Assembly: GCA_026645815.1 (NCBI GenBank)
Contig: JAPKMR010000007.1
Span: forward strand, 25,317 to 89,316
Direction: 5' to 3'
Length of the DNA stretch: 64,000 bases
From: Anaerolineae bacterium
GTDB lineage: Bacteria; Chloroflexota; Anaerolineae; B4-G1; SLSP01
Shown here: piece by piece, positions 1-64,000 of the stretch
Numbering within the stretch: the first letter of the stretch is position 1
Layout: each line of letters opens with the position of its first letter
Notes under the pieces: generated by a model
What the model was told of the DNA's origin: nothing
Seen by the model: only the letters and a program-made list of their open reading frames with translations
Databases searched by the model: none
Position numbers and translations under genes: made by a program

Positions 1-19
1 ATGTGCACGAGGATGGCCT

Positions 20-796
20 GTGGAACGACTTTCCCCTCTTCGTGGACGCATACTTGTTGGCTTGTATGGCACTCCCCTGGGGCGGGGATTAGGCATTCTG
101 GGAACCGCCTCTGCTACTGATACTGTTACGCTGGCGCGTGAGCAGGCAGCTGCCTATCAGGTATTGTTGACGGATACCACTGTCATGCCTTTCTTCCACA
201 TGGTGACGACAATTGCCGACCCTTTTCCTGGAGAGGATGGCGATTACAATCATCGGGTGCCTACAGCGACCATACAATTGTGGATTGACGTGGCGCGGGT
301 GCATGATTTGCTGCTGGTGCTCGATATTCAGCCGGCTCACGGCTCTTTGCCCGTTGAACTTGATTATGTGGCCCCTTTTCTACGACAGCGAGGGGTCCAT
401 TTGGCTGTAGATCCTGAATTCATGATGCCCTCTGGCGCTATTCCTGGGGAGCGTCTTGGTCGCATGGATGGGGATAGCGTCAATTTGGTGCAGGCATGGC
501 TCACAGAGCGCGCTTGGGAATCCGGCGAGCGCAAGCTCCTGATCATCCATCAATTTGATGATCGGATGTTTGAAGGTAAAGAGCGCATTAAGTCCTATCG
601 TCTGGTTGAGCTGATTTGGGACGCCGATGGATTTGGTGGACCATCAGCAAAGACTGCAGATCACCTTCAATATGCTGAAGAGCCGGGTTTTGAATACGGG
701 GGCTTTAAACTTTTCTACGATTATGATGTACCGTTGATGAGCCCGGCTGAAGTACTGCGCCTCCATCCCCGACCGGTTTTTGTTGTGTATCAATGA
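20..796 (+). CDS. Conserved hypothetical protein, probably the C-terminal domain of a lipoprotein-like protein; may be 5'-truncated by the window edge
   Basis: 258-aa ORF whose frame is open back to the window start; motifs LDIQP, HLAVDPEF, IHQF, ADGFG and GFKLFY resemble an uncharacterised lipoprotein family. Confidence 0.55.
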   Translation: MERLSPLRGRILVGLYGTPLGRGLGILGTASATDTVTLAREQAAAYQVLLTDTTVMPFFHMVTTIADPFPGEDGDYNHRVPTATIQLWIDVARVHDLLLVLDIQPAHGSLPVELDYVAPFLRQRGVHLAVDPEFMMPSGAIPGERLGRMDGDSVNLVQAWLTERAWESGERKLLIIHQFDDRMFEGKERIKSYRLVELIWDADGFGGPSAKTADHLQYAEEPGFEYGGFKLFYDYDVPLMSPAEVLRLHPRPVFVVYQ

Positions 797-883
797 TTGG
801 CAACTTTGCTGTTGCAGTCGGGCAAGCCTGTTAGGGTGGGGCAGATTGCCTGTGGCTAGCCAAATCACACGAAAGTTGTTGGT

Positions 884-3331
884 GTGAAAAACTTGCGCTC
901 TGCTTTGCGAACTTGTGGCGCGCGTTGGCGCCTTGGAAGGCGGTGGTTGGCAGGTTGCCTCGCCACGCTTATCCTGTCTGGGGTCATTGCAGGATTCTGG
1001 CTGACGTCGGATTTGCCAGCGCCTGAGGACCTCACCAACTACACTTCAGCGCCAAGCAGCAAAATTCTGGACCGCCAGGGGCGGCTCCTCTATGAAATGT
1101 TGCCTCCGTATACTGGCTCTCATTCTCCTATACCGCTTGATGAAATTCCTCTGGCTTTGCGTCAGGCCACTATTGCGGTGGAGGATGCGAACTTTTATCG
1201 CCATGCGGGATTTGATCCAGCAGGTATTTTGCGCTCGTTATGGGTAAATTGGCGTGAGGGTGAGATTGTGATGGGTGGTAGCACAATCACCCAACAATTG
1301 GCCCGCCTGCTTCTTCTCAGCCCCGATGAACGCTTTGAACGGACTGTGGTCCGCAAACTCCGCGAAGCTGTGCTTGCCTGGAATTTGACACGCCATTATT
1401 CCAAAGATGAGATTTTGACTTTCTACCTCAATGAGGTTTATTATGGGAATATGGCTTATGGCGTTGAGGCGGCAGCACGCGCCATGTTTGGCAAACCGGT
1501 GGGCGATTTGGATTTGGCAGAATGTGCGTTACTTGCCGGATTACCTCAGGCGCCGGCGATTTACAATCCGCTTGAGAATACCGGCGCGGCGTTGACACGC
1601 CAGGCGGTTGTTTTGCAGCGCATGACTGAAGAGGGTTATATTTCTGCTGCCGATGCCGAGATGGCCCGACAAGAGCGGCTCTATTTCGCAGCCACACCAT
1701 TTGGTATTCGTGCGCCACATTTCGTGATGTATGTTCGCAGCCAATTGGAGCAATATCTGGGACGCGAGCGCTTGGAGGCTGGCGGGCTGCGGATTACCAC
1801 AACACTGGATGTGGCACTCAATGAGATGACTCGTGATGTGTTGCGTGACCATTTGGCCCTGTTGGCAACCTGCGAGGGTCGAGGGCAGAACTGTCCTACA
1901 GGCGGCTATAATGTGGAAAATGGTGCAGTTGTGGCGCTCGACCCACAGACTGGTGAGATACTCGTCATGGTTGGAAGCCCGGATTACTTCTCGGCGCGTA
2001 TTGCTGGTGCAGTAAACGCTACGCTTGCTTTGCGTCAGCCAGGGTCTTCGATTAAACCACTCGCTTACGCGGCAGCTTTTGAGCAAGGCACCTTGACCCC
2101 CGCATCGGTTCTATTTGATGTACGTACCGCTTTTTCCACGCAGGAAGGGACCCCCTATGTTCCCTTGAATTACGATTCTTTGTTCCGCGGCCCCGTTCGT
2201 GCTCGGGAGGCGCTGGCATCCTCATACAATGTGCCTGCTGTGCAAGTGATAGAACGTATTGGTGTGACCTCACTGACGACTTTTGCGCGACGATTGGGCA
2301 TAACCAGCTTTGATGGTGCGACACGATTGGGGTTGGCGGCGGTGCTTGGTAGCGGTGAAGTGCGTTTGTTGGAGGAAACTGCGGCCTATGCCGTCTTTGC
2401 TAATGGTGGTTTCCGTGTCAATCCTGTGTCAATCCTCCGTGTGGAAGATACTGAGGGTAAAGAGCTTTGGCAGGGTACGGGTGGGCGTGGGGCGCAAATA
2501 CTTGATCCGCGGGTGGCTTTTCTTGTGAGCGATATTCTAAGTGATGACCTGGCTCGTGCTTCATCCTTTGGCGAAGGCAGTGTGCTCGCGTTATCTCGTC
2601 CGGCAGCGGTTAAAACTGGCACCACGACGGACTTTCGCGATAACTGGACGGTGGGTTACACGCCAGATCTGGCTGTGGGTGTGTGGGTCGGGAATGCTAA
2701 CAATACACCCATGGTGAATGTGACAGGTATCAGTGGGGCAGGACCGATTTGGCACGCGGTGATGGATCGTGCGTTACAGGGACGACCGGCGCGCACTTTT
2801 GAGCCTCCCGAAGGTCTCACCCAGGTGTCGGTTTGTGCATTGTCGGGGCAACTTTTGGGACCTGACTGCGGGCATGGAGTCACCGAGTGGTTTGTTTCCG
2901 GTACGGAACCGCAGGCGGTCTGTGATTTGCATCGGCGAATAGGGGACCGCGTGGTTGTACAATATCCTCTTGAAGTTCAAGCCTGGGCACGTGAACAGGG
3001 ACTCCTCGAATCTGTTGTAGAGCTCGAAAGCTCCGCACCCTCCGCTCCGGTCGCGGCACTCGAGTTGCTTCGCCCTGATAATGGCGCGGTCTATCAGCTT
3101 GATGCATCTCTTTCAGAAACGGCTCAGTCTATTCCTGTTAGCGCCGAAGCGACGGTGGGGTTGCGTGAAGTGACTTTTTGGGTGGATGGGATGCCGCTGG
3201 CCATTTTATCCGCACCTCCGTATATCACTTATTGGACCCTGGAATCGGGACAGCACCATTTTTCAGTGAGTGGCATTAGTCCCACAGGTACATTGATTCT
3301 GGGTGGGGAAATTACCATCACTGTAGAATGA
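884..3331 (+). CDS. pbpC: Bifunctional penicillin-binding protein, PBP1C-type (transglycosylase + transpeptidase + C-terminal Ig-like domain)
   Basis: N-terminal TM; GT51 motifs EDANFYRHAG, GGSTITQQLAR, RKLRE; transpeptidase SSIK, SYN and KTG motifs; C-terminal beta domain. Confidence 0.85.
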   Translation: MKNLRSALRTCGARWRLGRRWLAGCLATLILSGVIAGFWLTSDLPAPEDLTNYTSAPSSKILDRQGRLLYEMLPPYTGSHSPIPLDEIPLALRQATIAVEDANFYRHAGFDPAGILRSLWVNWREGEIVMGGSTITQQLARLLLLSPDERFERTVVRKLREAVLAWNLTRHYSKDEILTFYLNEVYYGNMAYGVEAAARAMFGKPVGDLDLAECALLAGLPQAPAIYNPLENTGAALTRQAVVLQRMTEEGYISAADAEMARQERLYFAATPFGIRAPHFVMYVRSQLEQYLGRERLEAGGLRITTTLDVALNEMTRDVLRDHLALLATCEGRGQNCPTGGYNVENGAVVALDPQTGEILVMVGSPDYFSARIAGAVNATLALRQPGSSIKPLAYAAAFEQGTLTPASVLFDVRTAFSTQEGTPYVPLNYDSLFRGPVRAREALASSYNVPAVQVIERIGVTSLTTFARRLGITSFDGATRLGLAAVLGSGEVRLLEETAAYAVFANGGFRVNPVSILRVEDTEGKELWQGTGGRGAQILDPRVAFLVSDILSDDLARASSFGEGSVLALSRPAAVKTGTTTDFRDNWTVGYTPDLAVGVWVGNANNTPMVNVTGISGAGPIWHAVMDRALQGRPARTFEPPEGLTQVSVCALSGQLLGPDCGHGVTEWFVSGTEPQAVCDLHRRIGDRVVVQYPLEVQAWAREQGLLESVVELESSAPSAPVAALELLRPDNGAVYQLDASLSETAQSIPVSAEATVGLREVTFWVDGMPLAILSAPPYITYWTLESGQHHFSVSGISPTGTLILGGEITITVE

Positions 3332-3368
3332 ACTTTCAAAGCTCGCACTTCGTATCAGGTGGGGGATT

Positions 3369-3671
3369 ATGAATAAGCATTTTGAATCAGTTTATGCACT
3401 TGTGTGCCAGATTCCAGCAGGCAAGGTCACAACCTATGGGCAGATTGCACGCTGGTTGGGGTGGGAGCACGGTGCGCGTACCGTCGGTTGGGCGCTGCGT
3501 TCTGCACCGGCGGATATTCCCTGGCACCGCGTGGTCAATGGGCGTGGAGGTATCAGCCTCCTCGAGAATGCCGAGCAGCGTTTGCGTCTTGAGTCCGAGG
3601 GCGTTGTCTTCGATGCACTGGGACGGATCAACCTGAAGGAATATGGTTTTGTTGGCCCGGTGGTGTTATGA
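3369..3671 (+). CDS. Alkyltransferase-like (ATL/YbaZ, MGMT-family) DNA-binding protein
   Basis: IPAGKVTTYGQIA, ARTVGWAL, and PWHRVVN (Trp in place of the catalytic Cys of PCHR). Confidence 0.9.
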   Translation: MNKHFESVYALVCQIPAGKVTTYGQIARWLGWEHGARTVGWALRSAPADIPWHRVVNGRGGISLLENAEQRLRLESEGVVFDALGRINLKEYGFVGPVVL

Positions 3672-3673
3672 GG

Positions 3674-3702
3674 TTGACAAATTGATGTGAGCGGCGTATA
3701 GT
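3674..3702 (+). promoter_or_regulatory. Sigma70-type promoter for the response regulator
   Basis: TTGACA(3674-3679)-17 bp-TATAGT(3697-3702). Confidence 0.65.
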
Positions 3703-3795
3703 GCTGATAAGTTTGTGCATCCATGATAACAGCAATTTGTGGCGGAGTAACCTGGTATCTACTTGAGTCAAGTTGCAGTACAGGAGGTCCTGCCC

Positions 3796-4461
3796 GTGGC
3801 AGATAGGATATCAGTGCTATTAGCTGAAGATCATGTATTGGTGCGCCAGGGCATACGCCGGTTTCTAGAAGCGACCGGAGATATCGAGGTCGTCGCAGAG
3901 GCGGGTGATGGTGAAGAAGTTCTACATCATCTGACTCAGCTGCATACTGATGTAGTCATTCTGGACCTGCATATGCCGAAAATGAGCGGCATTGAGGTAC
4001 TTCCGCATATCAAGCGTGATTATCCTCATGTGCGTATTCTGGTGTTGACCGCCGATGATGAGGACCCTCAGGTTCTAGCCCTGCTTGGGGCAGGTGTTGA
4101 CGGTTATATTCTGAAAACTGCTCATATTGACGAGGTGATTCGCGCCGTACGTGAAATTAATGCTGGCAATATTGTTCTCAGTCCCCAGGTTACCGAAAAA
4201 GTCGTGCGCCGAATGGCGCCAGTGACAGACCTGGGCGGTCTTTCTACTACGTTATTTGTGGAGAGTCCCACTCTAAGGGAAACCGCTGTATTACGTTTGG
4301 TGGCGCAGGGGATGACAAACCGTGAGATTGGGCAAGTGCTTTCTATCAGCCATCGTACTGTGCAGGGGCATTTAGCGAATCTCTATGGCAAGTTGAATGT
4401 CAATACTCGCACCGAAGCGGTTACCGAAGCTCTCCGGTTGGGCTGGATAGACCTTAAGTAG
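3796..4461 (+). CDS. NarL/FixJ-family response regulator (REC + LuxR HTH)
   Basis: LAEDH, DLHMP, ILK receiver motifs; TNREIGQVLSISHRTVQGHLANLYGKL HTH; GTG start at 3796 follows AGGAGG. Confidence 0.92.
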   Translation: MADRISVLLAEDHVLVRQGIRRFLEATGDIEVVAEAGDGEEVLHHLTQLHTDVVILDLHMPKMSGIEVLPHIKRDYPHVRILVLTADDEDPQVLALLGAGVDGYILKTAHIDEVIRAVREINAGNIVLSPQVTEKVVRRMAPVTDLGGLSTTLFVESPTLRETAVLRLVAQGMTNREIGQVLSISHRTVQGHLANLYGKLNVNTRTEAVTEALRLGWIDLK

Positions 4462-4498
4462 GATCTTTCTTCATATATCGGATATGAATTCAGGCTAG

Positions 4499-4523
4499 AC
4501 CCCGCCAAATGGCGGGGTTTTTT
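4499..4523 (+). terminator. Rho-independent terminator
   Basis: ACCCCGCC-AAAT-GGCGGGGT followed by a T-run. Confidence 0.85.
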
Positions 4524-4735
4524 CTAGCTGTTTAGCGCTTATCAAAACGATGTGGGTCAGGTTATAATTTTATAGTTGTGTGTAAGAGCGTCACTATATA
4601 CTGTGGGCTGAATAGATTGGGATCAGTGACGCTCGTAAAAAAAGGCGCTAGTGCTGATGGAAATAGTGGTTTTGGAAACAGCAGAGGCGCCTTTTGTGTT
4701 TCCTGGCTTAAGTGACTTGCTGACTGGTTGACGGG

Positions 4736-6133
4736 CTATTTTCTGTCAATGGTAGTTCGTAAAACCTTTGCCAGTGCAAGCGCTCGTTGGGGTGCATCGC
4801 CGACATAGGTGGTTACATCCAGTGCCGCATGAATCTCTTCCTCTGTGAGAAAGCGTTGTAGCTCCGGTTGTGCCGCCAGCATCTCCGGCAAAGTATTTTC
4901 TCTCCCGGCTTCAATTTCTCTCCAGGCTTGTAGTGCTATTTGGCGTAGGAAGCCGTGCATGACCTGCCGATCGGCGCCGGCTTGTGCTAATCGCATGAGC
5001 AGCGCTTCAATACCGGCAAATGAACCATATTGTGTCAGTGAATGGGAAAGTGCTAGCTGGTTAACCCGTAACCCGCGAACAAGTATGGTAGTGCTGCGGA
5101 TGATTTCATCAGCAGTTAGAAATGCTTCTGGGAGAATAATACGCCGGTTCGCCGAATCATCTAGCGTGCGTTCCAACAGGGATAGCGCTGCGTTATCCCA
5201 AGCTATACGGGGAATCTGGGCCAGGTAACGCGCCAGACTGTCTATTTTTTCTGCCTCGATGGGATTACGCTTGAAAGGCATAGCTGATGAGCCAACTTGC
5301 TTTTCCCTAAAAGGCTCGGCCCATTCTCCGATTGCGGGCGTTTGTAACACCCGTAAATCCATGGCGAAACGATAGAGGGTACTGCTAAGCCCGGCAAGAT
5401 GGTTAAGAATGGCCCAATCCTGGCGGCGGGGGTAGGTCTGATTTGCCAGTGACCAAGAGGGCAATCCAATCTCCGCCATTACTTGTGCTTCAAATTCGGC
5501 TGGTTCTACGCGTCCATCCAGCAATAGCGCATAGGATGCAGAGGTGCCTACCGCTCCCTTAATGCCTTTGCCGCGCCAGTTGTCTCTTGCGCGTATTAGA
5601 TCCGCACGATCTTCCAACAAGTCTTGAGCGTAGAGAGCAAGCCGGTATCCTAGTGTTGTTGGTTCGGCAGGTTGAAGATGTGTATAAGCCATGCAGATTG
5701 TATCAGCCCAGCGTTCGATTTGTTCTGCAAAGGCTTGCAGCAAATCATCAAGTCGCGCAATAACCAGATCGAGCGCTTGACGCACTTGCAGAGCCGAAGC
5801 GTTATCCTTAACATCCATGGAGGTGGCTCCCAGGTGGATAATACCGCCGCCTGTAGGGCACTGGCTGGCATAGACAGTTACCTCAGCCATCACATCGTGA
5901 TGGATTTCCGATTCCACAGCTCGTGATTGGTTCAGGTCCACTTCTTCGACGTGAGCTTCCAGATCTGCGAGTTGTGCCGCGCTCACTAACCCGTAACGGC
6001 TTTGCACACGTGCCAACGCTACCCATATACGTCGCCACAGCAGGCGCGTGGTGCGCTCGCTCCAGATCTCGCGCATTTCTGGTGAACCATAACGCCAGGT
6101 GAAAGGGGTCAGGTAAGGGTCAGCTGTGCTCAT
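4736..6133 (-). CDS. purB: Adenylosuccinate lyase
   Basis: HDVMA, HLGATS, YTHLQPAEPTT and fumarate-lyase signature GSSAMPFKRNP. Confidence 0.95.
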   Translation of the reverse strand: MSTADPYLTPFTWRYGSPEMREIWSERTTRLLWRRIWVALARVQSRYGLVSAAQLADLEAHVEEVDLNQSRAVESEIHHDVMAEVTVYASQCPTGGGIIHLGATSMDVKDNASALQVRQALDLVIARLDDLLQAFAEQIERWADTICMAYTHLQPAEPTTLGYRLALYAQDLLEDRADLIRARDNWRGKGIKGAVGTSASYALLLDGRVEPAEFEAQVMAEIGLPSWSLANQTYPRRQDWAILNHLAGLSSTLYRFAMDLRVLQTPAIGEWAEPFREKQVGSSAMPFKRNPIEAEKIDSLARYLAQIPRIAWDNAALSLLERTLDDSANRRIILPEAFLTADEIIRSTTILVRGLRVNQLALSHSLTQYGSFAGIEALLMRLAQAGADRQVMHGFLRQIALQAWREIEAGRENTLPEMLAAQPELQRFLTEEEIHAALDVTTYVGDAPQRALALAKVLRTTIDRK

Positions 6134-6321
6134 TTAAGCCTCCATAGCCATCACCTGGCTGTGTACCAGGGAATCGGCATTGACCAGTGTGATCACAGTC
6201 TAGCATAGCTTCTGGTAAGATGCAATTCCAGTTTCTGTTGGGGGTGTACGCCAGATTATCTCTGGGCATTTGCGGGCGTTTTGCGTTTTGACCAAAGCTA
6301 GATTTGGGTTATACTTTGGCT

Positions 6322-9084
6322 ATGTTGACACCGGCTTCATTATTTGATCAGAATAACTCATCCGCTTATTCGAGTGGCATTGATCCGATGGAAGCGCTCG
6401 AGGATCTGGGCCTAGGCGAGCATATCGTCGCACTCGGTGATGCCAAGGATTTGCTTGCCTCTCAACTGACGCTTGTGCGATTTGGCTTGCAGCGAAGCGC
6501 CAATCTGCGCGTGCTAGTCATTGCCCCTGATACTGCAGCTCTACATGCCGCGCTTCAGGCTGAGGGTGTGGTATTGAGCGAACTTGAAGCGCGACGCGAT
6601 TGGCAGATTTATAGCCCAACCGTTTTTCAAGATGCTACCGGAGTGCCGGATTGGATCGGTCTAGAGACATGTCTGTTTGAGACTGCACGTGACTGCATTA
6701 GCCCAGGATGCAGTCTTTTTGTAATCCTGGATGTTGCCGCTTTGTTGCCACATTGCGCCAGGCCTTCGTTGTTGGTTGATCTAGAATTTCGCATCACGAC
6801 ATGGGTAATGGCTCTGCCAGCCGTTTTTTTGTGTTGTTACGAACGACGTCTGTTTACCCCGCAAGAGCTACTGGGGGTACTGGATCAGCACCAGGTGGTG
6901 ATGCTCGGTCCGCGTTGGTATTTAAACCCCCATTATGTGTCTCCAGATCTTCAGCTGGGCACGCGCATGCTGGAGCGTCGCCTGCAAGGGTTAACGGTAA
7001 GTGCCGCTGAAATGCGCATACGCACCGGTACATCTTTGGCAAGCGAGGCGACGGCGCACAGTTTGAATGCGATGATCTGTATTTGTGCTTCTGATCACCG
7101 CATTGATTACGCCAATTCTCAGTTTTGTGAGCATCTTGGTTTTGATCCGGTGGGGCAGTCCTGTTATGATGTCTTGCGCGATTGGGGTTATCCCTGTCCT
7201 GGAAGTATTCCACCTCAAACCTATGATTCGGAGGCCGTACACTGGGAGGTTTTCCACCCGCACGACCAGCTTTGGTACTATGTGATATCCATTCCTCTGC
7301 GCCGGGGAGACGGACGATTAACTCGTCAGCTATTGGTACAAGATATCACCAACCGGCGCATGTCAGAGGTGGATTATGAGCGTCTGGTGGGTACATTGCA
7401 TCGCCGCAATTTGCAGTTGCAAACCGCGGCACGTGTTTCCCGCTCTGTCGCGCGGATTTTGGATCCTCAGCAATTGATGCACCGCACCGTGGAATTGATC
7501 CGCGAGAGCTTTGATTTCTACTATGTGGGTGTTTTTCTGGTTGACTCGCGCGGGGAGCAGGCCGTCTTGCAGGCTGGCACCGGCGAGGCGGGGCAGCGCA
7601 TGTTGACTGCCGGCTATCGCCTGCCGTTGAGCGGCGCTTCAATGGTGAGCTGGGCGATTACTCGTGGTTTGCCTCGTATCGCCTGGGATGTGGGGCAGGA
7701 TGAGGTGCATTTTAGCAACCCCTATCTACCCGAAACACGCTCTGAGATGGCGCTTCCGTTAATCAGCCGTGGGCGCTGCATCGGCGCTATCACTATCCAG
7801 GGTATGGCGGTGGATGCGTTCACGGAGGAGGATTTTCCGGTATTGCAGACCATCGCCGATCACCTCTCTGGGGCGATCGAAAACGCACGACTTTTTGAGG
7901 CAGCGCAGAATGAAATCTCTGCCCGTGCTGAGATGGAGACGGCATTACTGCGGCGCAATCGCGAACTGGCGCTACTTAACCGCGCGGGGCGCGCCCTTAT
8001 TTCTAACCTTGATTTGGATCAATTTCTGGCAACAGTGCTGGCTGAAGTGCAACATTTGCTAGAAGTTCAGTCTTCTTCTGTCTGGCTTCTGGAGACTGAG
8101 GGGGGGCAATTGGTTTGCCGGCAGGCAAGTGGGCCACGCAGCGATACGGTACGCGGATGGCGACTTAGCGAAGGGCAGGGCCTGGTCTGGTGGGCGGTCA
8201 GCAGGGGACGCAGCCTTGTTGTTGCAGATGTGTCACGAGATCCCCGTTTCTTCCCGGCAGTTAGCGATCAGGCTGGCATCAATGTGCGTTCCGTCATCAG
8301 CGTGCCCTTGTGGGTAAAACAAAGGGTGATTGGGGCGCTACAAGTTGTAGACGAGGTACCTAATCGTTTCGATGCTGCGGAAGTCAATTTGCTGGAATCC
8401 ATTGCAGCAACGATAACGATTGTTATTGAAAATGCCACGCTCTATGACCAAGCCCGTCGTGATGCGGAGACCAAGTCTTTTCTGCTGCGTGAGGTGAATC
8501 ACCGGGTAAAGAATAACTTGATGGCGATTATCGGCTTATTATATGCGGAACGCCGTCATGCAGAGATTTCTCAGCAACCGATGTACCAACAGATCATTGA
8601 TGAGATGATCGTTCGCTTGCAGGGATTGACTACCGTCCATGGGATGCTTTCTGATGCTGAATGGATGCCGTTGCGTCTTGCTGATTTGGCCGAACAAATC
8701 ATTCATTCCACACTACGCACATTGCCTTTTGGCGAAAGGGTCACGGTAACCCTTTCGCCTTCGGAGATCCAGGTAACCCCGACACAGGCACACAACCTTG
8801 CATTGATCATCAATGAACTGGTCACTAACGCACTGCGCCATGGGCTTTGTGATCGTCTTACGGCGCATCTATCTGTAAGTGCCACTACTGAGGATGGGAT
8901 GGTGCATTTCGAGTTTAGTGACGATGGCCCGGGCTTTCCTGAGGAGGTTCTTCATTGGCGGCGTTACAACGTCGGAATGGGCCTGGTACGCAATCTCATG
9001 CAACGAACGCTAAATGGGCAGGTTTTTCTTAGTAATCATAATGGTGCAGTTGTGACATTGGTTTTCCGCGATGAGGTGCCGTGA
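6322..9084 (+). CDS. Soluble sensor histidine kinase (MEDS-like, PAS, 2x GAF, HisKA_2, HATPase)
   Basis: LREVNHRVKNNL H-box (HisKA_2), NELVTNA and DDGPG motifs; two GAF domains (TRSEMALPL, RSVISVPL); probable ATG start at 6322. Confidence 0.88.
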   Translation: MLTPASLFDQNNSSAYSSGIDPMEALEDLGLGEHIVALGDAKDLLASQLTLVRFGLQRSANLRVLVIAPDTAALHAALQAEGVVLSELEARRDWQIYSPTVFQDATGVPDWIGLETCLFETARDCISPGCSLFVILDVAALLPHCARPSLLVDLEFRITTWVMALPAVFLCCYERRLFTPQELLGVLDQHQVVMLGPRWYLNPHYVSPDLQLGTRMLERRLQGLTVSAAEMRIRTGTSLASEATAHSLNAMICICASDHRIDYANSQFCEHLGFDPVGQSCYDVLRDWGYPCPGSIPPQTYDSEAVHWEVFHPHDQLWYYVISIPLRRGDGRLTRQLLVQDITNRRMSEVDYERLVGTLHRRNLQLQTAARVSRSVARILDPQQLMHRTVELIRESFDFYYVGVFLVDSRGEQAVLQAGTGEAGQRMLTAGYRLPLSGASMVSWAITRGLPRIAWDVGQDEVHFSNPYLPETRSEMALPLISRGRCIGAITIQGMAVDAFTEEDFPVLQTIADHLSGAIENARLFEAAQNEISARAEMETALLRRNRELALLNRAGRALISNLDLDQFLATVLAEVQHLLEVQSSSVWLLETEGGQLVCRQASGPRSDTVRGWRLSEGQGLVWWAVSRGRSLVVADVSRDPRFFPAVSDQAGINVRSVISVPLWVKQRVIGALQVVDEVPNRFDAAEVNLLESIAATITIVIENATLYDQARRDAETKSFLLREVNHRVKNNLMAIIGLLYAERRHAEISQQPMYQQIIDEMIVRLQGLTTVHGMLSDAEWMPLRLADLAEQIIHSTLRTLPFGERVTVTLSPSEIQVTPTQAHNLALIINELVTNALRHGLCDRLTAHLSVSATTEDGMVHFEFSDDGPGFPEEVLHWRRYNVGMGLVRNLMQRTLNGQVFLSNHNGAVVTLVFRDEVP

Positions 9085-10196
9085 TGGGTATTGTGGGACG
9101 AAGCGGGGCGCAGAGATCGCCGATTCGTGTCCTCATTGCTGAGGATGATTATCTGGTTAGCCAGATGATCCGTGGGATGCTCGAAGGTTTGGGCTATGTC
9201 GTGACGGGCGAAGCCATCAACGGACAGGAAGCTGTTGACCTGGTATTGAAAACCCATCCGGATGTGGTCTTGATGGATTGGAGTATGCCTGATATGGATG
9301 GTATCACTGCCACGCAACGTATTTTCGAATTGCATCCAACCCCGGTGGTGATGTTATCTGCTTATAGCACGCGCGATTTGATTGCGCGTGCCGGAGATGT
9401 AGGAGCCGGCGCCTACATTGTCAAGTCTCCTAACCGTCTGGAATTGGAGCGTGCTATTACCATCGCGCGAGCACGTTTCGACGATATGATGGAGTTGCGC
9501 CGGCTGAATGCGGATTTGCAGGCGCGCAATAAGGAATTGGATGCCTTTGCTGGCATTGTGGCCCACGACCTGGACACGCCATTGGCATTGTTGATCGGTT
9601 ACGCCGGTACGATCGAGCTCTTCAACGAGGAACTTTCTGATGCTGAGGTGGCGACATACCTGGAGCATATCGTCACCAACTCGAGGCGTATGGCTAACAT
9701 CGTTGATGAGCTGTTGCTCTTGGTGCAGGTTCGGAAATCTGATGTAACCCTGGGTCCTTTGCGAATGGATTTGATCGTTCAACACGCCCTCGAGCGTTTG
9801 CAAGACGCTATTAGCGTGGCCAAGGCGGAGATTGTGTTGCCTGACGAATGGCCCCAAGTGTTGGGTTACGCATCTTGGGTTGAAGAGGTGTGGGTCAATT
9901 ACCTGAGTAATGGTCTGAAATATGGTGGAAAACCGCCGCATCTTCAGATTGGAAGTGTTGTTCTGGGCAATGCAGTACGTTATTGGGTGCGCGATAATGG
10001 ATCGGGACTTACGCAAGAAGAACAAGCCCGGTTGTTTCAGCCATTCACCCGGTTGGATACCATTCGCATCAAAGGGCACGGATTGGGGCTTTCCATTGTA
10101 CGTTTCATCGTTGAAAAACTGGATGGGGTCGTTGCAGTCGAGAGCGCCAAGGGAGATGGGAGTACCTTCAGTTTTACACTCCCCATAGCGGGTTGA
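9081..10196 (+). CDS. Hybrid response regulator-histidine kinase (REC + HisKA + HATPase)
   Basis: IAEDD/MDWSMP receiver; AHDLDTPL H-box; NYLSNGLKY, DNGSG, GHGLGL. Confidence 0.9.
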   Translation: MMGIVGRSGAQRSPIRVLIAEDDYLVSQMIRGMLEGLGYVVTGEAINGQEAVDLVLKTHPDVVLMDWSMPDMDGITATQRIFELHPTPVVMLSAYSTRDLIARAGDVGAGAYIVKSPNRLELERAITIARARFDDMMELRRLNADLQARNKELDAFAGIVAHDLDTPLALLIGYAGTIELFNEELSDAEVATYLEHIVTNSRRMANIVDELLLLVQVRKSDVTLGPLRMDLIVQHALERLQDAISVAKAEIVLPDEWPQVLGYASWVEEVWVNYLSNGLKYGGKPPHLQIGSVVLGNAVRYWVRDNGSGLTQEEQARLFQPFTRLDTIRIKGHGLGLSIVRFIVEKLDGVVAVESAKGDGSTFSFTLPIAG

Positions 10197-10206
10197 TGGT
10201 AAAATG

Positions 10207-10243
10207 TGCACTTTGGGGCGCGTATAGCGCGCCCCAAAGTGCA
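10207..10243. terminator. Hairpin between convergent genes (probable terminator)
   Basis: TGCACTTTGGGGCGCG-TATAG-CGCGCCCCAAAGTGCA, a perfect 16-bp stem. Confidence 0.7.
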
Positions 10244-10254
10244 TTGGGGTATGC

Positions 10255-11490
10255 TTACTCGTACCTCAGCGCGTCAATAGGATTGAGCGCTGCCGCGCGT
10301 TGCGCGGGATAGATGCCGAAGAACAGTCCCACAGCGGCAGAGAACAAAGTCGCCAGCAAGACTGACCCCGCTGTGATCACTGCGTTGAAGCCCTGATCGC
10401 GCAGCAAACTGGATATGACCAAAGCCCCTGCTGCGCCAAGGGTGATTCCCAATGCGCCGCCTGCCGTTGAGAGCAAAATCGCTTCAATCAAGAATTGCCA
10501 GAGGATGTCCCTTCGCCGAGCGCCTACAGCTTTGCGCAACCCGATTTCTCTTGTGCGTTCGGTGACAGAAACAAGCATAATGTTCATGATACCGATTCCC
10601 CCGACCAGCAGGCTTATTCCAGCTATCGCTCCCAGGAAAACCGTGAGCACACTTGTGATTTGCTGGAATGTTCCAATGAGATCCGATTGGCTGATTGCGG
10701 AGAAGTCGTCAGGTTCACCCGGCAGGATGTTATGACGTTGTCGCAGGATGGCAGAGACCTCTGTGATTGCGGCATTCATCCGCTCCCCGCTGACCGCTTG
10801 TACGTAGATCATGGCAAGCCTGGGCTCGCCTTGGGGTGTGCGACGCGGGAAGAGCCGGTTTGTGGCTGTGTTTAGGGGGATAAAGGCAACATCATCCTCA
10901 CTCCCGAACTGTCCCCCACCACGCTCTGTCATCACACCAATGACACGAAAGGGCACATTGTTGACGCGTACCAGTTCTCCGGTAGGGTCGGGTGTATCAG
11001 GGAATAGCACATCGGCAACGATTTTTCCAAGGACAATGACCCGTGCTTCGGTTTGCTCCTCGAGCGAAGTAATGAAAGTTCCGACCGCAGGATACCATTC
11101 GCGGACATCCGCATATTCTGCCGTGACGCCTTGTACTTGTGTGGTTTTATCACGTCCGGGGATGGTGAGTTGCCCATCCCCGCGTGTCATTGGCGCGACG
11201 CGCAACACGTCGGGCGCCAGGAAGGGGTCTCTCAGGGCTTCGGCGTCTTTGAGTGTCAGATAAGCAGGACGGCTGAGTTCCTCACGTAGAGAACCGGGGA
11301 TTAAGAAGAAGATATTGGCTCCAATTGACTGAAACTGTGCTGTTATGTAGGATTGAACACCTTCTCCCACTGAAAGTAGTGTGATCACAGCTCCCACACC
11401 GATGATAATTCCCAACATGGTCAAGGCGGCGCGGAGTTTGTTCGTTGCCAATGCTCGCAAGGCTAACCGCAGGCTCTCCAGCAATCTCAT
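10255..11490 (-). CDS. MacB/FtsX-family ABC transporter permease
   Basis: LTMLGIIIGVGAVI, GGIGIMNIMLVSVTERTREIGLRKAVGA, LNPIDALRYE. Confidence 0.93.
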   Translation of the reverse strand: MRLLESLRLALRALATNKLRAALTMLGIIIGVGAVITLLSVGEGVQSYITAQFQSIGANIFFLIPGSLREELSRPAYLTLKDAEALRDPFLAPDVLRVAPMTRGDGQLTIPGRDKTTQVQGVTAEYADVREWYPAVGTFITSLEEQTEARVIVLGKIVADVLFPDTPDPTGELVRVNNVPFRVIGVMTERGGGQFGSEDDVAFIPLNTATNRLFPRRTPQGEPRLAMIYVQAVSGERMNAAITEVSAILRQRHNILPGEPDDFSAISQSDLIGTFQQITSVLTVFLGAIAGISLLVGGIGIMNIMLVSVTERTREIGLRKAVGARRRDILWQFLIEAILLSTAGGALGITLGAAGALVISSLLRDQGFNAVITAGSVLLATLFSAAVGLFFGIYPAQRAAALNPIDALRYE

Positions 11491-12248
11491 TGCTGAGCCT
11501 CCTGTAATGTGCCCGCATCATCCTGCTCGACTATGGTAGCGTCTATGGGATCCTTGACATTCTCTTCTTTGGAGACGACACCATCAAAGATATGCAGAAT
11601 CCGATTTGCATAGCGACCAATATTCGCGTCATGCGTGACCAGGATAACGGTAATACCCTGTTCACGGTTAAGGCGCTGCAGGATCGCCATCACTTCTCTG
11701 CCTGAACGACTGTCGAGATTGCCGGTGGGTTCGTCGGCGAGGATGATTGAGGGGTTATTCACCAGCGCACGTGCGATTGCCACGCGTTGTTGTTGCCCCC
11801 CAGAAAGCTCATTGGGCAGATGGTGCATGCGTTCACCTAATCCCACCGCACGTAGCACCTCCTCTGCGCGCTGGCGCCGCATTCTTTGACTGGCGCCAGC
11901 GTAAATAAGCGGGAGCTGCACATTTTCAAGTGCCGAGGTGCGCGCCAGCAAGTTAAAACTCTGGAATACAAACCCAACCCGCTGATTGCGCACTGCCGCC
12001 AGCGCGTCATCCTGCATATTGCTGACATCGGCTCCATCAAGATAATACTTGCCTGAGGTCGGTTGATCCAGGCATCCCAGAATATTCATCAGGGTGGATT
12101 TTCCAGAACCGGAGGGTCCCATGATTGCCACAGCTTCGCCGCGTCGGATGGTCATGTTGACACCGCGTAGGGCGTGTACTTCCTGAGTGCCCATCTGGTA
12201 TATTTTCCGCAAATCACTTACAGTGATGACAGCATTATCCATGTGCAC
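11487..12248 (-). CDS. MacB/LolD-type ABC transporter ATP-binding protein
   Basis: GPSGSGKST, LSGGQQQRVAIARAL, ILADEPTGNLD. Confidence 0.95.
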   Translation of the reverse strand: MHMDNAVITVSDLRKIYQMGTQEVHALRGVNMTIRRGEAVAIMGPSGSGKSTLMNILGCLDQPTSGKYYLDGADVSNMQDDALAAVRNQRVGFVFQSFNLLARTSALENVQLPLIYAGASQRMRRQRAEEVLRAVGLGERMHHLPNELSGGQQQRVAIARALVNNPSIILADEPTGNLDSRSGREVMAILQRLNREQGITVILVTHDANIGRYANRILHIFDGVVSKEENVKDPIDATIVEQDDAGTLQEAQQ

Positions 12249-12254
12249 TCTCCA

Positions 12255-13673
12255 TTAGCGCATTCCGGATGGTGGACCGGTCAATTCGAGGAGATTGAGC
12301 CGTTCTTCAGTCACCAGCGCTACTATGGCCCCCGCGTCCAGACCTTCGAGAACCTGTGTGAAGCTCTCGTTACGTTCGCCAAGTGTGATGACAACGCGCT
12401 GTGGTTGCTGTTCACCATCAACGCAATAGCAATATGTGAAAAGTTCCCGACTTGTAGGATCGGTACGAATGGCCCAGTTAGGGATCAAGACCACATCCTG
12501 GAGTTGGCGGGTACGAATCAGAATGCTGGCAGTCATGCCGTCGCGGATGGCAACACTCTCGTTCGGAGCGATGCGCACACGTACGGGATAGGCGATTACG
12601 CCGGCAATATTGGTGGCAAGGGGGGCAATCCTTACTACTTCACCATCGAGCGTTACGTCGGCATAGGCATCAAGCGTGATAGTGGCTTGCTGACCGAGCT
12701 GGATTTTGCCGATGTCTGTCTCGTCCACGGTCACATCTACGAAGAAGACACTGTCATCAATAAGCGTAATCGCTGCCGCAGTTGTGGGCGCCGCGACGCC
12801 AGAAAGCAGGTTCACGGCGGCGACTATGCCGTCAAAAGGTGACTTGAGCGAAGCTGCTTCTAAATCCTCTTGGGCTTGTGTCAATGCCAGCTGGGCGATC
12901 TTGATGTCTAGATCGCTACTTTCAAGGTTGTTTTCACTTGGCCCTTCTTCTAATTGCACAAGGTTGTCTTGCGCTTCCTGGTAGGCATTCCATGCCTGAG
13001 TAACTTCAGTCTGCACGCGAGTGCGTTCCACGTCGGCTTGCTGTTGCAGGCGTGTCCAGGCCCAATAGGCATTATCAGCAGCTTCGCGTGCGCGGTCGCG
13101 CGTCCAATCGCTGGTCTTGCCTTCTTCAAATTCCATTTGGCGCATTCCAAATTGTGTCTGCAGGTGCCTAAAGCGTTCTTCGGCGCTGGTCAGGTCTTCA
13201 TTGAGCAGGCTGCTGCTCATCACACGCGTATAATTCAGCCGCGCAATATTCAAAGTAGATGCAGTCTGGCTAATGGCATTGCGTGCCCGGCGCAGATCCT
13301 CTTCACTAACGGGTTCGGTCAGTTGCTTTTTCCGAAGTTCCGCTTGTTCCAGCGTGATGCTGCTTCGCTCGACGGCTCGTTGCAGTGTTGTAGTATCCAG
13401 TTGTGCCAGAGTCTCACCTTCAGAAACATGATCCCCGACGGCGACATGGAGGCTTTCGACTGTACCTGGCACGGTGAAGCGCAGGTCCACCCGTTGATTA
13501 GCGACAACGTTGCCACTTACTGCTACGGTTATGTCCAAATCACCACGTATAGTTTCACCTGTGCGCAGCACCTCGAGTCTGGTACGTGGTTCTTGCCGGC
13601 GATACCACAAATATCCTCCAATGGCAGCTATGAGTAATGCCACAATAAGTAGCCAGCCCCAGATTTTCTTCAT
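12255..13673 (-). CDS. MacA-like efflux adaptor (membrane fusion) protein
   Basis: N-terminal TM, lipoyl-like halves (VAVGDHVSEG...LKSPFDGIV), long coiled coil, VDETDIGKI. Confidence 0.88.
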   Translation of the reverse strand: MKKIWGWLLIVALLIAAIGGYLWYRRQEPRTRLEVLRTGETIRGDLDITVAVSGNVVANQRVDLRFTVPGTVESLHVAVGDHVSEGETLAQLDTTTLQRAVERSSITLEQAELRKKQLTEPVSEEDLRRARNAISQTASTLNIARLNYTRVMSSSLLNEDLTSAEERFRHLQTQFGMRQMEFEEGKTSDWTRDRAREAADNAYWAWTRLQQQADVERTRVQTEVTQAWNAYQEAQDNLVQLEEGPSENNLESSDLDIKIAQLALTQAQEDLEAASLKSPFDGIVAAVNLLSGVAAPTTAAAITLIDDSVFFVDVTVDETDIGKIQLGQQATITLDAYADVTLDGEVVRIAPLATNIAGVIAYPVRVRIAPNESVAIRDGMTASILIRTRQLQDVVLIPNWAIRTDPTSRELFTYCYCVDGEQQPQRVVITLGERNESFTQVLEGLDAGAIVALVTEERLNLLELTGPPSGMR

Positions 13674-13742
13674 ATTACACCTCCGTTATTTGTAGCCGCG
13701 ATTCTACTGTGCCGCAGCATATGTGCATGTTTCTCATACCAT

Positions 13743-13781
13743 AAAAACCCTCCCTCTCCAGGCGTGAGGAGAAGGAGGGTT
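13743..13781 (-). terminator. Probable terminator downstream of mreB
   Basis: AACCCTCC..TCTCC / GGAGA..GGAGGGTT stem with an A-run on the + strand (U-tract on the - strand). Confidence 0.6.
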
Positions 13782-13795
13782 ATATCGTGTTTTAC

Positions 13796-14806
13796 CTACA
13801 TCTCCGATAGTGTTCGTTGAAGGACGGGGATGAGCGCCAGGGCTTTTCCTGCGCCGATGGCAACGCATGCCATGGGTGCATCTGCGACATATACGGGCAC
13901 GCCGGTCTCTTGCGTTAGCAACTGGTCTATGTTGCGTAGCAACGCGCCGCCGCCAATCATCGTCATGCCTCGATCAATGATATCGGACGCCAGCTCAGGC
14001 GGGGTGCGTTCCAGCACACCTTTCACCATGCCGATAATGATCCCCAGGGATTCTTCGAGCGCTTCGACGATGTCATCGGTGTTGATGCTGACACTGCGTG
14101 GCAGACCGGTGACCTGATCACGCCCTTGCACTTCCATGCGCAGCGGATCACCTTCGAGGGGGAGTGCGGCTCCAATGCGGATTTTTGCTTCTTCAGCGGT
14201 GGGCATGCCGATCATGAGGTTATATTTGCGGCGAATAAAGGCGGCGATAGCTTCGTCCATGCGCACACCGCCAACACGCACTGCCGAGGATGTGACGACG
14301 CCGTAGACTGATAGCACAGCTGCTTCGCTCGCGCCCCCGCCGAGATCAATGATCATGTGCCCACCTGGAGTGTGAATGGGCAACCCGGCGCCAATAGCGC
14401 CTGCCAGTGGTTCGGGGATCGCATAAGCACGTCCAGCACCGGCTTCGAAGGCGGCATCTTTGACGGCTTTGCGTTCCACCTGTGTCACACCAAATGGAAC
14501 CGTGATCATCAATCGAGGCTTAAACAACCGATGCTGTCCTATGGCGCGCTGGAGGAAGGTTTGAATCATTTCTTTGGTGACGCGGTAATCGGCGATGACG
14601 CCGTCGCGCAGCGGACGGCGAACCTGAAGGGTCTCGGGTGCGCGCCCTAACATGGCTCGCGCTTCCTCTCCAACTGCAATCACACGTCCTGTGTTTATTT
14701 CCTGGGCAACGACCGAGGGTTCTTGCAGAACAATGCCTCGTCCACGTACGTAGACGAGGACATTTACGGTTCCAAGGTCAATTCCCACTTCAGCTACAAG
14801 CGCCAT
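13796..14806 (-). CDS. mreB: Rod shape-determining actin homolog MreB/Mbl
   Basis: [33 protein letters not shown]. Confidence 0.93.
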
Positions 14807-14922
14807 ACTCCCTCTTTCATCATCTTACCTGGTCGGCAGGTAAAGATGATTGTATCTGCACAATAAGTCCTTGTTGATAATACACGATTTGACCGATTTG
14901 TCCACTGTCCTTGCCGGAGTAA

Positions 14923-17058
<2,136 letters not shown>

Positions 17059-17059
<1 letters not shown>

Positions 17060-17328
17060 TGATCAAGAAGCATGGTTGGACACGAGAGCTGGCTCAGGAG
17101 GGCATGCGTGCGATGTCGCTGGGCTGGGAGCTGGCAATGCCCATATTTGGCGGCGTGTTGTTGGGCTATTACCTGGATCGCTGGCTTGATACCGGTCATA
17201 ATTTCACGATTGGATTGTTAGTGGCGGGTATAGGTATGGGTTTCTACAATATCTGGCGTTTCGGGCAGCGGTTTGCGGAGAAGACTCACCGCTCTGCCGA
17301 TACTGATGTACATGAGAGCAAAAAATGA
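17059..17328 (+). CDS. atpQ: AtpQ (AtpZ/AtpI-family) membrane subunit
   Basis: LGWELAMPIFGGVLLGYYLDRW, two TMs; N-ATPase gene order. Confidence 0.8.
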
Positions 17329-17642
17329 AAGCCATACTTGATGCTATTATGTGGTGGAGTATTGGCGTGTTCTTGGCTTGGGTAATGCTTCGTAGCCAGG
17401 TTGCGACGGTTTCTCGAATGCGGGTCACTGCAAGGTGGAGTTTTGTCTGGAGCTTGGGAGTGGGTTTGTTGTTTCGCCTACTCTTTGCGGCATTAGTGTT
17501 GCTGGGGGCTGCGCGTGCGGGCTTAGTGCCACTGCTCTGGGTGTTGGGGGGCTTCTGGTCTGCGCGTATGGTGTTAATCGTTCAACTGCACCGGGGGCGG
17601 ATATTCCGCAGATATTTGTGGCGGGAAGCTGATACGGGTTAG
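17325..17642 (+). CDS. atpR: AtpR, N-ATPase-specific membrane subunit
   Basis: Small hydrophobic protein with intramembrane Arg (LLFRLL, GFWSAR) between atpQ and atpB. Confidence 0.7.
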   Translation: MKAILDAIMWWSIGVFLAWVMLRSQVATVSRMRVTARWSFVWSLGVGLLFRLLFAALVLLGAARAGLVPLLWVLGGFWSARMVLIVQLHRGRIFRRYLWREADTG

Positions 17643-17651
17643 GAGGCTAGA

Positions 17652-18308
17652 ATGAATGTTGCGCCCCATGCCGCTATTACGCTTTTTGGCGGGCGGCTTG
17701 TGATAACCAATACGGTGACCTCTACATGGGCCATGATAGCTGTCATTATGGGGGTGTCTTGGTATCTTTACCGGCGCTATCCCATGGCTTTGGAGATGCT
17801 GATAGATTTCCTCACCGATTTGGTTGCGGACGTGGTTGGTGCAGATACAGCACATCTTTACATGCCTTTCTTGGGGGCATTGGCCATTTTTATCGCTTTT
17901 GCCAACCTCATTGGTGTAGTACCTGGTTTTGTCTCACCAACGCGCGACGTGAATACCCCGGCGGCATTGGCAATCCTCGTCTTTTTCGCGGTGCATTACT
18001 TTGGTATCAACGCGAAGGGCTGGCTACAATATCTCAAGGATTTAGCATCTCCGTTATATTTGCTACCCCTGACATTGCCCCTGGAGTTAATCGGGCAGTT
18101 CAGCCGAACTCTCTCACTGACATTAAGGCTCTTTGGAAATGTGCTTAGTGGAGAGATGGTGGTTGCCGTCATTTTTTCCCTGGTACAACCTTTGTTGCAA
18201 CTGCCGCTAGTAGGGTTGAGTTTGTTTACAGGTTTGCTTCAGGCATATATCTTCACTGTTTTGGCGGTGGTTTATATTGGTGCTGGTATCGCCGCCAGCG
18301 ATTCTTGA
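17652..18308 (+). CDS. atpB: ATPase Fo subunit a
   Basis: SPTRDVNT, SRTLSLTLRLFGN (essential Arg), LLQAYIF. Confidence 0.93.
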   Translation: MNVAPHAAITLFGGRLVITNTVTSTWAMIAVIMGVSWYLYRRYPMALEMLIDFLTDLVADVVGADTAHLYMPFLGALAIFIAFANLIGVVPGFVSPTRDVNTPAALAILVFFAVHYFGINAKGWLQYLKDLASPLYLLPLTLPLELIGQFSRTLSLTLRLFGNVLSGEMVVAVIFSLVQPLLQLPLVGLSLFTGLLQAYIFTVLAVVYIGAGIAASDS

Positions 18309-18342
18309 CTTTGTCGCATTCTGAATTCGAAAAGGAGATACG

Positions 18343-18657
18343 ATGGAAAACTTAAGCCCTGAGACCTTGATCACTTTGGTTACTATTCTGGTTGCCGGAC
18401 TTGCCATTGTGGTGGGAACAATCACCCCAGCAATCGTTGAGGGCAAGGCAGCGGTCAAAGCTTTGGAGGGTATTGTGCGTCAACCAGAGGTCTCTGGCGA
18501 CTTGCGCACTACGATGATCATTGCGATGGCGCTTTTGGAATCTACGGCGATTTATACCTTGCTGGTGATTCTCATTCTGATTTTTGCGAATCCATTACTG
18601 GAACGTTTCTTCTCTAGTGGTGCACCCGAGTCGCTCTTGCATCTATTGGTTCTCTAG
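18343..18657 (+). CDS. atpE: ATPase Fo subunit c with Na+-binding signature
   Basis: PAIVEG (Glu in helix 1), RQPE loop, ESTAIY. Confidence 0.93.
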   Translation: MENLSPETLITLVTILVAGLAIVVGTITPAIVEGKAAVKALEGIVRQPEVSGDLRTTMIIAMALLESTAIYTLLVILILIFANPLLERFFSSGAPESLLHLLVL

Positions 18658-18688
18658 CGCCTGAATCTCGCTGGGAATTGAGGCGTTT

Positions 18689-19477
18689 ATGGACTTTCTT
18701 AAACCAAACTTGCAAACAGTCTTGTTTCAGATTTTCAACTTTCTGGTGTTGGCGTGGTTGCTAAACAGGTTCGTCTTCAAACGCACCATGAGCAATGTCA
18801 AGCAACGGGCGGCGGAGAAAGCTGCGCTCATGCACCAATTGGAGGTGGAGCAGCAGGCTGCTGTGACTGCCAGGGAAGATTTAGAATCTCAGTTACGCGG
18901 CATTGAATCTGAGCGACTTGCCGTGCAGACACAGGCTCGTGAAGAATCTGAATCTGAACGCCTGGCGCTGTTGCGTGCAACTCAGTCGGAAGTAGAGCAA
19001 GTGCTTGTTGAGGCGCACTCCGATGCTTATCGCATTCGAAAGCAGGCAATGGAGGAGTTCCATGAAGAACTCCTCCACACGATTCTACACATTAGTGGTT
19101 CCGTTATCTCGCAATTAGCCACCGATGAAATGCAATCCCAGCTGGTCAAACAGCTGACTGACCGTATCTGGGAAATGGGGCGCAGCGAGATGTCTCAGGT
19201 TGAGAACTTCCGGCGTTCTCTGGGCGAGAGAACGCCAACAGCCTATGTGACTACCGCTCGCTCCTTGACCCCGGACTTGCAGGGGTTGTTGGCGCGCACG
19301 TTTGCCGCCCTGGCTGACCGCAATGTGAATCTTGAAATCAAGGTGGACCCTGCACTTTCACTGGGGCTTCAAGTGCGGTTGGGTGATGTGATTGTGGATA
19401 ACTCAATTGCAACACAGTTGGACGCCCTTCGTGAAGGGGTGACTCAAGCTTTGCGGGAGTATGTAGTTGATGAGTGA
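18689..19477 (+). CDS. atpF: ATPase subunit b with fused delta-like C-terminal domain (N-ATPase type)
   Basis: FQIFNFLVLAWLLNRF, long coiled coil, C-terminal VDPALSLG...VIVDNSI. Confidence 0.88.
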   Translation: MDFLKPNLQTVLFQIFNFLVLAWLLNRFVFKRTMSNVKQRAAEKAALMHQLEVEQQAAVTAREDLESQLRGIESERLAVQTQAREESESERLALLRATQSEVEQVLVEAHSDAYRIRKQAMEEFHEELLHTILHISGSVISQLATDEMQSQLVKQLTDRIWEMGRSEMSQVENFRRSLGERTPTAYVTTARSLTPDLQGLLARTFAALADRNVNLEIKVDPALSLGLQVRLGDVIVDNSIATQLDALREGVTQALREYVVDE

Positions 19478-21158
19478 CCGTCCTCTCACCTCAAAGGACA
19501 CCGGATTGTTGCTGCAGGCACTGAGAGAGCAGATGGGTACACAGGCTCCTGAGGCGCTGTCCCGTGGATTTAACCCGGATATGGTTCGCAGTATCAGTCG
19601 AAGTATTATGGACCTTCCCGTACTGCCCCATGAGAAGGTGAATTTAGCGCCGCTGTTGACATTGCTACAATCTACCGTTGCTGACAGCAAATTGGGGCGT
19701 GTTAGCTTTCGTGCGGTGGGTACTGTACAGCATATCGGCAACGGTGTGGCGACGCTCTCTGGTTTGCCCAGTGCACGAACTGATGAACTGGTCAACTTTC
19801 CGACGGGAGTGCAAGGGCTGATTCTAAATCTGGACCATGATCATGTAGATGTGATACTCTTGGGATCGGACAGTGGTATTGTTGGTGGAGACCTGGTTAC
19901 AGCAAGCGGCAATCGCTTGCGGGTACCTGTAGGAGTGGGTCTTTTAGGGCGAATTGTCAACCCCTTGGGGCAGCCTTTGGATCAGCGTGGGATTCTGGAT
20001 GTTGCCGAATACCGCTATCTTGAGCAACGTGCGCCTGGAATCGTGGAACGTGCGCCAATCTCCCAACCTTTGCAGACCGGGTTGAAGGTATTGGATGCCC
20101 TGGTGCCTATTGGCCGCGGGCAGCGGGAATTGATTGTGGGCGACCGCCAGACTGGCAAGACCTCAATCGCTGTAGATGCCATACTCAATCAAATCGCTGA
20201 TAGTAGCATCAGCTGTGTCTATGTCGCCATCGCACAGAAAAAATCCTCAACTTTGGAGGTCATTGAGTACCTCGCCCGTTCTGGAGCTTTGGCTTATACC
20301 ACCGTGGTCATGTCCAGTCCCGATGACCCGCCCGCATTGCGTTATTTGGCGCCTTATGCCGGTTGCACTATGGCCGAAGGGTTGATGCACAGTGGGCGTG
20401 ATGTCCTTATCATCTACGATGACCTCACGAAACATGCGGACGCCTATCGTGAGCTCAGTCTCCTTTTGCGCCGTCCGCCCGGGAGAGAAGCTTATCCCGG
20501 CGATATTTTCTATCTGCATTCGCGGTTGCTAGAACGCGCTTGCCGTTTAAGTGAGGAGATGGGCGGGGGATCTTTGACAGCATTACCCATAGTGGAGACG
20601 CAGCGCGGCAATCTCGCTGGCTACATTCCTACGAATTTGATCTCTATCACCGATGGTCAGATTGTTTTGGATGTTGAGCTCTTCAATCGAGGAATCAAAC
20701 CCGCTGTGAATGCAGGACGTTCGGTATCGCGAGTGGGGGGGGCGGCGCAGACAAAAGCGATGCGCAAGCTGTCGGGACCCCTGCGGTTGGAACTTTCGCA
20801 ATATGAAGAAGTTGCTCGTTTTGCGCGCATTGGTGCAGAGGTTGATGAAACTACCCGGCGTCAGATTCGCCGGGGCCAGCGTCTGCAACTTGCATTGACC
20901 CAGGCGGCCCATGAGCCGCTCTCGCTGGTGGAGCAAGTGATTGTATTGCTTGCGGCTACTGAAGGTTTTTTCGATGAGGTGCCTCTAGAAGATATGGTCG
21001 TTTTTGAGAAGGAGCTATTGTCTCGGATCAAGGCGGATCACCCGATTATGACCGCGCAAGTCAATCGAACAGGCGACCTGACTGATGAAACCCGTGTTGC
21101 ATTTCTTGACTCAATCAAATCGTTTGTTGCCCAGTGGGCTAAATCACATGCTATCTGA
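19470..21158 (+). CDS. atpA: N-type ATPase alpha subunit (with N-terminal extension)
   Basis: GRGQRELIVGDRQTGKT, RRPPGREAYPGD, TNLISITDGQ. Confidence 0.96.
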   Translation: MSDRPLTSKDTGLLLQALREQMGTQAPEALSRGFNPDMVRSISRSIMDLPVLPHEKVNLAPLLTLLQSTVADSKLGRVSFRAVGTVQHIGNGVATLSGLPSARTDELVNFPTGVQGLILNLDHDHVDVILLGSDSGIVGGDLVTASGNRLRVPVGVGLLGRIVNPLGQPLDQRGILDVAEYRYLEQRAPGIVERAPISQPLQTGLKVLDALVPIGRGQRELIVGDRQTGKTSIAVDAILNQIADSSISCVYVAIAQKKSSTLEVIEYLARSGALAYTTVVMSSPDDPPALRYLAPYAGCTMAEGLMHSGRDVLIIYDDLTKHADAYRELSLLLRRPPGREAYPGDIFYLHSRLLERACRLSEEMGGGSLTALPIVETQRGNLAGYIPTNLISITDGQIVLDVELFNRGIKPAVNAGRSVSRVGGAAQTKAMRKLSGPLRLELSQYEEVARFARIGAEVDETTRRQIRRGQRLQLALTQAAHEPLSLVEQVIVLLAATEGFFDEVPLEDMVVFEKELLSRIKADHPIMTAQVNRTGDLTDETRVAFLDSIKSFVAQWAKSHAI

Positions 21159-21197
21159 GCTCTTGCGCTTTTGGGTTCTAGAAAGGAATGACATGGC

Positions 21198-21518
21198 ATG
21201 AAGATGATCATGGCTATTGTCCCGCGTGATCAGACAGATCATCTTTTGGAGTGTCTGATCGCTGCTGGATTTACGGCTACATTTACTGAGGGGCGTGGGG
21301 GGGTTTTGCGTCAGGCAGAGCACATGCTTTTTATTGCAGTTCCCCCAGAGGCAGTTGACACTGTACTGGAGATTATTCGTCGTAATTGCCGTTCCCCTGT
21401 GGGCGTTGAATCCAATCTTGAGCGGAATTTCAGGGCTTTGGGTGTGCAGCCTGCCGCAACTGAAGTGGGTTGGGCGATGACCTTTGTGTGGGACCTTGAG
21501 CGTGTTGAGAATTACTGA
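21198..21518 (+). CDS. PII-like protein of the DarA/PstA (cyclic di-AMP receptor, DUF970) family
   Basis: MKMIMAIV start, GF.AT...GG.L, NCR, EVG.A..FVWD.E pattern and a 106-aa length match DarA/PstA. Confidence 0.8.
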   Translation: MKMIMAIVPRDQTDHLLECLIAAGFTATFTEGRGGVLRQAEHMLFIAVPPEAVDTVLEIIRRNCRSPVGVESNLERNFRALGVQPAATEVGWAMTFVWDLERVENY

Positions 21519-21526
21519 GGTTATCG

Positions 21527-22450
21527 GTGGCTGATGCTGAGCAGCTTCGGGGACGATTGGCGAATATTCGCACCGTACAACCTGTACTTCGGGCTCTGCG
21601 CACTATCTCTTTGGGGAGTTGGCAGGCAGCCCTCAACCGGCGGGGTGGGTTACAGCGTTATGTAACCCAGCTGCAGACCTTAATTCCGCCAACTGTAGCC
21701 GCTATGGTTGAGCGCCAGTCGCCGGGGCGCTCTCGATTTTTCACCAGGCCAACGGAACCTATATCTGATGCCTCTGCCCTGGAACAGTTAACTGTGTTGG
21801 CGATTGGAACCGAACGCGGATTGTGTGGCCGTTTTAATCAGGCCGTGCTTGCTGAGGTGCTTGCCTGTTTGCAAAAACAAAGGGAAGCTGGTGTGGCAGT
21901 CAATCTGATCGTGCTAGGTTCCAGACTTGCCAGATTGCTTTCGAGAAATGGTGTGAAACCTGACCGAACGATCGCATTATCTACGTCTGCTTTGCCCTCC
22001 TTCTCCGACATTTCCGTTCTAACGCGCGATTGGCTTGATCGCTATGAGGCGTATACGCTGGATGCTGTAGACGTTATCTTCAACGCTTATCGTGGGTTGG
22101 GACGTTATGAGACTACCACACGGCGTATCATCCCTCCAGAAATCGCGCCCGTAAGCCCGACGTCTAGCTCTCTCGTGGATTCGGTGCTCAATCCGTATAT
22201 TGTTGAGACTGACCCGTGGTCGCTTTATGCTCGCGTGATAGAGCAAGAGACGATGGTCCGTTGTTATAGTCTATTGCTAGAATCTGCCACGGCTGAGCAT
22301 TCTACACGCTATCAACTTATGGAGGGGGCGACACAGAATGCGGAGCGGCTACAGGAAGAATTGACGCTTGAATTGCAGGCATTGCGCCGGCAGGCGATCA
22401 CCCGTGAGATGCAGGAATTGGCAGTGGGCGCGGGTTTGTTGCAGCGCTAG
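21527..22450 (+). CDS. atpG: N-type ATPase gamma subunit
   Basis: GTERGLCGRFN, EHSTRYQLMEGATQNA, RRQAITREMQEL. Confidence 0.92.
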   Translation: MADAEQLRGRLANIRTVQPVLRALRTISLGSWQAALNRRGGLQRYVTQLQTLIPPTVAAMVERQSPGRSRFFTRPTEPISDASALEQLTVLAIGTERGLCGRFNQAVLAEVLACLQKQREAGVAVNLIVLGSRLARLLSRNGVKPDRTIALSTSALPSFSDISVLTRDWLDRYEAYTLDAVDVIFNAYRGLGRYETTTRRIIPPEIAPVSPTSSSLVDSVLNPYIVETDPWSLYARVIEQETMVRCYSLLLESATAEHSTRYQLMEGATQNAERLQEELTLELQALRRQAITREMQELAVGAGLLQR

Positions 22451-22468
22451 TCTCAAACTGATCCATGA

Positions 22469-22507
22469 AAAAGGCACGGGGTCTCGAAAAGAGACTCCGT
22501 GCCTTTT
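22469..22507. terminator. Bidirectional terminator ending the ATPase operon
   Basis: AAAAGGCACGGGGTCTC-GAAAA-GAGACTCCGTGCCTTTT. Confidence 0.85.
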
Positions 22508-22521
22508 GAGGTCAGTATCTG

Positions 22522-23499
22522 CTATGCGGGCCAGATTTTTCGACCGCCCCCGATGGGGACGATAGCATCAATGGTTGCCAGTTCTGCTGCGCCCAATGGC
22601 GGCAGCAGCCCGGCGCGCAGGTTAGCTTCCATTTGTGCCACATTTTTGATGCCGGGAATCACTGTGGTCACCGCAGGATGCGCCAGCGTGAATTGAAGCG
22701 CCAGCTCCGCCAGCGTACGTTCTTGCGCTAACGGGCGCAGGGCTTCCACTTTCCCTAAGTCGTCCAGGAACGTTTGGTATTCCTCAGGGTTTTCATGCCA
22801 GCGTGCGCGGAAATCTCCCGCACCAAAACGCGTGTGAGAGGTGAATTTGCCGGTGAGGATTCCCATAGCAAGCGCGCCTCGCACAATCACGCCGATATCG
22901 TGCGTCTGGCAATAGGGCAGGATGTCTTTTTCAGAAGTGCGATTGAGGATACTGTAATCAATTTGGAGTGTAGCGCAGTTGCCATCGGCAGCGAAGGCTT
23001 GCAGATACTCGTAGTCGCTTGTGCTCACGCCGTAGGCGCGCACTTTGCCATCCTGTTGTAGGCGGTAAAAGCCTTCCAGGAAGATTTCCATTGTGGGATC
23101 GCGAAAATCAATGTGGCTCTGGATGATGTCCACGTAGTCTGTATTGAGGCGGCGCAGGTTACTCTCGACCCCTGCGATGAGGCTATCAACTGTGGTGTAG
23201 GCGCTTTGCCCTCGTTCTCCATCAAAGCCAATCCAACCGATCTTCGTGGCCACAATGAATTTCTCTCTGCGTCCTTGCATGGCTCGTCCGAGCAATATCT
23301 CACTGTGCCCATTACCGTATACATCAGCAGTATCGAAAAAGTTGATTTTGGCTTCGAGGGCATAATCTACAGCAGCTAGTATTTGAGCATCATCTGTGGG
23401 ACCCCACTCACTACCGCCAGCTGCCCATAGCCCCATGCCGACCTCGCTCACGAACAGGTCGCTTTTTCCAAGGCGACGGTATTTCAATTCACTCAACAT
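22522..23499 (-). CDS. Aldo/keto reductase
   Basis: YRRLGKS, FFDTADVYGNGHSE, VATK, LRRLNTDYVD, VIPG; ATG at 23499 overlaps the murI end. Confidence 0.92.
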   Translation of the reverse strand: MLSELKYRRLGKSDLFVSEVGMGLWAAGGSEWGPTDDAQILAAVDYALEAKINFFDTADVYGNGHSEILLGRAMQGRREKFIVATKIGWIGFDGERGQSAYTTVDSLIAGVESNLRRLNTDYVDIIQSHIDFRDPTMEIFLEGFYRLQQDGKVRAYGVSTSDYEYLQAFAADGNCATLQIDYSILNRTSEKDILPYCQTHDIGVIVRGALAMGILTGKFTSHTRFGAGDFRARWHENPEEYQTFLDDLGKVEALRPLAQERTLAELALQFTLAHPAVTTVIPGIKNVAQMEANLRAGLLPPLGAAELATIDAIVPIGGGRKIWPA

Positions 23500-24358
23500 C
23501 GTTTTCTCCTTTGATGGTCTGAAGGTCATTTCCGCGCCAGACTACAGGTTGGATGGTTCCTTCGAAGCCAACCAACCGGTGTGCCAGACCTCTCAATACC
23601 TCGGGTGAGCCTGAGGTAAAGAAGGTGTGTTTTGTGCCAACATTTGCCGGGGCACATAAACTCTGATGTTCTAATACCCGCGCGGTTTGCCGTGCTACTG
23701 CTGGTGCTGGATCAACCAGGGTGACGTTTGGGCCAGTGATGCGGATAATGGTCTCTGCAAGAAAAGGGTAGTGTGTGCATCCCAGCACCAGATGGTCCGC
23801 GCCAGCTTGCAACAGCGGATTGAGGCATTCGCGCAGCGTTGCCTCGGTTTCTGGTGTGTCCAATTCCCCGCGCTCTACTAGATCTACCAGCCCAGGGCAA
23901 AATTGCGTTTCTAGTCGAACGCCGGTGGCAAAACGTTCCACCAAGCTGTGGAAGAGTTCGCCCTGAAAGGTGGCTTGCGTCGCAATGACGGCAATCACGC
24001 CACTTTGGGTATTTTCTGCCGCAGGTTTGACTGCCGGTTCCATGCCCACAAATGCCAGGCCCGGGAAAGAGTCGCGCAGGGTGCGGAGAGCTGCCCCGGA
24101 GGCAGTATTACACGCGACTACAATAATCTTGGCGCCTTGAGCCAGGAGAAACCGCGTAATGCCCTTTGCGTATTCGCGCACCTCCGCCAGCGAGCGTATG
24201 CCATAGGGAACGTGTCCCTGGTCGGCAACGTAGAGCGTGCTTTCGTGGGGGAGTTGTCTGGCAATCTCCCTCCACACGGAAAGCCCCCCGACACCAGAAT
24301 CGAAGATGCCGATGGGACTTTCCGGGCTGAGGTTGAAGGGTAATCTTGCTTCTGTCAT
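23489..24358 (-). CDS. murI: Glutamate racemase
   Basis: FDSGVGGLSV, VACNTAS, LGCTHYP. Confidence 0.96.
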   Translation of the reverse strand: MTEARLPFNLSPESPIGIFDSGVGGLSVWREIARQLPHESTLYVADQGHVPYGIRSLAEVREYAKGITRFLLAQGAKIIVVACNTASGAALRTLRDSFPGLAFVGMEPAVKPAAENTQSGVIAVIATQATFQGELFHSLVERFATGVRLETQFCPGLVDLVERGELDTPETEATLRECLNPLLQAGADHLVLGCTHYPFLAETIIRITGPNVTLVDPAPAVARQTARVLEHQSLCAPANVGTKHTFFTSGSPEVLRGLAHRLVGFEGTIQPVVWRGNDLQTIKGENDVE

Positions 24359-24369
24359 CCAGACGCGGT

Positions 24370-26475
24370 TTAGTCCGAGCTAGTTAGGGAGATTTGATAG
24401 GGCGCAAGTTCTGTTGTCACGGGCGCTAGTGCTGATATCGCCAAAACGACCCGATCATTTGCGCTGCTGAGTGGCAACTCCCATTGACCAGTGCTGGTAT
24501 CCCAACGCACCAGGGGTGTTACCGTAATGCCATCACGTCCAAAGGTTACTGCCTGCAGCAGCCATTCCTGGGGCAAGACATTTGCATGTCGCACGAAACC
24601 TTCGGCGATCCACTCCGAGTCCTCAGATTCCGCGTCGTCCATAAATTGCTCGACGCCATTGACCATCAGGCGGATGTCATCGAGGGCAAATCCCGATTGA
24701 TTTACTGCAGCATCGGTAATGTATTCGAAGCGTACGGCGATAGTTTTGCCCGCATAAGCGGAAAGATCAATGGCGCGTTCAACCCAACCGTTGCTTTTCC
24801 CGGTTAGACCGCATCCGTAATTATTCCCATTGGGGTTGCTGCGCGTGCAGCGCAAGCTCGGATCCTCCACCAGATGCCATTGAATTGCAGGCGAGCTCAG
24901 GTCTTCGGGAAGACTGCCATCTGCGGTGTAGCCTACCGCCACATAAGCATAATCCCATTCATCTTCAATGTGATACCAGGCCTGGAACGATAGTTCGGCG
25001 GTGCGCGCCTCACTCAGATTCAGAATCCGGGTCAATCTGGTGTCTGATTCATCTTCGCGGTTGGACCACCAGAGATACTTCCCACTGTAAGCATCGGTAT
25101 CGAGCAGCTTCACCTGCGTTGTGCCGGTAAAATTGATCACTATGGGTTGGTCGCCATTGATTTCGACATAATCTACGCCATATTGGCTGACCGTGCCGTT
25201 GATGGAAACCGGGGCGCCTCTAAAGGTCACTGTGTCGCTGGTATCAGGAGTGATAGGATTGATCTGGCTATAGCCATAACGCCCATCCTCCAATTCGGTG
25301 TCGTCCAGCAGGTTAGCTACTGTCCAATCAGCGAACAGGTCTTTGTGGTCCAGGTTTAGACCCAGATTGTCCTGCAATACCAGGTCCACGCTTTCCATGC
25401 CATTTTGGGTGTGACCGACTAACGCCTTGGTTGCTTCTTCCCCGAAACGGTCCAGGAAGTACTCCATGAACAGATAAGCGGCGCCATAGTGCGGTGAGGT
25501 GTCATCTTCCTCAGGCCACGTGGTGAGCTGTGTGTCCGGTTGCACCATATAGGCATAGTCGCTACCGCCGACATCGTAAACCCCGCTGCGCCGATACGAT
25601 CGTTCATTGAGCGCCATCGCCATTTCAGAACAACCCTCGTTGAGCCAGGTGCTCTCGTTGCGATCGCGATACCAGTGAATCATATGCTGGAATTCGTGCG
25701 CCAATACACCGTTGTAGAAAGCATCATTAACATTCACGTTCTCCAAATTGATGTAGAACATCTCCATCTGGTTGGAATCCGGGCGCACGGCTTGTACATA
25801 TTGGTCGGTGCTGGAGAAATATCCCGCGATGTTGTATCCCAAGCCATTCGCATGAAGGATATTCAGGTGGGGATCGCCGTCAATGCCAGGGTTAGGTTCG
25901 CCGCCGTAGAATTCGCGGTTGGTTGGGTAAGTATGGGTTTCGAAGAGCTCGGCAGCTTCTTCAATCTCCTTACGATTGAAACGTGCGTCTTTCTCAACCC
26001 ACATGTACACATGATCGGTTTTGTACGCCAGCACTGCGGTAATCTCGAATTGTTGTTCGGTATCGAGGTTGTGAGCATTGAAGGTGCGTTCTGTTCCCAC
26101 AGGATAATCAGGATTTGTAGTGCTGGCGACACGAGAGGTTTCCGCCGGCACCCCCAGGTATAGAACGCCAAGTTCGTGCATGTCAGAAACTGGGATCTCG
26201 CTTTCCAAAATGGCGTTCAGCGTCTCCAGCGCTTCATTGGGCAGCGGTTCCACCACGATGGGCGTTTGGGGAAGTGGTTCGGGTGTGATTCTCCCATCAA
26301 GGCCTGGTTCAAGCGTTGGCCATTCGATTTCGGGCCCATCTACCGGGTTGGTGCTGCCTTCTAGTGTTGCCCACCACAATACGCCACCAACACAACAGCA
26401 ACACGTGCATAGCAGTACCAGAACCAATATGGCAATGATGGCATACAGCAGCCGACGGTCCTGTTTCTCGTTCAT
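24370..26475 (-). CDS. Membrane-anchored zinc metallopeptidase, immune-inhibitor-A/M30-like
   Basis: HEFQH + NEGCSE zinc motif; C-terminal InhA-type beta-sandwich (DLSAYAGK, FEYITD); N-terminal TM. Confidence 0.8.
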   Translation of the reverse strand: MNEKQDRRLLYAIIAILVLVLLCTCCCCVGGVLWWATLEGSTNPVDGPEIEWPTLEPGLDGRITPEPLPQTPIVVEPLPNEALETLNAILESEIPVSDMHELGVLYLGVPAETSRVASTTNPDYPVGTERTFNAHNLDTEQQFEITAVLAYKTDHVYMWVEKDARFNRKEIEEAAELFETHTYPTNREFYGGEPNPGIDGDPHLNILHANGLGYNIAGYFSSTDQYVQAVRPDSNQMEMFYINLENVNVNDAFYNGVLAHEFQHMIHWYRDRNESTWLNEGCSEMAMALNERSYRRSGVYDVGGSDYAYMVQPDTQLTTWPEEDDTSPHYGAAYLFMEYFLDRFGEEATKALVGHTQNGMESVDLVLQDNLGLNLDHKDLFADWTVANLLDDTELEDGRYGYSQINPITPDTSDTVTFRGAPVSINGTVSQYGVDYVEINGDQPIVINFTGTTQVKLLDTDAYSGKYLWWSNREDESDTRLTRILNLSEARTAELSFQAWYHIEDEWDYAYVAVGYTADGSLPEDLSSPAIQWHLVEDPSLRCTRSNPNGNNYGCGLTGKSNGWVERAIDLSAYAGKTIAVRFEYITDAAVNQSGFALDDIRLMVNGVEQFMDDAESEDSEWIAEGFVRHANVLPQEWLLQAVTFGRDGITVTPLVRWDTSTGQWELPLSSANDRVVLAISALAPVTTELAPYQISLTSSD

Positions 26476-26555
26476 GTACGGATCCTTTCGATATGTTCTC
26501 TGAACCTGAACTCATTATAGGCGAGCATTTCAGGAAAGCAATTCAGTGGGGTATA

Positions 26556-26712
26556 GGGCATTCGTAGCAGGTGAAAGGGCTTCTGCGTCCCCTATGAGGC
26601 TTGCAGTGCAAATCAGTTGCTTCGCCAACCCCGGGCGAATGCCTTGCTCGCGCTTCAGCGGCATTGTGCGAGGCGTAGCGTGATTTCGGTCAGCGACCTG
26701 CTACGAATGCCC
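26556..26712. mobile_element. 157-bp non-coding element with perfect 17-bp terminal inverted repeats (MITE-like or structured RNA)
   Basis: GGGCATTCGTAGCAGGT(26556-26572) / ACCTGCTACGAATGCCC(26696-26712); a second, degenerate copy at 60838-60892. Confidence 0.6.
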
Positions 26713-26799
26713 ATTTTTGTTTCGAATTGACCTCAAGTCGAAAGCTTTTATACTGGATGCAGTATAAAACGTTCCAGGGTTCTTTCTTGAGGAGGTGTG

Positions 26800-27054
26800 A
26801 TGATGGTTACACGATCCTGGCCTCGAGTGATTGTCTTCTCTACACCCACCTGTCCCTATTGCCAGGCAGCCAAGAAATACTTGCAGCAGCGTGGCGTGCC
26901 CTTTGAGGATGAGGACGTCTCCCGGAATATCATTGCTGCGCAGTACATGGTGCAGCGCAGTGGGCAGCAAGGAGTACCAGTTATCCAGGTAGGTGGAGAG
27001 ATTGTTATCGGTTTTGACCGCGCCCGGTTGGATGCGCTGCTGGGATTGAAGTGA
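26800..27054 (+). CDS. Glutaredoxin-like protein (NrdH/YruB type)
   Basis: CPYC, SGQQGVPVI, IGFD. Confidence 0.9.
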   Translation: MMVTRSWPRVIVFSTPTCPYCQAAKKYLQQRGVPFEDEDVSRNIIAAQYMVQRSGQQGVPVIQVGGEIVIGFDRARLDALLGLK

Positions 27055-27177
27055 GTGTGCGTTCGACAGACCCGCGAAATGCGTTATAATTCCGCGCGTA
27101 GTCTATTCTGCAATCTCGGTTGGTTATAGATTGCAATAAACGAATCCGCGCGGTATGGATCTTGACGAGGAGATTCC

Positions 27178-27660
27178 ATGGAAAGTGTTTTGATTCCCTG
27201 GGTGATTGCTTCGACGCTGCTGCTGTTTGTGGCAGCCTATTGGATTTACACATTGGAGAAGCGCTTTAACGGCTTGGAGAAACAGTACAAGCGTTTATTG
27301 ACCCTCTCTGAAAGCAGTGACCAGGCCACGTTGGCAGATTTTCTTCACCGACTCGAGGAACACGACACCCGTATACAGACAGCTGAGGGCGCACTTTCGC
27401 AAATACAGGGCATTCTGCCGCATACAATTCAGGGCTATGGTGTGCAACGTTATCAGGGATTCGCCAACGTTGGCGGTGATCAGAGTTTCTCCATCGCTCT
27501 GGTAGATGGTCGTGGCAGTGGCTTTCTGTTATCTGGCCTGCATGGGCGGGATGAGACTCGCGTATATGCCAAACCGCTGGTACAATGGCGCGCCTCCTAC
27601 ACGCTGGGCGCCGAGGAGCAGGCGGTCCTGGCTCTTGCTCGTAAGATGACTGAGGCTTAA
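27178..27660 (+). CDS. DUF4446-family membrane-anchored protein
   Basis: N-terminal TM, coiled coil, RY..F...GGDQSFSIALVD, R..TRVYAKP. Confidence 0.8.
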   Translation: MESVLIPWVIASTLLLFVAAYWIYTLEKRFNGLEKQYKRLLTLSESSDQATLADFLHRLEEHDTRIQTAEGALSQIQGILPHTIQGYGVQRYQGFANVGGDQSFSIALVDGRGSGFLLSGLHGRDETRVYAKPLVQWRASYTLGAEEQAVLALARKMTEA

Positions 27661-27707
27661 GAAGTTTCTGTACGATGAGAATCTGAACAGTAACCTCAAA
27701 ACGGGTT

Positions 27708-27736
27708 TTGACATTTTCCGCAAGTGTAAGTATGAT
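27708..27736 (+). promoter_or_regulatory. Sigma70-type promoter for bactofilin
   Basis: TTGACA-17 bp-TATGAT. Confidence 0.65.
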
Positions 27737-27809
27737 GGGGTGTAGTTTGCGCAGCAGTTGCTGTGCGTAGTATGTCTAAATCGAGTTAGCATTTATCAGG
27801 AGGATTTCC

Positions 27810-28280
27810 ATGTGGGGTAAGGAAAAAACGCGAGATGAGGAGGTTGTGGCGACGCCAGTCGCGGCTGCTACACGGCAGCCTGCTGCTGCCTCCAAACCCA
27901 TTGAGACCACCATCGGTCCGAATACCCATTTCAAAGGCGATATCCAGGGGGATGGTAGCCTGCGAGTTGAAGGTGTGGTTGAGGGCACTATTTCAACTAC
28001 GGGCAATTTGGTCATCACCGAGAGTGCTAAGGTACTCGCAGAAGTCAAGGCCGCCAATGTGTCCGTAGCCGGCGCGGTGAAAGGTAATATCCACGCGAAT
28101 CGCGTTGAGGTTTTGGCGACTGGTCGCGTGTGGGGTGATTTGACTGTCAAGGTCATGCTCACCAATGAAGGCGCTTATGTAAGCGGGCAGATTATCATGC
28201 CGAAGGATGTCAAACCGCCACAGTTGGAGCCGGAGCCAGCAAAGCCGGCAGTCCCGGCGCCAGCACCAGCAGCTAAGTAG
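27810..28280 (+). CDS. Bactofilin (polymer-forming cytoskeletal protein)
   Basis: TTIGPNTHFKGDI...LRVEGVVEGTI...V.GAVKGNI beta-helix repeats. Confidence 0.92.
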   Translation: MWGKEKTRDEEVVATPVAAATRQPAAASKPIETTIGPNTHFKGDIQGDGSLRVEGVVEGTISTTGNLVITESAKVLAEVKAANVSVAGAVKGNIHANRVEVLATGRVWGDLTVKVMLTNEGAYVSGQIIMPKDVKPPQLEPEPAKPAVPAPAPAAK

Positions 28281-28402
28281 GTAGGTTATCCGCGCCGCCC
28301 TCCGGTAAATCTGTTCCGGGGGGCGGTTTGCTTTGCCCCTTAGAGAATTGCCGCGCGCCCGATGGTTGTTAAAAGCATCGCTGCGCGTATTTTGTTCCCC
28401 GT

Positions 28403-29854
28403 TTAGGCATGTGTGATGCGCGCCTGCAACACTGTGGCTCCTACCATAAGGGTTTCTCCACTGAGTGCGATGAGGGCTAGCGGCAGAAGCTCTACCTGCC
28501 CCCCGAGCGTTGCCTGCCATGCCGCAACCAGGGCGTAGATACCCAACAGCATTTCTCCTAGTGTGGAACGGTCTGGTTTGAGGCTATAACGTGCGTGTCG
28601 CCAGCGTCCGGTCCGGGCTTGAAGGTTGAATTTGGGTGTGCGATGAAATGGCCCGCCCCAATGTGTTAAGCCGTCCAGGAGCGCGAGTGTATTACTCCAC
28701 GCCAGCCCCATTCCCAGCGCCATCAATACCGGATAGGCGAGGATGCGCCGGGGCCAGTCTCGATAAAGCGTTATCTGTCCCAGGAAATAGAGCAGTGGTG
28801 GAACGGCGATGATCGCCCCCAGAATGCCGCTCAGCGCTGGCAGTGATGGGGGATAGAGTGTCATGGGCAGCAAGAGTATCATCAGCGCCAGAAACAACGG
28901 CTGTGTGAAATAACCACTCAGGTGCAGGAGCGCCATGATCTTTTGCGCCAGATTGAGACGTGATGAGCACGCGATGGGCCTGGCAAGCTTTCGCAGGCAT
29001 TGCACTGCGCCCTTTGCCCACCGGTATTGTTGTTGCTTGAATGCCGCGACCAGTGGGGGAAGCTCTGCTGCTGCGGTCACTCCCGGTAGATAGCGGACAC
29101 GCCACCCCTTAAGCTGCGCGCGATAGCTCAAATCCAGGTCTTCCGCAACCGTATCGAATTGCCAACCGCCCGCATCTTCAATCGCGTTTTTACGCCAGAT
29201 GCCTGCGGTCCCGTTGAAGTTCATTAAGAGGCCACTGCGATTGCGGGCGATATGTTCGATAGCGAAGTGTGCGTCGAGAGCCAGAGCTTGCGCTCTGGTG
29301 ATGGGCGAATACTCCGCGTTGAGATGGCTCCAGCGTGCCTGTACCATAGCCAAATGAGGCTCAGCAAGCAGATGCGGAACGGTGTGCTTGAGGAAATCCG
29401 GTTTCGGGTAGAAATCCGCGTCGAAAAGTGCGATGATTTCACCGTGTGCCTGTTGTAATCCCGCTGCCAACGCACCTGCTTTGTAGCCGGTGAGATGGTC
29501 GCGATGCAACAGTGTGATTGTATAGCCCTGGGCACGCAAGCGCGCACATTCGGCTTCGGCCAAAGCCGTTGTCTCGTCGTTAGAATCATCGAGAACCTGT
29601 ATCTCCAGTTGCTTTTGAGGCCACTCCAGAGCGGCAATGGCCTGTAGCACGCGTTGCACAACATAGCGCTCATTGCGCAGGGGAACTTGCACGGTGACTA
29701 CCGGCAAGCTCGATTCGGGCGGCAATGTTGGCGCCGGTTCTGAATCATTGCGGTGTTTGAAATACAGAGCAATCAGGATGACGATGTGTGTGGCATAGAT
29801 TGCTAACATTGCCAGCACTGCTGTATAGAAATATCCAATGATTGTGTTTATCAT
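28403..29854 (-). CDS. GT2 glycosyltransferase, cellulose-synthase-like (CslA/mannan synthase-like)
   Basis: VLDDS, GYKAGAL, FDADF, EDLDLS, QQYRWAKG (QxxRW). Confidence 0.9.
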   Translation of the reverse strand: MINTIIGYFYTAVLAMLAIYATHIVILIALYFKHRNDSEPAPTLPPESSLPVVTVQVPLRNERYVVQRVLQAIAALEWPQKQLEIQVLDDSNDETTALAEAECARLRAQGYTITLLHRDHLTGYKAGALAAGLQQAHGEIIALFDADFYPKPDFLKHTVPHLLAEPHLAMVQARWSHLNAEYSPITRAQALALDAHFAIEHIARNRSGLLMNFNGTAGIWRKNAIEDAGGWQFDTVAEDLDLSYRAQLKGWRVRYLPGVTAAAELPPLVAAFKQQQYRWAKGAVQCLRKLARPIACSSRLNLAQKIMALLHLSGYFTQPLFLALMILLLPMTLYPPSLPALSGILGAIIAVPPLLYFLGQITLYRDWPRRILAYPVLMALGMGLAWSNTLALLDGLTHWGGPFHRTPKFNLQARTGRWRHARYSLKPDRSTLGEMLLGIYALVAAWQATLGGQVELLPLALIALSGETLMVGATVLQARITHA

Positions 29855-30033
29855 ATCGAGGATTATACCTGAAGTACGTATTTCGTTTCAGGTTTGGCAG
29901 GGCGATGTAGGTTGGGTGACTGCATGACTAATCTGCTATTTGTTTGCAGTTGTGTGGGCGTGGGCATTTCTGTCTGGCTGTAGCTGTGATAAGATACTGT
30001 TTTGTAACTTCAGAGTGCTTCAGGAGGTGGGGC

Positions 30034-33000
30034 GTGGAAATTCTGCATCGTGGCAAAACCCTGTTACTGGTTCTTGTTCTGTGTTTCACTTTTATCAGCC
30101 CGTTTCCCAATCCCGGCAACGCGGTTGTGGCTGCGGCGCCAAATGCTGATTATACCCTGACCTTGGGCGGTGTGGCATTTGATCCGTTAGTTTCTCAGCC
30201 AGCTTTGCCTTTGGCGTGGCGTCAGTCTTCTACGCCCGGACCTGATTTGCACCTGGTGCAATTCTCCGGTCCAACTCGGGAGCTCTGGATGGAGACGTTA
30301 GCGAAAGTTGGATTGGAAATTGTGCAGTATATTCACCCTTTCACATACGTGGTGTGGGGTGATTCTGCGGCAATGAGCCTGGTGTCTGAATTGGACTATG
30401 TGCGCTGGACCGGTCCTTTCTTGCCTGCCTATCGCGTCTTACCGCAATGGCGCACCCTGGATGCGACGGCGCGCGCTTTCGAGGTGATGGTTTATCGCAC
30501 CGCCGGACGGGCTTCTGTGTTGAGCAGCCTCACGGCGCTGGGGGCGCAGTTGCAGGAGGCTATTGACTTAGGGTACGGTTTCGATGGGCTGGCTGTGACG
30601 CTATCTGGCGAGCGATTGTTGGAGGCGGCGCGAATTCCTGGCGTTTATACCATACAGCCCATCTCCACTGAGCGCGCTACGCGTGGCGAGATGAGCAGTC
30701 AGGTCAATGTCAACAATGTGGATCAGAATAACCAGGCCTTCACGGGTTACCGTACCTGGTTGACGAGTGTGGGACTTGATGGGACTGGCGTTGTCATTGC
30801 CAACGTGGATAGCGGGATTCAAGAATCGCATCCTGATCTTATCCACCGGATGCAAACCTGTGTTGGGACAACTTGCGGCAATACAGCTTCAAGCAGTCAT
30901 GGAACGCATACTGCTGGCATTATGGCGGCGGATGGGAGCTCGGGGGTCGTTGATAGCCGGGGTTTCCTGCGTGGCTTAGGCGTTGCCCCTGGCGCCAACC
31001 TTGTGGAGCAGGTTTATAGCAGCTACAATCTCACATTGTTGATCAAGGATTCCTCCACCAATGGGGCGCTCATCTCCGGCAATAGCTGGGGACCCGCGAG
31101 TACGCCGCAGGGCTATGATGCGGATACGCGTGAGGTGGATGTGGGTGTGCGTGACGCGAACCTGACGCTTGCGGGCAACCAACCGCTGAATTATGTGCTT
31201 TCGATTATGAATGGCGATGGTGGAACGAGCTCGCAGGGAAGTCCTGATGAGGGCAAGAATATCTTTACCATTGGCTCAACTAAAATGCAGACATCGAGCG
31301 GCTCTCAGGAACTGGCAATTAACGATGTTTCCAGCAACTCGGCGCATGGTCCTGCCCTGGATGGGCGCAAGATTCCGCACATGGTTGCACCGGGCTGTTA
31401 TGTAGACTCAACTGTGCCCACCAACTCCTATGGCACCATGTGTGGCACGAGTATGTCTTCTCCCCAAGTGAGTGGTGCGGCAGCGCTCTTTATTCAATAC
31501 TACCGGGGCTTGTTCGGTGTAGACCCAAGTCCAGCGTTGCTCAAGGCGGCTTTCTTGCCGGTTGCGCATGATCTGGCGGGTTTCCATGACGCAGATGGTG
31601 GTGTTTTGGGGCATCCCTTCGATAGCAAGCAGGGGTGGGGGCGCATGGATTTGGAAGCGGTTGTGGACCCTGCATTGCCGGTGTTGTACTTCGACAACCC
31701 ACAGATTTTCGATGCTACGGGCGAAATTTGGGAACAGAGTTTTGGTGCAGCAGATCCCACGCAACCCGTACGTTTGATGCTGGTGTGGACGGATGCCCCC
31801 GGTCATGGTCTGGGTGGCGCTACGCCCGCCTGGGTCAGCGACCTCAATCTGGAAGTGAGTGCTGATGGCAATACCTACCGCGGCAATGCTTTCAACGCGA
31901 GCGGGTGGTCGCAATCAGGGGGCACTGCGGATGGTATGAACAACACGGAGGGCATTTTCCTGGGACCAACGGCGCCCGAGACTTTTACCGTGCGCGTGAG
32001 TGCTGCCAACATCGCCGGCGATGGTGTGCCGAACTCTGGTGATGCAACCGATCAGGATTTTGCGTTGGTTTGTTATAACTGCTTGCAGCAAGCGGATTTC
32101 ACCTTGGTGGTTGAGCCACAATCAACGGCAGTGTGTGCACCGGGTGTCATCACCGCGACCATCTCTTTAGGACAATTGCTGGGATATGCGGAGGATGTTT
32201 CCTTGAATGTGCAGGCGCCGCCTGCGGTGTCAGCGATTTTCTCTCCCACGGTGGTGACTGTGCCCGGTGAAGCACTTCTGACACTGGATGTGAGTGCTGA
32301 GGCGATCGCCGGGCAGGTGACCTTGCTCATTTCGGCTACAGCAGAAATAACAAAAGTGCATACAGCGGAGCTATCATTGTTGGTTAACACCTGTGCCCCT
32401 GATGCGCCGGTGCTATTGACGCCTTCTGATGGCGCTGTGGCGCAACCCTTTGATAGTCTGACTCTTGCTTGGCAGGTACAGCCGCTCTCTACTGGTTATC
32501 GCGTGCAGGTGGCTCGTAGCCCGCTTTTTGCTGCCCCATTTGTAGATGCGCCGGTGGCTACTGCGGCATATTCCGACTCTGTGACTCTGGAGAGCGGCAC
32601 CTGTTACTGGTGGCGCGCGCAGGGTGAAAACGCTTGTAGTAGCAGTCCGTGGGCTGAGCCTTTCCATTTTGCGACTGCCGCGTTGGGGATTGGCCTTGCC
32701 GATGACATGGAATCTGGCGACGGCAATTGGAGCGAGGAGGTCGCTGTCGGCAGTGCTACTTGGGGGCTTTCAACAGCACAATCGTATAGCCCAACGCGTG
32801 CCTGGTTTGTGCCTGATGCAGCTGTCCCGACCGACAGTCGTTTATGGAACACGGTTGCCGTTCCAGTCGGCGCCGGCAGTACGCTAAGCTTTTGGCATCG
32901 CTATCAATTCGAGGGGAGTGACCCGTACGCTTGGGATGGCGCCGTGCTGGAGATTTCCACGGATGGAGGTCTACATTGGGATGATTTGGGCCCAGCTATC

Positions 33001-34059
33001 GTGGCTAATGGTTATAACGGGTCGATTCAGGCTGGAACTGTCAATCCTTTGGCGGGGCGCTCAGGCTGGACTGGCGCGTTGACTACCTGGACCGAAGTCA
33101 CGGTAGATTTGAGCGCCTATGCCGGTAGCGCTGTCCAGATTCGCTGGCGGATGGGTTGCGATTCTTTCGTGGGCGCTGAGGGCTGGTTTGTTGATGATGT
33201 GCAGATCACAACCCCGTTGCCTCCCAATCCGGCGCCTGTTATCAATGCAGTCACGCCGGCTTCTGTGGTGGGAGATGAGCCGGTGCTGTTGACGTTGACG
33301 GGCGCTGGGTTTGTGGGGATGCCTGCTATCAGAGTTGATGCAACCTGGTTGCTCTCGGTAACGCTGGTCAATTCGACGACGGTTACCGGGATACTGCCGC
33401 CGGTGCTGGCGCCCGGCGTCTATACCGTGACGCTTTTCAACGGTGATTGCGTCTCCGCGACCCTGCCGGACGCGCTGACTGTACGCGGCGTTGTGAGCGC
33501 CCCTGAACTCATCAGCCCGCCTGACGGGGCAGTGATCACGGATACTACACCCACGCTTTTGTGGCAACCGGTGGTGGGGGCAGCGGGCTATCATGTCAAT
33601 CTTGCTGGGGTGCTGCAGGATGTCGGTGCGAGCACAGCTTTTACGACGCCTTTGCTGGCACAAGGCGTTTATACCTGGACTGTGACAGCTTACAACTCTT
33701 GGGGGGCTTTGAGCCCGGCTCAGACCCCGTGGTCCTTCCGTGTGATGACACCGCTGCTCGCGCCCGAGCGACTCAATCCCGCAGACGGTGCGGTTATCAC
33801 TGATACCACGCCGACGCTGCTCTGGGAGCCTGTAACAGGCGCTGCCGGTTATCGTGTTACATTCTTGGGTGAAAACCATGATGTGGGCGCTACATCGGCT
33901 TACACGCTTTCTGTGTTGGCAGATGGAGTCTACACCTGGACGGTGACAGCTTACAATGTGTGGGATGATGTCAGTCCAGGCCAGACGCCGTGGACATTCA
34001 CGGTGCGTGAGAAACCTGTCTGGTTCGTTTACCTGCCGCTGCTTTTACGCCAGCCTTAA
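30034..34059 (+). CDS. Secreted subtilisin-like S8 serine peptidase with multiple C-terminal beta domains
   Basis: Signal peptide; triad VDSG, HGTHTAG, GTSMSSP; GTG at 30034 after AGGAGG; FN3/IPT-like domains; C-terminal YLPLLLR. Confidence 0.9.
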   Translation: MEILHRGKTLLLVLVLCFTFISPFPNPGNAVVAAAPNADYTLTLGGVAFDPLVSQPALPLAWRQSSTPGPDLHLVQFSGPTRELWMETLAKVGLEIVQYIHPFTYVVWGDSAAMSLVSELDYVRWTGPFLPAYRVLPQWRTLDATARAFEVMVYRTAGRASVLSSLTALGAQLQEAIDLGYGFDGLAVTLSGERLLEAARIPGVYTIQPISTERATRGEMSSQVNVNNVDQNNQAFTGYRTWLTSVGLDGTGVVIANVDSGIQESHPDLIHRMQTCVGTTCGNTASSSHGTHTAGIMAADGSSGVVDSRGFLRGLGVAPGANLVEQVYSSYNLTLLIKDSSTNGALISGNSWGPASTPQGYDADTREVDVGVRDANLTLAGNQPLNYVLSIMNGDGGTSSQGSPDEGKNIFTIGSTKMQTSSGSQELAINDVSSNSAHGPALDGRKIPHMVAPGCYVDSTVPTNSYGTMCGTSMSSPQVSGAAALFIQYYRGLFGVDPSPALLKAAFLPVAHDLAGFHDADGGVLGHPFDSKQGWGRMDLEAVVDPALPVLYFDNPQIFDATGEIWEQSFGAADPTQPVRLMLVWTDAPGHGLGGATPAWVSDLNLEVSADGNTYRGNAFNASGWSQSGGTADGMNNTEGIFLGPTAPETFTVRVSAANIAGDGVPNSGDATDQDFALVCYNCLQQADFTLVVEPQSTAVCAPGVITATISLGQLLGYAEDVSLNVQAPPAVSAIFSPTVVTVPGEALLTLDVSAEAIAGQVTLLISATAEITKVHTAELSLLVNTCAPDAPVLLTPSDGAVAQPFDSLTLAWQVQPLSTGYRVQVARSPLFAAPFVDAPVATAAYSDSVTLESGTCYWWRAQGENACSSSPWAEPFHFATAALGIGLADDMESGDGNWSEEVAVGSATWGLSTAQSYSPTRAWFVPDAAVPTDSRLWNTVAVPVGAGSTLSFWHRYQFEGSDPYAWDGAVLEISTDGGLHWDDLGPAIVANGYNGSIQAGTVNPLAGRSGWTGALTTWTEVTVDLSAYAGSAVQIRWRMGCDSFVGAEGWFVDDVQITTPLPPNPAPVINAVTPASVVGDEPVLLTLTGAGFVGMPAIRVDATWLLSVTLVNSTTVTGILPPVLAPGVYTVTLFNGDCVSATLPDALTVRGVVSAPELISPPDGAVITDTTPTLLWQPVVGAAGYHVNLAGVLQDVGASTAFTTPLLAQGVYTWTVTAYNSWGALSPAQTPWSFRVMTPLLAPERLNPADGAVITDTTPTLLWEPVTGAAGYRVTFLGENHDVGATSAYTLSVLADGVYTWTVTAYNVWDDVSPGQTPWTFTVREKPVWFVYLPLLLRQP
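33502..34005 (+). repeat. Tandem duplication of an FN3-like domain (87-aa period) within the S8 peptidase
   Basis: DGAVITDTTPTLLW.PV.GAAGY and GVYTWTVTAYN.W occur twice, 261 bp apart. Confidence 0.9.
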
Positions 34060-34095
34060 CACAGGCTTTCAAATCGGGGGTCATTTCAAAAGCAT

Positions 34096-34127
34096 TTTGG
34101 GGCGGGAGGATCTTCTCCCGCCCCAAA
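34096..34127. terminator. Hairpin between convergent genes
   Basis: TTTGGGGCGGGAG...CTCCCGCCCCAAA. Confidence 0.75.
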
Positions 34128-34147
34128 CCGCTCATCGAAGAGGCTGA

Positions 34148-35173
34148 TCAGACAAAGGCTTCCAATATGGCGACGGCATTCGCCCCCAACATATCCAGTC
34201 GGTAGCCGCCTTCCTGGATGATAACGGTGGGTAAGTTTAATGCGGCGATGCGTTTGCCAATCGCTCTGAAACCCATGGGTGTGATTTCCATACCGCCAAC
34301 TTCATCACCTTCTGCTATGTCAAGCCCTAGAGAAAGTATCAACACTTCTGGTGTAAAGGCGCCTAGCGCTTCCAGAGCTCTATCTAGTGCTGTAAGATAG
34401 ATGCTGTCCGTTGTGCCTTTGGGGAGCGGGATATTCAGGTTTGTTCCCAGACCTGCCCCCGCCCCGCGTTCTTCGGCAAAGCCCCAGTAAAACGGATACT
34501 CGTAGCGTGGATCGGCGTGCAGCGAGCCATAGAACACAGCTGGGTCTTCGTAGAAAATCGCTTGTGTGCCGTTACCGTGATGGAAGTCCACATCCAGAAT
34601 CGCCACACGGTTCTGGGTGCGTTGTTGCAGATAGCGGGCGGCGATAGCTGCGTTGTTCAGATAGCAGAAACCGCCATAGAGGTCGCGGGCGGCGTGGTGA
34701 CCTGGCGGGCGGCACAGCGCGTAGGCGCTGTGCTCGGAGGCAAGCACTGCATCTGATGCAGTGAGCGCACATTGTGCGGACCAGTAAGCAGCTTCCCATG
34801 TGCCTGCCAGAATTGGGCTACCGATGCCAAAGGCATAGAAACCGCGTTTCCCGGCGATGCTCACTGGTGGGGGAGTGTCGCGGCGCCCGACGGCAAAAGT
34901 GCCTGGGATGACGGCTTCTTCGTAACCAAGCCAGGCGGCATTTTCTACATAGGCGTTGCGTAGGTAAGTGACAAAATCGGCATCATGGACCGCAAGCACG
35001 GCTTCTAAACCGTGATCCTCCGGTGATGCTACAGGCCCGAGTGAGGTCCTCTGAAGCGCTGCCAGGATGATTTCAGCGCGCGCTGGTAGCTCTTCAACGA
35101 TGAAGGGTTGCCCATCAAGGGTGATATTCTCGGTGGCATGCAAAATGTGTTTTGAGCTATAGATGATTTTCAT
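34148..35173 (-). CDS. Histone-deacetylase-family protein (acetylpolyamine amidohydrolase-like)
   Basis: LCRPPGHHA, GGFCYLNNAAIAA, DVDFHHGNGTQ, QEGGY. Confidence 0.9.
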   Translation of the reverse strand: MKIIYSSKHILHATENITLDGQPFIVEELPARAEIILAALQRTSLGPVASPEDHGLEAVLAVHDADFVTYLRNAYVENAAWLGYEEAVIPGTFAVGRRDTPPPVSIAGKRGFYAFGIGSPILAGTWEAAYWSAQCALTASDAVLASEHSAYALCRPPGHHAARDLYGGFCYLNNAAIAARYLQQRTQNRVAILDVDFHHGNGTQAIFYEDPAVFYGSLHADPRYEYPFYWGFAEERGAGAGLGTNLNIPLPKGTTDSIYLTALDRALEALGAFTPEVLILSLGLDIAEGDEVGGMEITPMGFRAIGKRIAALNLPTVIIQEGGYRLDMLGANAVAILEAFV

Positions 35174-35242
35174 GGCAGTGCCTGCGATTTGATTGCTAGT
35201 AATTCCAGTGTCGCTCCGTGCAATGTTGCCACTGGCTTTATT

Positions 35243-37090
35243 CTACACGCGTTCACTAGCTTTGCTGAACCCATTGTTCTGCATGAACTGGCGCTCGTAA
35301 AGGTCGCGGTAGAGTCCACCGAGCGCCAACAGCTCTGTATGGGTACCCCGTTCGACGATGTGTCCACCTTCCAAGACGCAGATCAAATCGGCGTTGGTGA
35401 TGGTGCTGAGCCGGTGTGCAATAACGACTGCTGTGCGCCCCTTTAACAGTCGCGCCAGGGCTTCCTGGATCAACGCCTCTGTGATGGTGTCTACGCTGGC
35501 AGTCGCTTCATCCAGGATGAGGATGCGCGGGTCAGCCAGGATGGCGCGGGCGATACAGAGGAGCTGTCGTTGCCCTAGCGAGAGGTTGATGCCGCCTTCC
35601 AGGACGCGCGTTGCATAGCCTTCGGGCATCGCGCTAATGAATTCATGGGCGTTAGCGGCTTTTGCAGCAGCGATGACGGCTTCTTCAGAGGCGTCAGGGC
35701 AACCAAAACGTATATTATCGGCGATAGCGCCGGCAAACAAGAAGGGGTCTTGCGGCACCAGGCCCATTTGTTGGCGCAAAGAGGGCTGGTTGACACTGCG
35801 CACGTCAACACCATCAATGCACACATTGCCTTCTGTCACTTCATAGAAGCGCGCGATCAAGTTGGCGATGGAGGTCTTCCCGGCGCCTGTGGGACCAACC
35901 AGGGCAATAGTTTGTCCTGGCGCGATGTGCAAATCTACGTTGTGAAGCACAGTGTGTGTGCCCCGGTAGGCAAATGAGACGTTGTTGAGGACGATTTCTC
36001 CACGAATTGACGGCATATCCGGCGCCGCGGGTTGATCCTGTACATCTGGGATGGTATCAAGCAGCTCGAGCACCCGTTCGCCGCCCGCCATAGCGGTTTG
36101 GAGTGTGTTGTAGAGCTGGCTTAGCTCCTGGATAGGTTGGAAAAAACGCCCAACGTAGGAGATGAAGGCGACCACAACGCCTAGCGTCAACGTCTCTGTA
36201 GCAACCGCTCGTCCTCCTGCCCAGAGCACAACGGCAGTTGCCAGAATGCCCAGAAATTCGACACCTGGGAGAAAGGTAAGCGAGAGCGACATCGCATTGA
36301 CAAAGGCGTCGCGATTAGCGCTGTTGACTTTGTCAAAACGCTCTTCAGAGGCCCCCTCTTGTGCAAAAGCCTGGATGACGCGCATTCCAGAGAGGTCCTC
36401 GGCTAAATCGCCAATCACAGCAGCTGTGCTGGAGCGGGTCTGGCGGAAAGCGATGCGGGCACGGCGTGAGAACCACAGGGTCATCAGTACCATTAGTGGC
36501 ACTACGCTGAAAGCGAAGAGTGCCAAATGCGGACTCATGGATACCATGACGCCGACGATCCCGAACAGAAGCAGGATGTCGCCTGCCAGTGTGATCAGGC
36601 CTTCGGAAAGCAACTCGTTGATGACGCCAACATCGCTCATCACACGCGATATGGTTACGCCGACGATGTGCGTATCGTGATAGCCCAGGGAAAGTCGTTG
36701 GAGGTGATCAAAGAGCTGGTTGCGCAGAGTCATCAGAATACGTTGACCTACCCAGGTGAGCAGGTATTGCTGTGCGGAAGACGCCAGATAGATACCGAAC
36801 AGCGCGCCGCCAAGCAAGAGCGCCAGGCGACTCAGCCCTCTCAAGTCGCCGTTGGTGATGTATTGGTCAATGACGATTTTTGTCAGATAGGGGATAGCGA
36901 GAGTCAATGCAGAGACGATGAGCATCATGGCAAAGGCGCCGAGCATCTGTCGTGTGTAGGGGCGTAGATAACCGAGCAGGCGCAATGTAACGCGACGATC
37001 AAAGACGCGTCCTGTGCCATCGCCCTCACCGTGGCTTTCCAGGGCGCCACGAGGTCCCATGTTCAATCCACCGCCGAAACTAAAGCTCAT
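35243..37090 (-). CDS. ABC exporter, fused TMD-NBD (heterodimer partner 2)
   Basis: GPTGAGKT, LSLGQRQ, LDEATAS, AHRLST; ATG at 37090 after GGGGGAGG. Confidence 0.92.
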   Translation of the reverse strand: MSFSFGGGLNMGPRGALESHGEGDGTGRVFDRRVTLRLLGYLRPYTRQMLGAFAMMLIVSALTLAIPYLTKIVIDQYITNGDLRGLSRLALLLGGALFGIYLASSAQQYLLTWVGQRILMTLRNQLFDHLQRLSLGYHDTHIVGVTISRVMSDVGVINELLSEGLITLAGDILLLFGIVGVMVSMSPHLALFAFSVVPLMVLMTLWFSRRARIAFRQTRSSTAAVIGDLAEDLSGMRVIQAFAQEGASEERFDKVNSANRDAFVNAMSLSLTFLPGVEFLGILATAVVLWAGGRAVATETLTLGVVVAFISYVGRFFQPIQELSQLYNTLQTAMAGGERVLELLDTIPDVQDQPAAPDMPSIRGEIVLNNVSFAYRGTHTVLHNVDLHIAPGQTIALVGPTGAGKTSIANLIARFYEVTEGNVCIDGVDVRSVNQPSLRQQMGLVPQDPFLFAGAIADNIRFGCPDASEEAVIAAAKAANAHEFISAMPEGYATRVLEGGINLSLGQRQLLCIARAILADPRILILDEATASVDTITEALIQEALARLLKGRTAVVIAHRLSTITNADLICVLEGGHIVERGTHTELLALGGLYRDLYERQFMQNNGFSKASERV

Positions 37091-37130
37091 AATTGTGTTG
37101 CCTCCCCCAAAACAGTCAATAGCCGTCTTC

Positions 37131-38933
37131 TCACTCTTCTTCCGTCCTATCTTCCTCACGGAGCTGTCGTTGATAGATTTCCGTGTATAGCCCAGAACTG
37201 CGGAGAAGTTCTGCGTGAGTACCGGAGGCGGCGATGCGTCCCTTTTCCAAGACGAGAACGAGATTGGCGGCGCGAACGGTGCTGAGTCGCTGGGCGATGA
37301 CAAGGCTGGTGCGCCCCTGCATCAAATGCTCTAAAGCCAGTTGGATGAGGTGTTCAGTTTCGGTGTCAACACTTGCCAGGGCATCGTCGAGGATGAGGAT
37401 GCGTGGATCCTTGAGCAGGGCGCGAGCGATAGCAATGCGTTGCTTTTGCCCCCCGGAAAGTGTCGTGCCGCGCTCTCCAACACGGGTGGCGTAGCCTTCC
37501 GGTAATTCTTGAATAAACTCATGGGCCTGTGCGGCTTCTGCCGCGGCGAAAATCTCTGCGTCAGTGGCGTCAGGCTTTCCAAATGCCAGGTTCTCGCGGA
37601 TGCTGGCAGCAAAGAGCGTGGTCTCCTGCAACACGATACCGATTTGATCGCGCAATGATTTCAAGGTTACATCGCGAATATCGTGGCCATCAACCGTGAT
37701 GCGTCCTGTTGTGGGGTCGTAGAAACGTGGTAGCAGGTTGATGATGGTTGACTTCCCTGAGCCAGTTGCGCCCAGGAGCGCGATTACCTGCCCGGGTTGT
37801 GCTTCAAAGCTGACCCCGTTAAGGACCTTGTGGCGTCCAAAGTAGGCAAAAGAGACGTTGTCGAAACGTATGTTTCCGCGCACGGGGGGCAGGGCAATTG
37901 CGTTGGGTGCGTCGTGTACTTCCGATTGAGCATCCAGGATCTCGAAAACGCGCTCGCCAGAGGCGATGGCTTGCACGACTGCCGGCAAAATCATTCCGAG
38001 GCGCCGCACCGGTTGTACTAATTGACCCAAATAAGCGGTGAAAGCAACCATTTCGCCAAGCGTGAGTTGCCCCCGAATGACGAGTGACCCCCCGTACCAG
38101 AGAATCAGTACCGTTCCCACATTTGCCAATAGCTCAATGAGCGGCATGGTGCGGGCGCGCATAGCCGCAGCTTGAGTCGAAAGTTTGAACCATGCCAGAT
38201 TATCGGCTTCAAAGCGGGTGATCTCGGCGCGCTCTTGGGCAAAGGCTTTGACGATGCGCGCTCCGCGAAGATTCTGTTCCAGGCGGGTGGTGAGCACTGC
38301 GAGTTGGTCTTGGATATCACGCGAGAGGGGACGGAAACGTCGCCCAAAATCCCAGGCGCGATAGGCGACAAGGGGCATTGTTCCCAAAGCGAGGAGCGCC
38401 AACCCGGGATTCATCTGCAGCATGACTACAGCTGTGCTGATGAGCAAAGTGCTACCTTCAAGGAGGCGCAGAGCGGCACGTCCGGTCAGGAAACGGAGGC
38501 GTTCAACATCCTGGATAGCACGCGAGAGTAATTGTCCTGTTTCTGTGCGATCGTGATACGAGAAAGATAACGCCGATAGCTTGCTGTGCAACGCTTTGCG
38601 GAGGTCATAAGCGGCGCCTTGCGAGCCAATTTCGATCCAGCGTCCCTGATAATAGGTAAGAACGCTTTTGAGTAGGGCTAAGCCCAATAAGACCAGTGTA
38701 GCCGTGGTGAGGAAACTGAGATTTTGTGCCCGGATACCTTCATCCACGATACGGCGGATGAATTGTGGAATGAGCATGATCAGGATATTGATGAGGGCGA
38801 GCAGAATGTAAGCGCCTGCAACATAACGGCGGTAATTGCGCAAGTACCCAAAACACCGTCGCAGAATGCGTCCCGCGCCAGGCGTCTGCGCCAGTAGAGG
38901 AATAGTCTCAGTTTGATCTTTTTCAGTTGTCAT
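37131..38933 (-). CDS. ABC exporter, fused TMD-NBD (heterodimer partner 1, degenerate site)
   Basis: GATGSGKS, LSGGQKQ, Walker B LDDA and AQR switch typical of TM287-like degenerate subunits. Confidence 0.92.
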   Translation of the reverse strand: MTTEKDQTETIPLLAQTPGAGRILRRCFGYLRNYRRYVAGAYILLALINILIMLIPQFIRRIVDEGIRAQNLSFLTTATLVLLGLALLKSVLTYYQGRWIEIGSQGAAYDLRKALHSKLSALSFSYHDRTETGQLLSRAIQDVERLRFLTGRAALRLLEGSTLLISTAVVMLQMNPGLALLALGTMPLVAYRAWDFGRRFRPLSRDIQDQLAVLTTRLEQNLRGARIVKAFAQERAEITRFEADNLAWFKLSTQAAAMRARTMPLIELLANVGTVLILWYGGSLVIRGQLTLGEMVAFTAYLGQLVQPVRRLGMILPAVVQAIASGERVFEILDAQSEVHDAPNAIALPPVRGNIRFDNVSFAYFGRHKVLNGVSFEAQPGQVIALLGATGSGKSTIINLLPRFYDPTTGRITVDGHDIRDVTLKSLRDQIGIVLQETTLFAASIRENLAFGKPDATDAEIFAAAEAAQAHEFIQELPEGYATRVGERGTTLSGGQKQRIAIARALLKDPRILILDDALASVDTETEHLIQLALEHLMQGRTSLVIAQRLSTVRAANLVLVLEKGRIAASGTHAELLRSSGLYTEIYQRQLREEDRTEEE

Positions 38934-38967
38934 GCGATCCTATATCATGGTTGACGGCTTCTTAAAT

Positions 38968-38986
38968 TACTTAACTAGGCTAAGTA
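38968..38986. promoter_or_regulatory. Palindromic operator-like site upstream of the ABC exporter pair
   Basis: TACTTA-ACTAGGC-TAAGTA. Confidence 0.4.
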
Positions 38987-39225
38987 TATCATAATCGGAG
39001 AAAATGTCACTAGCTAAGTGGTATTTGACAGGATTGTAGAATCGGTTGAAAATATAGGCAGTGGCAGCTCCTGAAGATTTCGTGTTGGAGTGGTGCTGTG
39101 TACCCTATGTACTTGTGTTCTTCCTTGCATGCGTATGATTTGCGTATAGAATTGAGTATATAGGTGTAGTGGGACCCTCTTCCCCTGGTGTCTGCTTTGT
39201 TTGAAAGGGGTGTGTCAGATTTGCT

Positions 39226-39510
39226 ATGAACGTAGTCGTAGAATTTGCGGGCATTTCCCGCGTGTTGACTGGCGTCCGTGACTTATCCTATTCCTTGGAA
39301 CCTGATACCTCTTACCGGGATCTGATCTGCCAACTTGGAATCCGCTTTCCAGCATTGGTTGGAGTGGTAATCACTCCTGACGGTGATACGTTGCTTCCAG
39401 AAAATAAAATTGCGCTCAACGGAAAGCGTATGATTCAGGATTCTGAAATGGATACATTCCTGAATGATGGCGATCGCCTTACGTTAATGTCAATTTTGGC
39501 TGGTGGCTGA
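39226..39510 (+). CDS. MoaD/ThiS-family sulfur carrier
   Basis: Ubiquitin-like size, LNDGDRL, C-terminal AGG; directly upstream of an AOR gene. Confidence 0.88.
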   Translation: MNVVVEFAGISRVLTGVRDLSYSLEPDTSYRDLICQLGIRFPALVGVVITPDGDTLLPENKIALNGKRMIQDSEMDTFLNDGDRLTLMSILAGG

Positions 39511-39571
39511 ATATCCTTAACTGCGCTGGCATGCATTGTGAACCCTATTTTAATAACCGGGAGGTTCTTTT

Positions 39572-41458
39572 ATGTACGGTTACAGTGGCAAAATCCTTCA
39601 CATTGATCTGAATACTCGCAAAACATGGACTGAGGAAAAACCAGAAGCCTGGTACAAGCTGTACATTGGCGGTGTCTCAATGGCGGCGCGACTGCTTTGG
39701 GAAAACATCGAGGTGGGCTGCGATCCGCTTTCTCCTGGCAATCCTATCTGCATCGCCAACGGTATTTTTGCCGGCACGCCGGTGCCTGTCGGCGGCAAAT
39801 ATGGATTGGCCTCCAAGTCCCCGTTGACGGGTTTGATTGGCGATAGCCTTTCGGGTAGCTGGTTTTCTGTAGCTCTCAAGCGCACCGGTTGGGATGGTTT
39901 GGTCGTTCATGGCGCCAGCGACAAGTGGATCACGATATTCATTGATGATGAGCGGGTGCAATTCCGTGATGCCAAGAAACTGTTGGGTTTGGGCACCTAC
40001 GCCACGGAGGAAGCCATCCGCGAGGAGCTTGGTGATGATCAGGTACGCTCCGCCACTATTGGCCCAGCGGGGGAGAACGGGGTACTTTTCGCCAACGTGA
40101 CCAACGATGGGCGTCAGGCGGGGCGCACGGGGCATGGCGCGGTATGGGGATCTAAGAAGATCAAGGCGATTTCCGTGCGCGGCACGAAAGGTGTGGTGGT
40201 AGCCGATCCAGATACCTTGCTGCAGATGTCCTTTGATATCTCCGAGACTTCGCAGGGACCTTATACGGTGAAGTATCGAATGTTGGGCACGGCGACCAAC
40301 GTGCTCAATATGAACAAACTCGGCTTGTTGCCCACGCGCAACTACCAGGAAGGCACATTTGAGGATGCCGAGCTGGTGAGCGGCGAGTATCTCGAGGAAC
40401 ATTACAAGGTGAAGAAGATTGCGTGCGCGCAATGTCCTATCGCCTGCGAGCAGATGTCCGCAGCCCCGGATGGTCCTTATAAGGGGGCGATGACGGGAAT
40501 CGAGTACGAGTGTCTTTATGCCAACGGTCCAAATTTGGGCATCAACGACCTTCGCGCCGTCATCAAGCTTATCGCAACCTGCGATCAGGGCGGTATGGAT
40601 GCTATGAGTGGCGGTGTGACTGTTTCCTGGGCGATGGAGACTTTCGAGCGTGGCGTCTTCACCAAAGAGGATTTCAAGTGCGCCAAGTATCCAGAGGGTT
40701 TCGAGCCGTACTTTGGTAATGCCGAGGCGGCAGTGACCCTCATGGAGATGATTCGCGACCGGGAAGGTATTGGCGACTTGCTCTCGAAGGGGACGCGTCG
40801 CGCCAGCGCCATTGTGGATGCGGAGCGTGGCACTGAGACCTATAAGTGGGCGATGAATAGCAAGGGCTTGGAAAGCCCCGGCTATGATGCGCGCGGGCTC
40901 AAGACGTTTTCTGTGGGTATCGCCGTGGGAACGCGTGGCGGTTGTCACAACCGTACTGCGGCTTACGACCCAGATATCCAGGGCGAGGTGGATCGCTTCT
41001 CAATTGATGACACGCGCGGCAGGTTAGCTGCCAGCAGTGAGGAATATGCTGCTGTCTACGACACGTTGCCGCTGTGTAAATTCATCCGCCGTTGCTTTAC
41101 CGGTAAGGCGGACCGCGCCGGCGCCTGGCCCGCCATTGCCAAACTCATCAATGCTACTACCGGTTGGGACTTCGGTTACGATGATGTGGAGCTTATCGGC
41201 ATTCGTGCGCATACCATCAAGAAGGCCTTCAATATCCGCGAGGGGTGGAAGCGTGCTGATGATGATTTGCCATATCGCTGGAAGCACGACCCTATGACCA
41301 AAGGCGCTTCCGCGGGGCATGTGGTCACCGATGAAGAGCTGGAGTATCTCAAGGACCTCTACTACGCGGCTAAGGGCTGGACCAATGAAGGGCTGATTCC
41401 TAAGGCGAAGCTCATTGAACTGGGGATGGACGATGTCGCCGAGGCAATCGGTGTTTAG
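39572..41458 (+). CDS. aor: W/Mo-dependent aldehyde:ferredoxin oxidoreductase family protein
   Basis: YGYSGKILHIDL, KSPLTG, IGPAGEN, GRTGHGAVWGSK, CAQCPIAC, EYE, DQGGMD, RGGCH. Confidence 0.93.
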   Translation: MYGYSGKILHIDLNTRKTWTEEKPEAWYKLYIGGVSMAARLLWENIEVGCDPLSPGNPICIANGIFAGTPVPVGGKYGLASKSPLTGLIGDSLSGSWFSVALKRTGWDGLVVHGASDKWITIFIDDERVQFRDAKKLLGLGTYATEEAIREELGDDQVRSATIGPAGENGVLFANVTNDGRQAGRTGHGAVWGSKKIKAISVRGTKGVVVADPDTLLQMSFDISETSQGPYTVKYRMLGTATNVLNMNKLGLLPTRNYQEGTFEDAELVSGEYLEEHYKVKKIACAQCPIACEQMSAAPDGPYKGAMTGIEYECLYANGPNLGINDLRAVIKLIATCDQGGMDAMSGGVTVSWAMETFERGVFTKEDFKCAKYPEGFEPYFGNAEAAVTLMEMIRDREGIGDLLSKGTRRASAIVDAERGTETYKWAMNSKGLESPGYDARGLKTFSVGIAVGTRGGCHNRTAAYDPDIQGEVDRFSIDDTRGRLAASSEEYAAVYDTLPLCKFIRRCFTGKADRAGAWPAIAKLINATTGWDFGYDDVELIGIRAHTIKKAFNIREGWKRADDDLPYRWKHDPMTKGASAGHVVTDEELEYLKDLYYAAKGWTNEGLIPKAKLIELGMDDVAEAIGV

Positions 41459-41479
41459 TTGATGGATTAGGAGCGACTA

Positions 41480-41971
41480 ATGACAACTTCAACTTCAAAG
41501 TATAAATATATCACGTGCGATCCCGAGTTGTGCATCGGTTGTCAGCTGTGTGAGTATATTTGCTCTTACACGAAGACAGGGGAGTACAACACCTATCGCA
41601 GTCGCATTCGCACAATCCGGGCAGAGGAGATTCTCATTACTGCTGTCGCTTGCCGTACCTGCGAGAATGCGCCTTGCGTCATCGCTTGCACTCGCGATGC
41701 TCTCACGCAGGATCCCGAGACCGGCATCATTCATATCAATGCGGAGCGCTGTGATGGTTGCGCCTGGTGCATCGAGGCTTGCGATTTTGGGGCGATTTCT
41801 ATCAATCCAGCAACTAAACTGGCGGAAATCTGTGATCAGTGTGAAGACCTTGAGGATGGACCGCAGTGTGTCAAGTGGTGTCCGAAAGATGCTCTGGAAC
41901 TCACAACCCCTGATCAGCGTGCTCAACGCGCCCGTCGTAAGCTGGCGAAAGAAGACGTGCTTGGGATGTAG
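41480..41971 (+). CDS. 4x[4Fe-4S] electron-transfer subunit (AorB/DmsB/CooF-like)
   Basis: CIGCQLCEYIC, CRTCENAPCVIAC, CDGCAWCIEAC, CDQC...PQCVKWCP. Confidence 0.9.
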   Translation: MTTSTSKYKYITCDPELCIGCQLCEYICSYTKTGEYNTYRSRIRTIRAEEILITAVACRTCENAPCVIACTRDALTQDPETGIIHINAERCDGCAWCIEACDFGAISINPATKLAEICDQCEDLEDGPQCVKWCPKDALELTTPDQRAQRARRKLAKEDVLGM

Positions 41972-42080
41972 TGCAGGGACAAGAGAACGAAAAACGATAC
42001 TGTAAAAAAAAGGCGAGTGGACGATGGGCGCGTGGGGGCAGCGTTACATTCGCCTTTTTCTGTGATAAGGAGCGCAATCT

Positions 42081-44741
42081 GTGGCTAAGACAACACGTGA
42101 AATAGATTACGAAAATGATCCGCCGCGTATTGGCGTCTATGTATGCCATTGCGGGTCCAATATTGCCAGCGTCATAACGCCTGCGGAGGTCGTGGACTAC
42201 GCTAAGAACCTGCCCGGTGTGGTAGTTGCTAAGGAACATCGTTATGCCTGCTCTGATCCGGGACAGAGTATGATTCAGCAAGATATCAAAGAATACGGTT
42301 TGAATCGTGTGGTAGTGGCTGCGTGTAGTGTTGCCATGCACGAACCGACCTTCAAAGCGTGTATCGCCGATGCGGGGCTCAATCCCTTCATGTTCCAGAT
42401 GGCAAATATCCGCGAGCACTCCTCGTGGGTGCATTCCCATGAGAAGGCAGCTGCTACCGAAAAGGCCAAGGAACTTGTCGCATCGGCGGTGGCCAAGGTA
42501 ACTTATGTGCACCCACTGGAGATGTTTGAGGTGCCGGTGACGCGCCGCGCATTGATTATTGGGGGTGGCATTGCCGGTATCAGTGCGGCGCTTGATTTGG
42601 CAGATATGAATATTGAGACCTATTTGGTGGAGAAAACGCCCACCATCGGCGGGCGGATGGCGCAGCTGGACAAGACTTTCCCCACCATGGACTGCTCTAT
42701 CTGCATTGAAGCGCCGAAGATGGTAGATGTGGGCAAGAATCGCAACATTCATATCCTGAGCTATTCTGAAGTTAAGGAAGTCAATGGCTATATCGGCAAC
42801 TTCACGGTGAAGATCGAACGCAAGCCACGTTATGTATTAGAAAGCAAGTGTACCGGCTGCGGCCTTTGTGCTGAAGTTTGTCCCATTGATGTGCCCAATG
42901 TTTTCGAGGAGGGCTTGGGTCCCCGCAAAGCCATCTACGTGCCCATGGCGCAGGCAGTGCCTTCGATTTACACCATTGACATGGATGCCTGCATCAAGTG
43001 TTTTAAGTGTGTGGATGCCTGTGGCGCGCTCAGTGCCATTGACTTCGCGCAACAACCGGAGATTGTCGAGCTTGAGATCGGCGCCATTATCGTTGCTACG
43101 GGTTACGATACGTGGGACCCCTCGGAAATCGAGGAATATGGTTTTGGCGTTTATGAGAACGTGACGACGATGATGGAGATTGAGCGGTTGCACTGCGCGG
43201 GAGGTCCAACGGTGGGTGAATTTGTACGCCCATCCGATGGCAAAGTGCCCAAGAATCTGGCACTGATCCAGTGCGTGGGTTCGCGAGACAAGCGTTATCA
43301 CGAATACTGTTCCGGCTTCTGCTGCATGTACACAATCAAGAACGCGATGCTGCTCAAGTGGCTTTATCCGGAGATGGACATCACTATTTTCCGTATTGAT
43401 ATCCGCACACCCGGAAAAACCTATGAGGAATTCTACGAGCGCGCACGGGAAGCGGGTATTCACTTCATTCAGGGGCGCCCTTCGGAGATTGTGCAGGATC
43501 CGATCACCAAGAATTTAATTGTCCATGCTGAGAACATTGCCACCGGGCGCCATGTGGCGCTTGAAGTAGAGATGGTGGGGTTGGCAAACGCTGCCGTTCC
43601 TTCGGAAGGCTCTTTTGATTTAGGTCGCGTTTTGACGGTGCCGAACGATACCCACGGTTGGTTCATGGAATCCCATCCCAAGCTGAAGCCGCTGGATACG
43701 CCCACCGAGGGCATCTATCTGGCGGGTTCGACGCAGGGTCCCAAGGACATCCCCCAGAGTGTGAGCCAGGGTAGTGGTGCGGCGGGACGTGCCTCACGGG
43801 TGCTGAATGCGGCGACATGGGAGATTGATCCCATCATTGCCTATGTGGACCCCGAGCGCTGCATCAATTCCCGCGGTGGCAAGTGCGACATTTGTTATCG
43901 CGCTTGCCCTTATGGTGCAGTCATCAACCTGCCAGGAACGGGGCAACCTTCGAGTATCATCCCGGCGAAATGCCATGGTTGTGGCACGTGTGTTGCAGAG
44001 TGTCCCCAGAACGCGATTTCACAGCACCACTTCACCGATGGACAGATTGTGGCGCAATTGCATGCGTTGTTGGCGGAAAAACCGGAGGAGAAGGTGATTG
44101 CCTTCACCTGCCGCTGGTGCAGCGGCATGGGCGCCGATAACGCCGGAACGAGCCACTTTGAGTATCCTGCGAACACGCGGAATATTCTGGTTATGTGCGC
44201 CGGGCGTGTGGATGCGGACTTCGTCATGGAGGCGTTCCGGCTTGGAGCCGGCGCGGTGCTGGTTTCAGGTTGTCACCCACAGGACTGCCACTACATTTCC
44301 GGACGTAACTTTGCCGAGACCCGCATTACGCGGCTCTTTGGGCAGTTGGAAAAACTGGGCATCTCACCAGGGCGCTTTCGTTTGGACTCGGTCTCGGCTA
44401 CAGAGGGTGCCAAGTGGGCGCGCATCATGCGTGAGATGAGCACTGTGATCCAGGAGTTGGGACCGGAAGGGGTACGTGCAGAAAATGAGAAGGCCCTGCC
44501 TCAACTCACCAAGCGTTTGGCGCGGATGCGCGAGGTGCCTGAGGTAGGCTACTTCATGCGCCTCGTTGAAGGCGCGCCGCTCAAAGACGCTGAAACTGGG
44601 GTGCAACAAGCGCGTGATAAGGGATTGAGCCAGACAGTGGCGGTGACAGAATGCCAGCTGCCAGAGGTGACTGCTTGTGATGCCTGTCAACTTGCCGCAG
44701 CCTGCGCACCCGAAACAAAACAGGCGAAAGGAGGCAAGTGA
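42081..44741 (+). CDS. hdrA: Heterodisulfide reductase subunit A fused to an MvhD [2Fe-2S] domain
   Basis: RIGVYVCHCGSNI, ANIREH, GGGIAG, QLDKTFPTMDCSIC, QCVGSRD, CSGFCC, HPKLKP; C-terminal MvhD (AFTCRWC, VMCAGRV, GCHPQDCHY). Confidence 0.95.
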   Translation: MAKTTREIDYENDPPRIGVYVCHCGSNIASVITPAEVVDYAKNLPGVVVAKEHRYACSDPGQSMIQQDIKEYGLNRVVVAACSVAMHEPTFKACIADAGLNPFMFQMANIREHSSWVHSHEKAAATEKAKELVASAVAKVTYVHPLEMFEVPVTRRALIIGGGIAGISAALDLADMNIETYLVEKTPTIGGRMAQLDKTFPTMDCSICIEAPKMVDVGKNRNIHILSYSEVKEVNGYIGNFTVKIERKPRYVLESKCTGCGLCAEVCPIDVPNVFEEGLGPRKAIYVPMAQAVPSIYTIDMDACIKCFKCVDACGALSAIDFAQQPEIVELEIGAIIVATGYDTWDPSEIEEYGFGVYENVTTMMEIERLHCAGGPTVGEFVRPSDGKVPKNLALIQCVGSRDKRYHEYCSGFCCMYTIKNAMLLKWLYPEMDITIFRIDIRTPGKTYEEFYERAREAGIHFIQGRPSEIVQDPITKNLIVHAENIATGRHVALEVEMVGLANAAVPSEGSFDLGRVLTVPNDTHGWFMESHPKLKPLDTPTEGIYLAGSTQGPKDIPQSVSQGSGAAGRASRVLNAATWEIDPIIAYVDPERCINSRGGKCDICYRACPYGAVINLPGTGQPSSIIPAKCHGCGTCVAECPQNAISQHHFTDGQIVAQLHALLAEKPEEKVIAFTCRWCSGMGADNAGTSHFEYPANTRNILVMCAGRVDADFVMEAFRLGAGAVLVSGCHPQDCHYISGRNFAETRITRLFGQLEKLGISPGRFRLDSVSATEGAKWARIMREMSTVIQELGPEGVRAENEKALPQLTKRLARMREVPEVGYFMRLVEGAPLKDAETGVQQARDKGLSQTVAVTECQLPEVTACDACQLAAACAPETKQAKGGK

Positions 44742-45418
44742 TGGCAAACGTACTGAATCCCTTCGTCGTTGAACTATCGGGACGGCGTGGCGGGGATAAG
44801 GTGCTGCAATGTTATCAGTGCGGTACTTGCTCGGGTTCCTGCCCGGTGATTGATGAGATGGAATACGGTCCGCGCCGCATCTTGAACATGATTCAGATGG
44901 GAGAAGAAGCGCGCGTACTTTCCAGCCACGATATGTGGTTCTGTGTCTCATGTTATTCCTGTGCAAGCCGTTGCCCTCGTGAGATTCCTATCACCGAGCT
45001 AATGGCGACGTTGCGTGAGATGGCGGTAGAGAAAGGCTATGCTGAGGACCTTGAGGCTGAGTTTGGGCAATCGTTTGCCGAGACCTTCAAGCATTATGGG
45101 CGGCTTTTTGAGCCGGAATTGATGATTCGTTACTACCTGCGCACCTTTGATATCAAGGGATTGTTGGGGATGATTCCCCTGGCGTTGCCGATGGTGTTGA
45201 AAGACAAACTGCCTTTCTTCCCCGAGCGGGTGAAGGAGCCTGCGCACATGACGGCGCTTTGCCCCGAGCCACATGATGCGCCACCAAAGGCGGCAACGCG
45301 CCGGAAACCGCGCTGGTTGCCCTGGTTGGCGAGCGGCGTAACCCTGCTTCTGGCTGCGGGCATGAGCAGCGTCTTTTGGCGTTCTACGTCGCGACGCTCA
45401 AAGGAGGCTCGGCGATGA
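44738..45418 (+). CDS. hdrC: Heterodisulfide reductase subunit C with a C-terminal hydrophobic helix
   Basis: CYQCGTCSGSCP and WFCVSCYSCASRCP; tail WLPWLASGVTLLLAAGMSSVFW. Confidence 0.9.
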   Translation: MMANVLNPFVVELSGRRGGDKVLQCYQCGTCSGSCPVIDEMEYGPRRILNMIQMGEEARVLSSHDMWFCVSCYSCASRCPREIPITELMATLREMAVEKGYAEDLEAEFGQSFAETFKHYGRLFEPELMIRYYLRTFDIKGLLGMIPLALPMVLKDKLPFFPERVKEPAHMTALCPEPHDAPPKAATRRKPRWLPWLASGVTLLLAAGMSSVFWRSTSRRSKEARR

Positions 45419-46263
45419 AATACGGTTATTATCCCGGATGTAGTTTGCTTTCCAGCGCCAAGGAATACGATGCCTCATTGCGGTTGAGCTTTGCAGAACT
45501 GGGCATTGAGTTAGTGGAGTTGGAAGATTGGAATTGCTGTGGTGCGGTGCATGGCGAGGGAAAGGGCGTGATTGCGCTTCCGGCGCGTAACCTGGCGCTG
45601 GCAGAGGTTCAGGGCTTGGATACCATTATCGCACCATGCAGCGGGTGCTATCGCAACCTGCGCCGAGCGAGTCAGGCAGTCGAGAAAGATAAGGCAACGC
45701 GCCAGATGGTCAACGAGAGCCTGGCTGAAGGATTGCAGCTCAAGGGAAATATCCGGGTGTTGCACCCGCTCTATGTGCTGTTGCAGGAGTATGGCCTGGA
45801 GCAGGTTAAGCAGCGGGTTACACACCCGCTTAAAGGGATGAAAGTAGCAGCTTATTACGGCTGTATGCTAACCCGTCCCAAGGATGAATTCGACAGCACT
45901 GAGCGCCCGCAGGGATTGGACGATTTCCTTGATGTTCTAGGAGCGGAACCCGTAGATTATCCTTTCAAGGCTAAGTGTTGTGGTGGGGCATTGGCAATCT
46001 CACACAGCGGAGTGACTGCGAAGCTCACCGGGAAGGTGCTTGATTCGGCGAAGACAGCTGGCGCAGATGCTGTGACCCTGGCATGTCCCATGTGTCATAC
46101 AGCTCTGGACCTCTATCAGAGCAAAGCTGAGGCCGCTGTGGGTCACGATTTGGATTTGCCGGTGTTGTACTTCACCCAGCTGTTGGGCCTGGCTCTGGGG
46201 ATAGAAGCGTCTCGGCTGGGTTTCAAACGCCATATTGTCTCTCCGGCGCGGCTTGGGTTATAA
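45415..46263 (+). CDS. hdrB: Heterodisulfide reductase subunit B (two CCG domains)
   Basis: YYPGCS, WNCCGA, PCSGC, YYGC, CCGG, ACPMC, LPVLYFTQL. Confidence 0.93.
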   Translation: MKYGYYPGCSLLSSAKEYDASLRLSFAELGIELVELEDWNCCGAVHGEGKGVIALPARNLALAEVQGLDTIIAPCSGCYRNLRRASQAVEKDKATRQMVNESLAEGLQLKGNIRVLHPLYVLLQEYGLEQVKQRVTHPLKGMKVAAYYGCMLTRPKDEFDSTERPQGLDDFLDVLGAEPVDYPFKAKCCGGALAISHSGVTAKLTGKVLDSAKTAGADAVTLACPMCHTALDLYQSKAEAAVGHDLDLPVLYFTQLLGLALGIEASRLGFKRHIVSPARLGL

Positions 46264-46274
46264 GGAGCTCTACA

Positions 46275-47237
46275 ATGCGACGTGGTGCTACAGTAAAAAC
46301 CAAAACAGAGCAAAAGATTGTCCTCGACCGCAAGATGGTCACCTTGCATCATACGCAGACCTGGGACCTTGAACGCTGCGTGGGTTGCCAGATTGGTCCC
46401 CTCGTCTGTCCCAAGGATGCGATCAGCCATGTGCCGGCAGTCTTGGAAAATGGGCGGTTGAAGCAAAAGGCTTCGGTGGATATTGATCCCGAGAAATGCG
46501 TTTTTTGTGGCATGTGCAGTGTCATGTGCCCGACAAATGCTATCACTATGGTGGTTAATGGCAAAGAGGAAGCCCCAGTGCAAAAGTACGAAGCCTTCCC
46601 TTTGTTGATCGAATCCAACAAGTTCAATCGTGATGCTTTCGATATGAGCCGCAAGGATTTCGTGATTGAGAACTGTCCCACAGATGTGATCAGCTACGAT
46701 GCAAAGGCGGATACACTAAAAGTGGATCAGAAGTATTGCATCCGCTGCCGGCAATGTGAGGTCGCGAGCGATGGCGCATTCACGGTGGTGCAGCCATGGC
46801 AAGGTAGTGTGACTCTGCGGCGCGAGTTGTGTGTGGAGGGGTGTCTTGCCTGCGCCGATATCTGTCCCACGCGCGCGCTACACATTGACGAGAATGGGGA
46901 CCTGGCATTGGCGGATTATTACTGCATTAAGTGCGGCGCCTGTATGCAGGTTTGCCCAATAAAGGCTGCAGTCGAGCCTTATGAGGTGCCTTTTGAGTAC
47001 GCCGGTACAACGTATACTCGCCAGCATGAGCGCATCACCAATCTTGATGAATTGCCCATCGTGGTAGAACGCTGGCGTGTTGGTCATACGGAAGTTCAGA
47101 GCGGTTCCTGGGTCGCGGCGTTGATTCGCCTGGCAGATGATAAGGCTGGCGCGACGGAGATTGATCGAAAACGCGCGCTCAAGCGACGGGATTTGCTCAC
47201 TGCACTTAAGGGTGGGCGTTCACTGCTAGATAAGTGA
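46275..47237 (+). CDS. Polyferredoxin, FwdF/FmdF-like
   Basis: Six ferredoxin-type motifs (three degenerate); linkers ITMVVNGK...FP, VVQPWQG and terminal VER...SW..AL..L recall archaeal FwdF. Confidence 0.7.
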   Translation: MRRGATVKTKTEQKIVLDRKMVTLHHTQTWDLERCVGCQIGPLVCPKDAISHVPAVLENGRLKQKASVDIDPEKCVFCGMCSVMCPTNAITMVVNGKEEAPVQKYEAFPLLIESNKFNRDAFDMSRKDFVIENCPTDVISYDAKADTLKVDQKYCIRCRQCEVASDGAFTVVQPWQGSVTLRRELCVEGCLACADICPTRALHIDENGDLALADYYCIKCGACMQVCPIKAAVEPYEVPFEYAGTTYTRQHERITNLDELPIVVERWRVGHTEVQSGSWVAALIRLADDKAGATEIDRKRALKRRDLLTALKGGRSLLDK

Positions 47238-47267
47238 GCCTTGTGGTTGGCTTAGAGTGACTTTCTG

Positions 47268-47303
47268 ATTTTTCGCGGCGGGGTTTTACCCGCCGCGAAA
47301 AAT
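47268..47303. terminator. Strong hairpin ending the aor-hdr operon
   Basis: ATTTTTCGCGGCGGG-GTTTTA-CCCGCCGCGAAAAAT. Confidence 0.7.
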
Positions 47304-47358
47304 TGTTTCTTTCCGACGATTACCCCTGGCATGATATGTATCCGCGCGGGATTCTCAT

Positions 47359-47387
47359 TTGTCCTTCCACCTAAACAGCTCTATAAT
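47359..47387 (+). promoter_or_regulatory. Probable leaderless promoter for nuoA
   Basis: TTGTCC-17 bp-TATAAT, then 7 bp to the ATG at 47395; no Shine-Dalgarno. Confidence 0.55.
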
Positions 47388-47394
47388 CCGCCTT

Positions 47395-47751
47395 ATGTCT
47401 GACCAATATGGTTTTGTAGTGATTTTTTTCTTACTAACGGCAGCTTTTGCTGTTGCGCCAGTGGCGCTGGCGTGGATTCTCAGCCCCAAGAAATCCAGCT
47501 CGCGCAAGCGCGAGACTTATGAGAGCGGTCTTCGCACCTTTGGTAAAACCTGGATCGAGTTCAAACCCCAGTATTATCTTTATGCGCTGGCGTATGTGGT
47601 TTTTGGGGTGGAGGCAGTGTTGTTGCTGCCCTGGGCTGTTGCCTATGCTTTTTTGCCCTTTTATGCTGTGGCTGAAGCCACCCTGTTTCTATTGCTTCTG
47701 GGTTTTGGCCTGGTATACGTCTGGAAGAAGGGTTGGCTTCACTGGATGTAA
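47395..47751 (+). CDS. nuoA: Complex I-like subunit A
   Basis: Three TMs, K.ETYESG, YYLYAL..VVF.VE...L.PWA, WKKGWL.W. Confidence 0.9.
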   Translation: MSDQYGFVVIFFLLTAAFAVAPVALAWILSPKKSSSRKRETYESGLRTFGKTWIEFKPQYYLYALAYVVFGVEAVLLLPWAVAYAFLPFYAVAEATLFLLLLGFGLVYVWKKGWLHWM

Positions 47752-47789
47752 CCTGACTGTGCGGCAGAAGCTGCGAGAATTATCGGTTA

Positions 47790-48923
47790 ATGACCATGCC
47801 TATCTATCTCCGTTATGCCCTGAATAGCCTGATCCTGTTGGCAACCCCGTTTGTCTCGGTGCTGATCCTTATTTGGGTGGCTCGCAAGGTCATTGCGCGG
47901 ATGCAGGACCGTCTGGGCCCCAACAACTCGGGGACTTGGGCCGGTCCGTATGCTTTATTCCAGACGCTCGCGGACGCTATCAAGATTCTCACCAAGGAGT
48001 TGATCATTCCTGAAGGTGCAGACCTGTGGGTCTTTTTGGCAGCGCCAATGGTGGTTTTGGGTTCGGCGCTGCTGGTGTGGTTGGTCATTCCCTTCAGCCC
48101 CACTTTGCAGGGAATGGATCCCGATGTTGGCATTTTCTATGTGGTTGTGATCACGCCGTTTGCGCTTTTTGCCATGATTATGGCTGGATGGAGTTCCCGC
48201 AACAAATATGCGGCTTTGGGAACTTTCCGGGCGGTGGCGCAAATTATCAGTTATGAGATTCCTCAATTCCTCTCGTTGCTAATTCCGATTATGCTCACCG
48301 GGTCGCTCTCATTGCAGCATCTAGTCCTGGCGCAACAATTGCCATTTGCATTAGTGCTGCCCATTCCCGCATTGATTTATTTCCTGGCGATGACAGCAGA
48401 AGTGGGGCGGTTGCCGTTCGAGCAGGCAGAGGCGGATGCGGAGATTGTTGCCGGTTACTTTACTGAGTATAGCGGGATGATGTTCGGGTCTTTCTATCTG
48501 GCGGAATTTATCAACAACTTCTCGGTCTCCTTGATTTTCGCGACAATCTTCCTTGGCGGTTGGCGCGGTCCTTGGGTGATGGACATCCCTATTTTGGGAC
48601 CGGTCTGGCTATTGCTAAAGGGATTTTTGGTTTTCCTGGTGTTGATGTTGTTTTGGGGGGCCATGCCACGGCTCCGCATTGATCAGATTCTGAATATCAA
48701 TTGGAAATTCCTGACTCCCCTGGCGCTGGTGATGCTCATTGTGGTGGCATGGGTCAACCGGCTTGCCTTCGACCAGGGCGCCACAACCCTCGTGGCGCGG
48801 GCACCCTGGTTATTTGCGGCAAACCTTGTTGTCGGATTAATAACCATTGGCTTACTGAAGTTGAGTTCGCGGCGCGCGCAGCTCCGTAGGGACGCACAGA
48901 GTTTTGAGCTGCTTCGTGAGTGA
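47790..48923 (+). CDS. nuoH: Complex I-like subunit H
   Basis: RMQDRLGPN, ADAIKILTKE, AQIISYE, RLPF...EA..E.VAGYFTEYSG, PRLRIDQ. Confidence 0.93.
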   Translation: MTMPIYLRYALNSLILLATPFVSVLILIWVARKVIARMQDRLGPNNSGTWAGPYALFQTLADAIKILTKELIIPEGADLWVFLAAPMVVLGSALLVWLVIPFSPTLQGMDPDVGIFYVVVITPFALFAMIMAGWSSRNKYAALGTFRAVAQIISYEIPQFLSLLIPIMLTGSLSLQHLVLAQQLPFALVLPIPALIYFLAMTAEVGRLPFEQAEADAEIVAGYFTEYSGMMFGSFYLAEFINNFSVSLIFATIFLGGWRGPWVMDIPILGPVWLLLKGFLVFLVLMLFWGAMPRLRIDQILNINWKFLTPLALVMLIVVAWVNRLAFDQGATTLVARAPWLFAANLVVGLITIGLLKLSSRRAQLRRDAQSFELLRE

Positions 48924-48930
48924 TGCGGTC

Positions 48931-49449
48931 ATGAGGTTTGATGTGAGCTTTGGATTTGAGCAAATTGCCTTTCTACTTACGGCGGTAGTGACGTTGGCTG
49001 CTGCACTGGCGATGGTGTTCTCGCGCCAGGTCTTCCATGCGATATTGCTGATGATTGCGGTTTTCGTCGGGGTGGCGACGCTTTATGTTTTGTTGGGCGT
49101 CTCTTTCATGGCGGGAATGCAGTTATTCATCTACGTAGGAGGCGTGTCGGTATTGGCGGTTATCGCCATTATGGTGACCCGTGGCTTTATGGGGAGTGAC
49201 CGCCCGCGGCCCGCTCGCACTACCTATGGGGCTGCTATCGTTGCCGGGAGTGTTTTCATCGGCTTGGCCTGGCTGATTCTGCGCGTGCCCTGGCCTGCGG
49301 TTCCGCTCGTGGCTGCTTCGGCGAATGATCTTGCACTTTTGGGACAGGTGCTGGTATCTCGAGCCGGATTTGTAGTCCCCTTTGAATTATCCTCGCTATT
49401 GCTTTTTGTTGTGTTGTTGGGGGCGCTTTACATTGCCCGGGAGCGTTGA
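48931..49449 (+). CDS. nuoJ: Complex I-like subunit J
   Basis: QLFIYVGGVSVL, VPFELSSLLL; start codon uncertain (48904/48931/48943). Confidence 0.88.
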   Translation: MRFDVSFGFEQIAFLLTAVVTLAAALAMVFSRQVFHAILLMIAVFVGVATLYVLLGVSFMAGMQLFIYVGGVSVLAVIAIMVTRGFMGSDRPRPARTTYGAAIVAGSVFIGLAWLILRVPWPAVPLVAASANDLALLGQVLVSRAGFVVPFELSSLLLFVVLLGALYIARER

Positions 49450-49450
49450 A

Positions 49451-49759
49451 ATGGTGCCTCTTTCGTGGTACTTACTTTTAGCTGCTGCATTATTCTCTAT
49501 TGGCCTGTATGGCATTCTGGCACGGCGTAATCTGGTGATGATTCTGATGTCTCTGGAGCTGCTTTTGAATGCCGTCAACATCAACCTGATTGCCTTCTCG
49601 CGATATCTGGAGGAGGGGCAGATAGTCGGACGTGTTTTTGCGTTGTTTGTTTATGTGGTTGCTGCCGCCGAGACTGCTCTGGGGCTTGCGATTATGATTG
49701 CTGTCTGGCGCACGCACCAAACTGTTGCTGTAGACGAAATTGATGCATTGAAGGGTTAA
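49451..49759 (+). CDS. nuoK: Complex I-like subunit K
   Basis: RRNLVMILMSLELLLNA, VAAAETALGLAI. Confidence 0.93.
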   Translation: MVPLSWYLLLAAALFSIGLYGILARRNLVMILMSLELLLNAVNINLIAFSRYLEEGQIVGRVFALFVYVVAAAETALGLAIMIAVWRTHQTVAVDEIDALKG

Positions 49760-49763
49760 CTTG

Positions 49764-51986
49764 ATGTCTGGGAATATCGCCTGGTTGATACCCTTATTTC
49801 CATTGCTCGCCTTCGCTGTGATTTTGTTAGCAACGCAGCGATACGCGCGATTGAGCCTCTGGTTGGCAATTGGAGGCATCGCTGCCGCATTTTTGCTGGC
49901 GCAACTTGTTTTCTGGGCGGCGGTGCTTAACGCCCTGGAACTCTCCAATCTGGGAGCGTTATCCTGGCTTATCAACGGCGGCGATGTCACTGCTTTGGGG
50001 ATAATCCTCGATCCGCCAGCGTTGATCATGCTGTTTATGGTTCCGCTGGTTTGCCTGATGATCTTCATTTATAGCACAGGCTATATGCGCGGTGATCCGC
50101 ATTATGGGCGTTTCTTCGCGTATATCTCTCTTTTTGCTGCTGCCATGCTGGGACTGGTTCTTTTCGATAACCTGCTGGCTTTCTTTGTCTGCTGGGAATT
50201 GATGGGGCTGTGCTCCTATCTGCTGATTGGCTTTTGGTGCGAGCGCCCAACCGCCGCTGCGGCGGGGTTAAAAGCCTTCTTGGTGACCAAGGTGGGCGAT
50301 CTGTTCTTCTTCCTTGGGTTGATGGTGCTCTATGCAACTACCGGATCGCTGGCGTATCGCGATCTCTTTGCGCCTGAGACGCTGGCACAATTAGCTCAGT
50401 CTGGCTACCTGGGTTTGCCTGTGACGCCGGCGTTGGTGATTGCCCTGCTCCTATTCGGTGGCACGGTGGGCAAGAGCGCTCAGTTCCCGCTACATATCTG
50501 GCTTCCGGATGCCATGGCAGGCCCTACGCCAGTCTCTGCTCTGATTCATGCGGCAACCATGGTTTCTGCAGGCGTTTTCTTGCTGGTGCGAATGTTCCCT
50601 TTGCTGGCGGTAGCCGGATTGCCATTGCCAGCGATTGCGTACATCGGTGCTTTCACCGCACTTTTTGGAGCACTGGTGGCGCTAGGGCAAAACGATGTCA
50701 AGCGGGTGCTCGCCTTCTCTACGATGAGTCAGCTGGGGTATATGGTGGCGGCTTTAGGGCTAGGCGCTTACGCGGCAGCATTCTTCCACTTGTTTACACA
50801 TGCTTTTTTTAAGGCCTTGCTCTTCCTTGGCGCAGGGTCAGTGATTCATGGGATGGAGCATGGTCATCATCATAGCGGCGCTGAGGGCCAATTTGACCCT
50901 AACGATTTGCTCGCCATGGGGGGATTGCGTCATGCAATGCCGCGCACCTTTGCAACGTTTCTTATCGGGGGGCTTTCTCTGGCGGGTTTCCCCTTGTTCA
51001 CGGCGGGATTTTGGTCGAAGGATGAAATTCTGGCGCAGGCTTTCGGGCGGAACCCGGTCATCTTTTGGGTGCTGGCGACTGCTGCCTTGCTTACGGCTTT
51101 CTACACCGCCCGTCAGATTAGTCTGATGTTCTTAGGTTCGCCCCGCTCTGAATCTGCGACGCATGCACGGGAGAGTAACCGTGCTATGACTACGCCGTTG
51201 TGGATTCTGGCGGGATTTGCGATTGTGCTCGGATGGGCTGGGGTCCCGGAACATTTCCCCGTGCTGGGTGGCGTTATTCCTAACTGGTTTGACAACTTTG
51301 TTGGGGTTCCAACCTCACCGCTTTTTGAACTGCCGGAGTTGTCGTCCGCTCTTCACGCGTGGCAACCATTAGCCGCCGGAGCGGGCGCCTGTTTGCTTGG
51401 GTTGGCTTTGGGGTGGGTGGTCTATGGTTGGCGCCCGTTGGCGGCAGGTGCGCCTGATCGGATCGCGGTTGGGTTGGGACGTCTTCGTTTAGGTTGGTTC
51501 TATAAGGCACTGCAGGAGCGTCTCTACTTCGATTGGCTCTATCAACGGACCATCGTTTGGGGAACTTTGGCTTTGGCAGGACTTTCCGCACGTTTTGATG
51601 ATGGCGTCCCCGATGGCGCTGTGCGGGGTGTGGCAACCACAGTACGCGCTCTTGCGGCATTGGCTGCGGGTTTCGATGATAAGGTTGTAGACGCGTTTGT
51701 GAATTTTTGGGCGACTTTTGCCCGTTGGGTGGCGCGGAGTCTCAACTGGCTCGATTTGCACCTGGTGGACCCGGTGATCAACTTTGCCGGTTGGTTGGGA
51801 CAGTTAGGTCCTTGGGCAACCGGCTCTGTAGAACCGGAGGTGCCCGATGCCCCAGTCGGCCCCATCCCACGCCTATTGACGCGTGTGGGAAGCGCCTTGA
51901 GCGCTTTGCAGACAGGCGAGGTACAGGATTATCTGGGATTTGCTTTCTTCGCTGCTATTGCGTTGACTGTCGCCTTTCTGCTGTGA
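49764..51986 (+). CDS. nuoL: Complex I-like antiporter subunit L with a greatly extended lateral helix
   Basis: WELMG, GKSAQFPLHIWLPDAM, SALIHAATMV, HAFFKALLFL, FWSKD, QTG.VQ.Y. Confidence 0.95.
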   Translation: MSGNIAWLIPLFPLLAFAVILLATQRYARLSLWLAIGGIAAAFLLAQLVFWAAVLNALELSNLGALSWLINGGDVTALGIILDPPALIMLFMVPLVCLMIFIYSTGYMRGDPHYGRFFAYISLFAAAMLGLVLFDNLLAFFVCWELMGLCSYLLIGFWCERPTAAAAGLKAFLVTKVGDLFFFLGLMVLYATTGSLAYRDLFAPETLAQLAQSGYLGLPVTPALVIALLLFGGTVGKSAQFPLHIWLPDAMAGPTPVSALIHAATMVSAGVFLLVRMFPLLAVAGLPLPAIAYIGAFTALFGALVALGQNDVKRVLAFSTMSQLGYMVAALGLGAYAAAFFHLFTHAFFKALLFLGAGSVIHGMEHGHHHSGAEGQFDPNDLLAMGGLRHAMPRTFATFLIGGLSLAGFPLFTAGFWSKDEILAQAFGRNPVIFWVLATAALLTAFYTARQISLMFLGSPRSESATHARESNRAMTTPLWILAGFAIVLGWAGVPEHFPVLGGVIPNWFDNFVGVPTSPLFELPELSSALHAWQPLAAGAGACLLGLALGWVVYGWRPLAAGAPDRIAVGLGRLRLGWFYKALQERLYFDWLYQRTIVWGTLALAGLSARFDDGVPDGAVRGVATTVRALAALAAGFDDKVVDAFVNFWATFARWVARSLNWLDLHLVDPVINFAGWLGQLGPWATGSVEPEVPDAPVGPIPRLLTRVGSALSALQTGEVQDYLGFAFFAAIALTVAFLL

Positions 51987-52062
51987 GAGGGTGTTTTGAA
52001 GGGGCAGTTCTTTGCTTTGATTTTTTACACTTGCTGGTAAGTTCTTTGATAGAGGTCAGGCT

Positions 52063-53577
52063 ATGCAATTTCCAATTCTCAGCGCTATTTTGATCACGCC
52101 TTTGTTAGGGGCGTTGTTAATTCTGGTGATTCCTCGCGAGGATGCGCGAACGATCCGCCGTGTGGGCGTTGCCTTTGCGGTGATCAGTCTTGTGCTGGCA
52201 ACGGTGCTTTGGGTGCGTGTGGAACAGCTGGGGGCAGACGCGCTGCAGTTGATTGAGCATTACCCCTGGATTGCGTCTTTTGATATATGGTATCATGTCG
52301 GCGCTGATGGCCTTAGCGTGCCGTTAGTCTGGTTAACGGCGTTTCTGATGACACTAGCGCTGTTTTATTCTGCGCATGTGATTGAAGACCGGGTAAAAGA
52401 ATACTTTTTCCTCTTTCTGTTACTTGAGACCGGCTTAATCGGCGTTTTCCTGGCATTGGATTTGGTATTGTTCTATGTCTTCTGGGAAATTGGCCTGGTG
52501 CCGATGTTCCTGATTATTGGTATTTGGGGTGGTAAACGGCGCGATTATGCGGCGATCAAGTTCTTCCTGTATACACTTGCAGGTAGTGTATTTGCGCTGC
52601 TGGCAATCATCGCGATCTATTTCAATACGGGTACTTTCGATATCATCGAATTGGCGCGCTTAAAGCCTTTCGCCGATAACTGGTTATGGGCGAACCTCGC
52701 TTTCTGGGGGCTGTGGCTTGCCTTTGCCATCAAGATTCCCGTTTTCCCGCTGCACACCTGGTTGCCTGATGCGCATACTGAAGCGCCTACGGCGGGTAGT
52801 GTGATGTTGGCTGGGGTGTTGCTCAAGCTTGGCGCTTACGGTATGTTGCGGATTGGCCTGCCGCTGTTCCCCCAGTTGTTCCGCTACTATGTGCTCGACG
52901 TTCCGATCTTGCCTGTTCTGGCACTGTTCAGCATTGTCTATGGAGCGCTGGTTTGCCTGGCGCAATGGGATTTCAAGCGTTTGATCGCTTATTCTTCTGT
53001 AGCGCATATGGGTTATTTCACGCTGGGGTTGTGCGCGGCAGCGGTTGGCGGCGCCGGTACGCAGATGGCTGCGGTTTCGGCGCTCAACGGCGCTGCCTGG
53101 CAACTTTTCTCGCACGGGATTATCACCGGTGGCATGTTCTTCCTGGTTGGGATGTTGTATGACCGGGCACATACCCGCGATTTGCGGGCTTTCGGTGGAT
53201 TTTCGGGACAGATGCCGGTCTATTACGGTTTGACACTGGTATTTGCATTGGCTTCTTTGGGACTGCCGGGGCTTGCGGGCTTCTGGAGCGAGCTGCTTGT
53301 TTTCCGCGGTACCGCTCAGTTATTGCCTTTGGCAGCCTACATTGGCGTGTTGGGAATGGTTTTCACCGCGGCATATATTCTGTGGAAGGTGATCCAGCAT
53401 GTTTTCTTGGGCACGTTTGATGCCATTCGCTGGGGCACGCTTACCGACCTGAAGTGGTGGGAACAGGTTGCAGTGGTGCCGTTGTTGGTGCTGACTATTG
53501 GGTTGGGACTTTACCCTGCGCCATTATTGGCAACATTTGACTCGGCTGTGACGGCGCTGCTGCACGTTTTACCCTGA
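52063..53577 (+). CDS. nuoM: Complex I-like antiporter subunit M
   Basis: FYVFWE, KIPVFPLHTWLPDAHTEAP, LLKLGAYG, IAYSSVAHMG, LPGLAGFWSE. Confidence 0.95.
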   Translation: MQFPILSAILITPLLGALLILVIPREDARTIRRVGVAFAVISLVLATVLWVRVEQLGADALQLIEHYPWIASFDIWYHVGADGLSVPLVWLTAFLMTLALFYSAHVIEDRVKEYFFLFLLLETGLIGVFLALDLVLFYVFWEIGLVPMFLIIGIWGGKRRDYAAIKFFLYTLAGSVFALLAIIAIYFNTGTFDIIELARLKPFADNWLWANLAFWGLWLAFAIKIPVFPLHTWLPDAHTEAPTAGSVMLAGVLLKLGAYGMLRIGLPLFPQLFRYYVLDVPILPVLALFSIVYGALVCLAQWDFKRLIAYSSVAHMGYFTLGLCAAAVGGAGTQMAAVSALNGAAWQLFSHGIITGGMFFLVGMLYDRAHTRDLRAFGGFSGQMPVYYGLTLVFALASLGLPGLAGFWSELLVFRGTAQLLPLAAYIGVLGMVFTAAYILWKVIQHVFLGTFDAIRWGTLTDLKWWEQVAVVPLLVLTIGLGLYPAPLLATFDSAVTALLHVLP

Positions 53578-53587
53578 AGGGAGCCTC

Positions 53588-55081
53588 ATGCTGGACCCGA
53601 TTTCGGTCTTTCGCGCCTTTGCCCCTGAGCTGGTGTTGCTTCTCGCCACCTTGTTGGTGTTGTCGGGCGATCTGATCTTTCACCCGCGCGGTCGGCGCTA
53701 CTGCACCGCGTTTACCGTCGGCGGTTTATTTTTGGCTTTCCTGTTCGCTATTGTATTTCGCTTGCCTGATGACACGTCCTTTGTGCCTGCGGGTCTCACG
53801 ATTGATGCTTTCGCGCTCGCTGTCAAGCTGTTGGGTTTCTTCTGTATCGCCATGATCGCACTATTGGCTGAGGCGGGCGATTGCTGTAAGTCATCGTCAA
53901 CAGCACTGTATTGTGCTCTGCTCCTTGTTGCGGCTCTTGTGATTTCCATCCTTGGCGCCGCCTCCGATCTGGTGCTCATACTCCTGGCGCTTGATTTTCT
54001 TGGCGTGATTGCCTATATCATGACCGGCTACGACCGTGTGAGTCCCAGCGCTTCAGAAGCGGCGCTCAAGTATCTTCTTTACGGCAGCACGCTCTCCGCA
54101 CTGATGCTCTTTGGCTTTTCCTGGCTCTATGGTGTTTCGGCGACGACAGACCTCGTGGGCTTAGGCGCTTTCCTTGACCGGGGGGCGACATCATCGGCAC
54201 TTTTGCTTCGCGCCGCTGAATTGGACTATGTGGTTTTGCCTGCCTTGATCATGGTTGGCGCAGGTTTTGCCACGAAACTTGCGGCGGCGCCTTTCCATCA
54301 GTGGGCGCCGGATACTTATCAAGGTGCGCCTACATGTTCTACCGCCTTTATTGCTGTCGTGCCGAAGATCGGAGGGTTAATTGCCCTGGTGCGCTTTACC
54401 CTCGTGGCGATTCCTGCATCTTCCTCGGAGCATGGCGGTGATTGGCAGGCCTTGCTGGTGGCATTGGCCATAGTGACGATGATTGTGGGTAGTTTGGCTG
54501 CTCTGTTGCAGAAGGACATCAAACGGCTATTGGCTTATTCAGGGGTTGCCCAAGTCGGGTATCTGGTGATCGGTGTGGTCACACAGTCTCCCACAGGTCT
54601 GGCGGCATTGCTATTCTATCTGTTAGTCTATGCGTTGGCTACTGTTGGTATCTTTGCCGCGATTATTGCAGTAACGGGGAAATTGACACCCGTTTCGACT
54701 GAAATTTCGACGTTCTCAGGGTTGCATCGGCGCGCGCCGTGGGTCGCCTTTGGTGTATTGGTGGGATTGTTGGCGCTCATTGGTTTGCCTCTCACAGGTG
54801 GCTTCATTGGCAAATTTTGGTTGTTCATTGCTGCGCTTGAAAAGGGTTTCCCCTGGCTTACCGTAGTTGTGGTGCTCAGTAGCGTCATTTCGATTGCTTA
54901 TTATTGGAAGATCATTCGCGCTATGTATTTTCTGCCGGTGTATACCGATGAGGCATTGCACATGCCAACCTGGCTTTCGATGGCATTGGGCATATGTGCG
55001 ATCCTCGTGATTCTGTTGGGCTTGTTTCCAAATAGCGTGCTCGCGTTTTTCCGTCTGGCGGTTGCTGATTTTAGGTTCTAA
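53588..55081 (+). CDS. nuoN: Complex I-like antiporter subunit N
   Basis: SEAALKYLLYG, KLAAAPFHQWAPDTYQGAP, KRLLAYS, GFIGKF. Confidence 0.93.
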   Translation: MLDPISVFRAFAPELVLLLATLLVLSGDLIFHPRGRRYCTAFTVGGLFLAFLFAIVFRLPDDTSFVPAGLTIDAFALAVKLLGFFCIAMIALLAEAGDCCKSSSTALYCALLLVAALVISILGAASDLVLILLALDFLGVIAYIMTGYDRVSPSASEAALKYLLYGSTLSALMLFGFSWLYGVSATTDLVGLGAFLDRGATSSALLLRAAELDYVVLPALIMVGAGFATKLAAAPFHQWAPDTYQGAPTCSTAFIAVVPKIGGLIALVRFTLVAIPASSSEHGGDWQALLVALAIVTMIVGSLAALLQKDIKRLLAYSGVAQVGYLVIGVVTQSPTGLAALLFYLLVYALATVGIFAAIIAVTGKLTPVSTEISTFSGLHRRAPWVAFGVLVGLLALIGLPLTGGFIGKFWLFIAALEKGFPWLTVVVVLSSVISIAYYWKIIRAMYFLPVYTDEALHMPTWLSMALGICAILVILLGLFPNSVLAFFRLAVADFRF

Positions 55082-55104
55082 ACTCCAATTGGGGAGAGCG
55101 ACAA

Positions 55105-56649
55105 ATGCGTTTCAGTGAATTGCTGCCTCTGATTCCGGGTGTGTTGGGCCGTACGGATGTAGATACCGATGTTATCAGTGTTACGGCGGATTCCCGGCGC
55201 GTCGTTGCCGGCAGTATTTTTGTTGCCATTCCAGGCCTCACCCGTGACGGGCACGACTTTATTCCACAAGCTTTGGCGTCCGGCGCAGCTGCCATCGTGG
55301 GTGAGCGCCAGCCTGTTGATCTGTCTTTGCCGCCTGAGACACCCTATGGGTTGGTCGCGAATGCCGCCCAGGCTTTTGGTTGGCTGAAATCTGGGTTGCT
55401 TGGATTCCCCTCCCGAAAGATGACATTGATCGGTGTCACCGGCACAGATGGAAAAACAACGACCACCAATTTAATCCACATGATCCTCCTTGCCGCCGGT
55501 CATAATGCCGGGATGATCAGCACGGTAAACGCGCAGATTGGCGCGCGCACTCTGGATACGGGTCTGCATACCACGACCCCGCCGGCTGACGAGATTCAGG
55601 AATACCTTGCGGAGATGGTGGCGGGCGACAGCTCTCACGCCGTCGTTGAAGCAACCTCGCATGGGCTGGCGCAGCACCGGTTGGCAGGTTGTGATTTCGA
55701 TGTGGCTGTGGTGACCAACATCACTCACGAGCACCTGGATTACCATGGCACCTGGGAAGCTTATCGCGAAGCGAAGGCAGGTCTGTTCCGCGGGCTATAT
55801 TCTTCCTATCGCAAACCTGATGCGCCCAAAATCTCGGTGCTCAATGCCGATGATCATGGCTCCTATGATTATCTCCGCCATATTCCGGCAGATTGGCAGG
55901 TGGTCTATGGGCTTGATGTTGAAGAAGCCGATGTGACTGCGGTGGATATCTGTCATACGCCTGCAGGGTTGCAGTTTATGGTGTTAAGCCCATGGGGGCA
56001 GGTTGAGATCAATTCGAATCTGGTTGGCGCCTTTAATATCAGCAATATCCTTGCTGCGGTAACTACAGGACTGGCTCTGGAGGTTGCTCCTGAACGGGTA
56101 GCGGCGGGAATCGCCGCTTTCAAGGGTGTCCCCGGTCGCATGGAGCGTATTGATGCGGGGCAGGATTTCACGGCGATTGTGGACTTCGCGCATACGCCGA
56201 ATGCGCTTCGGCGTGCTCTGGAGGCGGCGAGAGGGTTGGTGCCGGAGCAGGGGCGCGTGATAGTGGCTTTTGGCTGTGCGGGATTGCGTGATCGTGAAAA
56301 ACGGCGCTTGATGGGCGAGGTCGCCGCCGCGGGAGCAGATATCACAGTTATTACAGCTGAGGACCCTCGTACGGAGTCGTTGGACGCGATTGTGGCGGAG
56401 ACCGCACATGCTCTGGAACTCGGCGGCAAGGTTGAGGGACGAGATTTCTTCCGTGTTTCAGATCGGGGTAAGGCTTTGCTGCATGCGGTATCTTTGGCGC
56501 GCCCCGGTGACCTTGTGATGGCTTGTGGCAAGGGTCATGAACAGAGTATGTGCTTTGGAGAGGTCGAGTATCCGTGGGATGATCGTGAGGCGATACGTAA
56601 GGCTTTACAGGGTGATTTTCTGGCGACATTGCCCACCGCGGGGATTTGA
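55105..56649 (+). CDS. murE: UDP-MurNAc-tripeptide synthetase
   Basis: DSRRV, GVTGTDGKTTT, TTP, EATSHGL, TNITHEHLDYH, VDFAHTP, GKGHE. Confidence 0.93.
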   Translation: MRFSELLPLIPGVLGRTDVDTDVISVTADSRRVVAGSIFVAIPGLTRDGHDFIPQALASGAAAIVGERQPVDLSLPPETPYGLVANAAQAFGWLKSGLLGFPSRKMTLIGVTGTDGKTTTTNLIHMILLAAGHNAGMISTVNAQIGARTLDTGLHTTTPPADEIQEYLAEMVAGDSSHAVVEATSHGLAQHRLAGCDFDVAVVTNITHEHLDYHGTWEAYREAKAGLFRGLYSSYRKPDAPKISVLNADDHGSYDYLRHIPADWQVVYGLDVEEADVTAVDICHTPAGLQFMVLSPWGQVEINSNLVGAFNISNILAAVTTGLALEVAPERVAAGIAAFKGVPGRMERIDAGQDFTAIVDFAHTPNALRRALEAARGLVPEQGRVIVAFGCAGLRDREKRRLMGEVAAAGADITVITAEDPRTESLDAIVAETAHALELGGKVEGRDFFRVSDRGKALLHAVSLARPGDLVMACGKGHEQSMCFGEVEYPWDDREAIRKALQGDFLATLPTAGI

Positions 56650-56710
56650 GGGCGGTTTTGTCAGAGTTTAGCAGCGTCATGTGCGGGGTTCAAGCCCTGA
56701 GAGGGTGTTT

Positions 56711-57805
56711 ATGCGACTAGCCCTGGTTCATGATTGGCTCAACCAGCTAGGCGGGGCAGAACGGGTTCTGGAAGATTTACACCAGTTTTTCCCCACTGCA
56801 CCAATCCACACCAGTATTTACTGGCGCGAGAAGCTCCCCCAATCCTACCGCGAGTGGGATATCCATACAACATGGATGGACCGTTTGCCGGGAGTACACC
56901 GGCACCATCAATGGTACTTCCCGTTTTATGCCTTGGCTTTTGCCCGCATGAACCTGGCGTCTGCTGGCTATGATGCGATTCTGAGTAACAAGAGCGGCTT
57001 TTGTCATGGTATTCAGGCGGGTGAGATACCCCATCTCTGTTATTGTCTAGCGCCAACTCGCTATGTTTGGGAGTATGAGTCCTATGCGGCGCGCGAGAAT
57101 CTGCCGCCGGTTTTGCGTGTGGCGCTCAAGCCAATAATAAGCGCGTTGCGGCGTTGGGATCATGCAGCAGCACAGCGACCTCACACTCACTTTATCGCCA
57201 TCTCTACTGAAATTCAAGAACGTATTCGCCGTTATTACCAGCGTGAATCCGAGATCATTTACCCTCCCGTGGATGTGAAGCGCTACTCTGTGTTCGGGAA
57301 TCCCGGGGATTATTATCTCATTGTCTCGCGTTTAATTCCCTACAAGCGTATTGACCTGGCGGTGCGCGCCTTCACAGCTTTGGGGTTGCCATTACGAATT
57401 GCTGGCAGTGGACGGGATCGCGCCGCGCTGGAGGCCATTGCAGGCCCAAACGTGGAGTTTCTCGGTTATGTGCCCGATGCGGATTTGCGTCTGTTGCTGG
57501 GGCAGTGTAAAGCCTTTGTCTTCCCCGGCAGGGAGGATTTTGGAATTGCTCCGTTAGAGGCGCAGGCAGCTGGGCGTCCGGTTATCGCTTTTGGTGCAGC
57601 TGGTGCGCTTGATACGGTTATCGAAGGGGAGACGGGCGTCTTCTTCCGGGAGCAGACGGTGGAAGCTTTAATTGCAGCTGTTGAGACATTCGATGCGTGG
57701 GCTGTAGATCCGTGGGCTTGTCGCGCCAACGCTGAACGTTTCTCTGTGGAGCGCTTTCAGCAAGAGATCACTGCGGCGTTGCACTCCCTCTGCGTCAAAT
57801 CGTAG
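56711..57805 (+). CDS. GT4 glycosyltransferase (WbaZ/mannosyltransferase-like)
   Basis: ALVHDWL..LGGAERVL, SRLIPYKRIDL, EDFGIAPLEAQAAG. Confidence 0.9.
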   Translation: MRLALVHDWLNQLGGAERVLEDLHQFFPTAPIHTSIYWREKLPQSYREWDIHTTWMDRLPGVHRHHQWYFPFYALAFARMNLASAGYDAILSNKSGFCHGIQAGEIPHLCYCLAPTRYVWEYESYAARENLPPVLRVALKPIISALRRWDHAAAQRPHTHFIAISTEIQERIRRYYQRESEIIYPPVDVKRYSVFGNPGDYYLIVSRLIPYKRIDLAVRAFTALGLPLRIAGSGRDRAALEAIAGPNVEFLGYVPDADLRLLLGQCKAFVFPGREDFGIAPLEAQAAGRPVIAFGAAGALDTVIEGETGVFFREQTVEALIAAVETFDAWAVDPWACRANAERFSVERFQQEITAALHSLCVKS

Positions 57806-57862
57806 ATTGGCGGAAATCCCAGGCGCTAAAGAACGAGTTTTCCTGGGGGTGTGCGTCGGTTT

Positions 57863-59686
57863 TTACCATGGGTAGGACTGCACTTCCCACTCTGGACGGT
57901 ACGTCCACCAGGGCAGAATCCCATAAGAGGCATTGACTTCTTCCTCATCGTAGAGTTCCAGCATGCACTGGTACCAACTTAGCCCCTCGGTTTTCTGGAA
58001 GTGCCACCATTCGATATCAAACCACGAAGTACGCCACCCGGAAAGGGCGTTGCGGCGTTCCCAGTCGTAATCTGCAGCAAGCGCAGTGAAATCTACATAA
58101 TATCCGGCTGGAACTTCGCTCTTGAGTTCTCCTCCCTGGACTGCTGCAAGCCCACCTTTGGACCGCGCTGACAGGTCCCAGGGGCGATCGCGCATCGGTT
58201 CTCCAAGGCTGCCATCCTGGCGTGCGGCTTTGATGTAGACGCGCCAGTAAGTAACGCCGCCGATATCTTCTCGAACCAGCTCGATTTGCCCGTTGCTCAG
58301 GAAACCCTGGTTGATATCAACAGCGCGACCGCAAACGTGCCAGGAGATGCGACCCTGTCCTGGGCGCGGCGTATGGTTCATTGTGCGCCATGAATCACCC
58401 AGGATGCTCAAATAGTCCCAACCAGTGTCCTCTTGCACGCGCTGTCGTAAAGCATTAAAGCTATCATTGACACGGTCGCTCAGTTTTTCGACATTATCGC
58501 CATTGTTCACGCCTGGAAGCCCTACCAGATCGTAGGCGCTCGGCTTTGCTTCGGTGTTGAGCAGTAGTTCTACATACAGTGGCGATTCTTGTTGTGTCAT
58601 GCGTGCCGCTAACTGCTGTGAGAGTTCTGCGGGAATAGCGTGCCGACTCCAACTGGGGCTGGACATCCAATCGGTTGAGCTATAACCCTCTTGCGCCAAT
58701 GCCCAACCGGCAATGTTAGCCGCGACCAGGTACGAGGTATCACTGCGCCGGTAGATGTATGCCAGCGCCCCTCCATCCGGTGACCAGGTGGGCTGTCCAC
58801 CGGTGCCAAAGAGCATCGGGCGCAATTCGCCAGTTGTGACCGCGGCAGTATCAAAGGGCAGGATGCGGTTCTCTTCATTGCCTGGTGTACCGGCTGAATA
58901 TGCCAGAAAAGCACCATCGGGCGCCCAGGCAGCATAGTCTTCTTGTTGCTCCAACGAATTGGTGAGATTGAGCACCTCGCCTGTATCGAGGGAGATGACG
59001 TGAATATCCTTGCTCCCATCACGCAAGGAAGTAAAGGCAATATGGCGTCCATTGGGCGACCAGGCCGGCGAGAAATCGGGGGCAGGGTGATTGGTGAGCT
59101 CGTATTTCTCTTCGCCATTGACATTGATTACGTAAATGTCGAAGTTCTCGCCGTTGTATACTTCATAGGCAAGCCATTGGCTATCTGGGGACCATGTAGG
59201 ACGCGCTTCGAACAGGGTGTCGCGAGTGAGACGCAGCACAGTGCCTGTTTGCATATCCATGAGATAGATATCCCAACTGTGGGAGCGTTGCGACGCAAAT
59301 GCCAACCAACGACCGTCTGGAGACCAGGCTGGGTCGCGATCAGCTGCTGGATCATACGTGAGGCGAAGCAATTGCCCATCATTTTGTGAGAGCAGGTAGA
59401 TGTCGCTATTGCCATTATGGCGCATGGTAAAGGCCAATGTTCCACCACTGCCCACCGGGGTAGGGCTTGGTTCGGGAGCAACTGGTGTACCAGGGGTGGG
59501 GGTCACGACAATGATTTGTGTCTCGCCTGGCAGCGACAGCGTCGTTTTGGGTAAAGTTGCCAATCGTATCAGGGCCGCCATCACGAAAAAGAGGCAAACC
59601 CAGAATAGAACCGGCAGCTGCACCACTCGTGGGCGGAAGAGCGCCTTAATCCAACGGAAGAGCACAAACCCCTTTGGTTGTTCCAT
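57863..59686 (-). CDS. Membrane-anchored TolB-like PD40 beta-propeller fused to an M15-like zinc peptidase domain
   Basis: Repeated PAWSPDG/PTWSPD blades; C-terminal SWHVCGRAVD (SxHxxGxAxD) and EWWHF. Confidence 0.75.
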   Translation of the reverse strand: MEQPKGFVLFRWIKALFRPRVVQLPVLFWVCLFFVMAALIRLATLPKTTLSLPGETQIIVVTPTPGTPVAPEPSPTPVGSGGTLAFTMRHNGNSDIYLLSQNDGQLLRLTYDPAADRDPAWSPDGRWLAFASQRSHSWDIYLMDMQTGTVLRLTRDTLFEARPTWSPDSQWLAYEVYNGENFDIYVINVNGEEKYELTNHPAPDFSPAWSPNGRHIAFTSLRDGSKDIHVISLDTGEVLNLTNSLEQQEDYAAWAPDGAFLAYSAGTPGNEENRILPFDTAAVTTGELRPMLFGTGGQPTWSPDGGALAYIYRRSDTSYLVAANIAGWALAQEGYSSTDWMSSPSWSRHAIPAELSQQLAARMTQQESPLYVELLLNTEAKPSAYDLVGLPGVNNGDNVEKLSDRVNDSFNALRQRVQEDTGWDYLSILGDSWRTMNHTPRPGQGRISWHVCGRAVDINQGFLSNGQIELVREDIGGVTYWRVYIKAARQDGSLGEPMRDRPWDLSARSKGGLAAVQGGELKSEVPAGYYVDFTALAADYDWERRNALSGWRTSWFDIEWWHFQKTEGLSWYQCMLELYDEEEVNASYGILPWWTYRPEWEVQSYPW

Positions 59687-59764
59687 GGTATGAAAGATAG
59701 TCGTTTTGGGGTGAATGTCAAGTAGAGGCTTGGGATTTGGGCGTTTGCGGCAACAGGTTGAAGG

Positions 59765-60586
59765 TTATTCCAGATTGTAGTATGTTAGTAGCAGGCGCTC
59801 GAAAAGGCGTGAGGGCAAGAAGGGTTTTATGCGCGCTGCAAGCCGTTGGGGGAAGGGCCCGATGAGATAGCGCATCCTCGGTTTTCTGGCAGCGACAATC
59901 TTGACCACGCTACAAGCCACTTTCTCCGGCGAAAAACCGTTGCGCTCATCGGTTTCGATTTTCATAAGCGCCTGGCGATAGCGTGTGGCATAAGGCGAAT
60001 CTAGATCGGTGGCAGCTGCCGCGTGCAGCCGGTTGGCGGTGAATGCCGTGCTCACATCACCTGGCTCGACTAGCACGACGTGAATGCCTGAACCGGTTAG
60101 CTCCAATCGCAGCGATTCTGTGAAGCCCTCGACGGCGTATTTGCTGGCACTGTACGGCGCCTGGTAGGGTAACCCCATCAAGCCACCGATTGAACTCATA
60201 TTGATGATGAGCCCCGTTCTCTGTTTTCGCATGATGGGCAGCACCGCACGGCACACTCGAACTACGCCGAAGAAGTTCACATCAAAGAGCGACTGGGCTT
60301 CCTCAAGTGTCGTATCTTCCACTGCCCCACCAAAGCCTTTACCGCTGTTGTTCAGGACGCAATCGAGCCGACCCTCATGCTCCATGATTTTCTGGATGGC
60401 GGCATCCACTGATGCCTCTTGGGTCACATCCATGCATAGTGGTGTAAATGCGGTAGCTGTGCGGAAGGTCTGACGACTGGTACCGTAGACCCGGTGTCCC
60501 AGCGCGGCGAGGTCTGTCGCGCAGGCAAACCCTATCCCAGAAGATGCGCCGGTAATGAGAATCACTTTTGCGTGGGTAGCATTCAT
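59765..60586 (-). CDS. Short-chain dehydrogenase/reductase
   Basis: TGASSGIG, NNSG, YSASK, VEPG. Confidence 0.93.
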   Translation of the reverse strand: MNATHAKVILITGASSGIGFACATDLAALGHRVYGTSRQTFRTATAFTPLCMDVTQEASVDAAIQKIMEHEGRLDCVLNNSGKGFGGAVEDTTLEEAQSLFDVNFFGVVRVCRAVLPIMRKQRTGLIINMSSIGGLMGLPYQAPYSASKYAVEGFTESLRLELTGSGIHVVLVEPGDVSTAFTANRLHAAAATDLDSPYATRYRQALMKIETDERNGFSPEKVACSVVKIVAARKPRMRYLIGPFPQRLAARIKPFLPSRLFERLLLTYYNLE

Positions 60587-60716
60587 GGCTCTCGATATTC
60601 CTCCAGGAGGTTAATGATATGTTACAGCTTTATCTTTGTCCCAGGATTCTTGTGACAAAGTAATACGTATCAGTATATGGGAGGTCGTTGCGCTGTCAAC
60701 GCTAGTTCTTTGGTGA

Positions 60717-60806
60717 GTGATTTTTCACGTCGTGGCGCAGCCACACCGTGAAAAATCACCTCTCTCACACGTCCCTACAGGGCGCGTCCTGTAGGGACGT
60801 GTGAGA
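60717..60806. repeat. Two adjacent long inverted repeats (REP-like)
   Basis: GTGATTTTTCACG/CGTGAAAAATCAC (60717-60759) and TCTCACACGTCCCTACAGG/CCTGTAGGGACGTGTGAGA (60763-60806). Confidence 0.8.
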
Positions 60807-60837
60807 TTGTCGCCCGGCATGAAATACACCCCGGAAA

Positions 60838-60892
60838 GGGATTCCGTTGCAGGTCGCTGACCGAGAAGCCCTCTGAATGGCTACAAATGCCC
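60838..60892. mobile_element. Internally deleted, degenerate copy of the 26556-26712 element, in opposite orientation
   Basis: GGGATTCCGTTGCAGGTCGCTGACCG + AGAAGCCC...GCTACAAATGCCC match both ends of the reverse complement of 26556-26712; flanked by GGAAA on both sides. Confidence 0.6.
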
Positions 60893-60903
60893 GGAAAAAC
60901 CGT

Positions 60904-60934
60904 CTATTGACAAATTGACAATAGATGTTATACT
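60904..60934 (+). promoter_or_regulatory. Sigma70-type promoter overlapped by a near-palindrome
   Basis: TTGACA(60907)-16 bp-TATACT with extended TG; CTATTGACAAATTGACAATAG dyad. Confidence 0.55.
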
Positions 60935-61016
60935 TTTAGCAGGGTATGTACCGGAATGGTCTTCACCAAGTGGTGGGGAGCGGTCATATTTCCATCAATT
61001 GAGGAGGTTTTTGAAT

Positions 61017-61397
61017 ATGTCTATTGTAATTTCCGCCAGCGCTGCCGATTTGGATGCGCCTGTTAGTCCGATTTTTGCACGTTGTCAGTACTTCATCTTT
61101 GTGAATCCGGAGACGTTGGAATTTGAGGCGTTGCCCAATCCTGCGATTGGCGCATCTGGGGGAGCTGGTGTTCAGGCGGCGCAGTTGGTCCTTCGACGTG
61201 GTGTGCGGGCCGTTATTGCGCCTAATCTTGGACCTAATGCCTTTCGGATCGTTGTAGCCGCGGGCGTGCCGGCTTATCAGCAGCAGGGTGCAACTGTACG
61301 TGAAGTGATTGCCGCCTTCAACGCTGGGCAATTGTTGCGGTTGGATACACCTGGCGCTGATCATGTCGGTTTGGTTGGCGGACGGCACCACCGGTAA
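61017..61397 (+). CDS. NifB/NifX-family (FeMo-cofactor-binding-like) small protein
   Basis: F.RC.YFIFV, N.A....GAGVQAAQ, GPNAF; ATG at 61017 after GAGGAGG. Confidence 0.85.
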   Translation: MSIVISASAADLDAPVSPIFARCQYFIFVNPETLEFEALPNPAIGASGGAGVQAAQLVLRRGVRAVIAPNLGPNAFRIVVAAGVPAYQQQGATVREVIAAFNAGQLLRLDTPGADHVGLVGGRHHR

Positions 61398-61506
61398 TAG
61401 TGATGGGGGATGGTGGATAGCGATTTTAGCCATGCGATGGCATAACAAATGGCTTCGCGGGGGGTGTTTTGCATGATCAGGGTACTGGATTATTCGTAGA
61501 GGTGAG

Positions 61507-61725
61507 ATGATGAATCGTGGACAGGGTGGTGGTAGTGGCGGTGGTCGTGGCGGCGGCGTGGGGCGTGGGCGAGGTTTAGGCCCCGGACGTGGTGGCGGTA
61601 CGGCAGCTGGTCCCGGAGGTGTTTGCGTTTGTCCGGCTTGTGGGCATCGTGAGTCACACGTGCCCGGACAGCCCTGCACCAGTAGAGTTTGTCCTGAATG
61701 CGGAACGCGGATGATTCGGGAATGA
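61507..61725 (+). CDS. Small Gly/Arg-rich protein with a Cys-rich metal-binding C-terminus
   Basis: GRGRG-rich N-terminus; AGPGGVCVCPACG...H..G.PC....CPECG. Confidence 0.8.
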   Translation: MMNRGQGGGSGGGRGGGVGRGRGLGPGRGGGTAAGPGGVCVCPACGHRESHVPGQPCTSRVCPECGTRMIRE

Positions 61726-62591
61726 GGGTTGCAATTGCCAGTGGCAAGGGGGGCACGGGGAAAACTACCGTGGCGGTAAGCCTGGCGCTTAGTCTGGCGG
61801 AGTATCACCCCCTGTTACTCGATTGTGATGTGGAGGAGCCGAATGCCGCACTCTTTTTGCGTCCAGCGTTTACCGCTCAACGTGAGGTGGGGCAATGGGT
61901 TCCGGTGGTGAATCCGGCGGTGTGCACCGGTTGTGGGCGCTGTGCTGAGGTGTGTGAATATCATGCAATCACGGTGGTTGGCAAGCAGGTCTTTATCTTT
62001 CCGGAACTCTGTCATGGCTGCGGCAGTTGCTCGCGTCAATGTCCGGTAGGTGCATTGCACGAGGATCTGGATGTGATCGGCTCATTGGATCAGGGTCAGG
62101 CTGAGCAGATCACCTTCTTCCAGGGGACGCTCAACGTAGGCGAGGCGATGGCTGTGCCGGTAATTCGGCAACTGAAGCAATGGGGGCTTCAGAGTAACGT
62201 CCATCAGGCTCAGCCAGTGATTCTTGACGCGCCACCGGGTGCTTCCTGCCCCGTTGTCGAGACATTGCGCGGTGCAGATGCGGTGTTGTTGGTGACAGAA
62301 CCAACACCCTTTGGTCTGCATGATCTCCGTGTGGCTGTGGAAGTGGTTCGTGAGATGGAGACTGCTCGGGGAACCTCGTTGCCGGTGGCGGTCGTCGTAA
62401 ACCGTGATGGTGCTGGAGATAGCGGTGTAGATGCTTTCTGCGCTGCTGAAGGCATACCTATCCTGATGAGGATTCCGTTGGAGCGTGGTATTGCGGAGGG
62501 TATTGCCCAGGGAAAGACGTTGATAGACATCTATCCCGAATACAGTGCGCAATTTGCCCAACTTTGGCAGGAACTGGTGGCGTTGCGATGA
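61722..62591 (+). CDS. MinD-superfamily P-loop ATPase with inserted 2x[4Fe-4S] domain (COG1149-type), copy 1
   Basis: SGKGGTGKTT, DCDVEEPN, CTGCGRCAEVC, CHGCGSC, DAPPGASCP, VTEPTPFGLHDL. Confidence 0.9.
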   Translation: MRVAIASGKGGTGKTTVAVSLALSLAEYHPLLLDCDVEEPNAALFLRPAFTAQREVGQWVPVVNPAVCTGCGRCAEVCEYHAITVVGKQVFIFPELCHGCGSCSRQCPVGALHEDLDVIGSLDQGQAEQITFFQGTLNVGEAMAVPVIRQLKQWGLQSNVHQAQPVILDAPPGASCPVVETLRGADAVLLVTEPTPFGLHDLRVAVEVVREMETARGTSLPVAVVVNRDGAGDSGVDAFCAAEGIPILMRIPLERGIAEGIAQGKTLIDIYPEYSAQFAQLWQELVALR

Positions 62592-63463
62592 AACAGCTCG
62601 TCATTCTTAGTGGCAAAGGCGGGACAGGCAAGACTACGGTGACGGCAGCGCTGGCGCATCTGGCATCGCAGTCCCACCGCGTAGTCCTTGCTGACGCTGA
62701 CGTGGACGCGGCCAACCTGGGTCTGGTGCTCTCTCCCGTTACGGAGGCAACTTCCGATTTCATGGGGGGGAAAATAGCAGAGATTGATCCGGCTGTGTGC
62801 ATCGCTTGCGGTCGTTGCGCTGAGGTGTGTCGCTTCGATGCGGTACGTCCCGGGGGGGTCTATACTATAGATTCATTGGGCTGTGAGGGCTGTGCTGCCT
62901 GCTTCTATGAATGTCCGGTGCAAGCCATTACCATGGTGCCGCAACATGCCGGACAGTGGTTTATTGCATCCACGCGCTATGGGCCGTTGTACCATGCACG
63001 CCTTTTTGCCGGACAGGAGAATTCCGGGAAATTGGTCACCTTGGTCAAGCAGATGGCGCGGCTACGCGCGTCGGAGGAAAGCGCCGACCTGCTCTTGGTG
63101 GACGGACCTCCCGGTATCGGTTGTCCGGTAATTGCTGCGCTCTCAGGGGCTGACCTGGTATTGATTGTGACCGAACCGACGGTATCGGGCGTGCACGATT
63201 TGGAGCGGATTCTAGGGCTTAGCGCGCATTTCAAGACGAAGGCGGTAGTGTTGTTGAACAAGGCTGATCTCAGCCCGGTGCATGCCGAAGCTGTTGTATC
63301 TGCCTGTGCGGCGCGAGAAGTCCTGGTAGTGGGGCATCTGCCTTATGATCCAGAAGTGACCACAAGCATGGTGCGCGGCGAACCGGTTACAACAGGAGAT
63401 GGTCCCTTGAATGCGGGATTGCGGCAGGTTTGGGCGTTGCTTGTGGAGCAGCTGGCTTTATAG
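62588..63463 (+). CDS. MinD-superfamily P-loop ATPase with inserted 2x[4Fe-4S] domain (COG1149-type), copy 2
   Basis: SGKGGTGKTT, DADVDAANL, CIACGRC, CEGCAAC, ENSGKLV, DGPPGIGCPVIA. Confidence 0.9.
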   Translation: MKQLVILSGKGGTGKTTVTAALAHLASQSHRVVLADADVDAANLGLVLSPVTEATSDFMGGKIAEIDPAVCIACGRCAEVCRFDAVRPGGVYTIDSLGCEGCAACFYECPVQAITMVPQHAGQWFIASTRYGPLYHARLFAGQENSGKLVTLVKQMARLRASEESADLLLVDGPPGIGCPVIAALSGADLVLIVTEPTVSGVHDLERILGLSAHFKTKAVVLLNKADLSPVHAEAVVSACAAREVLVVGHLPYDPEVTTSMVRGEPVTTGDGPLNAGLRQVWALLVEQLAL

Positions 63464-63482
63464 ATGAGTCGAGGGGGCGCCA

Positions 63483-63944
63483 ATGTTGAACGATTCAGGA
63501 TGGATGCAGGTATTGAGCAAGGTTCTGCGACCGGCTTTTGGACTGGCTCTGTTCCTTTCGCAATTCACTGCCACTCGCGATACATTGTTCACTGAGAGTG
63601 GTGCTTTACTCGGATTGGGTGTTGTGTTGATTGGAGCTGGCGTGGGTTTGTGGGTGAGTGCCTCGCGTCACTTGCAGCGGGTTAAGAATCAGGATATCTT
63701 TGCACAAACGGGACCGTATCAGGTTGTCCGGCATCCAATCTATGCCAGTATTTACCTTTTTTCATTGGGCTTAGGATTTCTGTTTTTTGCCTGGGCGTGG
63801 TTTGGCGTGCTCTTGGTATTCGCGCCACTATGGGTAATGGAATGCCGGGCAGAGGAGCGCGAGATGGAGAGAATCCACGGACCGGCATACCGAACATATC
63901 AACAGCGCACAGGCATGTTCTTTCCCAAGGTGCAGCTTAAGTAG
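63483..63944 (+). CDS. Isoprenylcysteine carboxyl methyltransferase/PEMT-family membrane protein
   Basis: TGPYQVVRHPIY, EEREM...HG..YR.YQQRTGMFFP. Confidence 0.85.
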   Translation: MLNDSGWMQVLSKVLRPAFGLALFLSQFTATRDTLFTESGALLGLGVVLIGAGVGLWVSASRHLQRVKNQDIFAQTGPYQVVRHPIYASIYLFSLGLGFLFFAWAWFGVLLVFAPLWVMECRAEEREMERIHGPAYRTYQQRTGMFFPKVQLK

Positions 63945-64000
63945 TATGCGCACATACCTGGATTGTCACCCTTGTTTTTTGCGCCAGGCATTGAGTGCGG

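What the first reader, a model, noticed from the sequence alone, without database searches (positions are those of the whole stretch)
21198..21518. c-di-AMP-receptor-family (DarA/PstA-like) gene embedded inside an N-ATPase operon, between atpA and atpG
Seen: a 106-aa PII-like ORF with its own RBS splits the otherwise canonical order atpDCQRBEFAG, ending 8 bp before atpG. Established: N-ATPase operons are highly conserved in order, with atpA adjacent to atpG; DarA/PstA bind c-di-AMP, a K+/osmotic second messenger, and their targets are poorly defined. Inference: a trimeric PII-like protein could dock on the threefold F1 head or gamma and switch a Na+-pumping ATPase according to a nucleotide signal. 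This would be a new rotary-ATPase regulator and a candidate target for the family.
Basis: partly seen in the sequence, partly recalled or inferred. Interest (0 to 1): 0.8.

Follow-up and report, generated by a model that had tools for sequence, protein, structure and literature searches.

The report
PII-like protein inside ATPase operon
A small signal-sensing (PII-like) protein gene sits between two core genes of an ion-pumping rotary ATPase in about a hundred related Chloroflexota species, which makes it a likely built-in regulator of that enzyme, a link I could not find described.

Summary
Window 21198-21518 (+) encodes a 106-aa protein of Pfam CdAMP_rec (48 bits, cut-off 27). Its predicted fold matches PstA/DarA best. 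It lies 39 bp after atpA and 8 bp before atpG in an operon ordered atpD-C-Q-R?-B-E-F-A-x-G.

The insertion is not unique. In the window's order, 89 of 145 genomes carry this subfamily. Wherever the contigs allow a check, it lies between atpA and atpG, and one genome has the operon without it. It forms one clade on a long stem.

A paralogous operon in the same order carries a different CdAMP_rec gene right after its atpG (12 genomes; missing from 5 further such operons).

The c-di-AMP reading is only partly upheld. Thr28, Gly-Gly, the GGA kink and Phe99 are kept. The stacking Phe36 and ribose-binding Asn41 are replaced in 86 of 86 members. The post-gamma paralog keeps them (Phe 3 of 4, Asn 4 of 4).

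The operon has N-ATPase order and architecture and coexists with a V-type ATPase. Its subunits score below NCBI's N-ATPase cut-offs.

Best reading: an accessory, nucleotide-sensing partner of this ATPase, with ligand and docking site unknown. Binding is inferred, not shown. It is a new variant of a known kind.

The parts
15247..16662 (+). atpD (F1 beta). The start is probably GTG 15247, preceded by GGAGG. The open frame extends back to 14923.
   Evidence: TIGR01039 688 bits (cut-off 463); alt_F1F0 beta 600.6 bits, below its cut-off of 752. Start candidates.
16646..17059 (+). atpC (epsilon)
   Evidence: PF02823 38 bits. It overlaps atpD by 17 nt.
17059..17328 (+). atpQ (ATPase_gene1 family membrane protein)
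   Evidence: PF09527 65.8 bits, cut-off 26.6.
17325..17642 (+). 105-aa hydrophobic ORF at the position of atpR
   Evidence: No significant family. The only Pfam hit is AtpR PF12966 (E 0.8, 10.6 bits), collinear over 7-86 of the protein and 3-80 of 86 model positions. By my reading of the translation it has three hydrophobic stretches, with Arg inside the second and third.
17652..18308 (+). atpB (Fo a subunit)
   Evidence: PF00119 158.7 bits.
18343..18657 (+). atpE (c subunit), with Glu in helix 1 and E-S-T..Y in helix 2
   Evidence: PF00137 55.4 bits. The motif was read from the translation. The two-carboxylate motif of N-type c subunits is described in PMC2881411 and PMC5376962.
18689..19477 (+). 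atpF: a long b subunit (262 aa) carrying only the C-terminal part of delta
   Evidence: PF00430 matches residues 11-128. OSCP matches residues 182-249, which are model positions 102-170 of 172. Best NCBIfam hit is alt_F1F0_F0_B, 94 bits, below its cut-off of 224.7, full length.
19467..21158 (+). atpA (alpha, 563 aa), with an extra N-terminal stretch of about 55 residues before the beta-barrel
   Evidence: TIGR00962 651 bits (cut-off 484); alt alpha 604.9 bits, below 750.5. The barrel domain begins at residue 82. The extension is conserved in orthologs.
21182..21187 (+). Shine-Dalgarno-like AAAGGA for the PII-like gene
   Evidence: Read.
21198..21518 (+). PII-like gene, the CdAMP_rec family subfamily called 'T1' in this report
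21527..22450 (+). atpG (gamma); GTG start 8 bp after the PII stop
   Evidence: PF00231 150 bits. It is the only gamma found in the genome.

Best explanation
The gene encodes a PII-fold protein of the DarA/PstA (CdAMP_rec) family. It belongs to a separate, fast-diverged subfamily found almost only between atpA and atpG of an N-ATPase-like F-type ATPase operon in Anaerolineae and related Chloroflexota.

I read it as a dedicated accessory partner of that ATPase. It would be made from the same transcript and in step with F1 alpha and gamma, would form a trimer like its relatives, would bind F1 or the rotor, and would tune or block ATP-driven ion pumping according to a small ligand held in the cleft between its subunits.

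The cleft keeps the first adenine site of PstA but has lost the second-adenine stack. It has gained invariant or near-invariant Arg33, Arg38 and Gln39. The ligand is therefore most likely an adenine nucleotide other than, or bound differently from, c-di-AMP.

Shown: family, fold, conserved position, separate clade, remodelled pocket. Inferred: trimer, binding to the ATPase, ligand, effect on activity.
For: Family and fold:
- CdAMP_rec 48 bits, over its cut-off.
- A profile of orthologs hits PstA/DarA chains at E 1e-13 to 1e-16.
- The AF2 model has pLDDT 83, and its best Foldseek matches are PstA/DarA at TM 0.70-0.76.

Conserved position:
- 22 of 22 ortholog loci in 40 relatives are atpA-x-atpG.
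- Of the best 80 of 140 relatives in the species collection, 70 are atpA-x-atpG and 3 are atpA-x-atpA-atpG. In 3 the stored locus begins at x (atpG follows). In 4 atpA precedes x but no atpG was detected.
- In an even sample of 300 genomes of the phylum, the 6 other genomes scoring 109 bits or more all show the synteny. The 23 next-best loci (76-88 bits) show no atp gene within 1.5 kb.
- In the order, 92 of 145 genomes have x and/or its gamma. In 80 the gap from x to atpG is 8-238 bp.

Separate clade: the 29 rows form one side of a branch with SH-aLRT 100 and a stem of 1.17 substitutions per site.

Second, separate link: a paralogous operon of the same architecture carries another CdAMP_rec gene directly after its gamma, in 12 of 12 loci with upstream sequence. 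That copy keeps Phe36 in 3 of 4 and Asn41 in 4 of 4 sequences.

Tight coupling: gaps of 39 bp and 8 bp, with the RBS for atpG overlapping the stop codon.

Pocket: T28, G35 and L37 are kept in 86 of 86, the F99 equivalent in 83 of 86, and the GGA kink in 84 of 86 (both G91 and A93). R33 is in 80 of 86 (plus 6 K), R38 in 83 of 86, Q39 in 85 of 86.

The genome has a diadenylate cyclase and separate DarA-like genes with the canonical motif.
Against: - No result here shows physical binding. Gene neighbourhood alone is weak evidence for it.
- The gene is dispensable in some lineages. One genome (G482) has the same operon with atpA directly followed by atpG. 5 of 17 paralogous operons lack their copy, one with a 23-residue remnant.
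- The long B' loop, which the PstA papers propose as the effector-binding element, is not conserved in this subfamily: 18-41 residues, with no consensus.
- No fusion to an ATPase subunit was found among longer proteins, which is weak evidence.
- Classical N-ATPases are described without such a gene (PMC2881411, passages read).
- Evidence for transcription is weak: one contig from an RNA library spans the atpA end and the PII start at about 97% likeness, and DNA carry-over is not excluded.
Confidence: 0.55

Rival explanations
1. It is still a true c-di-AMP receptor. c-di-AMP, the K+/osmotic messenger, would switch the ion-pumping ATPase through this trimer.
For: - Family membership.
- Thr28, whose T28A variant did not reach saturable binding in PstA, and the Gly-Gly backbone site are invariant or nearly so.
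- A diadenylate cyclase is present.
- The paralog after gamma in the sister operon keeps the canonical pocket, so the ancestral link may well be to c-di-AMP.
- The c subunit has a Na+-type motif, which fits an osmotic role (PMC2881411).
Against: - Phe36 is replaced by M, V, A or I, and Asn41 by Q, E or others, in 86 of 86 members. Arg26 is kept in 1 of 86.
- F36A and N41A weaken c-di-AMP binding in Listeria PstA (Kd 7 and about 140 uM). N41A does so in S. aureus PstA (Kd 0.37 to 9.6 uM), where the GGFL-AAAA and T28A variants did not reach saturation.
- The DarA equivalog scores 53 against a cut-off of 140 bits.
- The genome has other CdAMP_rec genes with the canonical motif.
Confidence: 0.2
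2. It is a ligand-independent structural or assembly factor. It could be a threefold cap or chaperone that helps alpha3beta3-gamma assemble, or that anchors the stator, in an enzyme whose b subunit lacks the delta N-terminal domain and whose alpha carries an extra N-terminal stretch.
For: - The gene lies between alpha and gamma.
- The b subunit carries only OSCP positions 102-170.
- Alpha has an extension of about 55 residues that is conserved in this operon type, and the paralogous operon's alpha is also extended. The one canonical-operon alpha examined (G036) has only 32 open codons before the barrel, and the N-ATPase alpha model has only 19 positions before it.
- In some orthologs the extension is an internal duplicate of the N-terminal helix plus first strand: L040, 50% identity over 42 residues, E 2e-12.
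Against: - The gene has been lost from one operon of this type and from 5 of 17 paralogous operons.
- The best-conserved surface is the ligand cleft, which points to ligand binding.
- No PII-family protein is known to me as a chaperone (recalled, not searched).
Confidence: 0.12
3. It regulates some other target, such as a transporter or a transcription factor, and is merely co-expressed with the ATPase.
For: A 2026 preprint names GlnR, a transcription factor, as the first protein target identified for PstA (PMC13484208, passages read). The other CdAMP_rec genes of these genomes are mostly not next to atp genes.
Against: The position inside the operon is kept across about a hundred species and through rearrangements, including second alpha copies. 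A second subfamily has independently been kept next to a second ATPase operon. In G007 the gene was lost together with the middle of the operon.
Confidence: 0.1
4. It is a functionless insertion carried along by the operon.
For: It is absent from classical N-ATPase operons and dispensable in G482.
Against: The frame is intact in 86 aligned members at 39-80% identity to the window's protein. Six columns are invariant and 18 are conserved at 90% or more. The subfamily is present in 89 of 145 genomes of the order.
Confidence: 0.02

Closest known systems
DarA (B. subtilis YaaQ) / PstA (S. aureus, L. monocytogenes): c-di-AMP-binding PII-like proteins, Pfam PF06153
   Same: It has the same fold and length and shows full-length sequence similarity. 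It has a short T' loop with Gly-Gly and a long B' loop ending in a GGA-like kink. Thr28 and the Phe99 equivalent are kept.
   Different: It sits on a separate long branch. Phe36, Asn41 and Arg26 are replaced. Asp12 is kept in 2 of 86 members, and the PstA Arg67 has no conserved counterpart in the profile alignment. New invariant or near-invariant residues are R10, R33, R38, Q39 and W98. The B' loop lacks the Y-x-P-Y-P-x-E-V motif seen in the general Chloroflexota and Firmicutes members. Its gene context is an ATPase operon. It scores below the DarA equivalog cut-off.
N-ATPase (atpDCQRBEFAG; Dibrova et al. 2010, PMC2881411)
   Same: The gene order is the same. There is no atpH, and the long b carries part of delta. 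AtpQ is present. The c subunit has a helix-1 Glu plus a helix-2 carboxylate motif. The operon coexists with another rotary ATPase, here a V-type.
   Different: There is an extra gene between atpA and atpG, and alpha has an N-terminal extension. All subunits score below NCBI's 'alternate F1F0' cut-offs, and alpha and beta score higher against the ordinary F1 models. AtpR is not recognisable by HMM.
Canonical PII proteins with their targets (GlnK-AmtB, PII-NAGK, SbtB-SbtA, PII-NrtBCD)
   Same: It would be a trimeric ferredoxin-like sensor encoded next to the transport machine it controls. Canonical PII chains come next after PstA/DarA in the fold search.
   Different: Pfam P-II scores 23.2 bits, under its cut-off of 25. 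It has no long T loop. Whether the PII Walker-like B-loop motif is absent was not examined; the PstA paper says PstA lacks it. The candidate target would be a rotary ATPase, which I did not find reported for any PII-family protein.
Known inhibitors of bacterial F-type ATPases (epsilon C-terminal domain, zeta subunit, AtpTheta, mycobacterial alpha extension); named from memory
   Same: They work alike only in the proposed role of preventing wasteful ATP hydrolysis or tuning pumping.
   Different: The folds are unrelated and none is a PII-family protein. No comparison was run here.

Membership tests
Pfam CdAMP_rec (PF06153, DUF970) | HMM score at or above the gathering cut-off (27 bits) | tested here: met
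   48 bits, residues 1-103 on model positions 1-106 of 109.
Pfam CdAMP_rec (PF06153, DUF970) | PstA/DarA-type PII fold | tested here: met
   AF2 model pLDDT 83. Foldseek ranks 1-12 are PstA, DarA and PEPE_1480, at TM 0.67-0.76.
DarA/PstA c-di-AMP receptors | NCBIfam equivalog NF058593 score of at least 140 bits | tested here: not met
   53.1 bits. The post-gamma paralog scores 80.4 bits, also below the cut-off.
DarA/PstA c-di-AMP receptors | Thr28 and the Gly-Gly of the T' loop (ligand contacts) | tested here: met
   T28 in 86 of 86, G34 in 83 of 86, G35 in 86 of 86, L37 in 86 of 86. Roles from PMC4316997.
DarA/PstA c-di-AMP receptors | Phe36 (stacks on the second adenine) and Asn41 (ribose hydrogen bond) | tested here: not met
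   Position 36 is M 59, V 23, A 3, I 1. Position 41 is Q 73, E 4 and others. Neither F nor N occurs in 86 members. General Chloroflexota members keep F in 20 of 22 and N in 22 of 22.
DarA/PstA c-di-AMP receptors | GGA kink of the B' loop and Phe99 | tested here: met
   G91 in 84 of 86, A93 in 84 of 86. The middle residue is G in 51 of 86 and otherwise Y, S or W. F96 is in 83 of 86.
DarA/PstA c-di-AMP receptors | Binds c-di-AMP; homotrimer | not testable with these tools
N-ATPase | Operon order atpDCQRBEFAG | tested here: met
   same order, with one extra gene between A and G.
N-ATPase | No atpH; long b with part of delta | tested here: met
   b is 262 aa, with OSCP positions 102-170 at residues 182-249. 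The full-length best hit is alt_F1F0_F0_B.
N-ATPase | AtpR present (three membrane segments, two with Arg) | tested here: inconclusive
   A 105-aa ORF lies at the right place. PF12966 gives E 0.8 and 10.6 bits, collinear. TIGR03165 gives no hit. The hydrophobic segments and Arg positions were read by eye only.
N-ATPase | Present as a second rotary ATPase in the genome | tested here: met
   V-type A (880 bits, cut-off 470) and B (726 bits, cut-off 349) lie on another contig. There is only one F-type gamma and one F-type alpha/beta pair. The genome is 92% complete.
N-ATPase | Subunits belong to the separate N-ATPase clade (NCBIfam 'alternate F1F0' models) | tested here: not met
   Scores against cut-offs: alpha 604.9 against 750.5; beta 600.6 against 752; gamma 62.3 against 282; b 94.1 against 224.7; c 78.2 against 130.85; epsilon 21.6 against 100.1. 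No tree was built with named N-ATPases.
N-ATPase | c subunit with Glu in place of the helix-1 Gln, plus the helix-2 ligand set | tested here: met
   Read from the translation: V-E-G in helix 1 and E-S-T-x-x-Y in helix 2. The feature is described in PMC2881411. Ion specificity cannot be read from this: the B. pseudomallei N-type ring is H+-selective (PMC5376962).
Canonical PII (PF00543) | HMM score at or above the cut-off (25 bits) | tested here: not met
   23.2 bits.

The most novel reading that the evidence does not exclude
A PII-family protein is a genuine regulatory subunit of a rotary F-type ATPase. Its trimer would dock on F1 or the rotor and gate ATP-driven ion pumping in response to a nucleotide messenger. 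That messenger would be c-di-AMP in the paralogous operon that keeps the canonical pocket, and a different adenine nucleotide in this subfamily. This would be the first second-messenger or PII-type control of a rotary ATPase, and a direct enzymatic target for the DarA/PstA family.
Probability: 0.35. Interest if true: 0.85.

Novelty: new variant of a known kind. Interest (0 to 1): 0.68.

Why it matters
DarA/PstA proteins are widespread c-di-AMP receptors whose targets stayed unknown for a decade. A 2026 preprint names GlnR as the first (PMC13484208).

Rotary F-type ATPases are known to be controlled by their own subunits or by small inhibitor proteins, not by PII-type sensors. I did not find such a link in print. 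The searches were made; subscription journals are not covered and supplements were closed.

Here two different CdAMP_rec subfamilies are each fixed inside or at the end of an N-ATPase-like operon. One keeps the c-di-AMP pocket and one has remodelled it. This gives a directly testable pair: express each operon with and without its PII-like gene, then measure binding, ATPase activity and ion pumping with candidate nucleotides.

It also bears on how N-type ATPases, whose physiology is poorly known, are switched.

Tried and rejected
- Complex prediction of three copies of the PII-like protein (alignment A3) with alpha residues 1-82 (alignment A5) gave 'no answer' (score 0.00, mark 0.32; controls not run). 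Gamma, beta, epsilon and b were not tried because the session allows one job.
- A search for longer (fused) relatives found none at E <= 1e-8. This is weak evidence.
- Rfam found no family anywhere in the window, so no riboswitch of any curated family, ydaO/c-di-AMP type included, precedes the operon.
- Earlier findings of this scan: nothing by place, sequence or words.
- Sequencing runs: 13 runs hold parts of the stretch at shares of 0.28 or less, and only contigs were available. Contigs from two libraries labelled metatranscriptomic cover parts of atpA, the PII-like gene and atpG at 90-99% likeness, so they come from relatives rather than this strain. Parts without cover mean nothing.
- I first thought a third link existed: a tandem pair of DarA-like genes directly after atpC of a canonical operon in G036. 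The same pair lies on other contigs than the ATPase genes in G028, G032 and G038, and beside unrelated genes in G000. I therefore treat it as incidental (1 of 5 placements checked).
- I considered that the gamma genes following the alpha of the paralogous operon in L204-L207 were a third gamma type. That was an artefact of my overlap filter, as reading the ORFs showed.
- An AF2 model of alpha 1-150 gave pLDDT below 50 for residues 1-81, so nothing structural can be said about the extension beyond three predicted helices.
- Searches failed on a frame error of mine and were repeated correctly.

Full report
**1. The observation**

Window 21198-21518 (+) is an open frame of 106 codons.
- AAAGGA lies 10 nt before its ATG.
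- A 39-bp gap separates it from the atpA stop, and an 8-bp gap separates it from the GTG of atpG, whose GAGG overlaps the stop codon.
- Pfam places it in CdAMP_rec (PF06153, 48 bits, cut-off 27). Canonical P-II scores just under its cut-off (23.2 against 25).
- The surrounding genes are beta, epsilon, AtpQ (ATPase_gene1), a 105-aa membrane ORF, a, c, a long b, alpha, the PII-like gene and gamma. They overlap or lie 9-39 bp apart.

**2. What the protein is**

- A profile of 23 orthologs finds PstA, DarA and PEPE_1480 chains at E 1e-13 to 1e-16, full length, and canonical PII only at E > 0.008.
- An AlphaFold2 model built on 86 sequences (pLDDT 83) has the beta-alpha-beta-beta-alpha-beta core, a short loop at residues 34-39 and a long low-confidence loop at 66-90.
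- Its twelve best Foldseek matches in the PDB are PstA, DarA and PEPE_1480 chains (TM 0.67-0.76), followed by GlnK/GlnB.
- Public databases call members 'cyclic-di-AMP receptor', 'uncharacterized protein YaaQ' or 'hypothetical protein'.
- It fails NCBI's DarA equivalog model (53 against 140 bits).

**3. How general the arrangement is**

Relatives. In 40 relatives of the window's genome the search score falls into two groups. Twenty-two genomes have a hit of 77-186 bits (43-80% identity). The next best hits score 45 bits or less. All 22 high-scoring loci read atpA-x-atpG.

Species-representative collection. A pattern scan confirmed 140 relatives, and the best 80 were kept. Nearly all are Anaerolineae, Anaerolineales, 'Thermoflexales' or Chloroflexota MAGs. 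One contig is in a bin labelled Methanosarcinales, at coverage 0.26. The 80 loci break down as follows:

| Arrangement | Loci |
|---|---|
| atpA-x-atpG (one of these, L084, with two atpA copies upstream) | 70 |
| atpA-x-atpA-atpG | 3 |
| Stored locus begins at x, atpG follows | 3 |
| atpA before x, no atpG hit | 4 |

Of the last four, L054 ends 15 nt after x. L068, L081 and L102 have sequence downstream that I did not follow up; the gammas of their nearest kin are only 29-30% identical to the query.

Phylum sample. In an even sample of 300 genomes of the phylum, six others score 109 bits or more, and all six show the synteny. One of them (G200) is in another class. The 23 next-best loci (76-88 bits) have no atp gene within 1.5 kb. 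Three genomes of that sample (G325, G406, G353) are unpublished. They enter only the denominators.

Order. Across the whole order (145 genomes), 89 have the gene and 90 have its gamma, and 92 have one or both:

| Situation | Genomes | Check |
|---|---|---|
| Gap from x to atpG of 8-238 bp | 80 | |
| Gap of 484 bp (G574), confirmed as atpA-x-atpG | 1 | |
| Gap of about 1.8 kb (G481, G489, G492) | 3 | G489 (= L059) confirmed as a second atpA; the other two inferred |
| atpA-x-atpA' / atpA'-atpG split over two contigs (G488) | 1 | |
| Unresolved because a contig starts or ends there (G539, G568, G548, G552, G567) | 5 | |
| Operon remnant: everything between the atpR-like remnant and gamma residue 150 deleted (G007) | 1 | |
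| atpA directly followed by atpG, no PII-like gene (G482) | 1 | |

G482 is the only clean exception.

Global library. The subfamily is small. The whole family gives 1,658 representatives at E <= 0.001. Only 19 reach E <= 1e-30, and 41 score above 100 bits with the subfamily profile.

**4. A second, separate link**

Some genomes of the order carry a paralogous operon of the same architecture: atpD-C-Q-B-E-F-A-G, a long b with a delta C-terminal part, and an extended alpha. Its alpha is 47-56% identical to the window's and its gamma about 25%. It too scores below the N-ATPase cut-offs.

This operon has a different CdAMP_rec gene directly after gamma. It was found in 12 of 145 genomes, at 13 loci. 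All 12 loci that have upstream sequence show gamma immediately before it.

Five further operons of this type lack the gene. In one of them (G481) a 23-residue C-terminal remnant is left.

On a tree of 71 family members the window's subfamily (29 rows) is one side of a branch with SH-aLRT 100 and a stem of 1.17 substitutions per site. The post-gamma copies (4 rows) form another supported group, which sits among the general Chloroflexota DarA-like proteins. This was a quick search on 109 columns, and the deeper forks are unresolved.

**5. The ligand pocket**

The PstA structures and mutants define the c-di-AMP contacts (PMC4316997 and PMC4475381; passages read):
- Thr28, the backbone amides of the 34-GGFL-37 loop, Phe36 stacking on one adenine, Asn41 on a ribose, Gly47, Phe99, residue 108 and Arg26.
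- A conserved 94-GGA-96 kink.

In 86 members of the window's subfamily:

| PstA feature | State in the subfamily |
|---|---|
| Thr28, Gly35, Leu37 | 86 of 86 |
| Phe99 equivalent | 83 of 86 |
| GGA kink (G91 and A93) | 84 of 86 each |
| Position 36 (PstA Phe) | M 59, V 23, A 3, I 1; never Phe |
| Position 41 (PstA Asn) | Q 73, E 4, others 9; never Asn |
| Arg26 | 1 of 86 |
| New conserved residues | R10 82, R33 80 (+6 K), R38 83, Q39 85, W98 86 |

By contrast Phe36 and Asn41 are kept in 20 of 22 and 22 of 22 general Chloroflexota members, and in 3 of 4 and 4 of 4 post-gamma copies.

The long B' loop, proposed as the effector-binding element in PstA, varies from 18 to 41 residues with no consensus.

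So the first-adenine half of the site is kept, the second half is rebuilt, and the most conserved surface is still the inter-subunit cleft. I infer a nucleotide ligand that is not, or is not bound like, c-di-AMP. This inference is untested.

The genome has one diadenylate cyclase. It also has a tandem pair of other CdAMP_rec genes, one of which carries the canonical motif.

**6. What kind of ATPase this is**

Features that match the published N-ATPase description (PMC2881411):
- the gene order;
- absence of atpH;
- a long b that carries only OSCP positions 102-170;
- AtpQ;
- a c subunit with a helix-1 Glu and E-S-T..Y in helix 2;
- coexistence with another rotary enzyme: V-type A and B on contig C167, and only one F-type alpha/beta/gamma set in a 92%-complete genome.

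Features that do not match:
- every subunit scores below NCBI's 'alternate F1F0' cut-offs;
- alpha and beta score higher against the ordinary F1 models;
- the ORF at the AtpR position gives only an insignificant, though collinear, AtpR hit.

I therefore call it N-ATPase-like. Its ion specificity cannot be read from the motif: the B. pseudomallei N-type ring, with two carboxylates, is H+-selective (PMC5376962).

**7. Mechanism**

Shown:
- the family and the fold;
- a position that is conserved and almost exclusive to this spot;
- a separate clade;
- a remodelled but conserved cleft;
- a second subfamily tied to a second operon;
- occasional loss of the gene.

Inferred:
- a trimer, by homology;
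- binding to F1 or the rotor;
- a ligand-dependent effect on pumping.

The losses (G482, and 5 of 17 paralogous operons) argue for an accessory regulator rather than an indispensable structural subunit. Gamma is the neighbour common to both operon types. Alpha is the neighbour in all variants of the window's type.

Evidence for transcription is weak. A contig from a metatranscriptomic library spans 20996-21292, the atpA end and the PII start, at about 97% likeness.

**8. Novelty**

Full-text searches found:
- no paper joining DarA, c-di-AMP, ATP synthase and PII-like;
- no paper joining Anaerolineae, ATP synthase and c-di-AMP;
- for DUF970, CdAMP_rec or PF06153, six papers, of which five were listed; none of the five is about ATPases by title or abstract.

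Of the N-ATPase papers I read passages only, not whole texts, and their supplements were closed. PMC4154653 has no occurrence of 'PII' or 'additional gene', and its single occurrence of 'inserted' concerns cyanobacterial b subunits expressed in E. coli. PMC2881411 mentions one- and two-gene insertions in cyanobacterial N-ATPase operons without naming the genes in the passages I saw.

I rate the finding a new variant of a known kind. It is a distinct DarA/PstA-like subfamily dedicated to an ATPase operon. If binding is shown, the system would be new in kind for rotary ATPases.

Noticed in passing
window 19467-19710 (atpA N-terminus); L040:2189-2500: Alpha carries about 55 extra N-terminal residues before the beta-barrel. 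A conserved motif (P-D-V-x-x-L-L-x-x-L-R-E) occurs near the start. In some orthologs the extension is an internal duplicate of the N-terminal helix plus first strand (L040: 50% identity over 42 residues, E 2e-12). This is not detectable in the window's own alpha. AF2 predicts three helices at pLDDT below 50.
   Followed up: partly
L057, L059, L112, L084; G481, G489, G492, G488: Some genomes have two alpha genes in the operon: atpA-x-atpA'-atpG, or in L084 atpA-atpA'-x-atpG. This suggests a mixed alpha composition of F1.
   Followed up: partly
L152-L155, L188-L200, L204-L208: A paralogous N-ATPase-like operon carries a canonical-pocket CdAMP_rec gene right after gamma (12 genomes of 145). Five further such operons lack it, and in G481 a 23-residue remnant remains. 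In G505 the two operon types lie in tandem on one contig (L206).
   Followed up: yes
G000:C148 (L157:4633-5250); L028-L034; L156:6950-7557: There is a conserved tandem pair of CdAMP_rec genes. The long one (113 aa) has a partly changed motif. The short one (87-90 aa) has the canonical GGFL and Asn but no long B' loop. In G036 the pair follows atpC of a canonical operon; elsewhere it does not. Two-domain proteins of about 220 aa in the global library (for example P0091, P0092) look like fused pairs.
   Followed up: partly
L144 (G007:C81): This is an operon remnant: atpD, atpC, atpQ and traces of the atpR-like ORF are joined to gamma residues 150-307. The a, c, b, alpha, PII-like gene and first half of gamma are deleted.
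   Followed up: partly
L201 (G482:C78): This is the only operon of the window's type without the PII-like gene. Its alpha and the gene downstream of gamma carry odd Pro/Gly-rich repeat insertions (P-P-L-S-P-P-L-G-G type).
   Followed up: no
L097 (JAIWHF010000151.1): A contig carrying the whole Anaerolineae-type operon sits in a bin labelled Methanosarcinales, at coverage 0.26. It is probably misbinned.
   Followed up: no
L154:3744-4106: A 120-aa ORF lies between atpQ and atpB of one paralogous operon, where AtpR would be expected. It was not searched against any family.
   Followed up: no
window 11487-14806 and 22522-26475: The operon's neighbours, named by reading the translations only and not checked by HMM, are as follows. 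Upstream, on the minus strand: an ABC ATP-binding protein, a membrane-fusion-like protein and an MreB-like protein. Downstream, convergent with the operon: an aldo/keto-reductase-like gene, a glutamate-racemase-like gene and a 701-aa peptidase-like gene. The operon therefore ends at atpG.
   Followed up: no

What the first reader, a model, noticed from the sequence alone, without database searches (positions are those of the whole stretch)
39226..47237. Candidate undescribed AOR-Hdr-FwdF electron-bifurcating complex: methanogen Hdr-Fwd wiring with a tungsto-aldehyde oxidoreductase in place of Fwd
Seen: one co-oriented block moaD-aor-4x[4Fe-4S]-hdrA::mvhD-hdrC-hdrB-polyferredoxin, with overlapping hdrA/C/B junctions and a strong closing hairpin. 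No mvhAG, fdh, flx or fwd catalytic genes are in the window. Established: HdrA bifurcates electrons; in methanogens the polyferredoxin FwdF/FmdF carries low-potential electrons from HdrA to formylmethanofuran dehydrogenase. Known AOR-family bifurcating systems use other partners (WorABSL with NfnAB-like modules; class II benzoyl-CoA reductase BamB-I with HdrA/HdrD-like subunits). Inference: the AOR sits on the low-potential branch, either reducing carboxylates to aldehydes or oxidising aldehydes in a bifurcating/confurcating reaction with an unknown disulfide at HdrB.
Basis: partly seen in the sequence, partly recalled or inferred. Interest (0 to 1): 0.88.

Follow-up and report, generated by a model that had tools for sequence, protein, structure and literature searches.

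The report
Aldehyde oxidoreductase wired to heterodisulfide reductase
A conserved operon of anaerobic Chloroflexi (class Anaerolineae) joins a tungsten-type aldehyde-oxidising enzyme to the electron-splitting flavoprotein HdrA and a polyferredoxin, which looks like an undescribed way of coupling aldehyde oxidation to energy-rich ferredoxin.

Summary
Window 39226-47237 (+) holds moaD-like, AOR/WorL, a 4x[4Fe-4S] WorS, HdrA fused to MvhD, HdrC, HdrB and a polyferredoxin, closed by a 17-bp-stem terminator.

The AOR is PfAOR-like, not BamB-like: 376 against 171 bits.

The linkage is not chance. Of 62 related loci with at least 3.5 kb downstream, 60 carry hdrA after worLS. Of 51 with at least 8 kb, 49 carry the polyferredoxin.

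The main new result is that the middle module is swapped:
- HdrCB in 31 of 80 loci.
- An Mvh [NiFe]-hydrogenase in 16.
- An Flx-like NAD(P)H module in 10, including the cultured Pelolinea submarina.

Five of seven Mvh/Flx-type genomes have no CCG (HdrB-type) protein at all.

My reading is that WorLS feeds aldehyde electrons into the HdrA flavin. The flavin splits them between polyferredoxin/ferredoxin and an exchangeable higher-potential acceptor (disulfide, H+ or NAD(P)+). This would be an Hdr-based analogue of the Class IV WOR "plug".

Nine paper searches found no description. Structure and complex predictors were unavailable. I rate it a new variant of a known kind, interest 0.72.

The parts
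39025..39053 (+). Promoter-like site (TTGACA-17-GAAAAT) in the 292-nt gap upstream of the moaD-like gene. Candidate only.
   Evidence: 10 of 12 consensus matches. Such matches are common (13 found against 6.5 expected), so this is weak.
39226..39510 (+). MoaD/ThiS-like small sulfur-carrier protein (94 aa, C-terminal Gly-Gly). Probably pterin-cofactor maturation for the AOR.
   Evidence: Pfam ThiS 26.8 bits. NCBIfam SAMP1/MoaD hits are below cut-off. The GG end is read. Present upstream of worL in 71 of 80 related loci.
39572..41458 (+). WorL / AOR: tungsto(molybdo)pterin aldehyde:ferredoxin oxidoreductase large subunit, 628 aa (P0001).
   Evidence: AFOR_N 239 bits and AFOR_C 360 bits. Best solved relative is PfAOR 1aor, 376 bits over residues 1-620. 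The [4Fe-4S] Cys 288/291/295/494 and Thr243, Glu313, Tyr427, His448 (PfAOR numbering) are all aligned and identical.
41480..41971 (+). WorS / AorA-like small subunit with four [4Fe-4S] motifs and a conserved basic C-terminal tail, 163 aa (P0004).
   Evidence: Fer4_11. Best solved relatives are 9mqx_E (the Fe-S subunit of the entry whose chain D is the window WorL's second-best solved hit, 86.6 bits) and AorA 8c0z_C (72.6 bits). 16 Cys are invariant in 50 of 50 orthologues, and tail residues R147, Q149 and R152 are invariant.
42081..44741 (+). HdrA::MvhD fusion, 886 aa (P0002). Contains FAD-binding GGGIAG, the DCSIC motif (C205, C208), Fe-S domains and an MvhD/FlpD domain at 672-794.
   Evidence: 820 bits to HdrA 5odc_A over 14-663. 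MvhD chains match residues 669-802. HdrA2 model 1025.7 bits, below the cut-off of 1100. C205, C208 and MvhD Cys 677/680/706/731/736 are invariant in 28 of 28 sequences.
44738..45418 (+). HdrC-like 2x[4Fe-4S] subunit. Probable start is the ATG at 44741, overlapping the hdrA stop.
   Evidence: TIGR03290 HdrC 97.7 bits, below the cut-off of 160. Fer4_8/Fer4_17. Junction read.
45376..46263 (+). HdrB-like disulfide-reductase subunit with two CCG domains. Probable start is the ATG at 45415.
   Evidence: Pfam CCG 81 bits, 2 stretches. 158-164 bits to HdrB 8rvv_B, 8rvu_b and 5odc_B, and both C...CCG...CxxC sets are aligned. TIGR03288 194.7 bits, below the cut-off of 345. Junction read.
46275..47237 (+). 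FwdF/FmdF-like polyferredoxin, 320 aa (P0003), with 19 invariant Cys (about five clusters).
   Evidence: Best solved relative is FmdF 7bkb_K at 110 bits, then FwdF 5t5i_F at 90 bits. NCBIfam FwdF 106.6 bits, cut-off 375. 19 Cys conserved in 48 of 48 sequences.
47266..47305 (+). Intrinsic-terminator-like hairpin closing the operon.
   Evidence: 17 pairs, 9 G-C, 6-nt loop, T-rich tail. Sequence read.

Best explanation
The seven genes encode one multi-subunit enzyme. A PfAOR-type aldehyde oxidoreductase (WorL, with its four-cluster subunit WorS) is electrically connected to the bifurcating flavin of an HdrA::MvhD fusion protein.

Proposed mechanism (inferred, not shown):
1. Aldehyde is oxidised to acid at the pterin site.
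2. Electrons run through WorS to the MvhD domain fused to HdrA, which is the canonical input port of HdrA, and on to the FAD.
3. The FAD splits each electron pair. One electron goes downhill through HdrC to HdrB, where an unknown disulfide is reduced. The other goes through HdrA's ferredoxin domain to the polyferredoxin and on to ferredoxin.

The window is the HdrCB version of a modular family. In that family the downhill acceptor module is exchangeable: HdrB (disulfide), MvhAG (H+ to H2) or an Flx-like module (NAD(P)+).

Functionally this would be an Hdr-based counterpart of the Class IV WOR. There, WorSL is plugged into the bifurcating WorABC module and the reaction is 2 RCHO + 2 Fd(ox) + NAD+ -> 2 RCOO- + 2 Fd(red) + NADH. 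Such a design lets fermentative Anaerolineae scavenge aldehydes to very low levels while still making reduced ferredoxin.
For: Shown here:
1. Gene content, translational coupling and the terminator are as described.
2. WorL keeps all aldehyde-type catalytic and cluster residues. It and WorS are closest to PfAOR, chains D/E of entry 9mqx, and AorAB.
3. Linkage in relatives. 25 of 40 relatives have a WorL orthologue. In 22 of those 25 the HdrA orthologue lies on the same contig, 0.6-4.4 kb away. Two of the other three are at contig ends.
4. Linkage in species genomes. Of 80 loci, 78 have WorS. Of 62 with at least 3.5 kb downstream, 60 have HdrA. Of 51 with at least 8 kb, 49 have the polyferredoxin.
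5. The Hdr-linked WorL forms one clade. In a FastTree of 87 rows, its 81 rows are separated from six outgroup representatives with SH-like support 100. The nearest 50%-cluster representative is only 45% identical. Of eight Chloroflexota loci with WorL at 40-50% identity, none has Hdr or the polyferredoxin nearby.
6. The middle module is swapped at least 10 times on the WorL tree. Sister pairs of different type are L072 (Mvh)/L093 (Flx) and L057 (Mvh)/L065 (Flx). WorLS, HdrA::MvhD, an HdrC-like protein and the polyferredoxin stay constant.
7. In Mvh loci the HdrC-like domain, an extra 2x[4Fe-4S] domain and a second MvhD are one polypeptide directly before mvhG. This fits a hydrogenase hung on the HdrC branch.
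8. No CCG protein exists in 5 of 7 Mvh/Flx-type genomes: G116 (1 contig, 99% complete), G282, P. submarina, a Brevefilum sp. and G445. Those variants therefore have exactly three terminals: aldehyde, H2 or NAD(P)H, and polyferredoxin.

From papers (passages read):
- Class IV WOR chemistry and its low-aldehyde rationale come from PMC13328260 section 11 and PMC12318220.
- The potentials of the three exchangeable acceptors are similar. CoM-S-S-CoB is -281 mV (PMC13518236). NAD is about -280 mV physiologically. H+/H2 is about -296 mV at 10 Pa H2 (my arithmetic from -414 mV).

Weak evidence: contigs from three RNA-library runs of two studies (sludge, anaerobic digester), 95-99% alike, cover pieces of six of the genes listed. 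Some bridge the moaD/worL, hdrA/hdrC and hdrB/polyFd junctions.
Against: - There is no biochemical or structural evidence. Both predictors were unavailable.
- In the only solved complex of an HdrA-like flavoprotein with an AOR-family enzyme, class II benzoyl-CoA reductase, the AOR-type BamBC sits on the low-potential output and MvhD-like BamF is the input (preprint passages).
- In methanogens polyferredoxins carry low-potential electrons from HdrA's ferredoxin domain to a tungstopterin enzyme. The window's polyferredoxin is most like FmdF. Both precedents favour the rival wiring.
- The standard potential of acid/aldehyde (about -580 mV, recalled textbook value) lies below ferredoxin. Aldehyde is therefore a 'middle' donor only at very low aldehyde:acid ratios.
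- No disulfide substrate for HdrB is known in Anaerolineae.
- Some lineages carry 3-8.5 kb insertions between worS and hdrA (L013, L035, L036, L052, L066, L070). Tight co-translation of the two halves is therefore not obligatory.
- The RNA evidence comes from contigs, which cannot show one transcript, and DNA carry-over is possible.
Confidence: 0.45

Rival explanations
1. Methanogen/BCR-type wiring. WorLS sits at the low-potential output of the HdrA flavin, reached through the FmdF-like polyferredoxin. It reduces carboxylic acids to aldehydes. HdrCB takes the high-potential electron to a disulfide. A mid-potential donor enters through the fused MvhD: H2, NAD(P)H, or in the window's type an enzyme encoded elsewhere.
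For: - The polyferredoxin's best solved match is FmdF 7bkb_K.
- Polyferredoxins link HdrA's ferredoxin domain to tungstopterin Fwd/Fmd, and input modules Vhu and Fdh are swapped in methanogens (PMC13518236 passages).
- In BCRII the AOR-type BamBC is the low-potential output and MvhD-like BamF is the input.
- Mvh and Flx are input modules in all known Hdr complexes. The Mvh large subunit here is MvhA-like (385 bits to 5odc_F).
Against: - Each variant would lack one partner.
- The window's type has no input module in the operon. G000 has no MvhAG: its one related NiFe enzyme sits with NuoEFG-like genes.
- The Mvh/Flx types have no HdrB, and 5 of 7 such genomes have no CCG protein at all, so there is no high-potential acceptor.
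- With H2 (-414 mV) or NAD(P)H as donor, both remaining terminals (acid/aldehyde and ferredoxin) are uphill.
Confidence: 0.25
2. Two enzymes, one operon. WorLS is an ordinary ferredoxin-linked aldehyde oxidoreductase. HdrA-HdrCB-polyferredoxin is a separate ferredoxin-dependent enzyme. They are co-regulated because they share the ferredoxin pool, not because they touch.
For: - Stand-alone WorLS-type enzymes exist (Classes II/III in PMC13328260, abstract and section 11).
- Insertions of 3-8.5 kb separate worS from hdrA in some lineages.
- One lineage (L083, and possibly L085 and L086) shows no hdrA within the 1.5-3.4 kb available downstream.
Against: - The linkage survives repeated exchange of the middle module (at least 10 changes).
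- It holds in 60 of 62 informative loci.
- This WorL clade is found only with HdrA, whereas its nearest relatives (50% identity or less) are without it.
- Every genome searched has a single copy of this WorL.
Confidence: 0.15
3. A linear, non-bifurcating chain. Aldehyde electrons simply pass through WorS, the polyferredoxin (as a wire) and HdrA (as a one-electron to two-electron converter) to the terminal module (disulfide, H+ or NAD(P)+). This would resemble AorABC, which passes them to NAD+ through AorC.
For: - WorS is homologous to AorA (72.6 bits to 8c0z_C).
- The reaction is downhill to all three acceptors.
- The polyferredoxin is constant in all variants.
Against: - HdrA keeps every hallmark of the bifurcating enzyme, including the DCSI[C/U] pair and both ferredoxin-type domains.
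- A seven-protein machine is more than a linear transfer needs.
Confidence: 0.1
4. A class II benzoyl-CoA reductase variant (BamB-like aromatic ring reductase).
For: Both have an AOR-family subunit, a small Fe-S subunit and HdrA/MvhD-like parts.
Against: - BamB is the weakest of nine solved relatives, at 171 bits over the N-terminal part only.
- The aldehyde-type residues are conserved.
- WorS has four clusters rather than BamC's three.
- There is no BamGHI-like module in the locus.
Confidence: 0.02

Closest known systems
Class IV WOR: bifurcating WorABCSL of Acetomicrobium mobile and Eubacterium limosum (PMC12318220, PMC13328260)
   Same: A WorL + four-cluster WorS aldehyde-oxidising module is joined to a flavin-based bifurcating module, with ferredoxin plus a higher-potential acceptor as products. 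WorL and WorS are homologous (310 and 86.6 bits to 9mqx_D/E). A conserved C-terminal WorS tail is present. It may correspond to the helix that builds the nanowire and docks the plug.
   Different: The bifurcating module is HdrA(::MvhD)-HdrC(-B), not the BfuABC-type WorABC. No WorABC genes are present. The second acceptor is a disulfide, H+ or NAD(P)+ depending on lineage. An extra polyferredoxin is present. The main text of the 2026 five-class scheme mentions Hdr only for benzoyl-CoA reductase.
Class II benzoyl-CoA reductase BamBCDEFGHI (Geobacter metallireducens)
   Same: It is the only described complex of an AOR-family tungsten enzyme with an HdrA-like bifurcating flavoprotein and an MvhD-like adaptor.
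   Different: BamB is a ring reductase and only distantly related (171 bits). It has HdrD-like BamD instead of HdrC+HdrB, and a second bifurcating module, BamGHI, which is absent here. It has no polyferredoxin. Its AOR module is the low-potential output.
Methanogen Hdr-(Mvh/Vhu/Fdh)-Fwd/Fmd super-complexes (7bkb, 9sfi, 9sw6; PMC13518236)
   Same: HdrA, HdrB and HdrC are homologous (820 and about 160 bits). The polyferredoxin is most like FmdF/FwdF. A pterin enzyme is attached. The modules that join HdrA are exchangeable.
   Different: The pterin enzyme is an aldehyde oxidoreductase, not formylmethanofuran dehydrogenase. MvhD is fused to HdrA. The hydrogenase, where present, replaces HdrB instead of accompanying it. 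The polyferredoxin has about 5 clusters, not 8. The hosts are bacteria that are not methanogens, so CoM-S-S-CoB is an unlikely substrate (inference; not checked).
AorABC of Aromatoleum aromaticum (8c0z)
   Same: AorB/AorA are homologous to WorL/WorS (301 and 72.6 bits). MoaD-like maturation genes in its operon are recalled, not checked here.
   Different: AorC, a simple FAD/NAD subunit, is replaced by the whole HdrA machinery.
FlxABCD-HdrABC of Desulfovibrio and HdrA2B2C2 with its neighbouring polyferredoxin in Methanosarcina acetivorans (both recalled from memory, not read here)
   Same: The Flx-type sister loci carry MvhD plus sulfhydrogenase beta/gamma (AsrAB)-like NAD(P)H subunits next to HdrA. 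The window's HdrA has the HdrA2 architecture (an HdrA-MvhD fusion, 1025.7 bits over the whole model).
   Different: Neither known system contains an AOR. The Flx-type loci here lack HdrB. The HdrA2 model's cut-off of 1100 is not reached.

Membership tests
AOR / WOR family (WorL) | AFOR_N plus AFOR_C domains over the full length | tested here: met
   239 and 360 bits, far above the cut-offs.
AOR / WOR family (WorL) | [4Fe-4S] ligands Cys288/291/295/494, and aldehyde-type residues Thr243, Glu313, Tyr427, His448 (PfAOR numbering; the residue list is from PMC13328260 section 5) | tested here: met
   All eight positions are aligned and identical in the phmmer alignment to 1aor_A (list).
AOR / WOR family (WorL) | Tungsten rather than molybdenum in the pterin cofactor; aldehyde-oxidising activity | not testable with these tools
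   Needs metal analysis and enzyme assay.
Class IV (bifurcating) WOR | WorS with four [4Fe-4S] clusters next to WorL | tested here: met
   16 invariant Cys in 50 of 50 sequences. Best hit is 9mqx_E.
Class IV (bifurcating) WOR | BfuABC-type WorABC module encoded with WorSL | tested here: not met
   There are no NuoE/F/G-like genes in the operon or its flanks. The enzyme may work like a Class IV WOR but is not a member.
Class II benzoyl-CoA reductase (BamB-I) | BamB-type catalytic subunit | tested here: not met
   4z3w_A scores 171 bits on residues 2-424 only, against 376 bits for PfAOR.
Class II benzoyl-CoA reductase (BamB-I) | BamGHI (HydBC/NuoEFG-like) second bifurcating module and HdrD-like BamD | tested here: not met
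   Absent from the locus. HdrC and HdrB are separate proteins.
HdrABC heterodisulfide reductase | HdrA with an FAD site, a Cys/Sec pair near the flavin, and Fe-S domains | tested here: met
   820 bits to 5odc_A over 14-663. GGGIAG and DCSIC are invariant in 28 of 28 sequences. The second Cys is selenocysteine (TGA) in sister lineages.
HdrABC heterodisulfide reductase | HdrB with two CCG motifs (ligands of the two non-cubane clusters), and HdrC | tested here: met
   CCG x2. Both C...CCG...CxxC sets align with 8rvv_B. HdrC is matched by TIGR03290.
HdrABC heterodisulfide reductase | Equivalog level, i.e. CoB-CoM heterodisulfide specificity (NCBIfam cut-offs) | tested here: not met
   HdrA2 scores 1025.7 (cut-off 1100). 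HdrB scores 194.7 (cut-off 345). HdrC scores 97.7 (cut-off 160). The substrate is unknown.
FwdF/FmdF polyferredoxin | Four double-ferredoxin units with eight [4Fe-4S] clusters; subunit of formylmethanofuran dehydrogenase | tested here: not met
   Best hits are FmdF and FwdF, but at 106.6 bits against a cut-off of 375. Only 19 invariant Cys and two complete CX2CX2CX3C(P) motifs are present. There are no fwd/fmd genes nearby. The description of FwdF is from PMC13518236. A fold comparison was not possible.
FlxABCD-HdrABC | flxABCD genes next to hdrABC | tested here: not met
   Not in the window. Flx-like genes occur in 10 of 80 sister loci, but there without hdrB.

The most novel reading that the evidence does not exclude
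Anaerolineae possess a previously unrecognised, modular class of tungsten-enzyme complexes. An aldehyde oxidoreductase (possibly forming a nanowire) is the electron INPUT of an HdrA bifurcating core. HdrB, an Mvh-type hydrogenase and an Flx-type NAD(P)H module are interchangeable OUTPUT modules on the HdrC branch. That would make Mvh and Flx work 'backwards' relative to every known Hdr complex. It would add a sixth, Hdr-based class to the WOR scheme. It would also give an aldehyde:disulfide+ferredoxin oxidoreductase, the window's version, whose thiol substrate is unknown.
Probability: 0.4. Interest if true: 0.85.

Novelty: new variant of a known kind. Interest (0 to 1): 0.72.

Why it matters
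- Flavin-based bifurcation by HdrA is known with hydrogenase, formate dehydrogenase, F420H2 or NADH modules, and once with an AOR-family ring reductase. An aldehyde-oxidising AOR coupled to HdrA would be a new combination.
- The natural 'module-swap experiment' found here (HdrB, Mvh and Flx on an otherwise constant core) constrains how HdrA ports are used. That question is still open even for solved complexes.
- The hosts are fermentative Anaerolineae. RNA- and DNA-library contigs that are 95-99% alike came from sludge and anaerobic-digester runs. The enzyme could therefore matter for how these bacteria dispose of aldehydes from amino-acid and sugar fermentation and how they make H2, NAD(P)H and reduced ferredoxin.
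- A cultured, completely sequenced carrier exists: Pelolinea submarina MO-CFX1, Flx type. The hypothesis is therefore directly testable.
- It also shows that the 2026 five-class WOR scheme is incomplete, as far as its main text goes.

Tried and rejected
**Readings tested and rejected**
- BamB/BCR variant: rejected on sequence and gene content.
- FwdF orthology of the polyferredoxin: rejected at equivalog level.
- HdrB supplied in trans for the Mvh/Flx variants: rejected for 5 of 7 genomes, which have no CCG domain at all. The other two have one distant 2xCCG protein of about 410-435 aa far from the locus.
- An Mvh hydrogenase in the window's own genome that could dock on the fused MvhD: not found. 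The only related NiFe enzyme (40% identity to the Mvh-type large subunit) sits with NuoE/F/G-like genes.

**Literature**
- Nine full-text searches and passages of 15 papers gave no mention of an AOR next to, or complexed with, HdrABC/HdrA-Mvh/HdrA-Flx other than BCR.
- This does not cover subscription journals.
Supplementary Dataset 1 of PMC13328260 (gene neighbourhoods of 4,064 WorL) may list Hdr neighbours.

**Reach of the searches**
- The representative search did not list the query's own cluster. I use it only for 'nearest other cluster is 45% identical'.
- I could not place characterised AORs in a tree, because the PDB search returns no protein ids. Placement rests on bit scores.
- The taxonomic range outside Chloroflexota and in archaea was not settled. 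Only the best 80 of 266 relatives were returned, all at 76% identity or more.

**RNA evidence**
- Parts of the operon without cover in the RNA-library contigs are not evidence of anything. Among the pieces listed, no RNA-run piece bridges worS/hdrA.
- Run shares that I did not lay (X2-X7, X10, X12-X16) are not used.

Full report
**1. What is there**

On the + strand of window 39226-47237 lie seven genes. Pfam and NCBIfam identify them as follows:
- a MoaD/ThiS-like protein ending in Gly-Gly;
- an aldehyde:ferredoxin oxidoreductase (AFOR_N + AFOR_C, 628 aa);
- a 163-aa protein with four [4Fe-4S] motifs;
- an 886-aa HdrA with a C-terminal MvhD (FlpD) domain;
- HdrC;
- HdrB with two CCG domains;
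- a 320-aa polyferredoxin.

The hdrA/hdrC junction reads TGATG and the hdrC/hdrB junction reads ATGA, each with a GGAGG-type site upstream. A 17-pair hairpin with a T-run at 47266-47305 closes the block. It is by far the strongest terminator-like site in the region.

Upstream are two divergent ABC exporters. Downstream, after the terminator, are nuoA-H-J-K-L and two more antiporter-like nuo genes.

**2. What the parts resemble**

- *AOR.* Against all solved structures, its best matches are P. furiosus AOR (376 bits), 9mqx_D, which I take to be the Acetomicrobium WorL (310), and AorB (301). BamB of benzoyl-CoA reductase is last (171 bits, N-terminal part only). The four cluster cysteines and Thr243, Glu313, Tyr427 and His448 are all conserved. 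The 2026 WOR classification names these four residues as typical of aldehyde-oxidising members (section 5).
- *Small subunit.* It is closest to WorS (9mqx_E) and AorA (8c0z_C).
- *HdrA.* It matches methanogen HdrA at 820 bits, and MvhD chains match its residues 669-802.
- *HdrB.* It aligns with methanogen HdrB with both CCG motif sets.
- *Polyferredoxin.* Its best match is FmdF of the Methanospirillum Fdh-Hdr-Fmd complex (110 bits), then FwdF. It has only 19 invariant cysteines, enough for about five clusters.

None of the Hdr or FwdF equivalog cut-offs is reached. These proteins are therefore family members of unknown specificity.

**3. The organism**

The window lies in a 4.94-Mb, 227-contig genome that is 92% complete. 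Close homologues are labelled Anaerolineae, Anaerolineales or Chloroflexota MAGs.

The genome has six AOR paralogues but only this one next to hdr. It has one HdrB of the window's type and one copy of this polyferredoxin; other CCG-domain proteins occur elsewhere in it.

**4. Is the linkage real?**

- *Relatives.* Of 40 relatives, 25 have a WorL orthologue at 75% identity or more. In 22 of these 25 the HdrA orthologue is on the same contig, 0.6-4.4 kb away. Two of the three exceptions (G008, G017) are at contig ends. G033 has the two genes on different contigs.
- *Species genomes.* A scan of one genome per species with an alignment of eight WorL sequences gave 266 relatives. The best 80 loci were all at 76% identity or more.
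  - 78 of 80 have WorS and 71 have the MoaD-like gene.
  - Of 62 loci with at least 3.5 kb downstream, 60 have HdrA.
  - Of 51 loci with at least 8 kb downstream, 49 have the polyferredoxin.
- *Exceptions, and what explains them.*
  - L029 has the same WorL as L036, which carries a 4.4-kb insertion.
  - L040 is sister to L052, where hdrA follows an 8.5-kb insertion of unrelated genes.
  - L052 and L070 push the polyferredoxin beyond the flank.
  - L083 has no hdrA in its 3.4 kb of downstream sequence and is unexplained.
- *Phylogeny.* The Hdr-linked WorL sequences form one clade: 81 rows, SH-like support 100, against six outgroup representatives (FastTree). The nearest other 50%-identity cluster is 45% identical.
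- *More distant WorL.* In a 401-genome sample of the phylum, orthologues at 72% identity or more occur only in the same class. Eight loci with WorL at 40-50% identity have no Hdr or polyferredoxin nearby (0 of 8).

**5. The unexpected part: a swapped module**

Among the 80 loci the genes between hdrA and the polyferredoxin fall into several types:

| Type | Loci |
|---|---|
| HdrC + HdrB (as in the window) | 31 |
| Mvh | 16 |
| Flx-like | 10 |
| HdrA seen, type unresolved | 11 |
| No HdrA seen (10 of these 12 have under 3.5 kb downstream) | 12 |

Most of the 11 unresolved loci end too soon to type. One of them, L094, is a minimal form with only the HdrC-like protein and MvhD.

- *Mvh type.* It carries a single protein fusing an HdrC-like domain, an extra 2x[4Fe-4S] domain and a second MvhD. 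This is followed by the small and large subunits of an Mvh-type [NiFe]-hydrogenase (385 bits to MvhA 5odc_F; VhuA/VhuG are the top NCBIfam hits).
- *Flx-like type.* It carries an HdrC-like protein, an MvhD protein, a Fer4 protein, and sulfhydrogenase-beta/AsrA-like and -gamma/AsrB-like NAD(P)H subunits. The cultured Pelolinea submarina MO-CFX1 is of this type (L093).

In both the Mvh and Flx-like types HdrA still carries its own fused MvhD. In those types it also has an in-frame TGA exactly at the second Cys of DCSIC.

On the WorL tree the type changes at least 10 times. Well-supported sister pairs differ in type: L072 (Mvh)/L093 (Flx) and L057 (Mvh)/L065 (Flx).

**6. No HdrB anywhere in most Mvh/Flx genomes**

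A CCG-domain search found nothing in G116 (one contig, 99% complete), G282, the P. submarina genome, a Brevefilum sp. genome or G445. It found one distant two-CCG protein in each of G442 and G444. The same search hits 12 of 14 control genomes. Most Mvh/Flx versions therefore work with no disulfide reductase at all.

**7. Mechanism**

The constant core is WorLS + HdrA::MvhD + HdrC-like + polyferredoxin. The variable part is HdrB, MvhAG or Flx. Two wirings are possible.

*(a) AOR as input.* WorS docks on the fused MvhD, HdrA's known input port. The flavin sends one electron through HdrC(-like) to the variable module and one through the ferredoxin domain to the polyferredoxin/ferredoxin.
- Every variant is then complete.
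- The fusion HdrC-like-Fd-MvhD next to mvhG makes sense as a wire to the hydrogenase.
- The three variable acceptors are nearly isopotential under physiological conditions. The heterodisulfide is at -281 mV, NAD at about -280 mV, and H+/H2 at about -296 mV at 10 Pa (my arithmetic).
- The overall chemistry of the Flx type equals that shown for Class IV WOR (equation in PMC12318220). Its rationale is oxidising aldehyde at very low concentration while still reducing ferredoxin (PMC13328260 section 11).

*(b) Methanogen/BCR wiring.* A mid-potential donor enters at MvhD, the low-potential electron goes via the polyferredoxin to WorLS for acid reduction, and the high-potential electron goes to HdrB.
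- Precedents are strong. BCRII places the AOR-type module on the low-potential output. Methanogen polyferredoxins feed a tungstopterin enzyme.
- But the window's type then lacks a donor, and the Mvh/Flx types lack a high-potential acceptor.

I favour (a) at about 0.45, (b) at about 0.25, independent enzymes at 0.15 and a linear chain at 0.10.

**8. Expression**

Contigs from three RNA-library runs of two studies (sludge, anaerobic digester), 95-99% alike, cover pieces of moaD, worL, worS, hdrA, hdrC, hdrB and the polyferredoxin gene. Some bridge moaD/worL (39389-39669), hdrA/hdrC (44707-44929) and hdrB/polyFd (45939-46567). Contigs cannot prove a single transcript, and DNA carry-over is possible, so this is a weak hint only.

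**9. Novelty**

- The 2026 classification of 4,064 WorL into five classes mentions Hdr only in connection with benzoyl-CoA reductase. I read its outline, sections 5 and 11 and the search passages.
- The Brevefilum genome paper lists its AORs as stand-alone enzymes (passages).
- Nine searches and passages from 15 papers gave no description of this linkage. The limits are stated under Tried and rejected.
- Because HdrA-like/AOR-family (BCRII) and bifurcating WOR (Class IV) complexes are known, I file this as a new variant of a known kind.

**10. Limits**

All functional statements are inference from gene content, homology and comparative genomics. The metal, the substrates, the direction of catalysis and physical association are untested.

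Noticed in passing
window 47359-55081 (+); loci L012, L018, L032, L039, L041, L043, L047, L049, L051, L054, L055, L060, L067, L070, L083, L085, L086: Directly after the terminator lies a nuo cluster with membrane-arm genes only: nuoA, H, J, K, L and two more antiporter-like genes. There is no nuoB, C, D or I. NuoD homologues are elsewhere, on contigs C148 and C114. nuo membrane-arm genes flank the WOR-Hdr cluster in 17 of 95 loci. They lie either downstream (nuoA-H-J-K-L, 10 loci, plus L032 which begins at nuoJ) or upstream (nuoH...N, 6 loci of other types). The polyferredoxin's N-terminal domain also resembles NuoI (72.8 bits). This may be inherited synteny or a pathway-level link (making and using reduced ferredoxin). 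It is unexplained.
   Followed up: partly
L012:11170-11300, L093:12497-13200, and HdrA hits with '1 TGA': HdrA of the Mvh- and Flx-type lineages, including cultured Pelolinea submarina, has an in-frame TGA at the second Cys of the DCSIC motif (window Cys208). This is presumably selenocysteine. The HdrCB-type lineages have Cys there.
   Followed up: partly
G000 contig C133:30530-37154 (locus L016:4530-11154): A second Hdr-type locus in the same genome. It holds a 1168-aa rearranged HdrA-like protein with two flavin domains and a C-terminal MvhD, then an HdrD-like protein (Fer4 + CCG) and EtfA/EtfB-like genes, just downstream of 2-oxoacid:ferredoxin oxidoreductase genes.
   Followed up: partly
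G000 contig C147:36357-38204 (-): One of the five other AOR paralogues (35% identical to WorL) has one in-frame TGA. It is possibly a selenocysteine-containing AOR or a broken gene.
   Followed up: no
L013:8239-11202, also L035, L036, L052:12646-20938, L066, L070: Several lineages carry insertions of 3-8.5 kb between worS and hdrA. Examples are an AAA_35 ATPase plus a PRC-barrel protein in L013, and PIG-L, glycosyltransferase and four ORFs without Pfam hits in L052.
   Followed up: partly
L029 and L084: Two loci with this Anaerolineae-type cluster sit in MAGs labelled Pseudomonadota and Desulfobacteraceae. The WorL of L029 is identical to that of an Anaerolineae MAG (L036). These are probably binning errors rather than transfer.
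   Followed up: no
window 29944-34059 (+): A 1371-aa subtilase (Peptidase_S8) with MAM-like and IPT/TIG domains, followed on the opposite strand by a histone-deacetylase-family gene.
   Followed up: no
window 61698-63463 (+): Two adjacent paralogous genes, each encoding a MinD/ParA-type P-loop NTPase with inserted 4Fe-4S ferredoxin motifs.
   Followed up: no
G000 contig C39:1591-7434 (-) (locus L017): NuoE-, NuoF- and NuoG-like genes followed by small and large [NiFe]-hydrogenase subunits. The layout resembles an NAD-linked bidirectional hydrogenase. It is the only hydrogenase related to the Mvh module found in this genome.
   Followed up: partly

What the first reader, a model, noticed from the sequence alone, without database searches (positions are those of the whole stretch)
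51525..51917. NuoL lateral helix built from four 26-residue units, but only one nuoM gene
Seen: after YFDWLY the helix reads RFDDGVPDGAVRGVATTVRALAALAA / GFDDKVVDAFVNFWATFARWVARSLN / WLDLHLVDPVINFAGWLGQLGPWATG / SVEPEVPDAPVGPIPRLLTRVGSALS / ALQTG. The anchor Asp residues are spaced 27, 26, 26 and 26 apart, and it is 128 aa from YFD to QTG. Established: canonical NuoL has one such unit (about 50 aa YFD to QTG), and '2M' complex I homologues add one ~26-aa unit to span one extra NuoM. Inference: three extra units could span up to three more antiporter subunits, either repeated copies of the single NuoM or paralogues encoded elsewhere, giving an unusually high ion/electron ratio. Units 3-4 are Pro-rich and may instead be looped out or decaying.
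Basis: partly seen in the sequence, partly recalled or inferred. Interest (0 to 1): 0.85.

Follow-up and report, generated by a model that had tools for sequence, protein, structure and literature searches.

The report
NuoL strap helix built from repeats
The surface helix that straps together the proton-pumping subunits of respiratory complex I is four repeat units long here instead of one, although the genome holds only one gene for the subunit that each unit normally spans, and relatives carry two to seven units.

Summary
NuoL (window 49761..51986, 741 aa) has 128 residues between YFD and QTG, made of four 26-residue units that each keep an F-D...V-x-D motif. Solved and canonical NuoL have one unit (about 51 residues).

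The feature is class-wide. In 60 Anaerolineae operons the distance falls into steps matching 2, 3, 4, 5 or 7 units, and none has one unit.

Unit number does not follow nuoM gene number:
- 42 complete L-M-N operons have 2 to 5 units.
- 11 of 12 L-M-M-N operons have 2 units.
- Unit number changes at least 11 times on the NuoL-core tree.
- Two relatives still show 78-bp DNA tandem repeats.

The window's genome (92% complete) has only three antiporter-like genes. The units are under purifying selection, so they are not decaying. Position 3 of each unit aligns with the Paracoccus Asp that binds NuoM.

Best reading (0.45): a selected, repeat-built surplus strap on an L1M1N1 arm. Main rival (0.3): a ruler for several copies of the single NuoM. 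No run could separate them.

I found no description of arrays of three or more units in the papers searched.

The parts
49761..51986 (+). nuoL, 741 aa (the true start may be the ATG one codon downstream)
   Evidence: ORF. Pfam PF00361 1.9e-76 and PF00662. NCBIfam NF005141 597 bits, above its 556 cut-off. Best solved relatives are NdhF/NuoL chains.
51525..51590 (+). Start of the lateral helix, residues 589-610 (YFD...); D591 and Y594 are invariant
   Evidence: Translation. Invariant columns in the 69-sequence alignment A1. AF2 helix 587-615.
51591..51668 (+). Unit 1, residues 611-636; F612-D613 hook and V616-P-D618 motif
   Evidence: Aligns with the single unit of solved NdhF/NuoL. Mean pairwise identity in the genus is 0.71.
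51669..51746 (+). Unit 2, residues 637-662; the least constrained unit, though its F-D is invariant in the genus
   Evidence: Identity 0.54. dN 0.42-0.77. Alignment print.
51747..51824 (+). Unit 3, residues 663-688 (W-L-D-L-H-L-V-D-P...); the most conserved unit. It carries the V-D-P signature that is also seen in the first of the two units of relatives with two units.
   Evidence: Identity 0.86 against 0.82 for the core. dN 0.07-0.16. Unit comparison.
51801..51860 (+). Pro/Gly-rich, non-helical stretch, residues 681-700, spanning the end of unit 3 and the motif of unit 4; nearly invariant in 14 genus sequences
   Evidence: AF2 shows no helix at 681-700 and pLDDT below 50 at 679-700. Genus alignment.
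51825..51902 (+). Unit 4, residues 689-714; degenerate motif V-E-P-E-V-P-D with E691 at the hook position, then a short helix 701-716
51903..51983 (+). L-Q-T-G and TM16, residues 715-741. Q717, G719 and Y724 are invariant. Q717 lies 26 residues after E691, in register with the hooks.
   Evidence: Invariant columns of A1. AF2 helix 721-740. Register worked out.
52063..53577 (+). nuoM, 504 aa, the only M-type gene. It keeps E142, K224, H231, K255, Y310 and H315.
   Evidence: Pfam. TIGR01972 541 bits, cut-off 263.8. PF00361 census of the genome. Site columns and invariant columns of A2.
53588..55081 (+). nuoN, 497 aa
   Evidence: Pfam. TIGR01770 326 bits, just under its 332.6 cut-off. Falls in the N clade of the M/N tree.
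47790..49759 (+). nuoH (47790..48923), nuoJ (48904..49449) and nuoK (about 49448..49759), directly upstream of nuoL
   Evidence: Pfam PF00146 and PF00499. ORFs. BLAST classes of the relatives' operons.

Best explanation
Shown or well supported. The C-terminal lateral (transverse) helix of this NuoL is a tandem array of the 26-residue module that occurs once in canonical complex I. Each module has an N-terminal kink motif, x-F-D-x-x-V-x-D-G-x-V-N, followed by a 14-residue amphipathic spacer with small residues at positions 15, 18 and 22. The array grows and shrinks by in-frame 78-bp tandem duplication and deletion. Its two ends stay fixed: YFD after TM15 of NuoL, and the invariant Q-T-G of TM16.

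Inferred (about 0.45). The membrane arm is still L1-M1-N1. The surplus modules do not each hold another antiporter-like subunit. They lie as kinked amphipathic helices in the cytoplasmic membrane interface between the NuoM contact and TM16. The lineage has tolerated this slack since the single loss of nuoM2 from a two-M ancestor. Individual modules have since taken on roles of their own. In this genus those are the highly conserved unit 3 and its invariant Pro-rich stretch, which probably form a specific docking or hinge element. What they bind is unknown.
For: Gene stoichiometry:
- The operon has one L, one M and one N, and the 92.35%-complete genome has no further PF00361 gene.
- G154 (97% complete) also has only three such genes, with a 2-unit NuoL.

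Unit number is uncoupled from nuoM number and changes fast:
- Of 60 operons, 42 L-M-N operons have 2 (20), 3 (8), 4 (12) or 5 (2) units. Of 12 L-M-M-N operons, 11 have 2 units and 1 has 3.
- At least 11 changes of unit number occur on the NuoL-core tree.
- Close relatives L061, L050 and L048 have 2, 3 and 4 units.
- 78-bp DNA repeats, 81-85% matching, are still visible in L053 and L048.

One loss of M2. M2 is one clade (12 rows). The single Ms form one clade (46 rows), sister to the M1 of 2M operons (13 rows).

The units are not equivalent in this genus:
- Identity is 0.71, 0.54, 0.86 and 0.70 for units 1-4.
- dN of unit 2 is 4-8 times that of unit 3.
- AF2 breaks the helix at 681-700.

The helix tolerates insertions. 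E. coli NuoL accepts 6-7-residue insertions after G532 and P564 (PMC3274701, Table 2 passage).

Energetics (my own estimate, from no call). 7 to 10 H+ per 2 e- would be hard to drive with NADH and menaquinone.
Against: - The surplus units are selected, not junk. dN/dS is 0.13-0.43 over units 1-4.
- The hook residues are kept. F-D at positions 2-3 is invariant in units 1-3, and E in unit 4, in 14 of 14 genus sequences. Position 3 is Asp in 97% and position 8 in 94% of 34 middle units.
- Position 3 is the Asp that binds His(TMH7) and Tyr(TMH10) of NuoM in Paracoccus. An L1M1N1 arm offers that site only once per subunit.
- No operon of this lineage has fallen back to one unit (0 of 60).
- Bona fide 2M operons almost never carry extra units (11 of 12 have 2). 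That is odd if slack is harmless.
- Where 117 A or more of surplus helix would lie is not modelled. AF2 gives no hairpins, only long helices at low confidence.
Confidence: 0.45

Rival explanations
1. Ruler for a homo-oligomeric row. Each unit's Asp hook sits on one copy of the single NuoM, so the arm is L-(M)n-N with n = unit number (4 here, 2 to 7 in relatives). TM16's Gln takes the equivalent site on NuoN. The H+/e- ratio would then be set by the repeat number, for example as a low gear for reverse electron flow at low proton-motive force.
For: - In Paracoccus the helix Asp D648 binds H239 (TMH7) and Y315 (TMH10) of Nqo13 (PMC9802314 passages). The alignment places D648 at position 3 of the unit.
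- That carboxylate is kept in every unit. Q717 of Q-T-G lies exactly 26 residues after the last one.
- Where the rule can be tested, units equal M genes. Canonical-type operons of the class: 3 of 3 L-M-N with 1 unit, and 1 L-M-M-N with 2. 2M operons: 11 of 12 with 2 units, plus 5 more in another class read by eye.
- In the three 2M operons whose unit 2 has Tyr instead of the hook Asp (L018, L021, L023), M2 has Tyr instead of the TMH7 His. The other 9 keep both. This is one evolutionary event.
- None of 60 operons has returned to one unit after M2 was lost.
- Small residues at positions 15, 18 and 22 are kept in middle units as in the last unit.
- NuoM, NuoN and NuoL all carry the His/Tyr pair.
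Against: - No complex I with repeated copies of one antiporter-like subunit is known to me (recall).
- Unit number changes often and recently. Each change would alter the enzyme's stoichiometry.
- 7-10 H+ per 2 e- for 4-7 units is energetically demanding in the forward direction (own estimate).
- Units 2 and 3 should be equivalent over identical M copies, yet they differ 4-8 fold in dN, and only unit 3 carries the Pro-rich stretch.
- L050 has 3 units with two M genes.
Confidence: 0.3
2. The extra length reaches or binds something other than NuoM copies. It might run on past NuoN over NuoK/J/A/H, tie neighbouring complexes together, or (through the invariant Pro-rich stretch) dock a soluble partner such as the Hdr-like module encoded upstream.
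For: - The Pro/Gly-rich stretch 681-700 is nearly invariant, and unit 3 is as constrained as the core.
- HdrA2/MvhD-, HdrC- and HdrB-like genes and a polyferredoxin lie directly upstream of nuoH.
- NuoN carries the same His/Tyr site as NuoM, so a second hook could sit on NuoN.
Against: - Q717, G719 and Y724 of TM16 are invariant across both 1M- and 2M-type NuoL. That argues for the same docking site in both.
- Running past NuoN could take up one extra unit at most, before meeting the peripheral arm (geometry from recall). It could not take up 3 to 6.
- No partner gene was seen to travel with the long forms. The flanks of the 60 loci were classed only against the six nuo proteins.
Confidence: 0.15
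3. Neutral or decaying repeat expansion without function. Or: the extra antiporter subunits are paralogues encoded elsewhere in the genome.
For: - Tandem 78-bp duplication is an ongoing mutational process.
- Unit 2 is weakly constrained; one pair reaches dN/dS 1.3.
- The genome is only 92% complete, with a second NuoD fragment on a 2.8-kb contig.
Against: - Four units with no indel are kept across the genus and its sister G006.
- dN/dS is 0.13-0.43 for units 1-4 and 0.05-0.09 for unit 3.
- No other PF00361 gene is present here.
- Four of five congeners have only the operon's three genes plus one weak match. In G012, the only genome where it was examined, that match is a divergent stand-alone 471-aa protein. 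Matches of the same kind also occur in genomes without nuo genes.
Confidence: 0.07

Closest known systems
NuoL of '2M' complex I (Nitrospira, Chloroflexi; Chadwick et al. 2018, known to me only through citing papers PMC9040806 and PMC7117926)
   Same: Same 26-residue module inserted in the lateral helix, and the same phylum-typical layout with nuoBCD(I) away from nuoH-N. The window's NuoL and NuoM are sister lineages of the 2M-type L and M1.
   Different: The window has three extra modules, not one, and no second nuoM gene in the operon or genome. Unit number varies from 2 to 7 among relatives that have one nuoM.
NuoL of Complex_I_1 and Complex_I_2 of 'Ca. Manganitrophaceae' (PMC9040806, passages read)
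   Same: An insertion of the 2M type in NuoL without an extra nuoM in that cluster. [quoted passage not shown]
   Different: A single insertion is reported there, in genomes with several complex I clusters that could lend subunits. Their Fig. S2 could not be seen because supplements are closed. Here there are arrays of up to 7 units, in genomes with only three antiporter-like genes.
Canonical transverse/lateral helix of NuoL/Nqo12/ND5 (E. coli, P. denitrificans, solved structures)
   Same: - YFD start, one kink motif, Q-T-G and TM16.
- The Asp at unit position 3 equals D648 of Paracoccus Nqo12 and, by my recall of the numbering, D563 of E. coli.
- A structural strap role.
   Different: One unit (about 51 residues YFD-QTG) against four here.
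MrpA of Mrp antiporters
   Same: Homologous antiporter-like core with a lateral helix (PDB hits 6z16_A and 7qru_A).
   Different: All MrpA NCBIfam models score far below their cut-offs, and the gene sits in a nuoH-N operon. The MrpB-like C-terminal domain was not looked for separately.

Membership tests
NADH-quinone oxidoreductase subunit L (NuoL/Nqo12/ND5/NdhF) | Proton_antipo_N + Proton_antipo_M core | tested here: met
   PF00662 4.5e-14 and PF00361 1.9e-76. NF005141 597 bits (cut-off 556) and TIGR01974 577 bits (cut-off 407.5).
NADH-quinone oxidoreductase subunit L (NuoL/Nqo12/ND5/NdhF) | C-terminal lateral helix followed by a last transmembrane helix (TM16) | tested here: met
   AF2 helices 587-615, 617-680 and 701-716, then 721-740. 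YFD and Q-T-G are invariant. Foldseek TM-score 0.79-0.88 on the target length to solved NuoL/NdhF.
NADH-quinone oxidoreductase subunit L (NuoL/Nqo12/ND5/NdhF) | Placed in a nuo operon between nuoK and nuoM | tested here: met
   H-J-K-L-M-N order.
2M-type complex I (as described in PMC9040806 and PMC7117926) | 26-residue insertion in the lateral helix of NuoL | tested here: met
   Three extra 26-residue units relative to the 51-residue canonical form.
2M-type complex I (as described in PMC9040806 and PMC7117926) | A second nuoM gene (nuoL-M1-M2-N) | tested here: not met
   One nuoM in the operon. Only three PF00361 genes in the genome. The window's M groups with the single-M clade, not with M2.
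2M-type complex I (as described in PMC9040806 and PMC7117926) | nuoBCDI separated from nuoH-N in Chloroflexi | tested here: inconclusive
   NuoD-family matches lie on other contigs, C148 and C114. No nuoA-D is seen upstream of nuoH. nuoA, nuoB and nuoI were not searched for one by one.
L-(M)n-N arm with several copies of one NuoM (hypothetical) | NuoM binds itself side by side | tested here: inconclusive
   ESMFold2 job with two copies of NuoM 1-500 returned 'no answer'. This is no evidence either way.
L-(M)n-N arm with several copies of one NuoM (hypothetical) | NuoM:NuoL:NuoN protein ratio of n:1:1 | not testable with these tools
   Only assembled contigs of RNA libraries were on hand. No proteomics.
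MrpA (Mrp antiporter subunit A) | Match to MrpA family models, and an mrp operon | tested here: not met
   MrpA NCBIfam models score 219-286 bits against cut-offs of 920-1117. The neighbouring genes are nuo genes.

The most novel reading that the evidence does not exclude
The lateral helix is a molecular ruler. Each 26-residue unit carries an Asp hook for the TMH7-His/TMH10-Tyr site of one antiporter-like subunit. The single nuoM gene supplies as many copies as there are hooks: 4 here, 2 to 7 across Anaerolineae. 78-bp repeat gain and loss would then shift the H+/e- 'gear' of complex I, much as c-ring size sets the gear of ATP synthase (that comparison is from recall).
Probability: 0.3. Interest if true: 0.9.

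Novelty: new variant of a known kind. Interest (0 to 1): 0.7.

Why it matters
The field reads one 26-residue insertion in NuoL's lateral helix as the signature of one extra proton-pumping NuoM (the '2M' complex I).

This work shows that the insertion is the first step of a repeat array. The array reaches seven units, is under selection, and in a whole bacterial class is not matched by extra nuoM genes.

Two readings follow:
- The helix length is not a reliable read-out of pump number. That would affect how 2M-type complexes are called from genomes and what energetics are inferred from them.
- One nuoM gene fills several positions. That would be a complex I whose H+/e- ratio is set by a tandem repeat.

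Both can be tested directly with subunit stoichiometry or cryo-EM in a cultured Anaerolineae strain.

Tried and rejected
- NuoM self-association. The job with two copies of residues 1-500 and a 40-row alignment returned 'no answer' with score 0.00. The controls were not folded. It is evidence for nothing.
- RNA level of nuoM against nuoL and nuoN. Only Logan contigs of sludge RNA libraries were on hand. Short low-depth contigs lie scattered over nuoH-N, including the repeat region. They cannot rank genes or show transcription.
- A unit HMM built from 213 seed units was over-fitted and missed diverged units. I replaced it with the YFD-QTG distance.
- Unit-to-unit similarity in 2-unit helices. 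The L-M-N set (n=20) gives 7.4 of 26 identical and the L-M-M-N set (n=11) gives 6.1 of 26. The difference is small and confounded by kinship, so I did not use it.
- Shine-Dalgarno strength upstream of nuoM. There were no reliable nuoL and nuoN starts to compare with, so I dropped it.
- Hydrophobic moment along the helix. Units 1-3 are amphipathic (0.3-0.6). This fits every reading.
- Foldseek against the PDB only confirms the NuoL fold. Coordinates of the AF2 models are not given, so the path of the helix could not be measured.
- Regex reading of the His/Tyr sites failed on M2. I replaced it with an alignment.
- Rows dropped before counts. L027 was left out because its YFD variant was not parsed; by eye it has 3 motif copies in a J-K-L-M-N locus. 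Of the 16 loci from other classes, 7 were not parsed. Six of those were read by eye: five with 2 units and two M genes (the second M of L084 is cut by the contig end), and one L-M-N with 1 unit. L083 was not read.
- Literature. No paper describing lateral helices of three or more units turned up in the searches. Chadwick et al. 2018 is not held and supplements are closed, so it or Fig. S2 of PMC9040806 may bear on this claim.
Full report
WHAT IS THERE

Window 49761..51986 (+) encodes a 741-aa protein. It is NuoL by Pfam PF00662 + PF00361, by NCBIfam NF005141 above its cut-off, and by fold (Foldseek to solved NuoL/NdhF). It sits in the order nuoH-J-K-L-M-N. A near-identical protein in the public collection is named as from an Anaerolineae MAG.

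It runs from YFD (Y589) to QTG (Q717), 128 residues, holding four 26-residue units that start at R611. The V-x-D aspartates are at 618, 644, 670 and 696.

Inside this one protein the repeat is old. Unit pairs share 2-10 of 26 residues. Lag 26 is the best self-similarity lag, and 8 of 5000 shuffles reach it. There is no DNA-level repeat.

WHAT A UNIT IS

Solved and canonical NuoL have one unit:
- Three canonical-type NuoL of the same class measure 51 residues from YFD to QTG.
- The Paracoccus chain 8qby_L shows the motif once.

For E. coli, passages of PMC3274701 place P552 between NuoL and NuoM. They place P564/L565/N566 at the kink of the helix that touches NuoM, and they delete the last (16th) TMH by a stop at Y590. 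That is 26 residues after the kink.

For Paracoccus, passages of PMC9802314 state that D648 of Nqo12 on the transverse helix is coordinated by H239 (TMH7) and Y315 (TMH10) of Nqo13. They also state that breaking this link lowers stability but not the four protons pumped.

Counting along the alignment puts D648 at position 3 of the unit, the D of F-D. So a unit is a hook for one antiporter-like subunit plus a spacer. At about 1.5 A per residue, 26 residues is about 39 A (my arithmetic).

Q717 of Q-T-G lies exactly 26 residues after the hook position of unit 4 (E691). TM16 therefore continues the register.

By spacing from the conserved Lys/Glu residues, the window's NuoM has the matching H231 and Y310. 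This mapping is my inference. The columns are invariant in alignment A2 and are His/Tyr in all 41 single-M rows. NuoN and NuoL mostly have the pair too.

THE FEATURE IS CLASS-WIDE AND QUANTISED

I took 60 NuoL loci from relatives, classed their genes against the window's six Nuo proteins, and measured YFD-QTG. With the window, 60 operons could be read; L027 was not parsed.

| Units | L-M-N | L-M-M-N | Cut by contig end |
|---|---|---|---|
| 2 | 20 | 11 | 4 |
| 3 | 8 | 1 | 0 |
| 4 | 12 | 0 | 1 |
| 5 | 2 | 0 | 0 |
| 7 | 0 | 0 | 1 |

None has one unit. The 7-unit case is G027, whose nuoN lies alone on another contig.

Distances cluster at 76-80, 102-110, 128-135, 154 and 206.

A whole-library HMMER search with the window's last 167 residues found 225 proteins at E up to 0.001. 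Of the 150 listed, 86 carry both motifs: 72 with 2 units, 7 with 3, 4 with 4, 2 with 5 and 1 with 7.

In other classes of the phylum, 9 of 16 loci were parsed and all have 2 units: 6 L-M-N, 1 L-M-M-N and 2 cut by a contig end. By eye, five more two-M loci have 2 units and one L-M-N has 1.

UNIT NUMBER DOES NOT FOLLOW nuoM GENE NUMBER IN THIS LINEAGE

On a tree of the NuoL core, with the helix left out, the window lies in a clade of 17 operons. Every one read through to nuoN is L-M-N (the others end at a contig edge), and they carry 3-7 units. Eleven 2M operons with 2 units form another clade. The remaining 32 are mostly L-M-N with 2 units, with several separate expansions.

The fewest changes on that tree are 11 for unit number and 4 for M number.

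Two relatives still show the mutational process. Their nuoL 3' ends hold 78-bp tandem repeats of 2.3-2.4 copies, 81-85% matching.

On an M/N tree (FastTree, which gave long-branch warnings):
- M2 is one clade of 12.
- M1 of 2M operons is one clade of 13.
- The single Ms are one clade of 46. This clade also holds the M1 of L050, the only 3-unit L-M-M-N.

The simplest reading is one old M1/M2 duplication followed by one loss of M2. After that loss the helix never went back to one unit.

Outside this lineage the rule 'units = M genes' holds where I could test it. Canonical-type operons of the class give 3 of 3 L-M-N with 1 unit, and 1 L-M-M-N with 2.

NO HIDDEN PARALOGUES

PF00361 finds only L, M and N in the window's assembly, which is 4.94 Mb and 92.35% complete.

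Four of five congeners have these three genes plus one weak match; G003 has a second operon. I examined the weak match only in G012. There it is a divergent 471-aa stand-alone protein. Matches of the same kind occur in genomes without nuo genes. In the window's genome, its only match is nuoN itself.

G154, 97% complete, has three PF00361 genes and a 2-unit NuoL.

SELECTION

Mean pairwise identity among 14 genus sequences:

| Region | Identity |
|---|---|
| Core | 0.82 |
| Unit 1 | 0.71 |
| Unit 2 | 0.54 |
| Unit 3 | 0.86 |
| Unit 4 | 0.70 |
| TM16 | 0.76 |

F-D is invariant in units 1-3 and E in unit 4. The Pro/Gly-rich stretch 681-700 is nearly invariant.

Nei-Gojobori estimates on six genus genes (dS is saturated, so the ratios are rough):
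- Units 1-4: dN/dS 0.13-0.43.
- Unit 3: dN 0.07-0.16. The core has 0.06-0.10.
- Unit 2: dN 0.42-0.77.

Across lineages, in 34 middle units, position 3 is Asp in 97%, position 8 Asp in 94%, position 12 Asn in 82% and position 15 Gly in 70%. Many of these units are recent copies and are not independent.

So the units are not decaying, and they are not equivalent to one another.

STRUCTURE PREDICTIONS

AF2 on the window's NuoL (69-row alignment, mean pLDDT 83.9) gives helices 587-615 and 617-680. A non-helical stretch follows at 681-700, with pLDDT below 50 at 679-700. Then come helix 701-716 and TM16 at 721-740. pLDDT falls from about 82 to 35-65 along the helix.

AF2 on the 7-unit NuoL of G027 gives long helices broken at four unit starts, with pLDDT 38-50.

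Neither model shows hairpins, and neither is confident. Coordinates are not returned, so the path cannot be measured.

HOW IT MOST LIKELY WORKS

Shown:
- The helix is a tandem array of the NuoM-spanning module.
- It is made by 78-bp duplication.
- Its ends are conserved.
- It is under selection.
- Its copy number is uncoupled from nuoM gene number.

Inferred. I give 0.45 to an L1M1N1 arm with a surplus strap. Under this reading the lineage learned to tolerate slack when M2 was lost. Later duplications are cheap, and some units gained roles of their own (unit 3 and the Pro-rich stretch here). The fast turnover of unit number, the non-equivalence of units, the gene stoichiometry, the tolerance of E. 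coli's helix to insertions at some sites, and the energetic cost of 7-10 H+ per 2 e- (my estimate) all speak for it.

I give 0.3 to the ruler reading, L-(M)n-N with copies of the one NuoM. Five things speak for it:
- The carboxylate hook is kept in every unit.
- Q-T-G continues the hook register.
- The helix has not returned to one unit in any of the 60 operons.
- 2M operons stay at 2 units (11 of 12).
- In L018, L021 and L023, loss of the hook Asp in unit 2 goes with His-to-Tyr in M2. The other 9 M2 keep His and their unit 2 keeps Asp or Glu. This is one event.

The remainder goes to other partners (0.15) and to neutral decay or hidden paralogues (0.07).

COMPARISON WITH WHAT IS KNOWN

The single 26-residue insertion and its link to a second NuoM are in print. 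I read this only in passages of citing papers (PMC9040806 and PMC7117926). The primary paper is not held.

PMC9040806 also reports such an insertion in NuoL of clusters without an extra nuoM and leaves its meaning open.

Five full-text searches turned up no paper describing arrays of three or more units, their quantised spread through a class, their 78-bp origin, or their mismatch with nuoM genes in near-complete genomes. Supplements were closed.

By gene content the window's enzyme is not a 2M complex I. It is a new variant of that theme.

VERDICT

I score interest at 0.7. The pattern is surprising to a complex I specialist, and it turns the meaning of helix insertions into a question that one stoichiometry measurement can answer.

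Noticed in passing
Loci L011, L018, L021, L023, L025, L029, L030, L034, L042, L050, L057, L063 (second nuoM of L-M-M-N operons): All 12 M2 proteins lack the TM7 lysine, the column of window NuoM K224. They have Leu (10) or Thr (2). By contrast, 40 of 41 single Ms, 12 of 12 M1 and 53 of 53 N keep Lys. The extra subunit of these Chloroflexota 2M complexes may therefore not pump in the canonical way.
   Followed up: partly
window 39572-47237 (+): Directly upstream of nuoH lie five genes:
- an aldehyde:ferredoxin oxidoreductase (39572)
- a small 4Fe-4S protein (41480)
- an HdrA2-like protein fused to an MvhD/FlpD domain (42081, 886 aa; NF040770 1026 bits, just under its 1100 cut-off)
- HdrC- and HdrB-like genes (44738, 45376)
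- a 320-aa four-cluster polyferredoxin with NuoI-like halves (46275)
This hints at a low-potential electron input next to the membrane arm genes.
   Followed up: partly
G000 contigs C148 (loci L064/L066) and C114 (L065/L067): NuoD-family genes lie away from nuoH-N. One is in an open frame of 831 aa on C148 and may be a fusion. A second, 371-aa frame lies on C114, of which only about 2.8 kb could be fetched. The second could be a trace of another complex I or hydrogenase cluster that is not assembled.
   Followed up: no
L017, L020, L022 (NuoL unit 1): A 7-9-residue insertion rich in Gly, Arg/Lys and Glu sits inside the kink motif of the first unit. It makes the YFD-QTG distance 109-110 or 135 instead of 102 or 128.
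   Followed up: no
L076 1190..2605 (-) and similar weak PF00361 matches: A divergent 471-aa stand-alone protein matches only positions 84-286 of PF00361 (E 1.9e-13). Weak matches of the same kind are widespread in the order, including genomes without any nuo gene (G008, G016, G018, G020). It was not found in the window's genome.
   Followed up: partly
L074 (G163:C28): A canonical-type operon of the same class has two similar 541-aa nuoM genes and a 2-unit NuoL of 652 aa. This looks like a separate origin of a 2M arrangement.
   Followed up: no
window 47790-55081: Short contigs of four sludge metatranscriptome runs, 93-99% alike, lie scattered over nuoH-N, including the repeat region 51372-51998. 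This shows presence in RNA libraries, not proof of transcription.
   Followed up: no
G086:C5, G128:C54 and G108:C4 (rows): NuoL-like matches sit in open frames of 1271 aa (two genomes) and 1342 aa (with one TAG inside). These could be fusions or read-through frames. The later locus L092 gave a 752-aa NuoL for G086.
   Followed up: no
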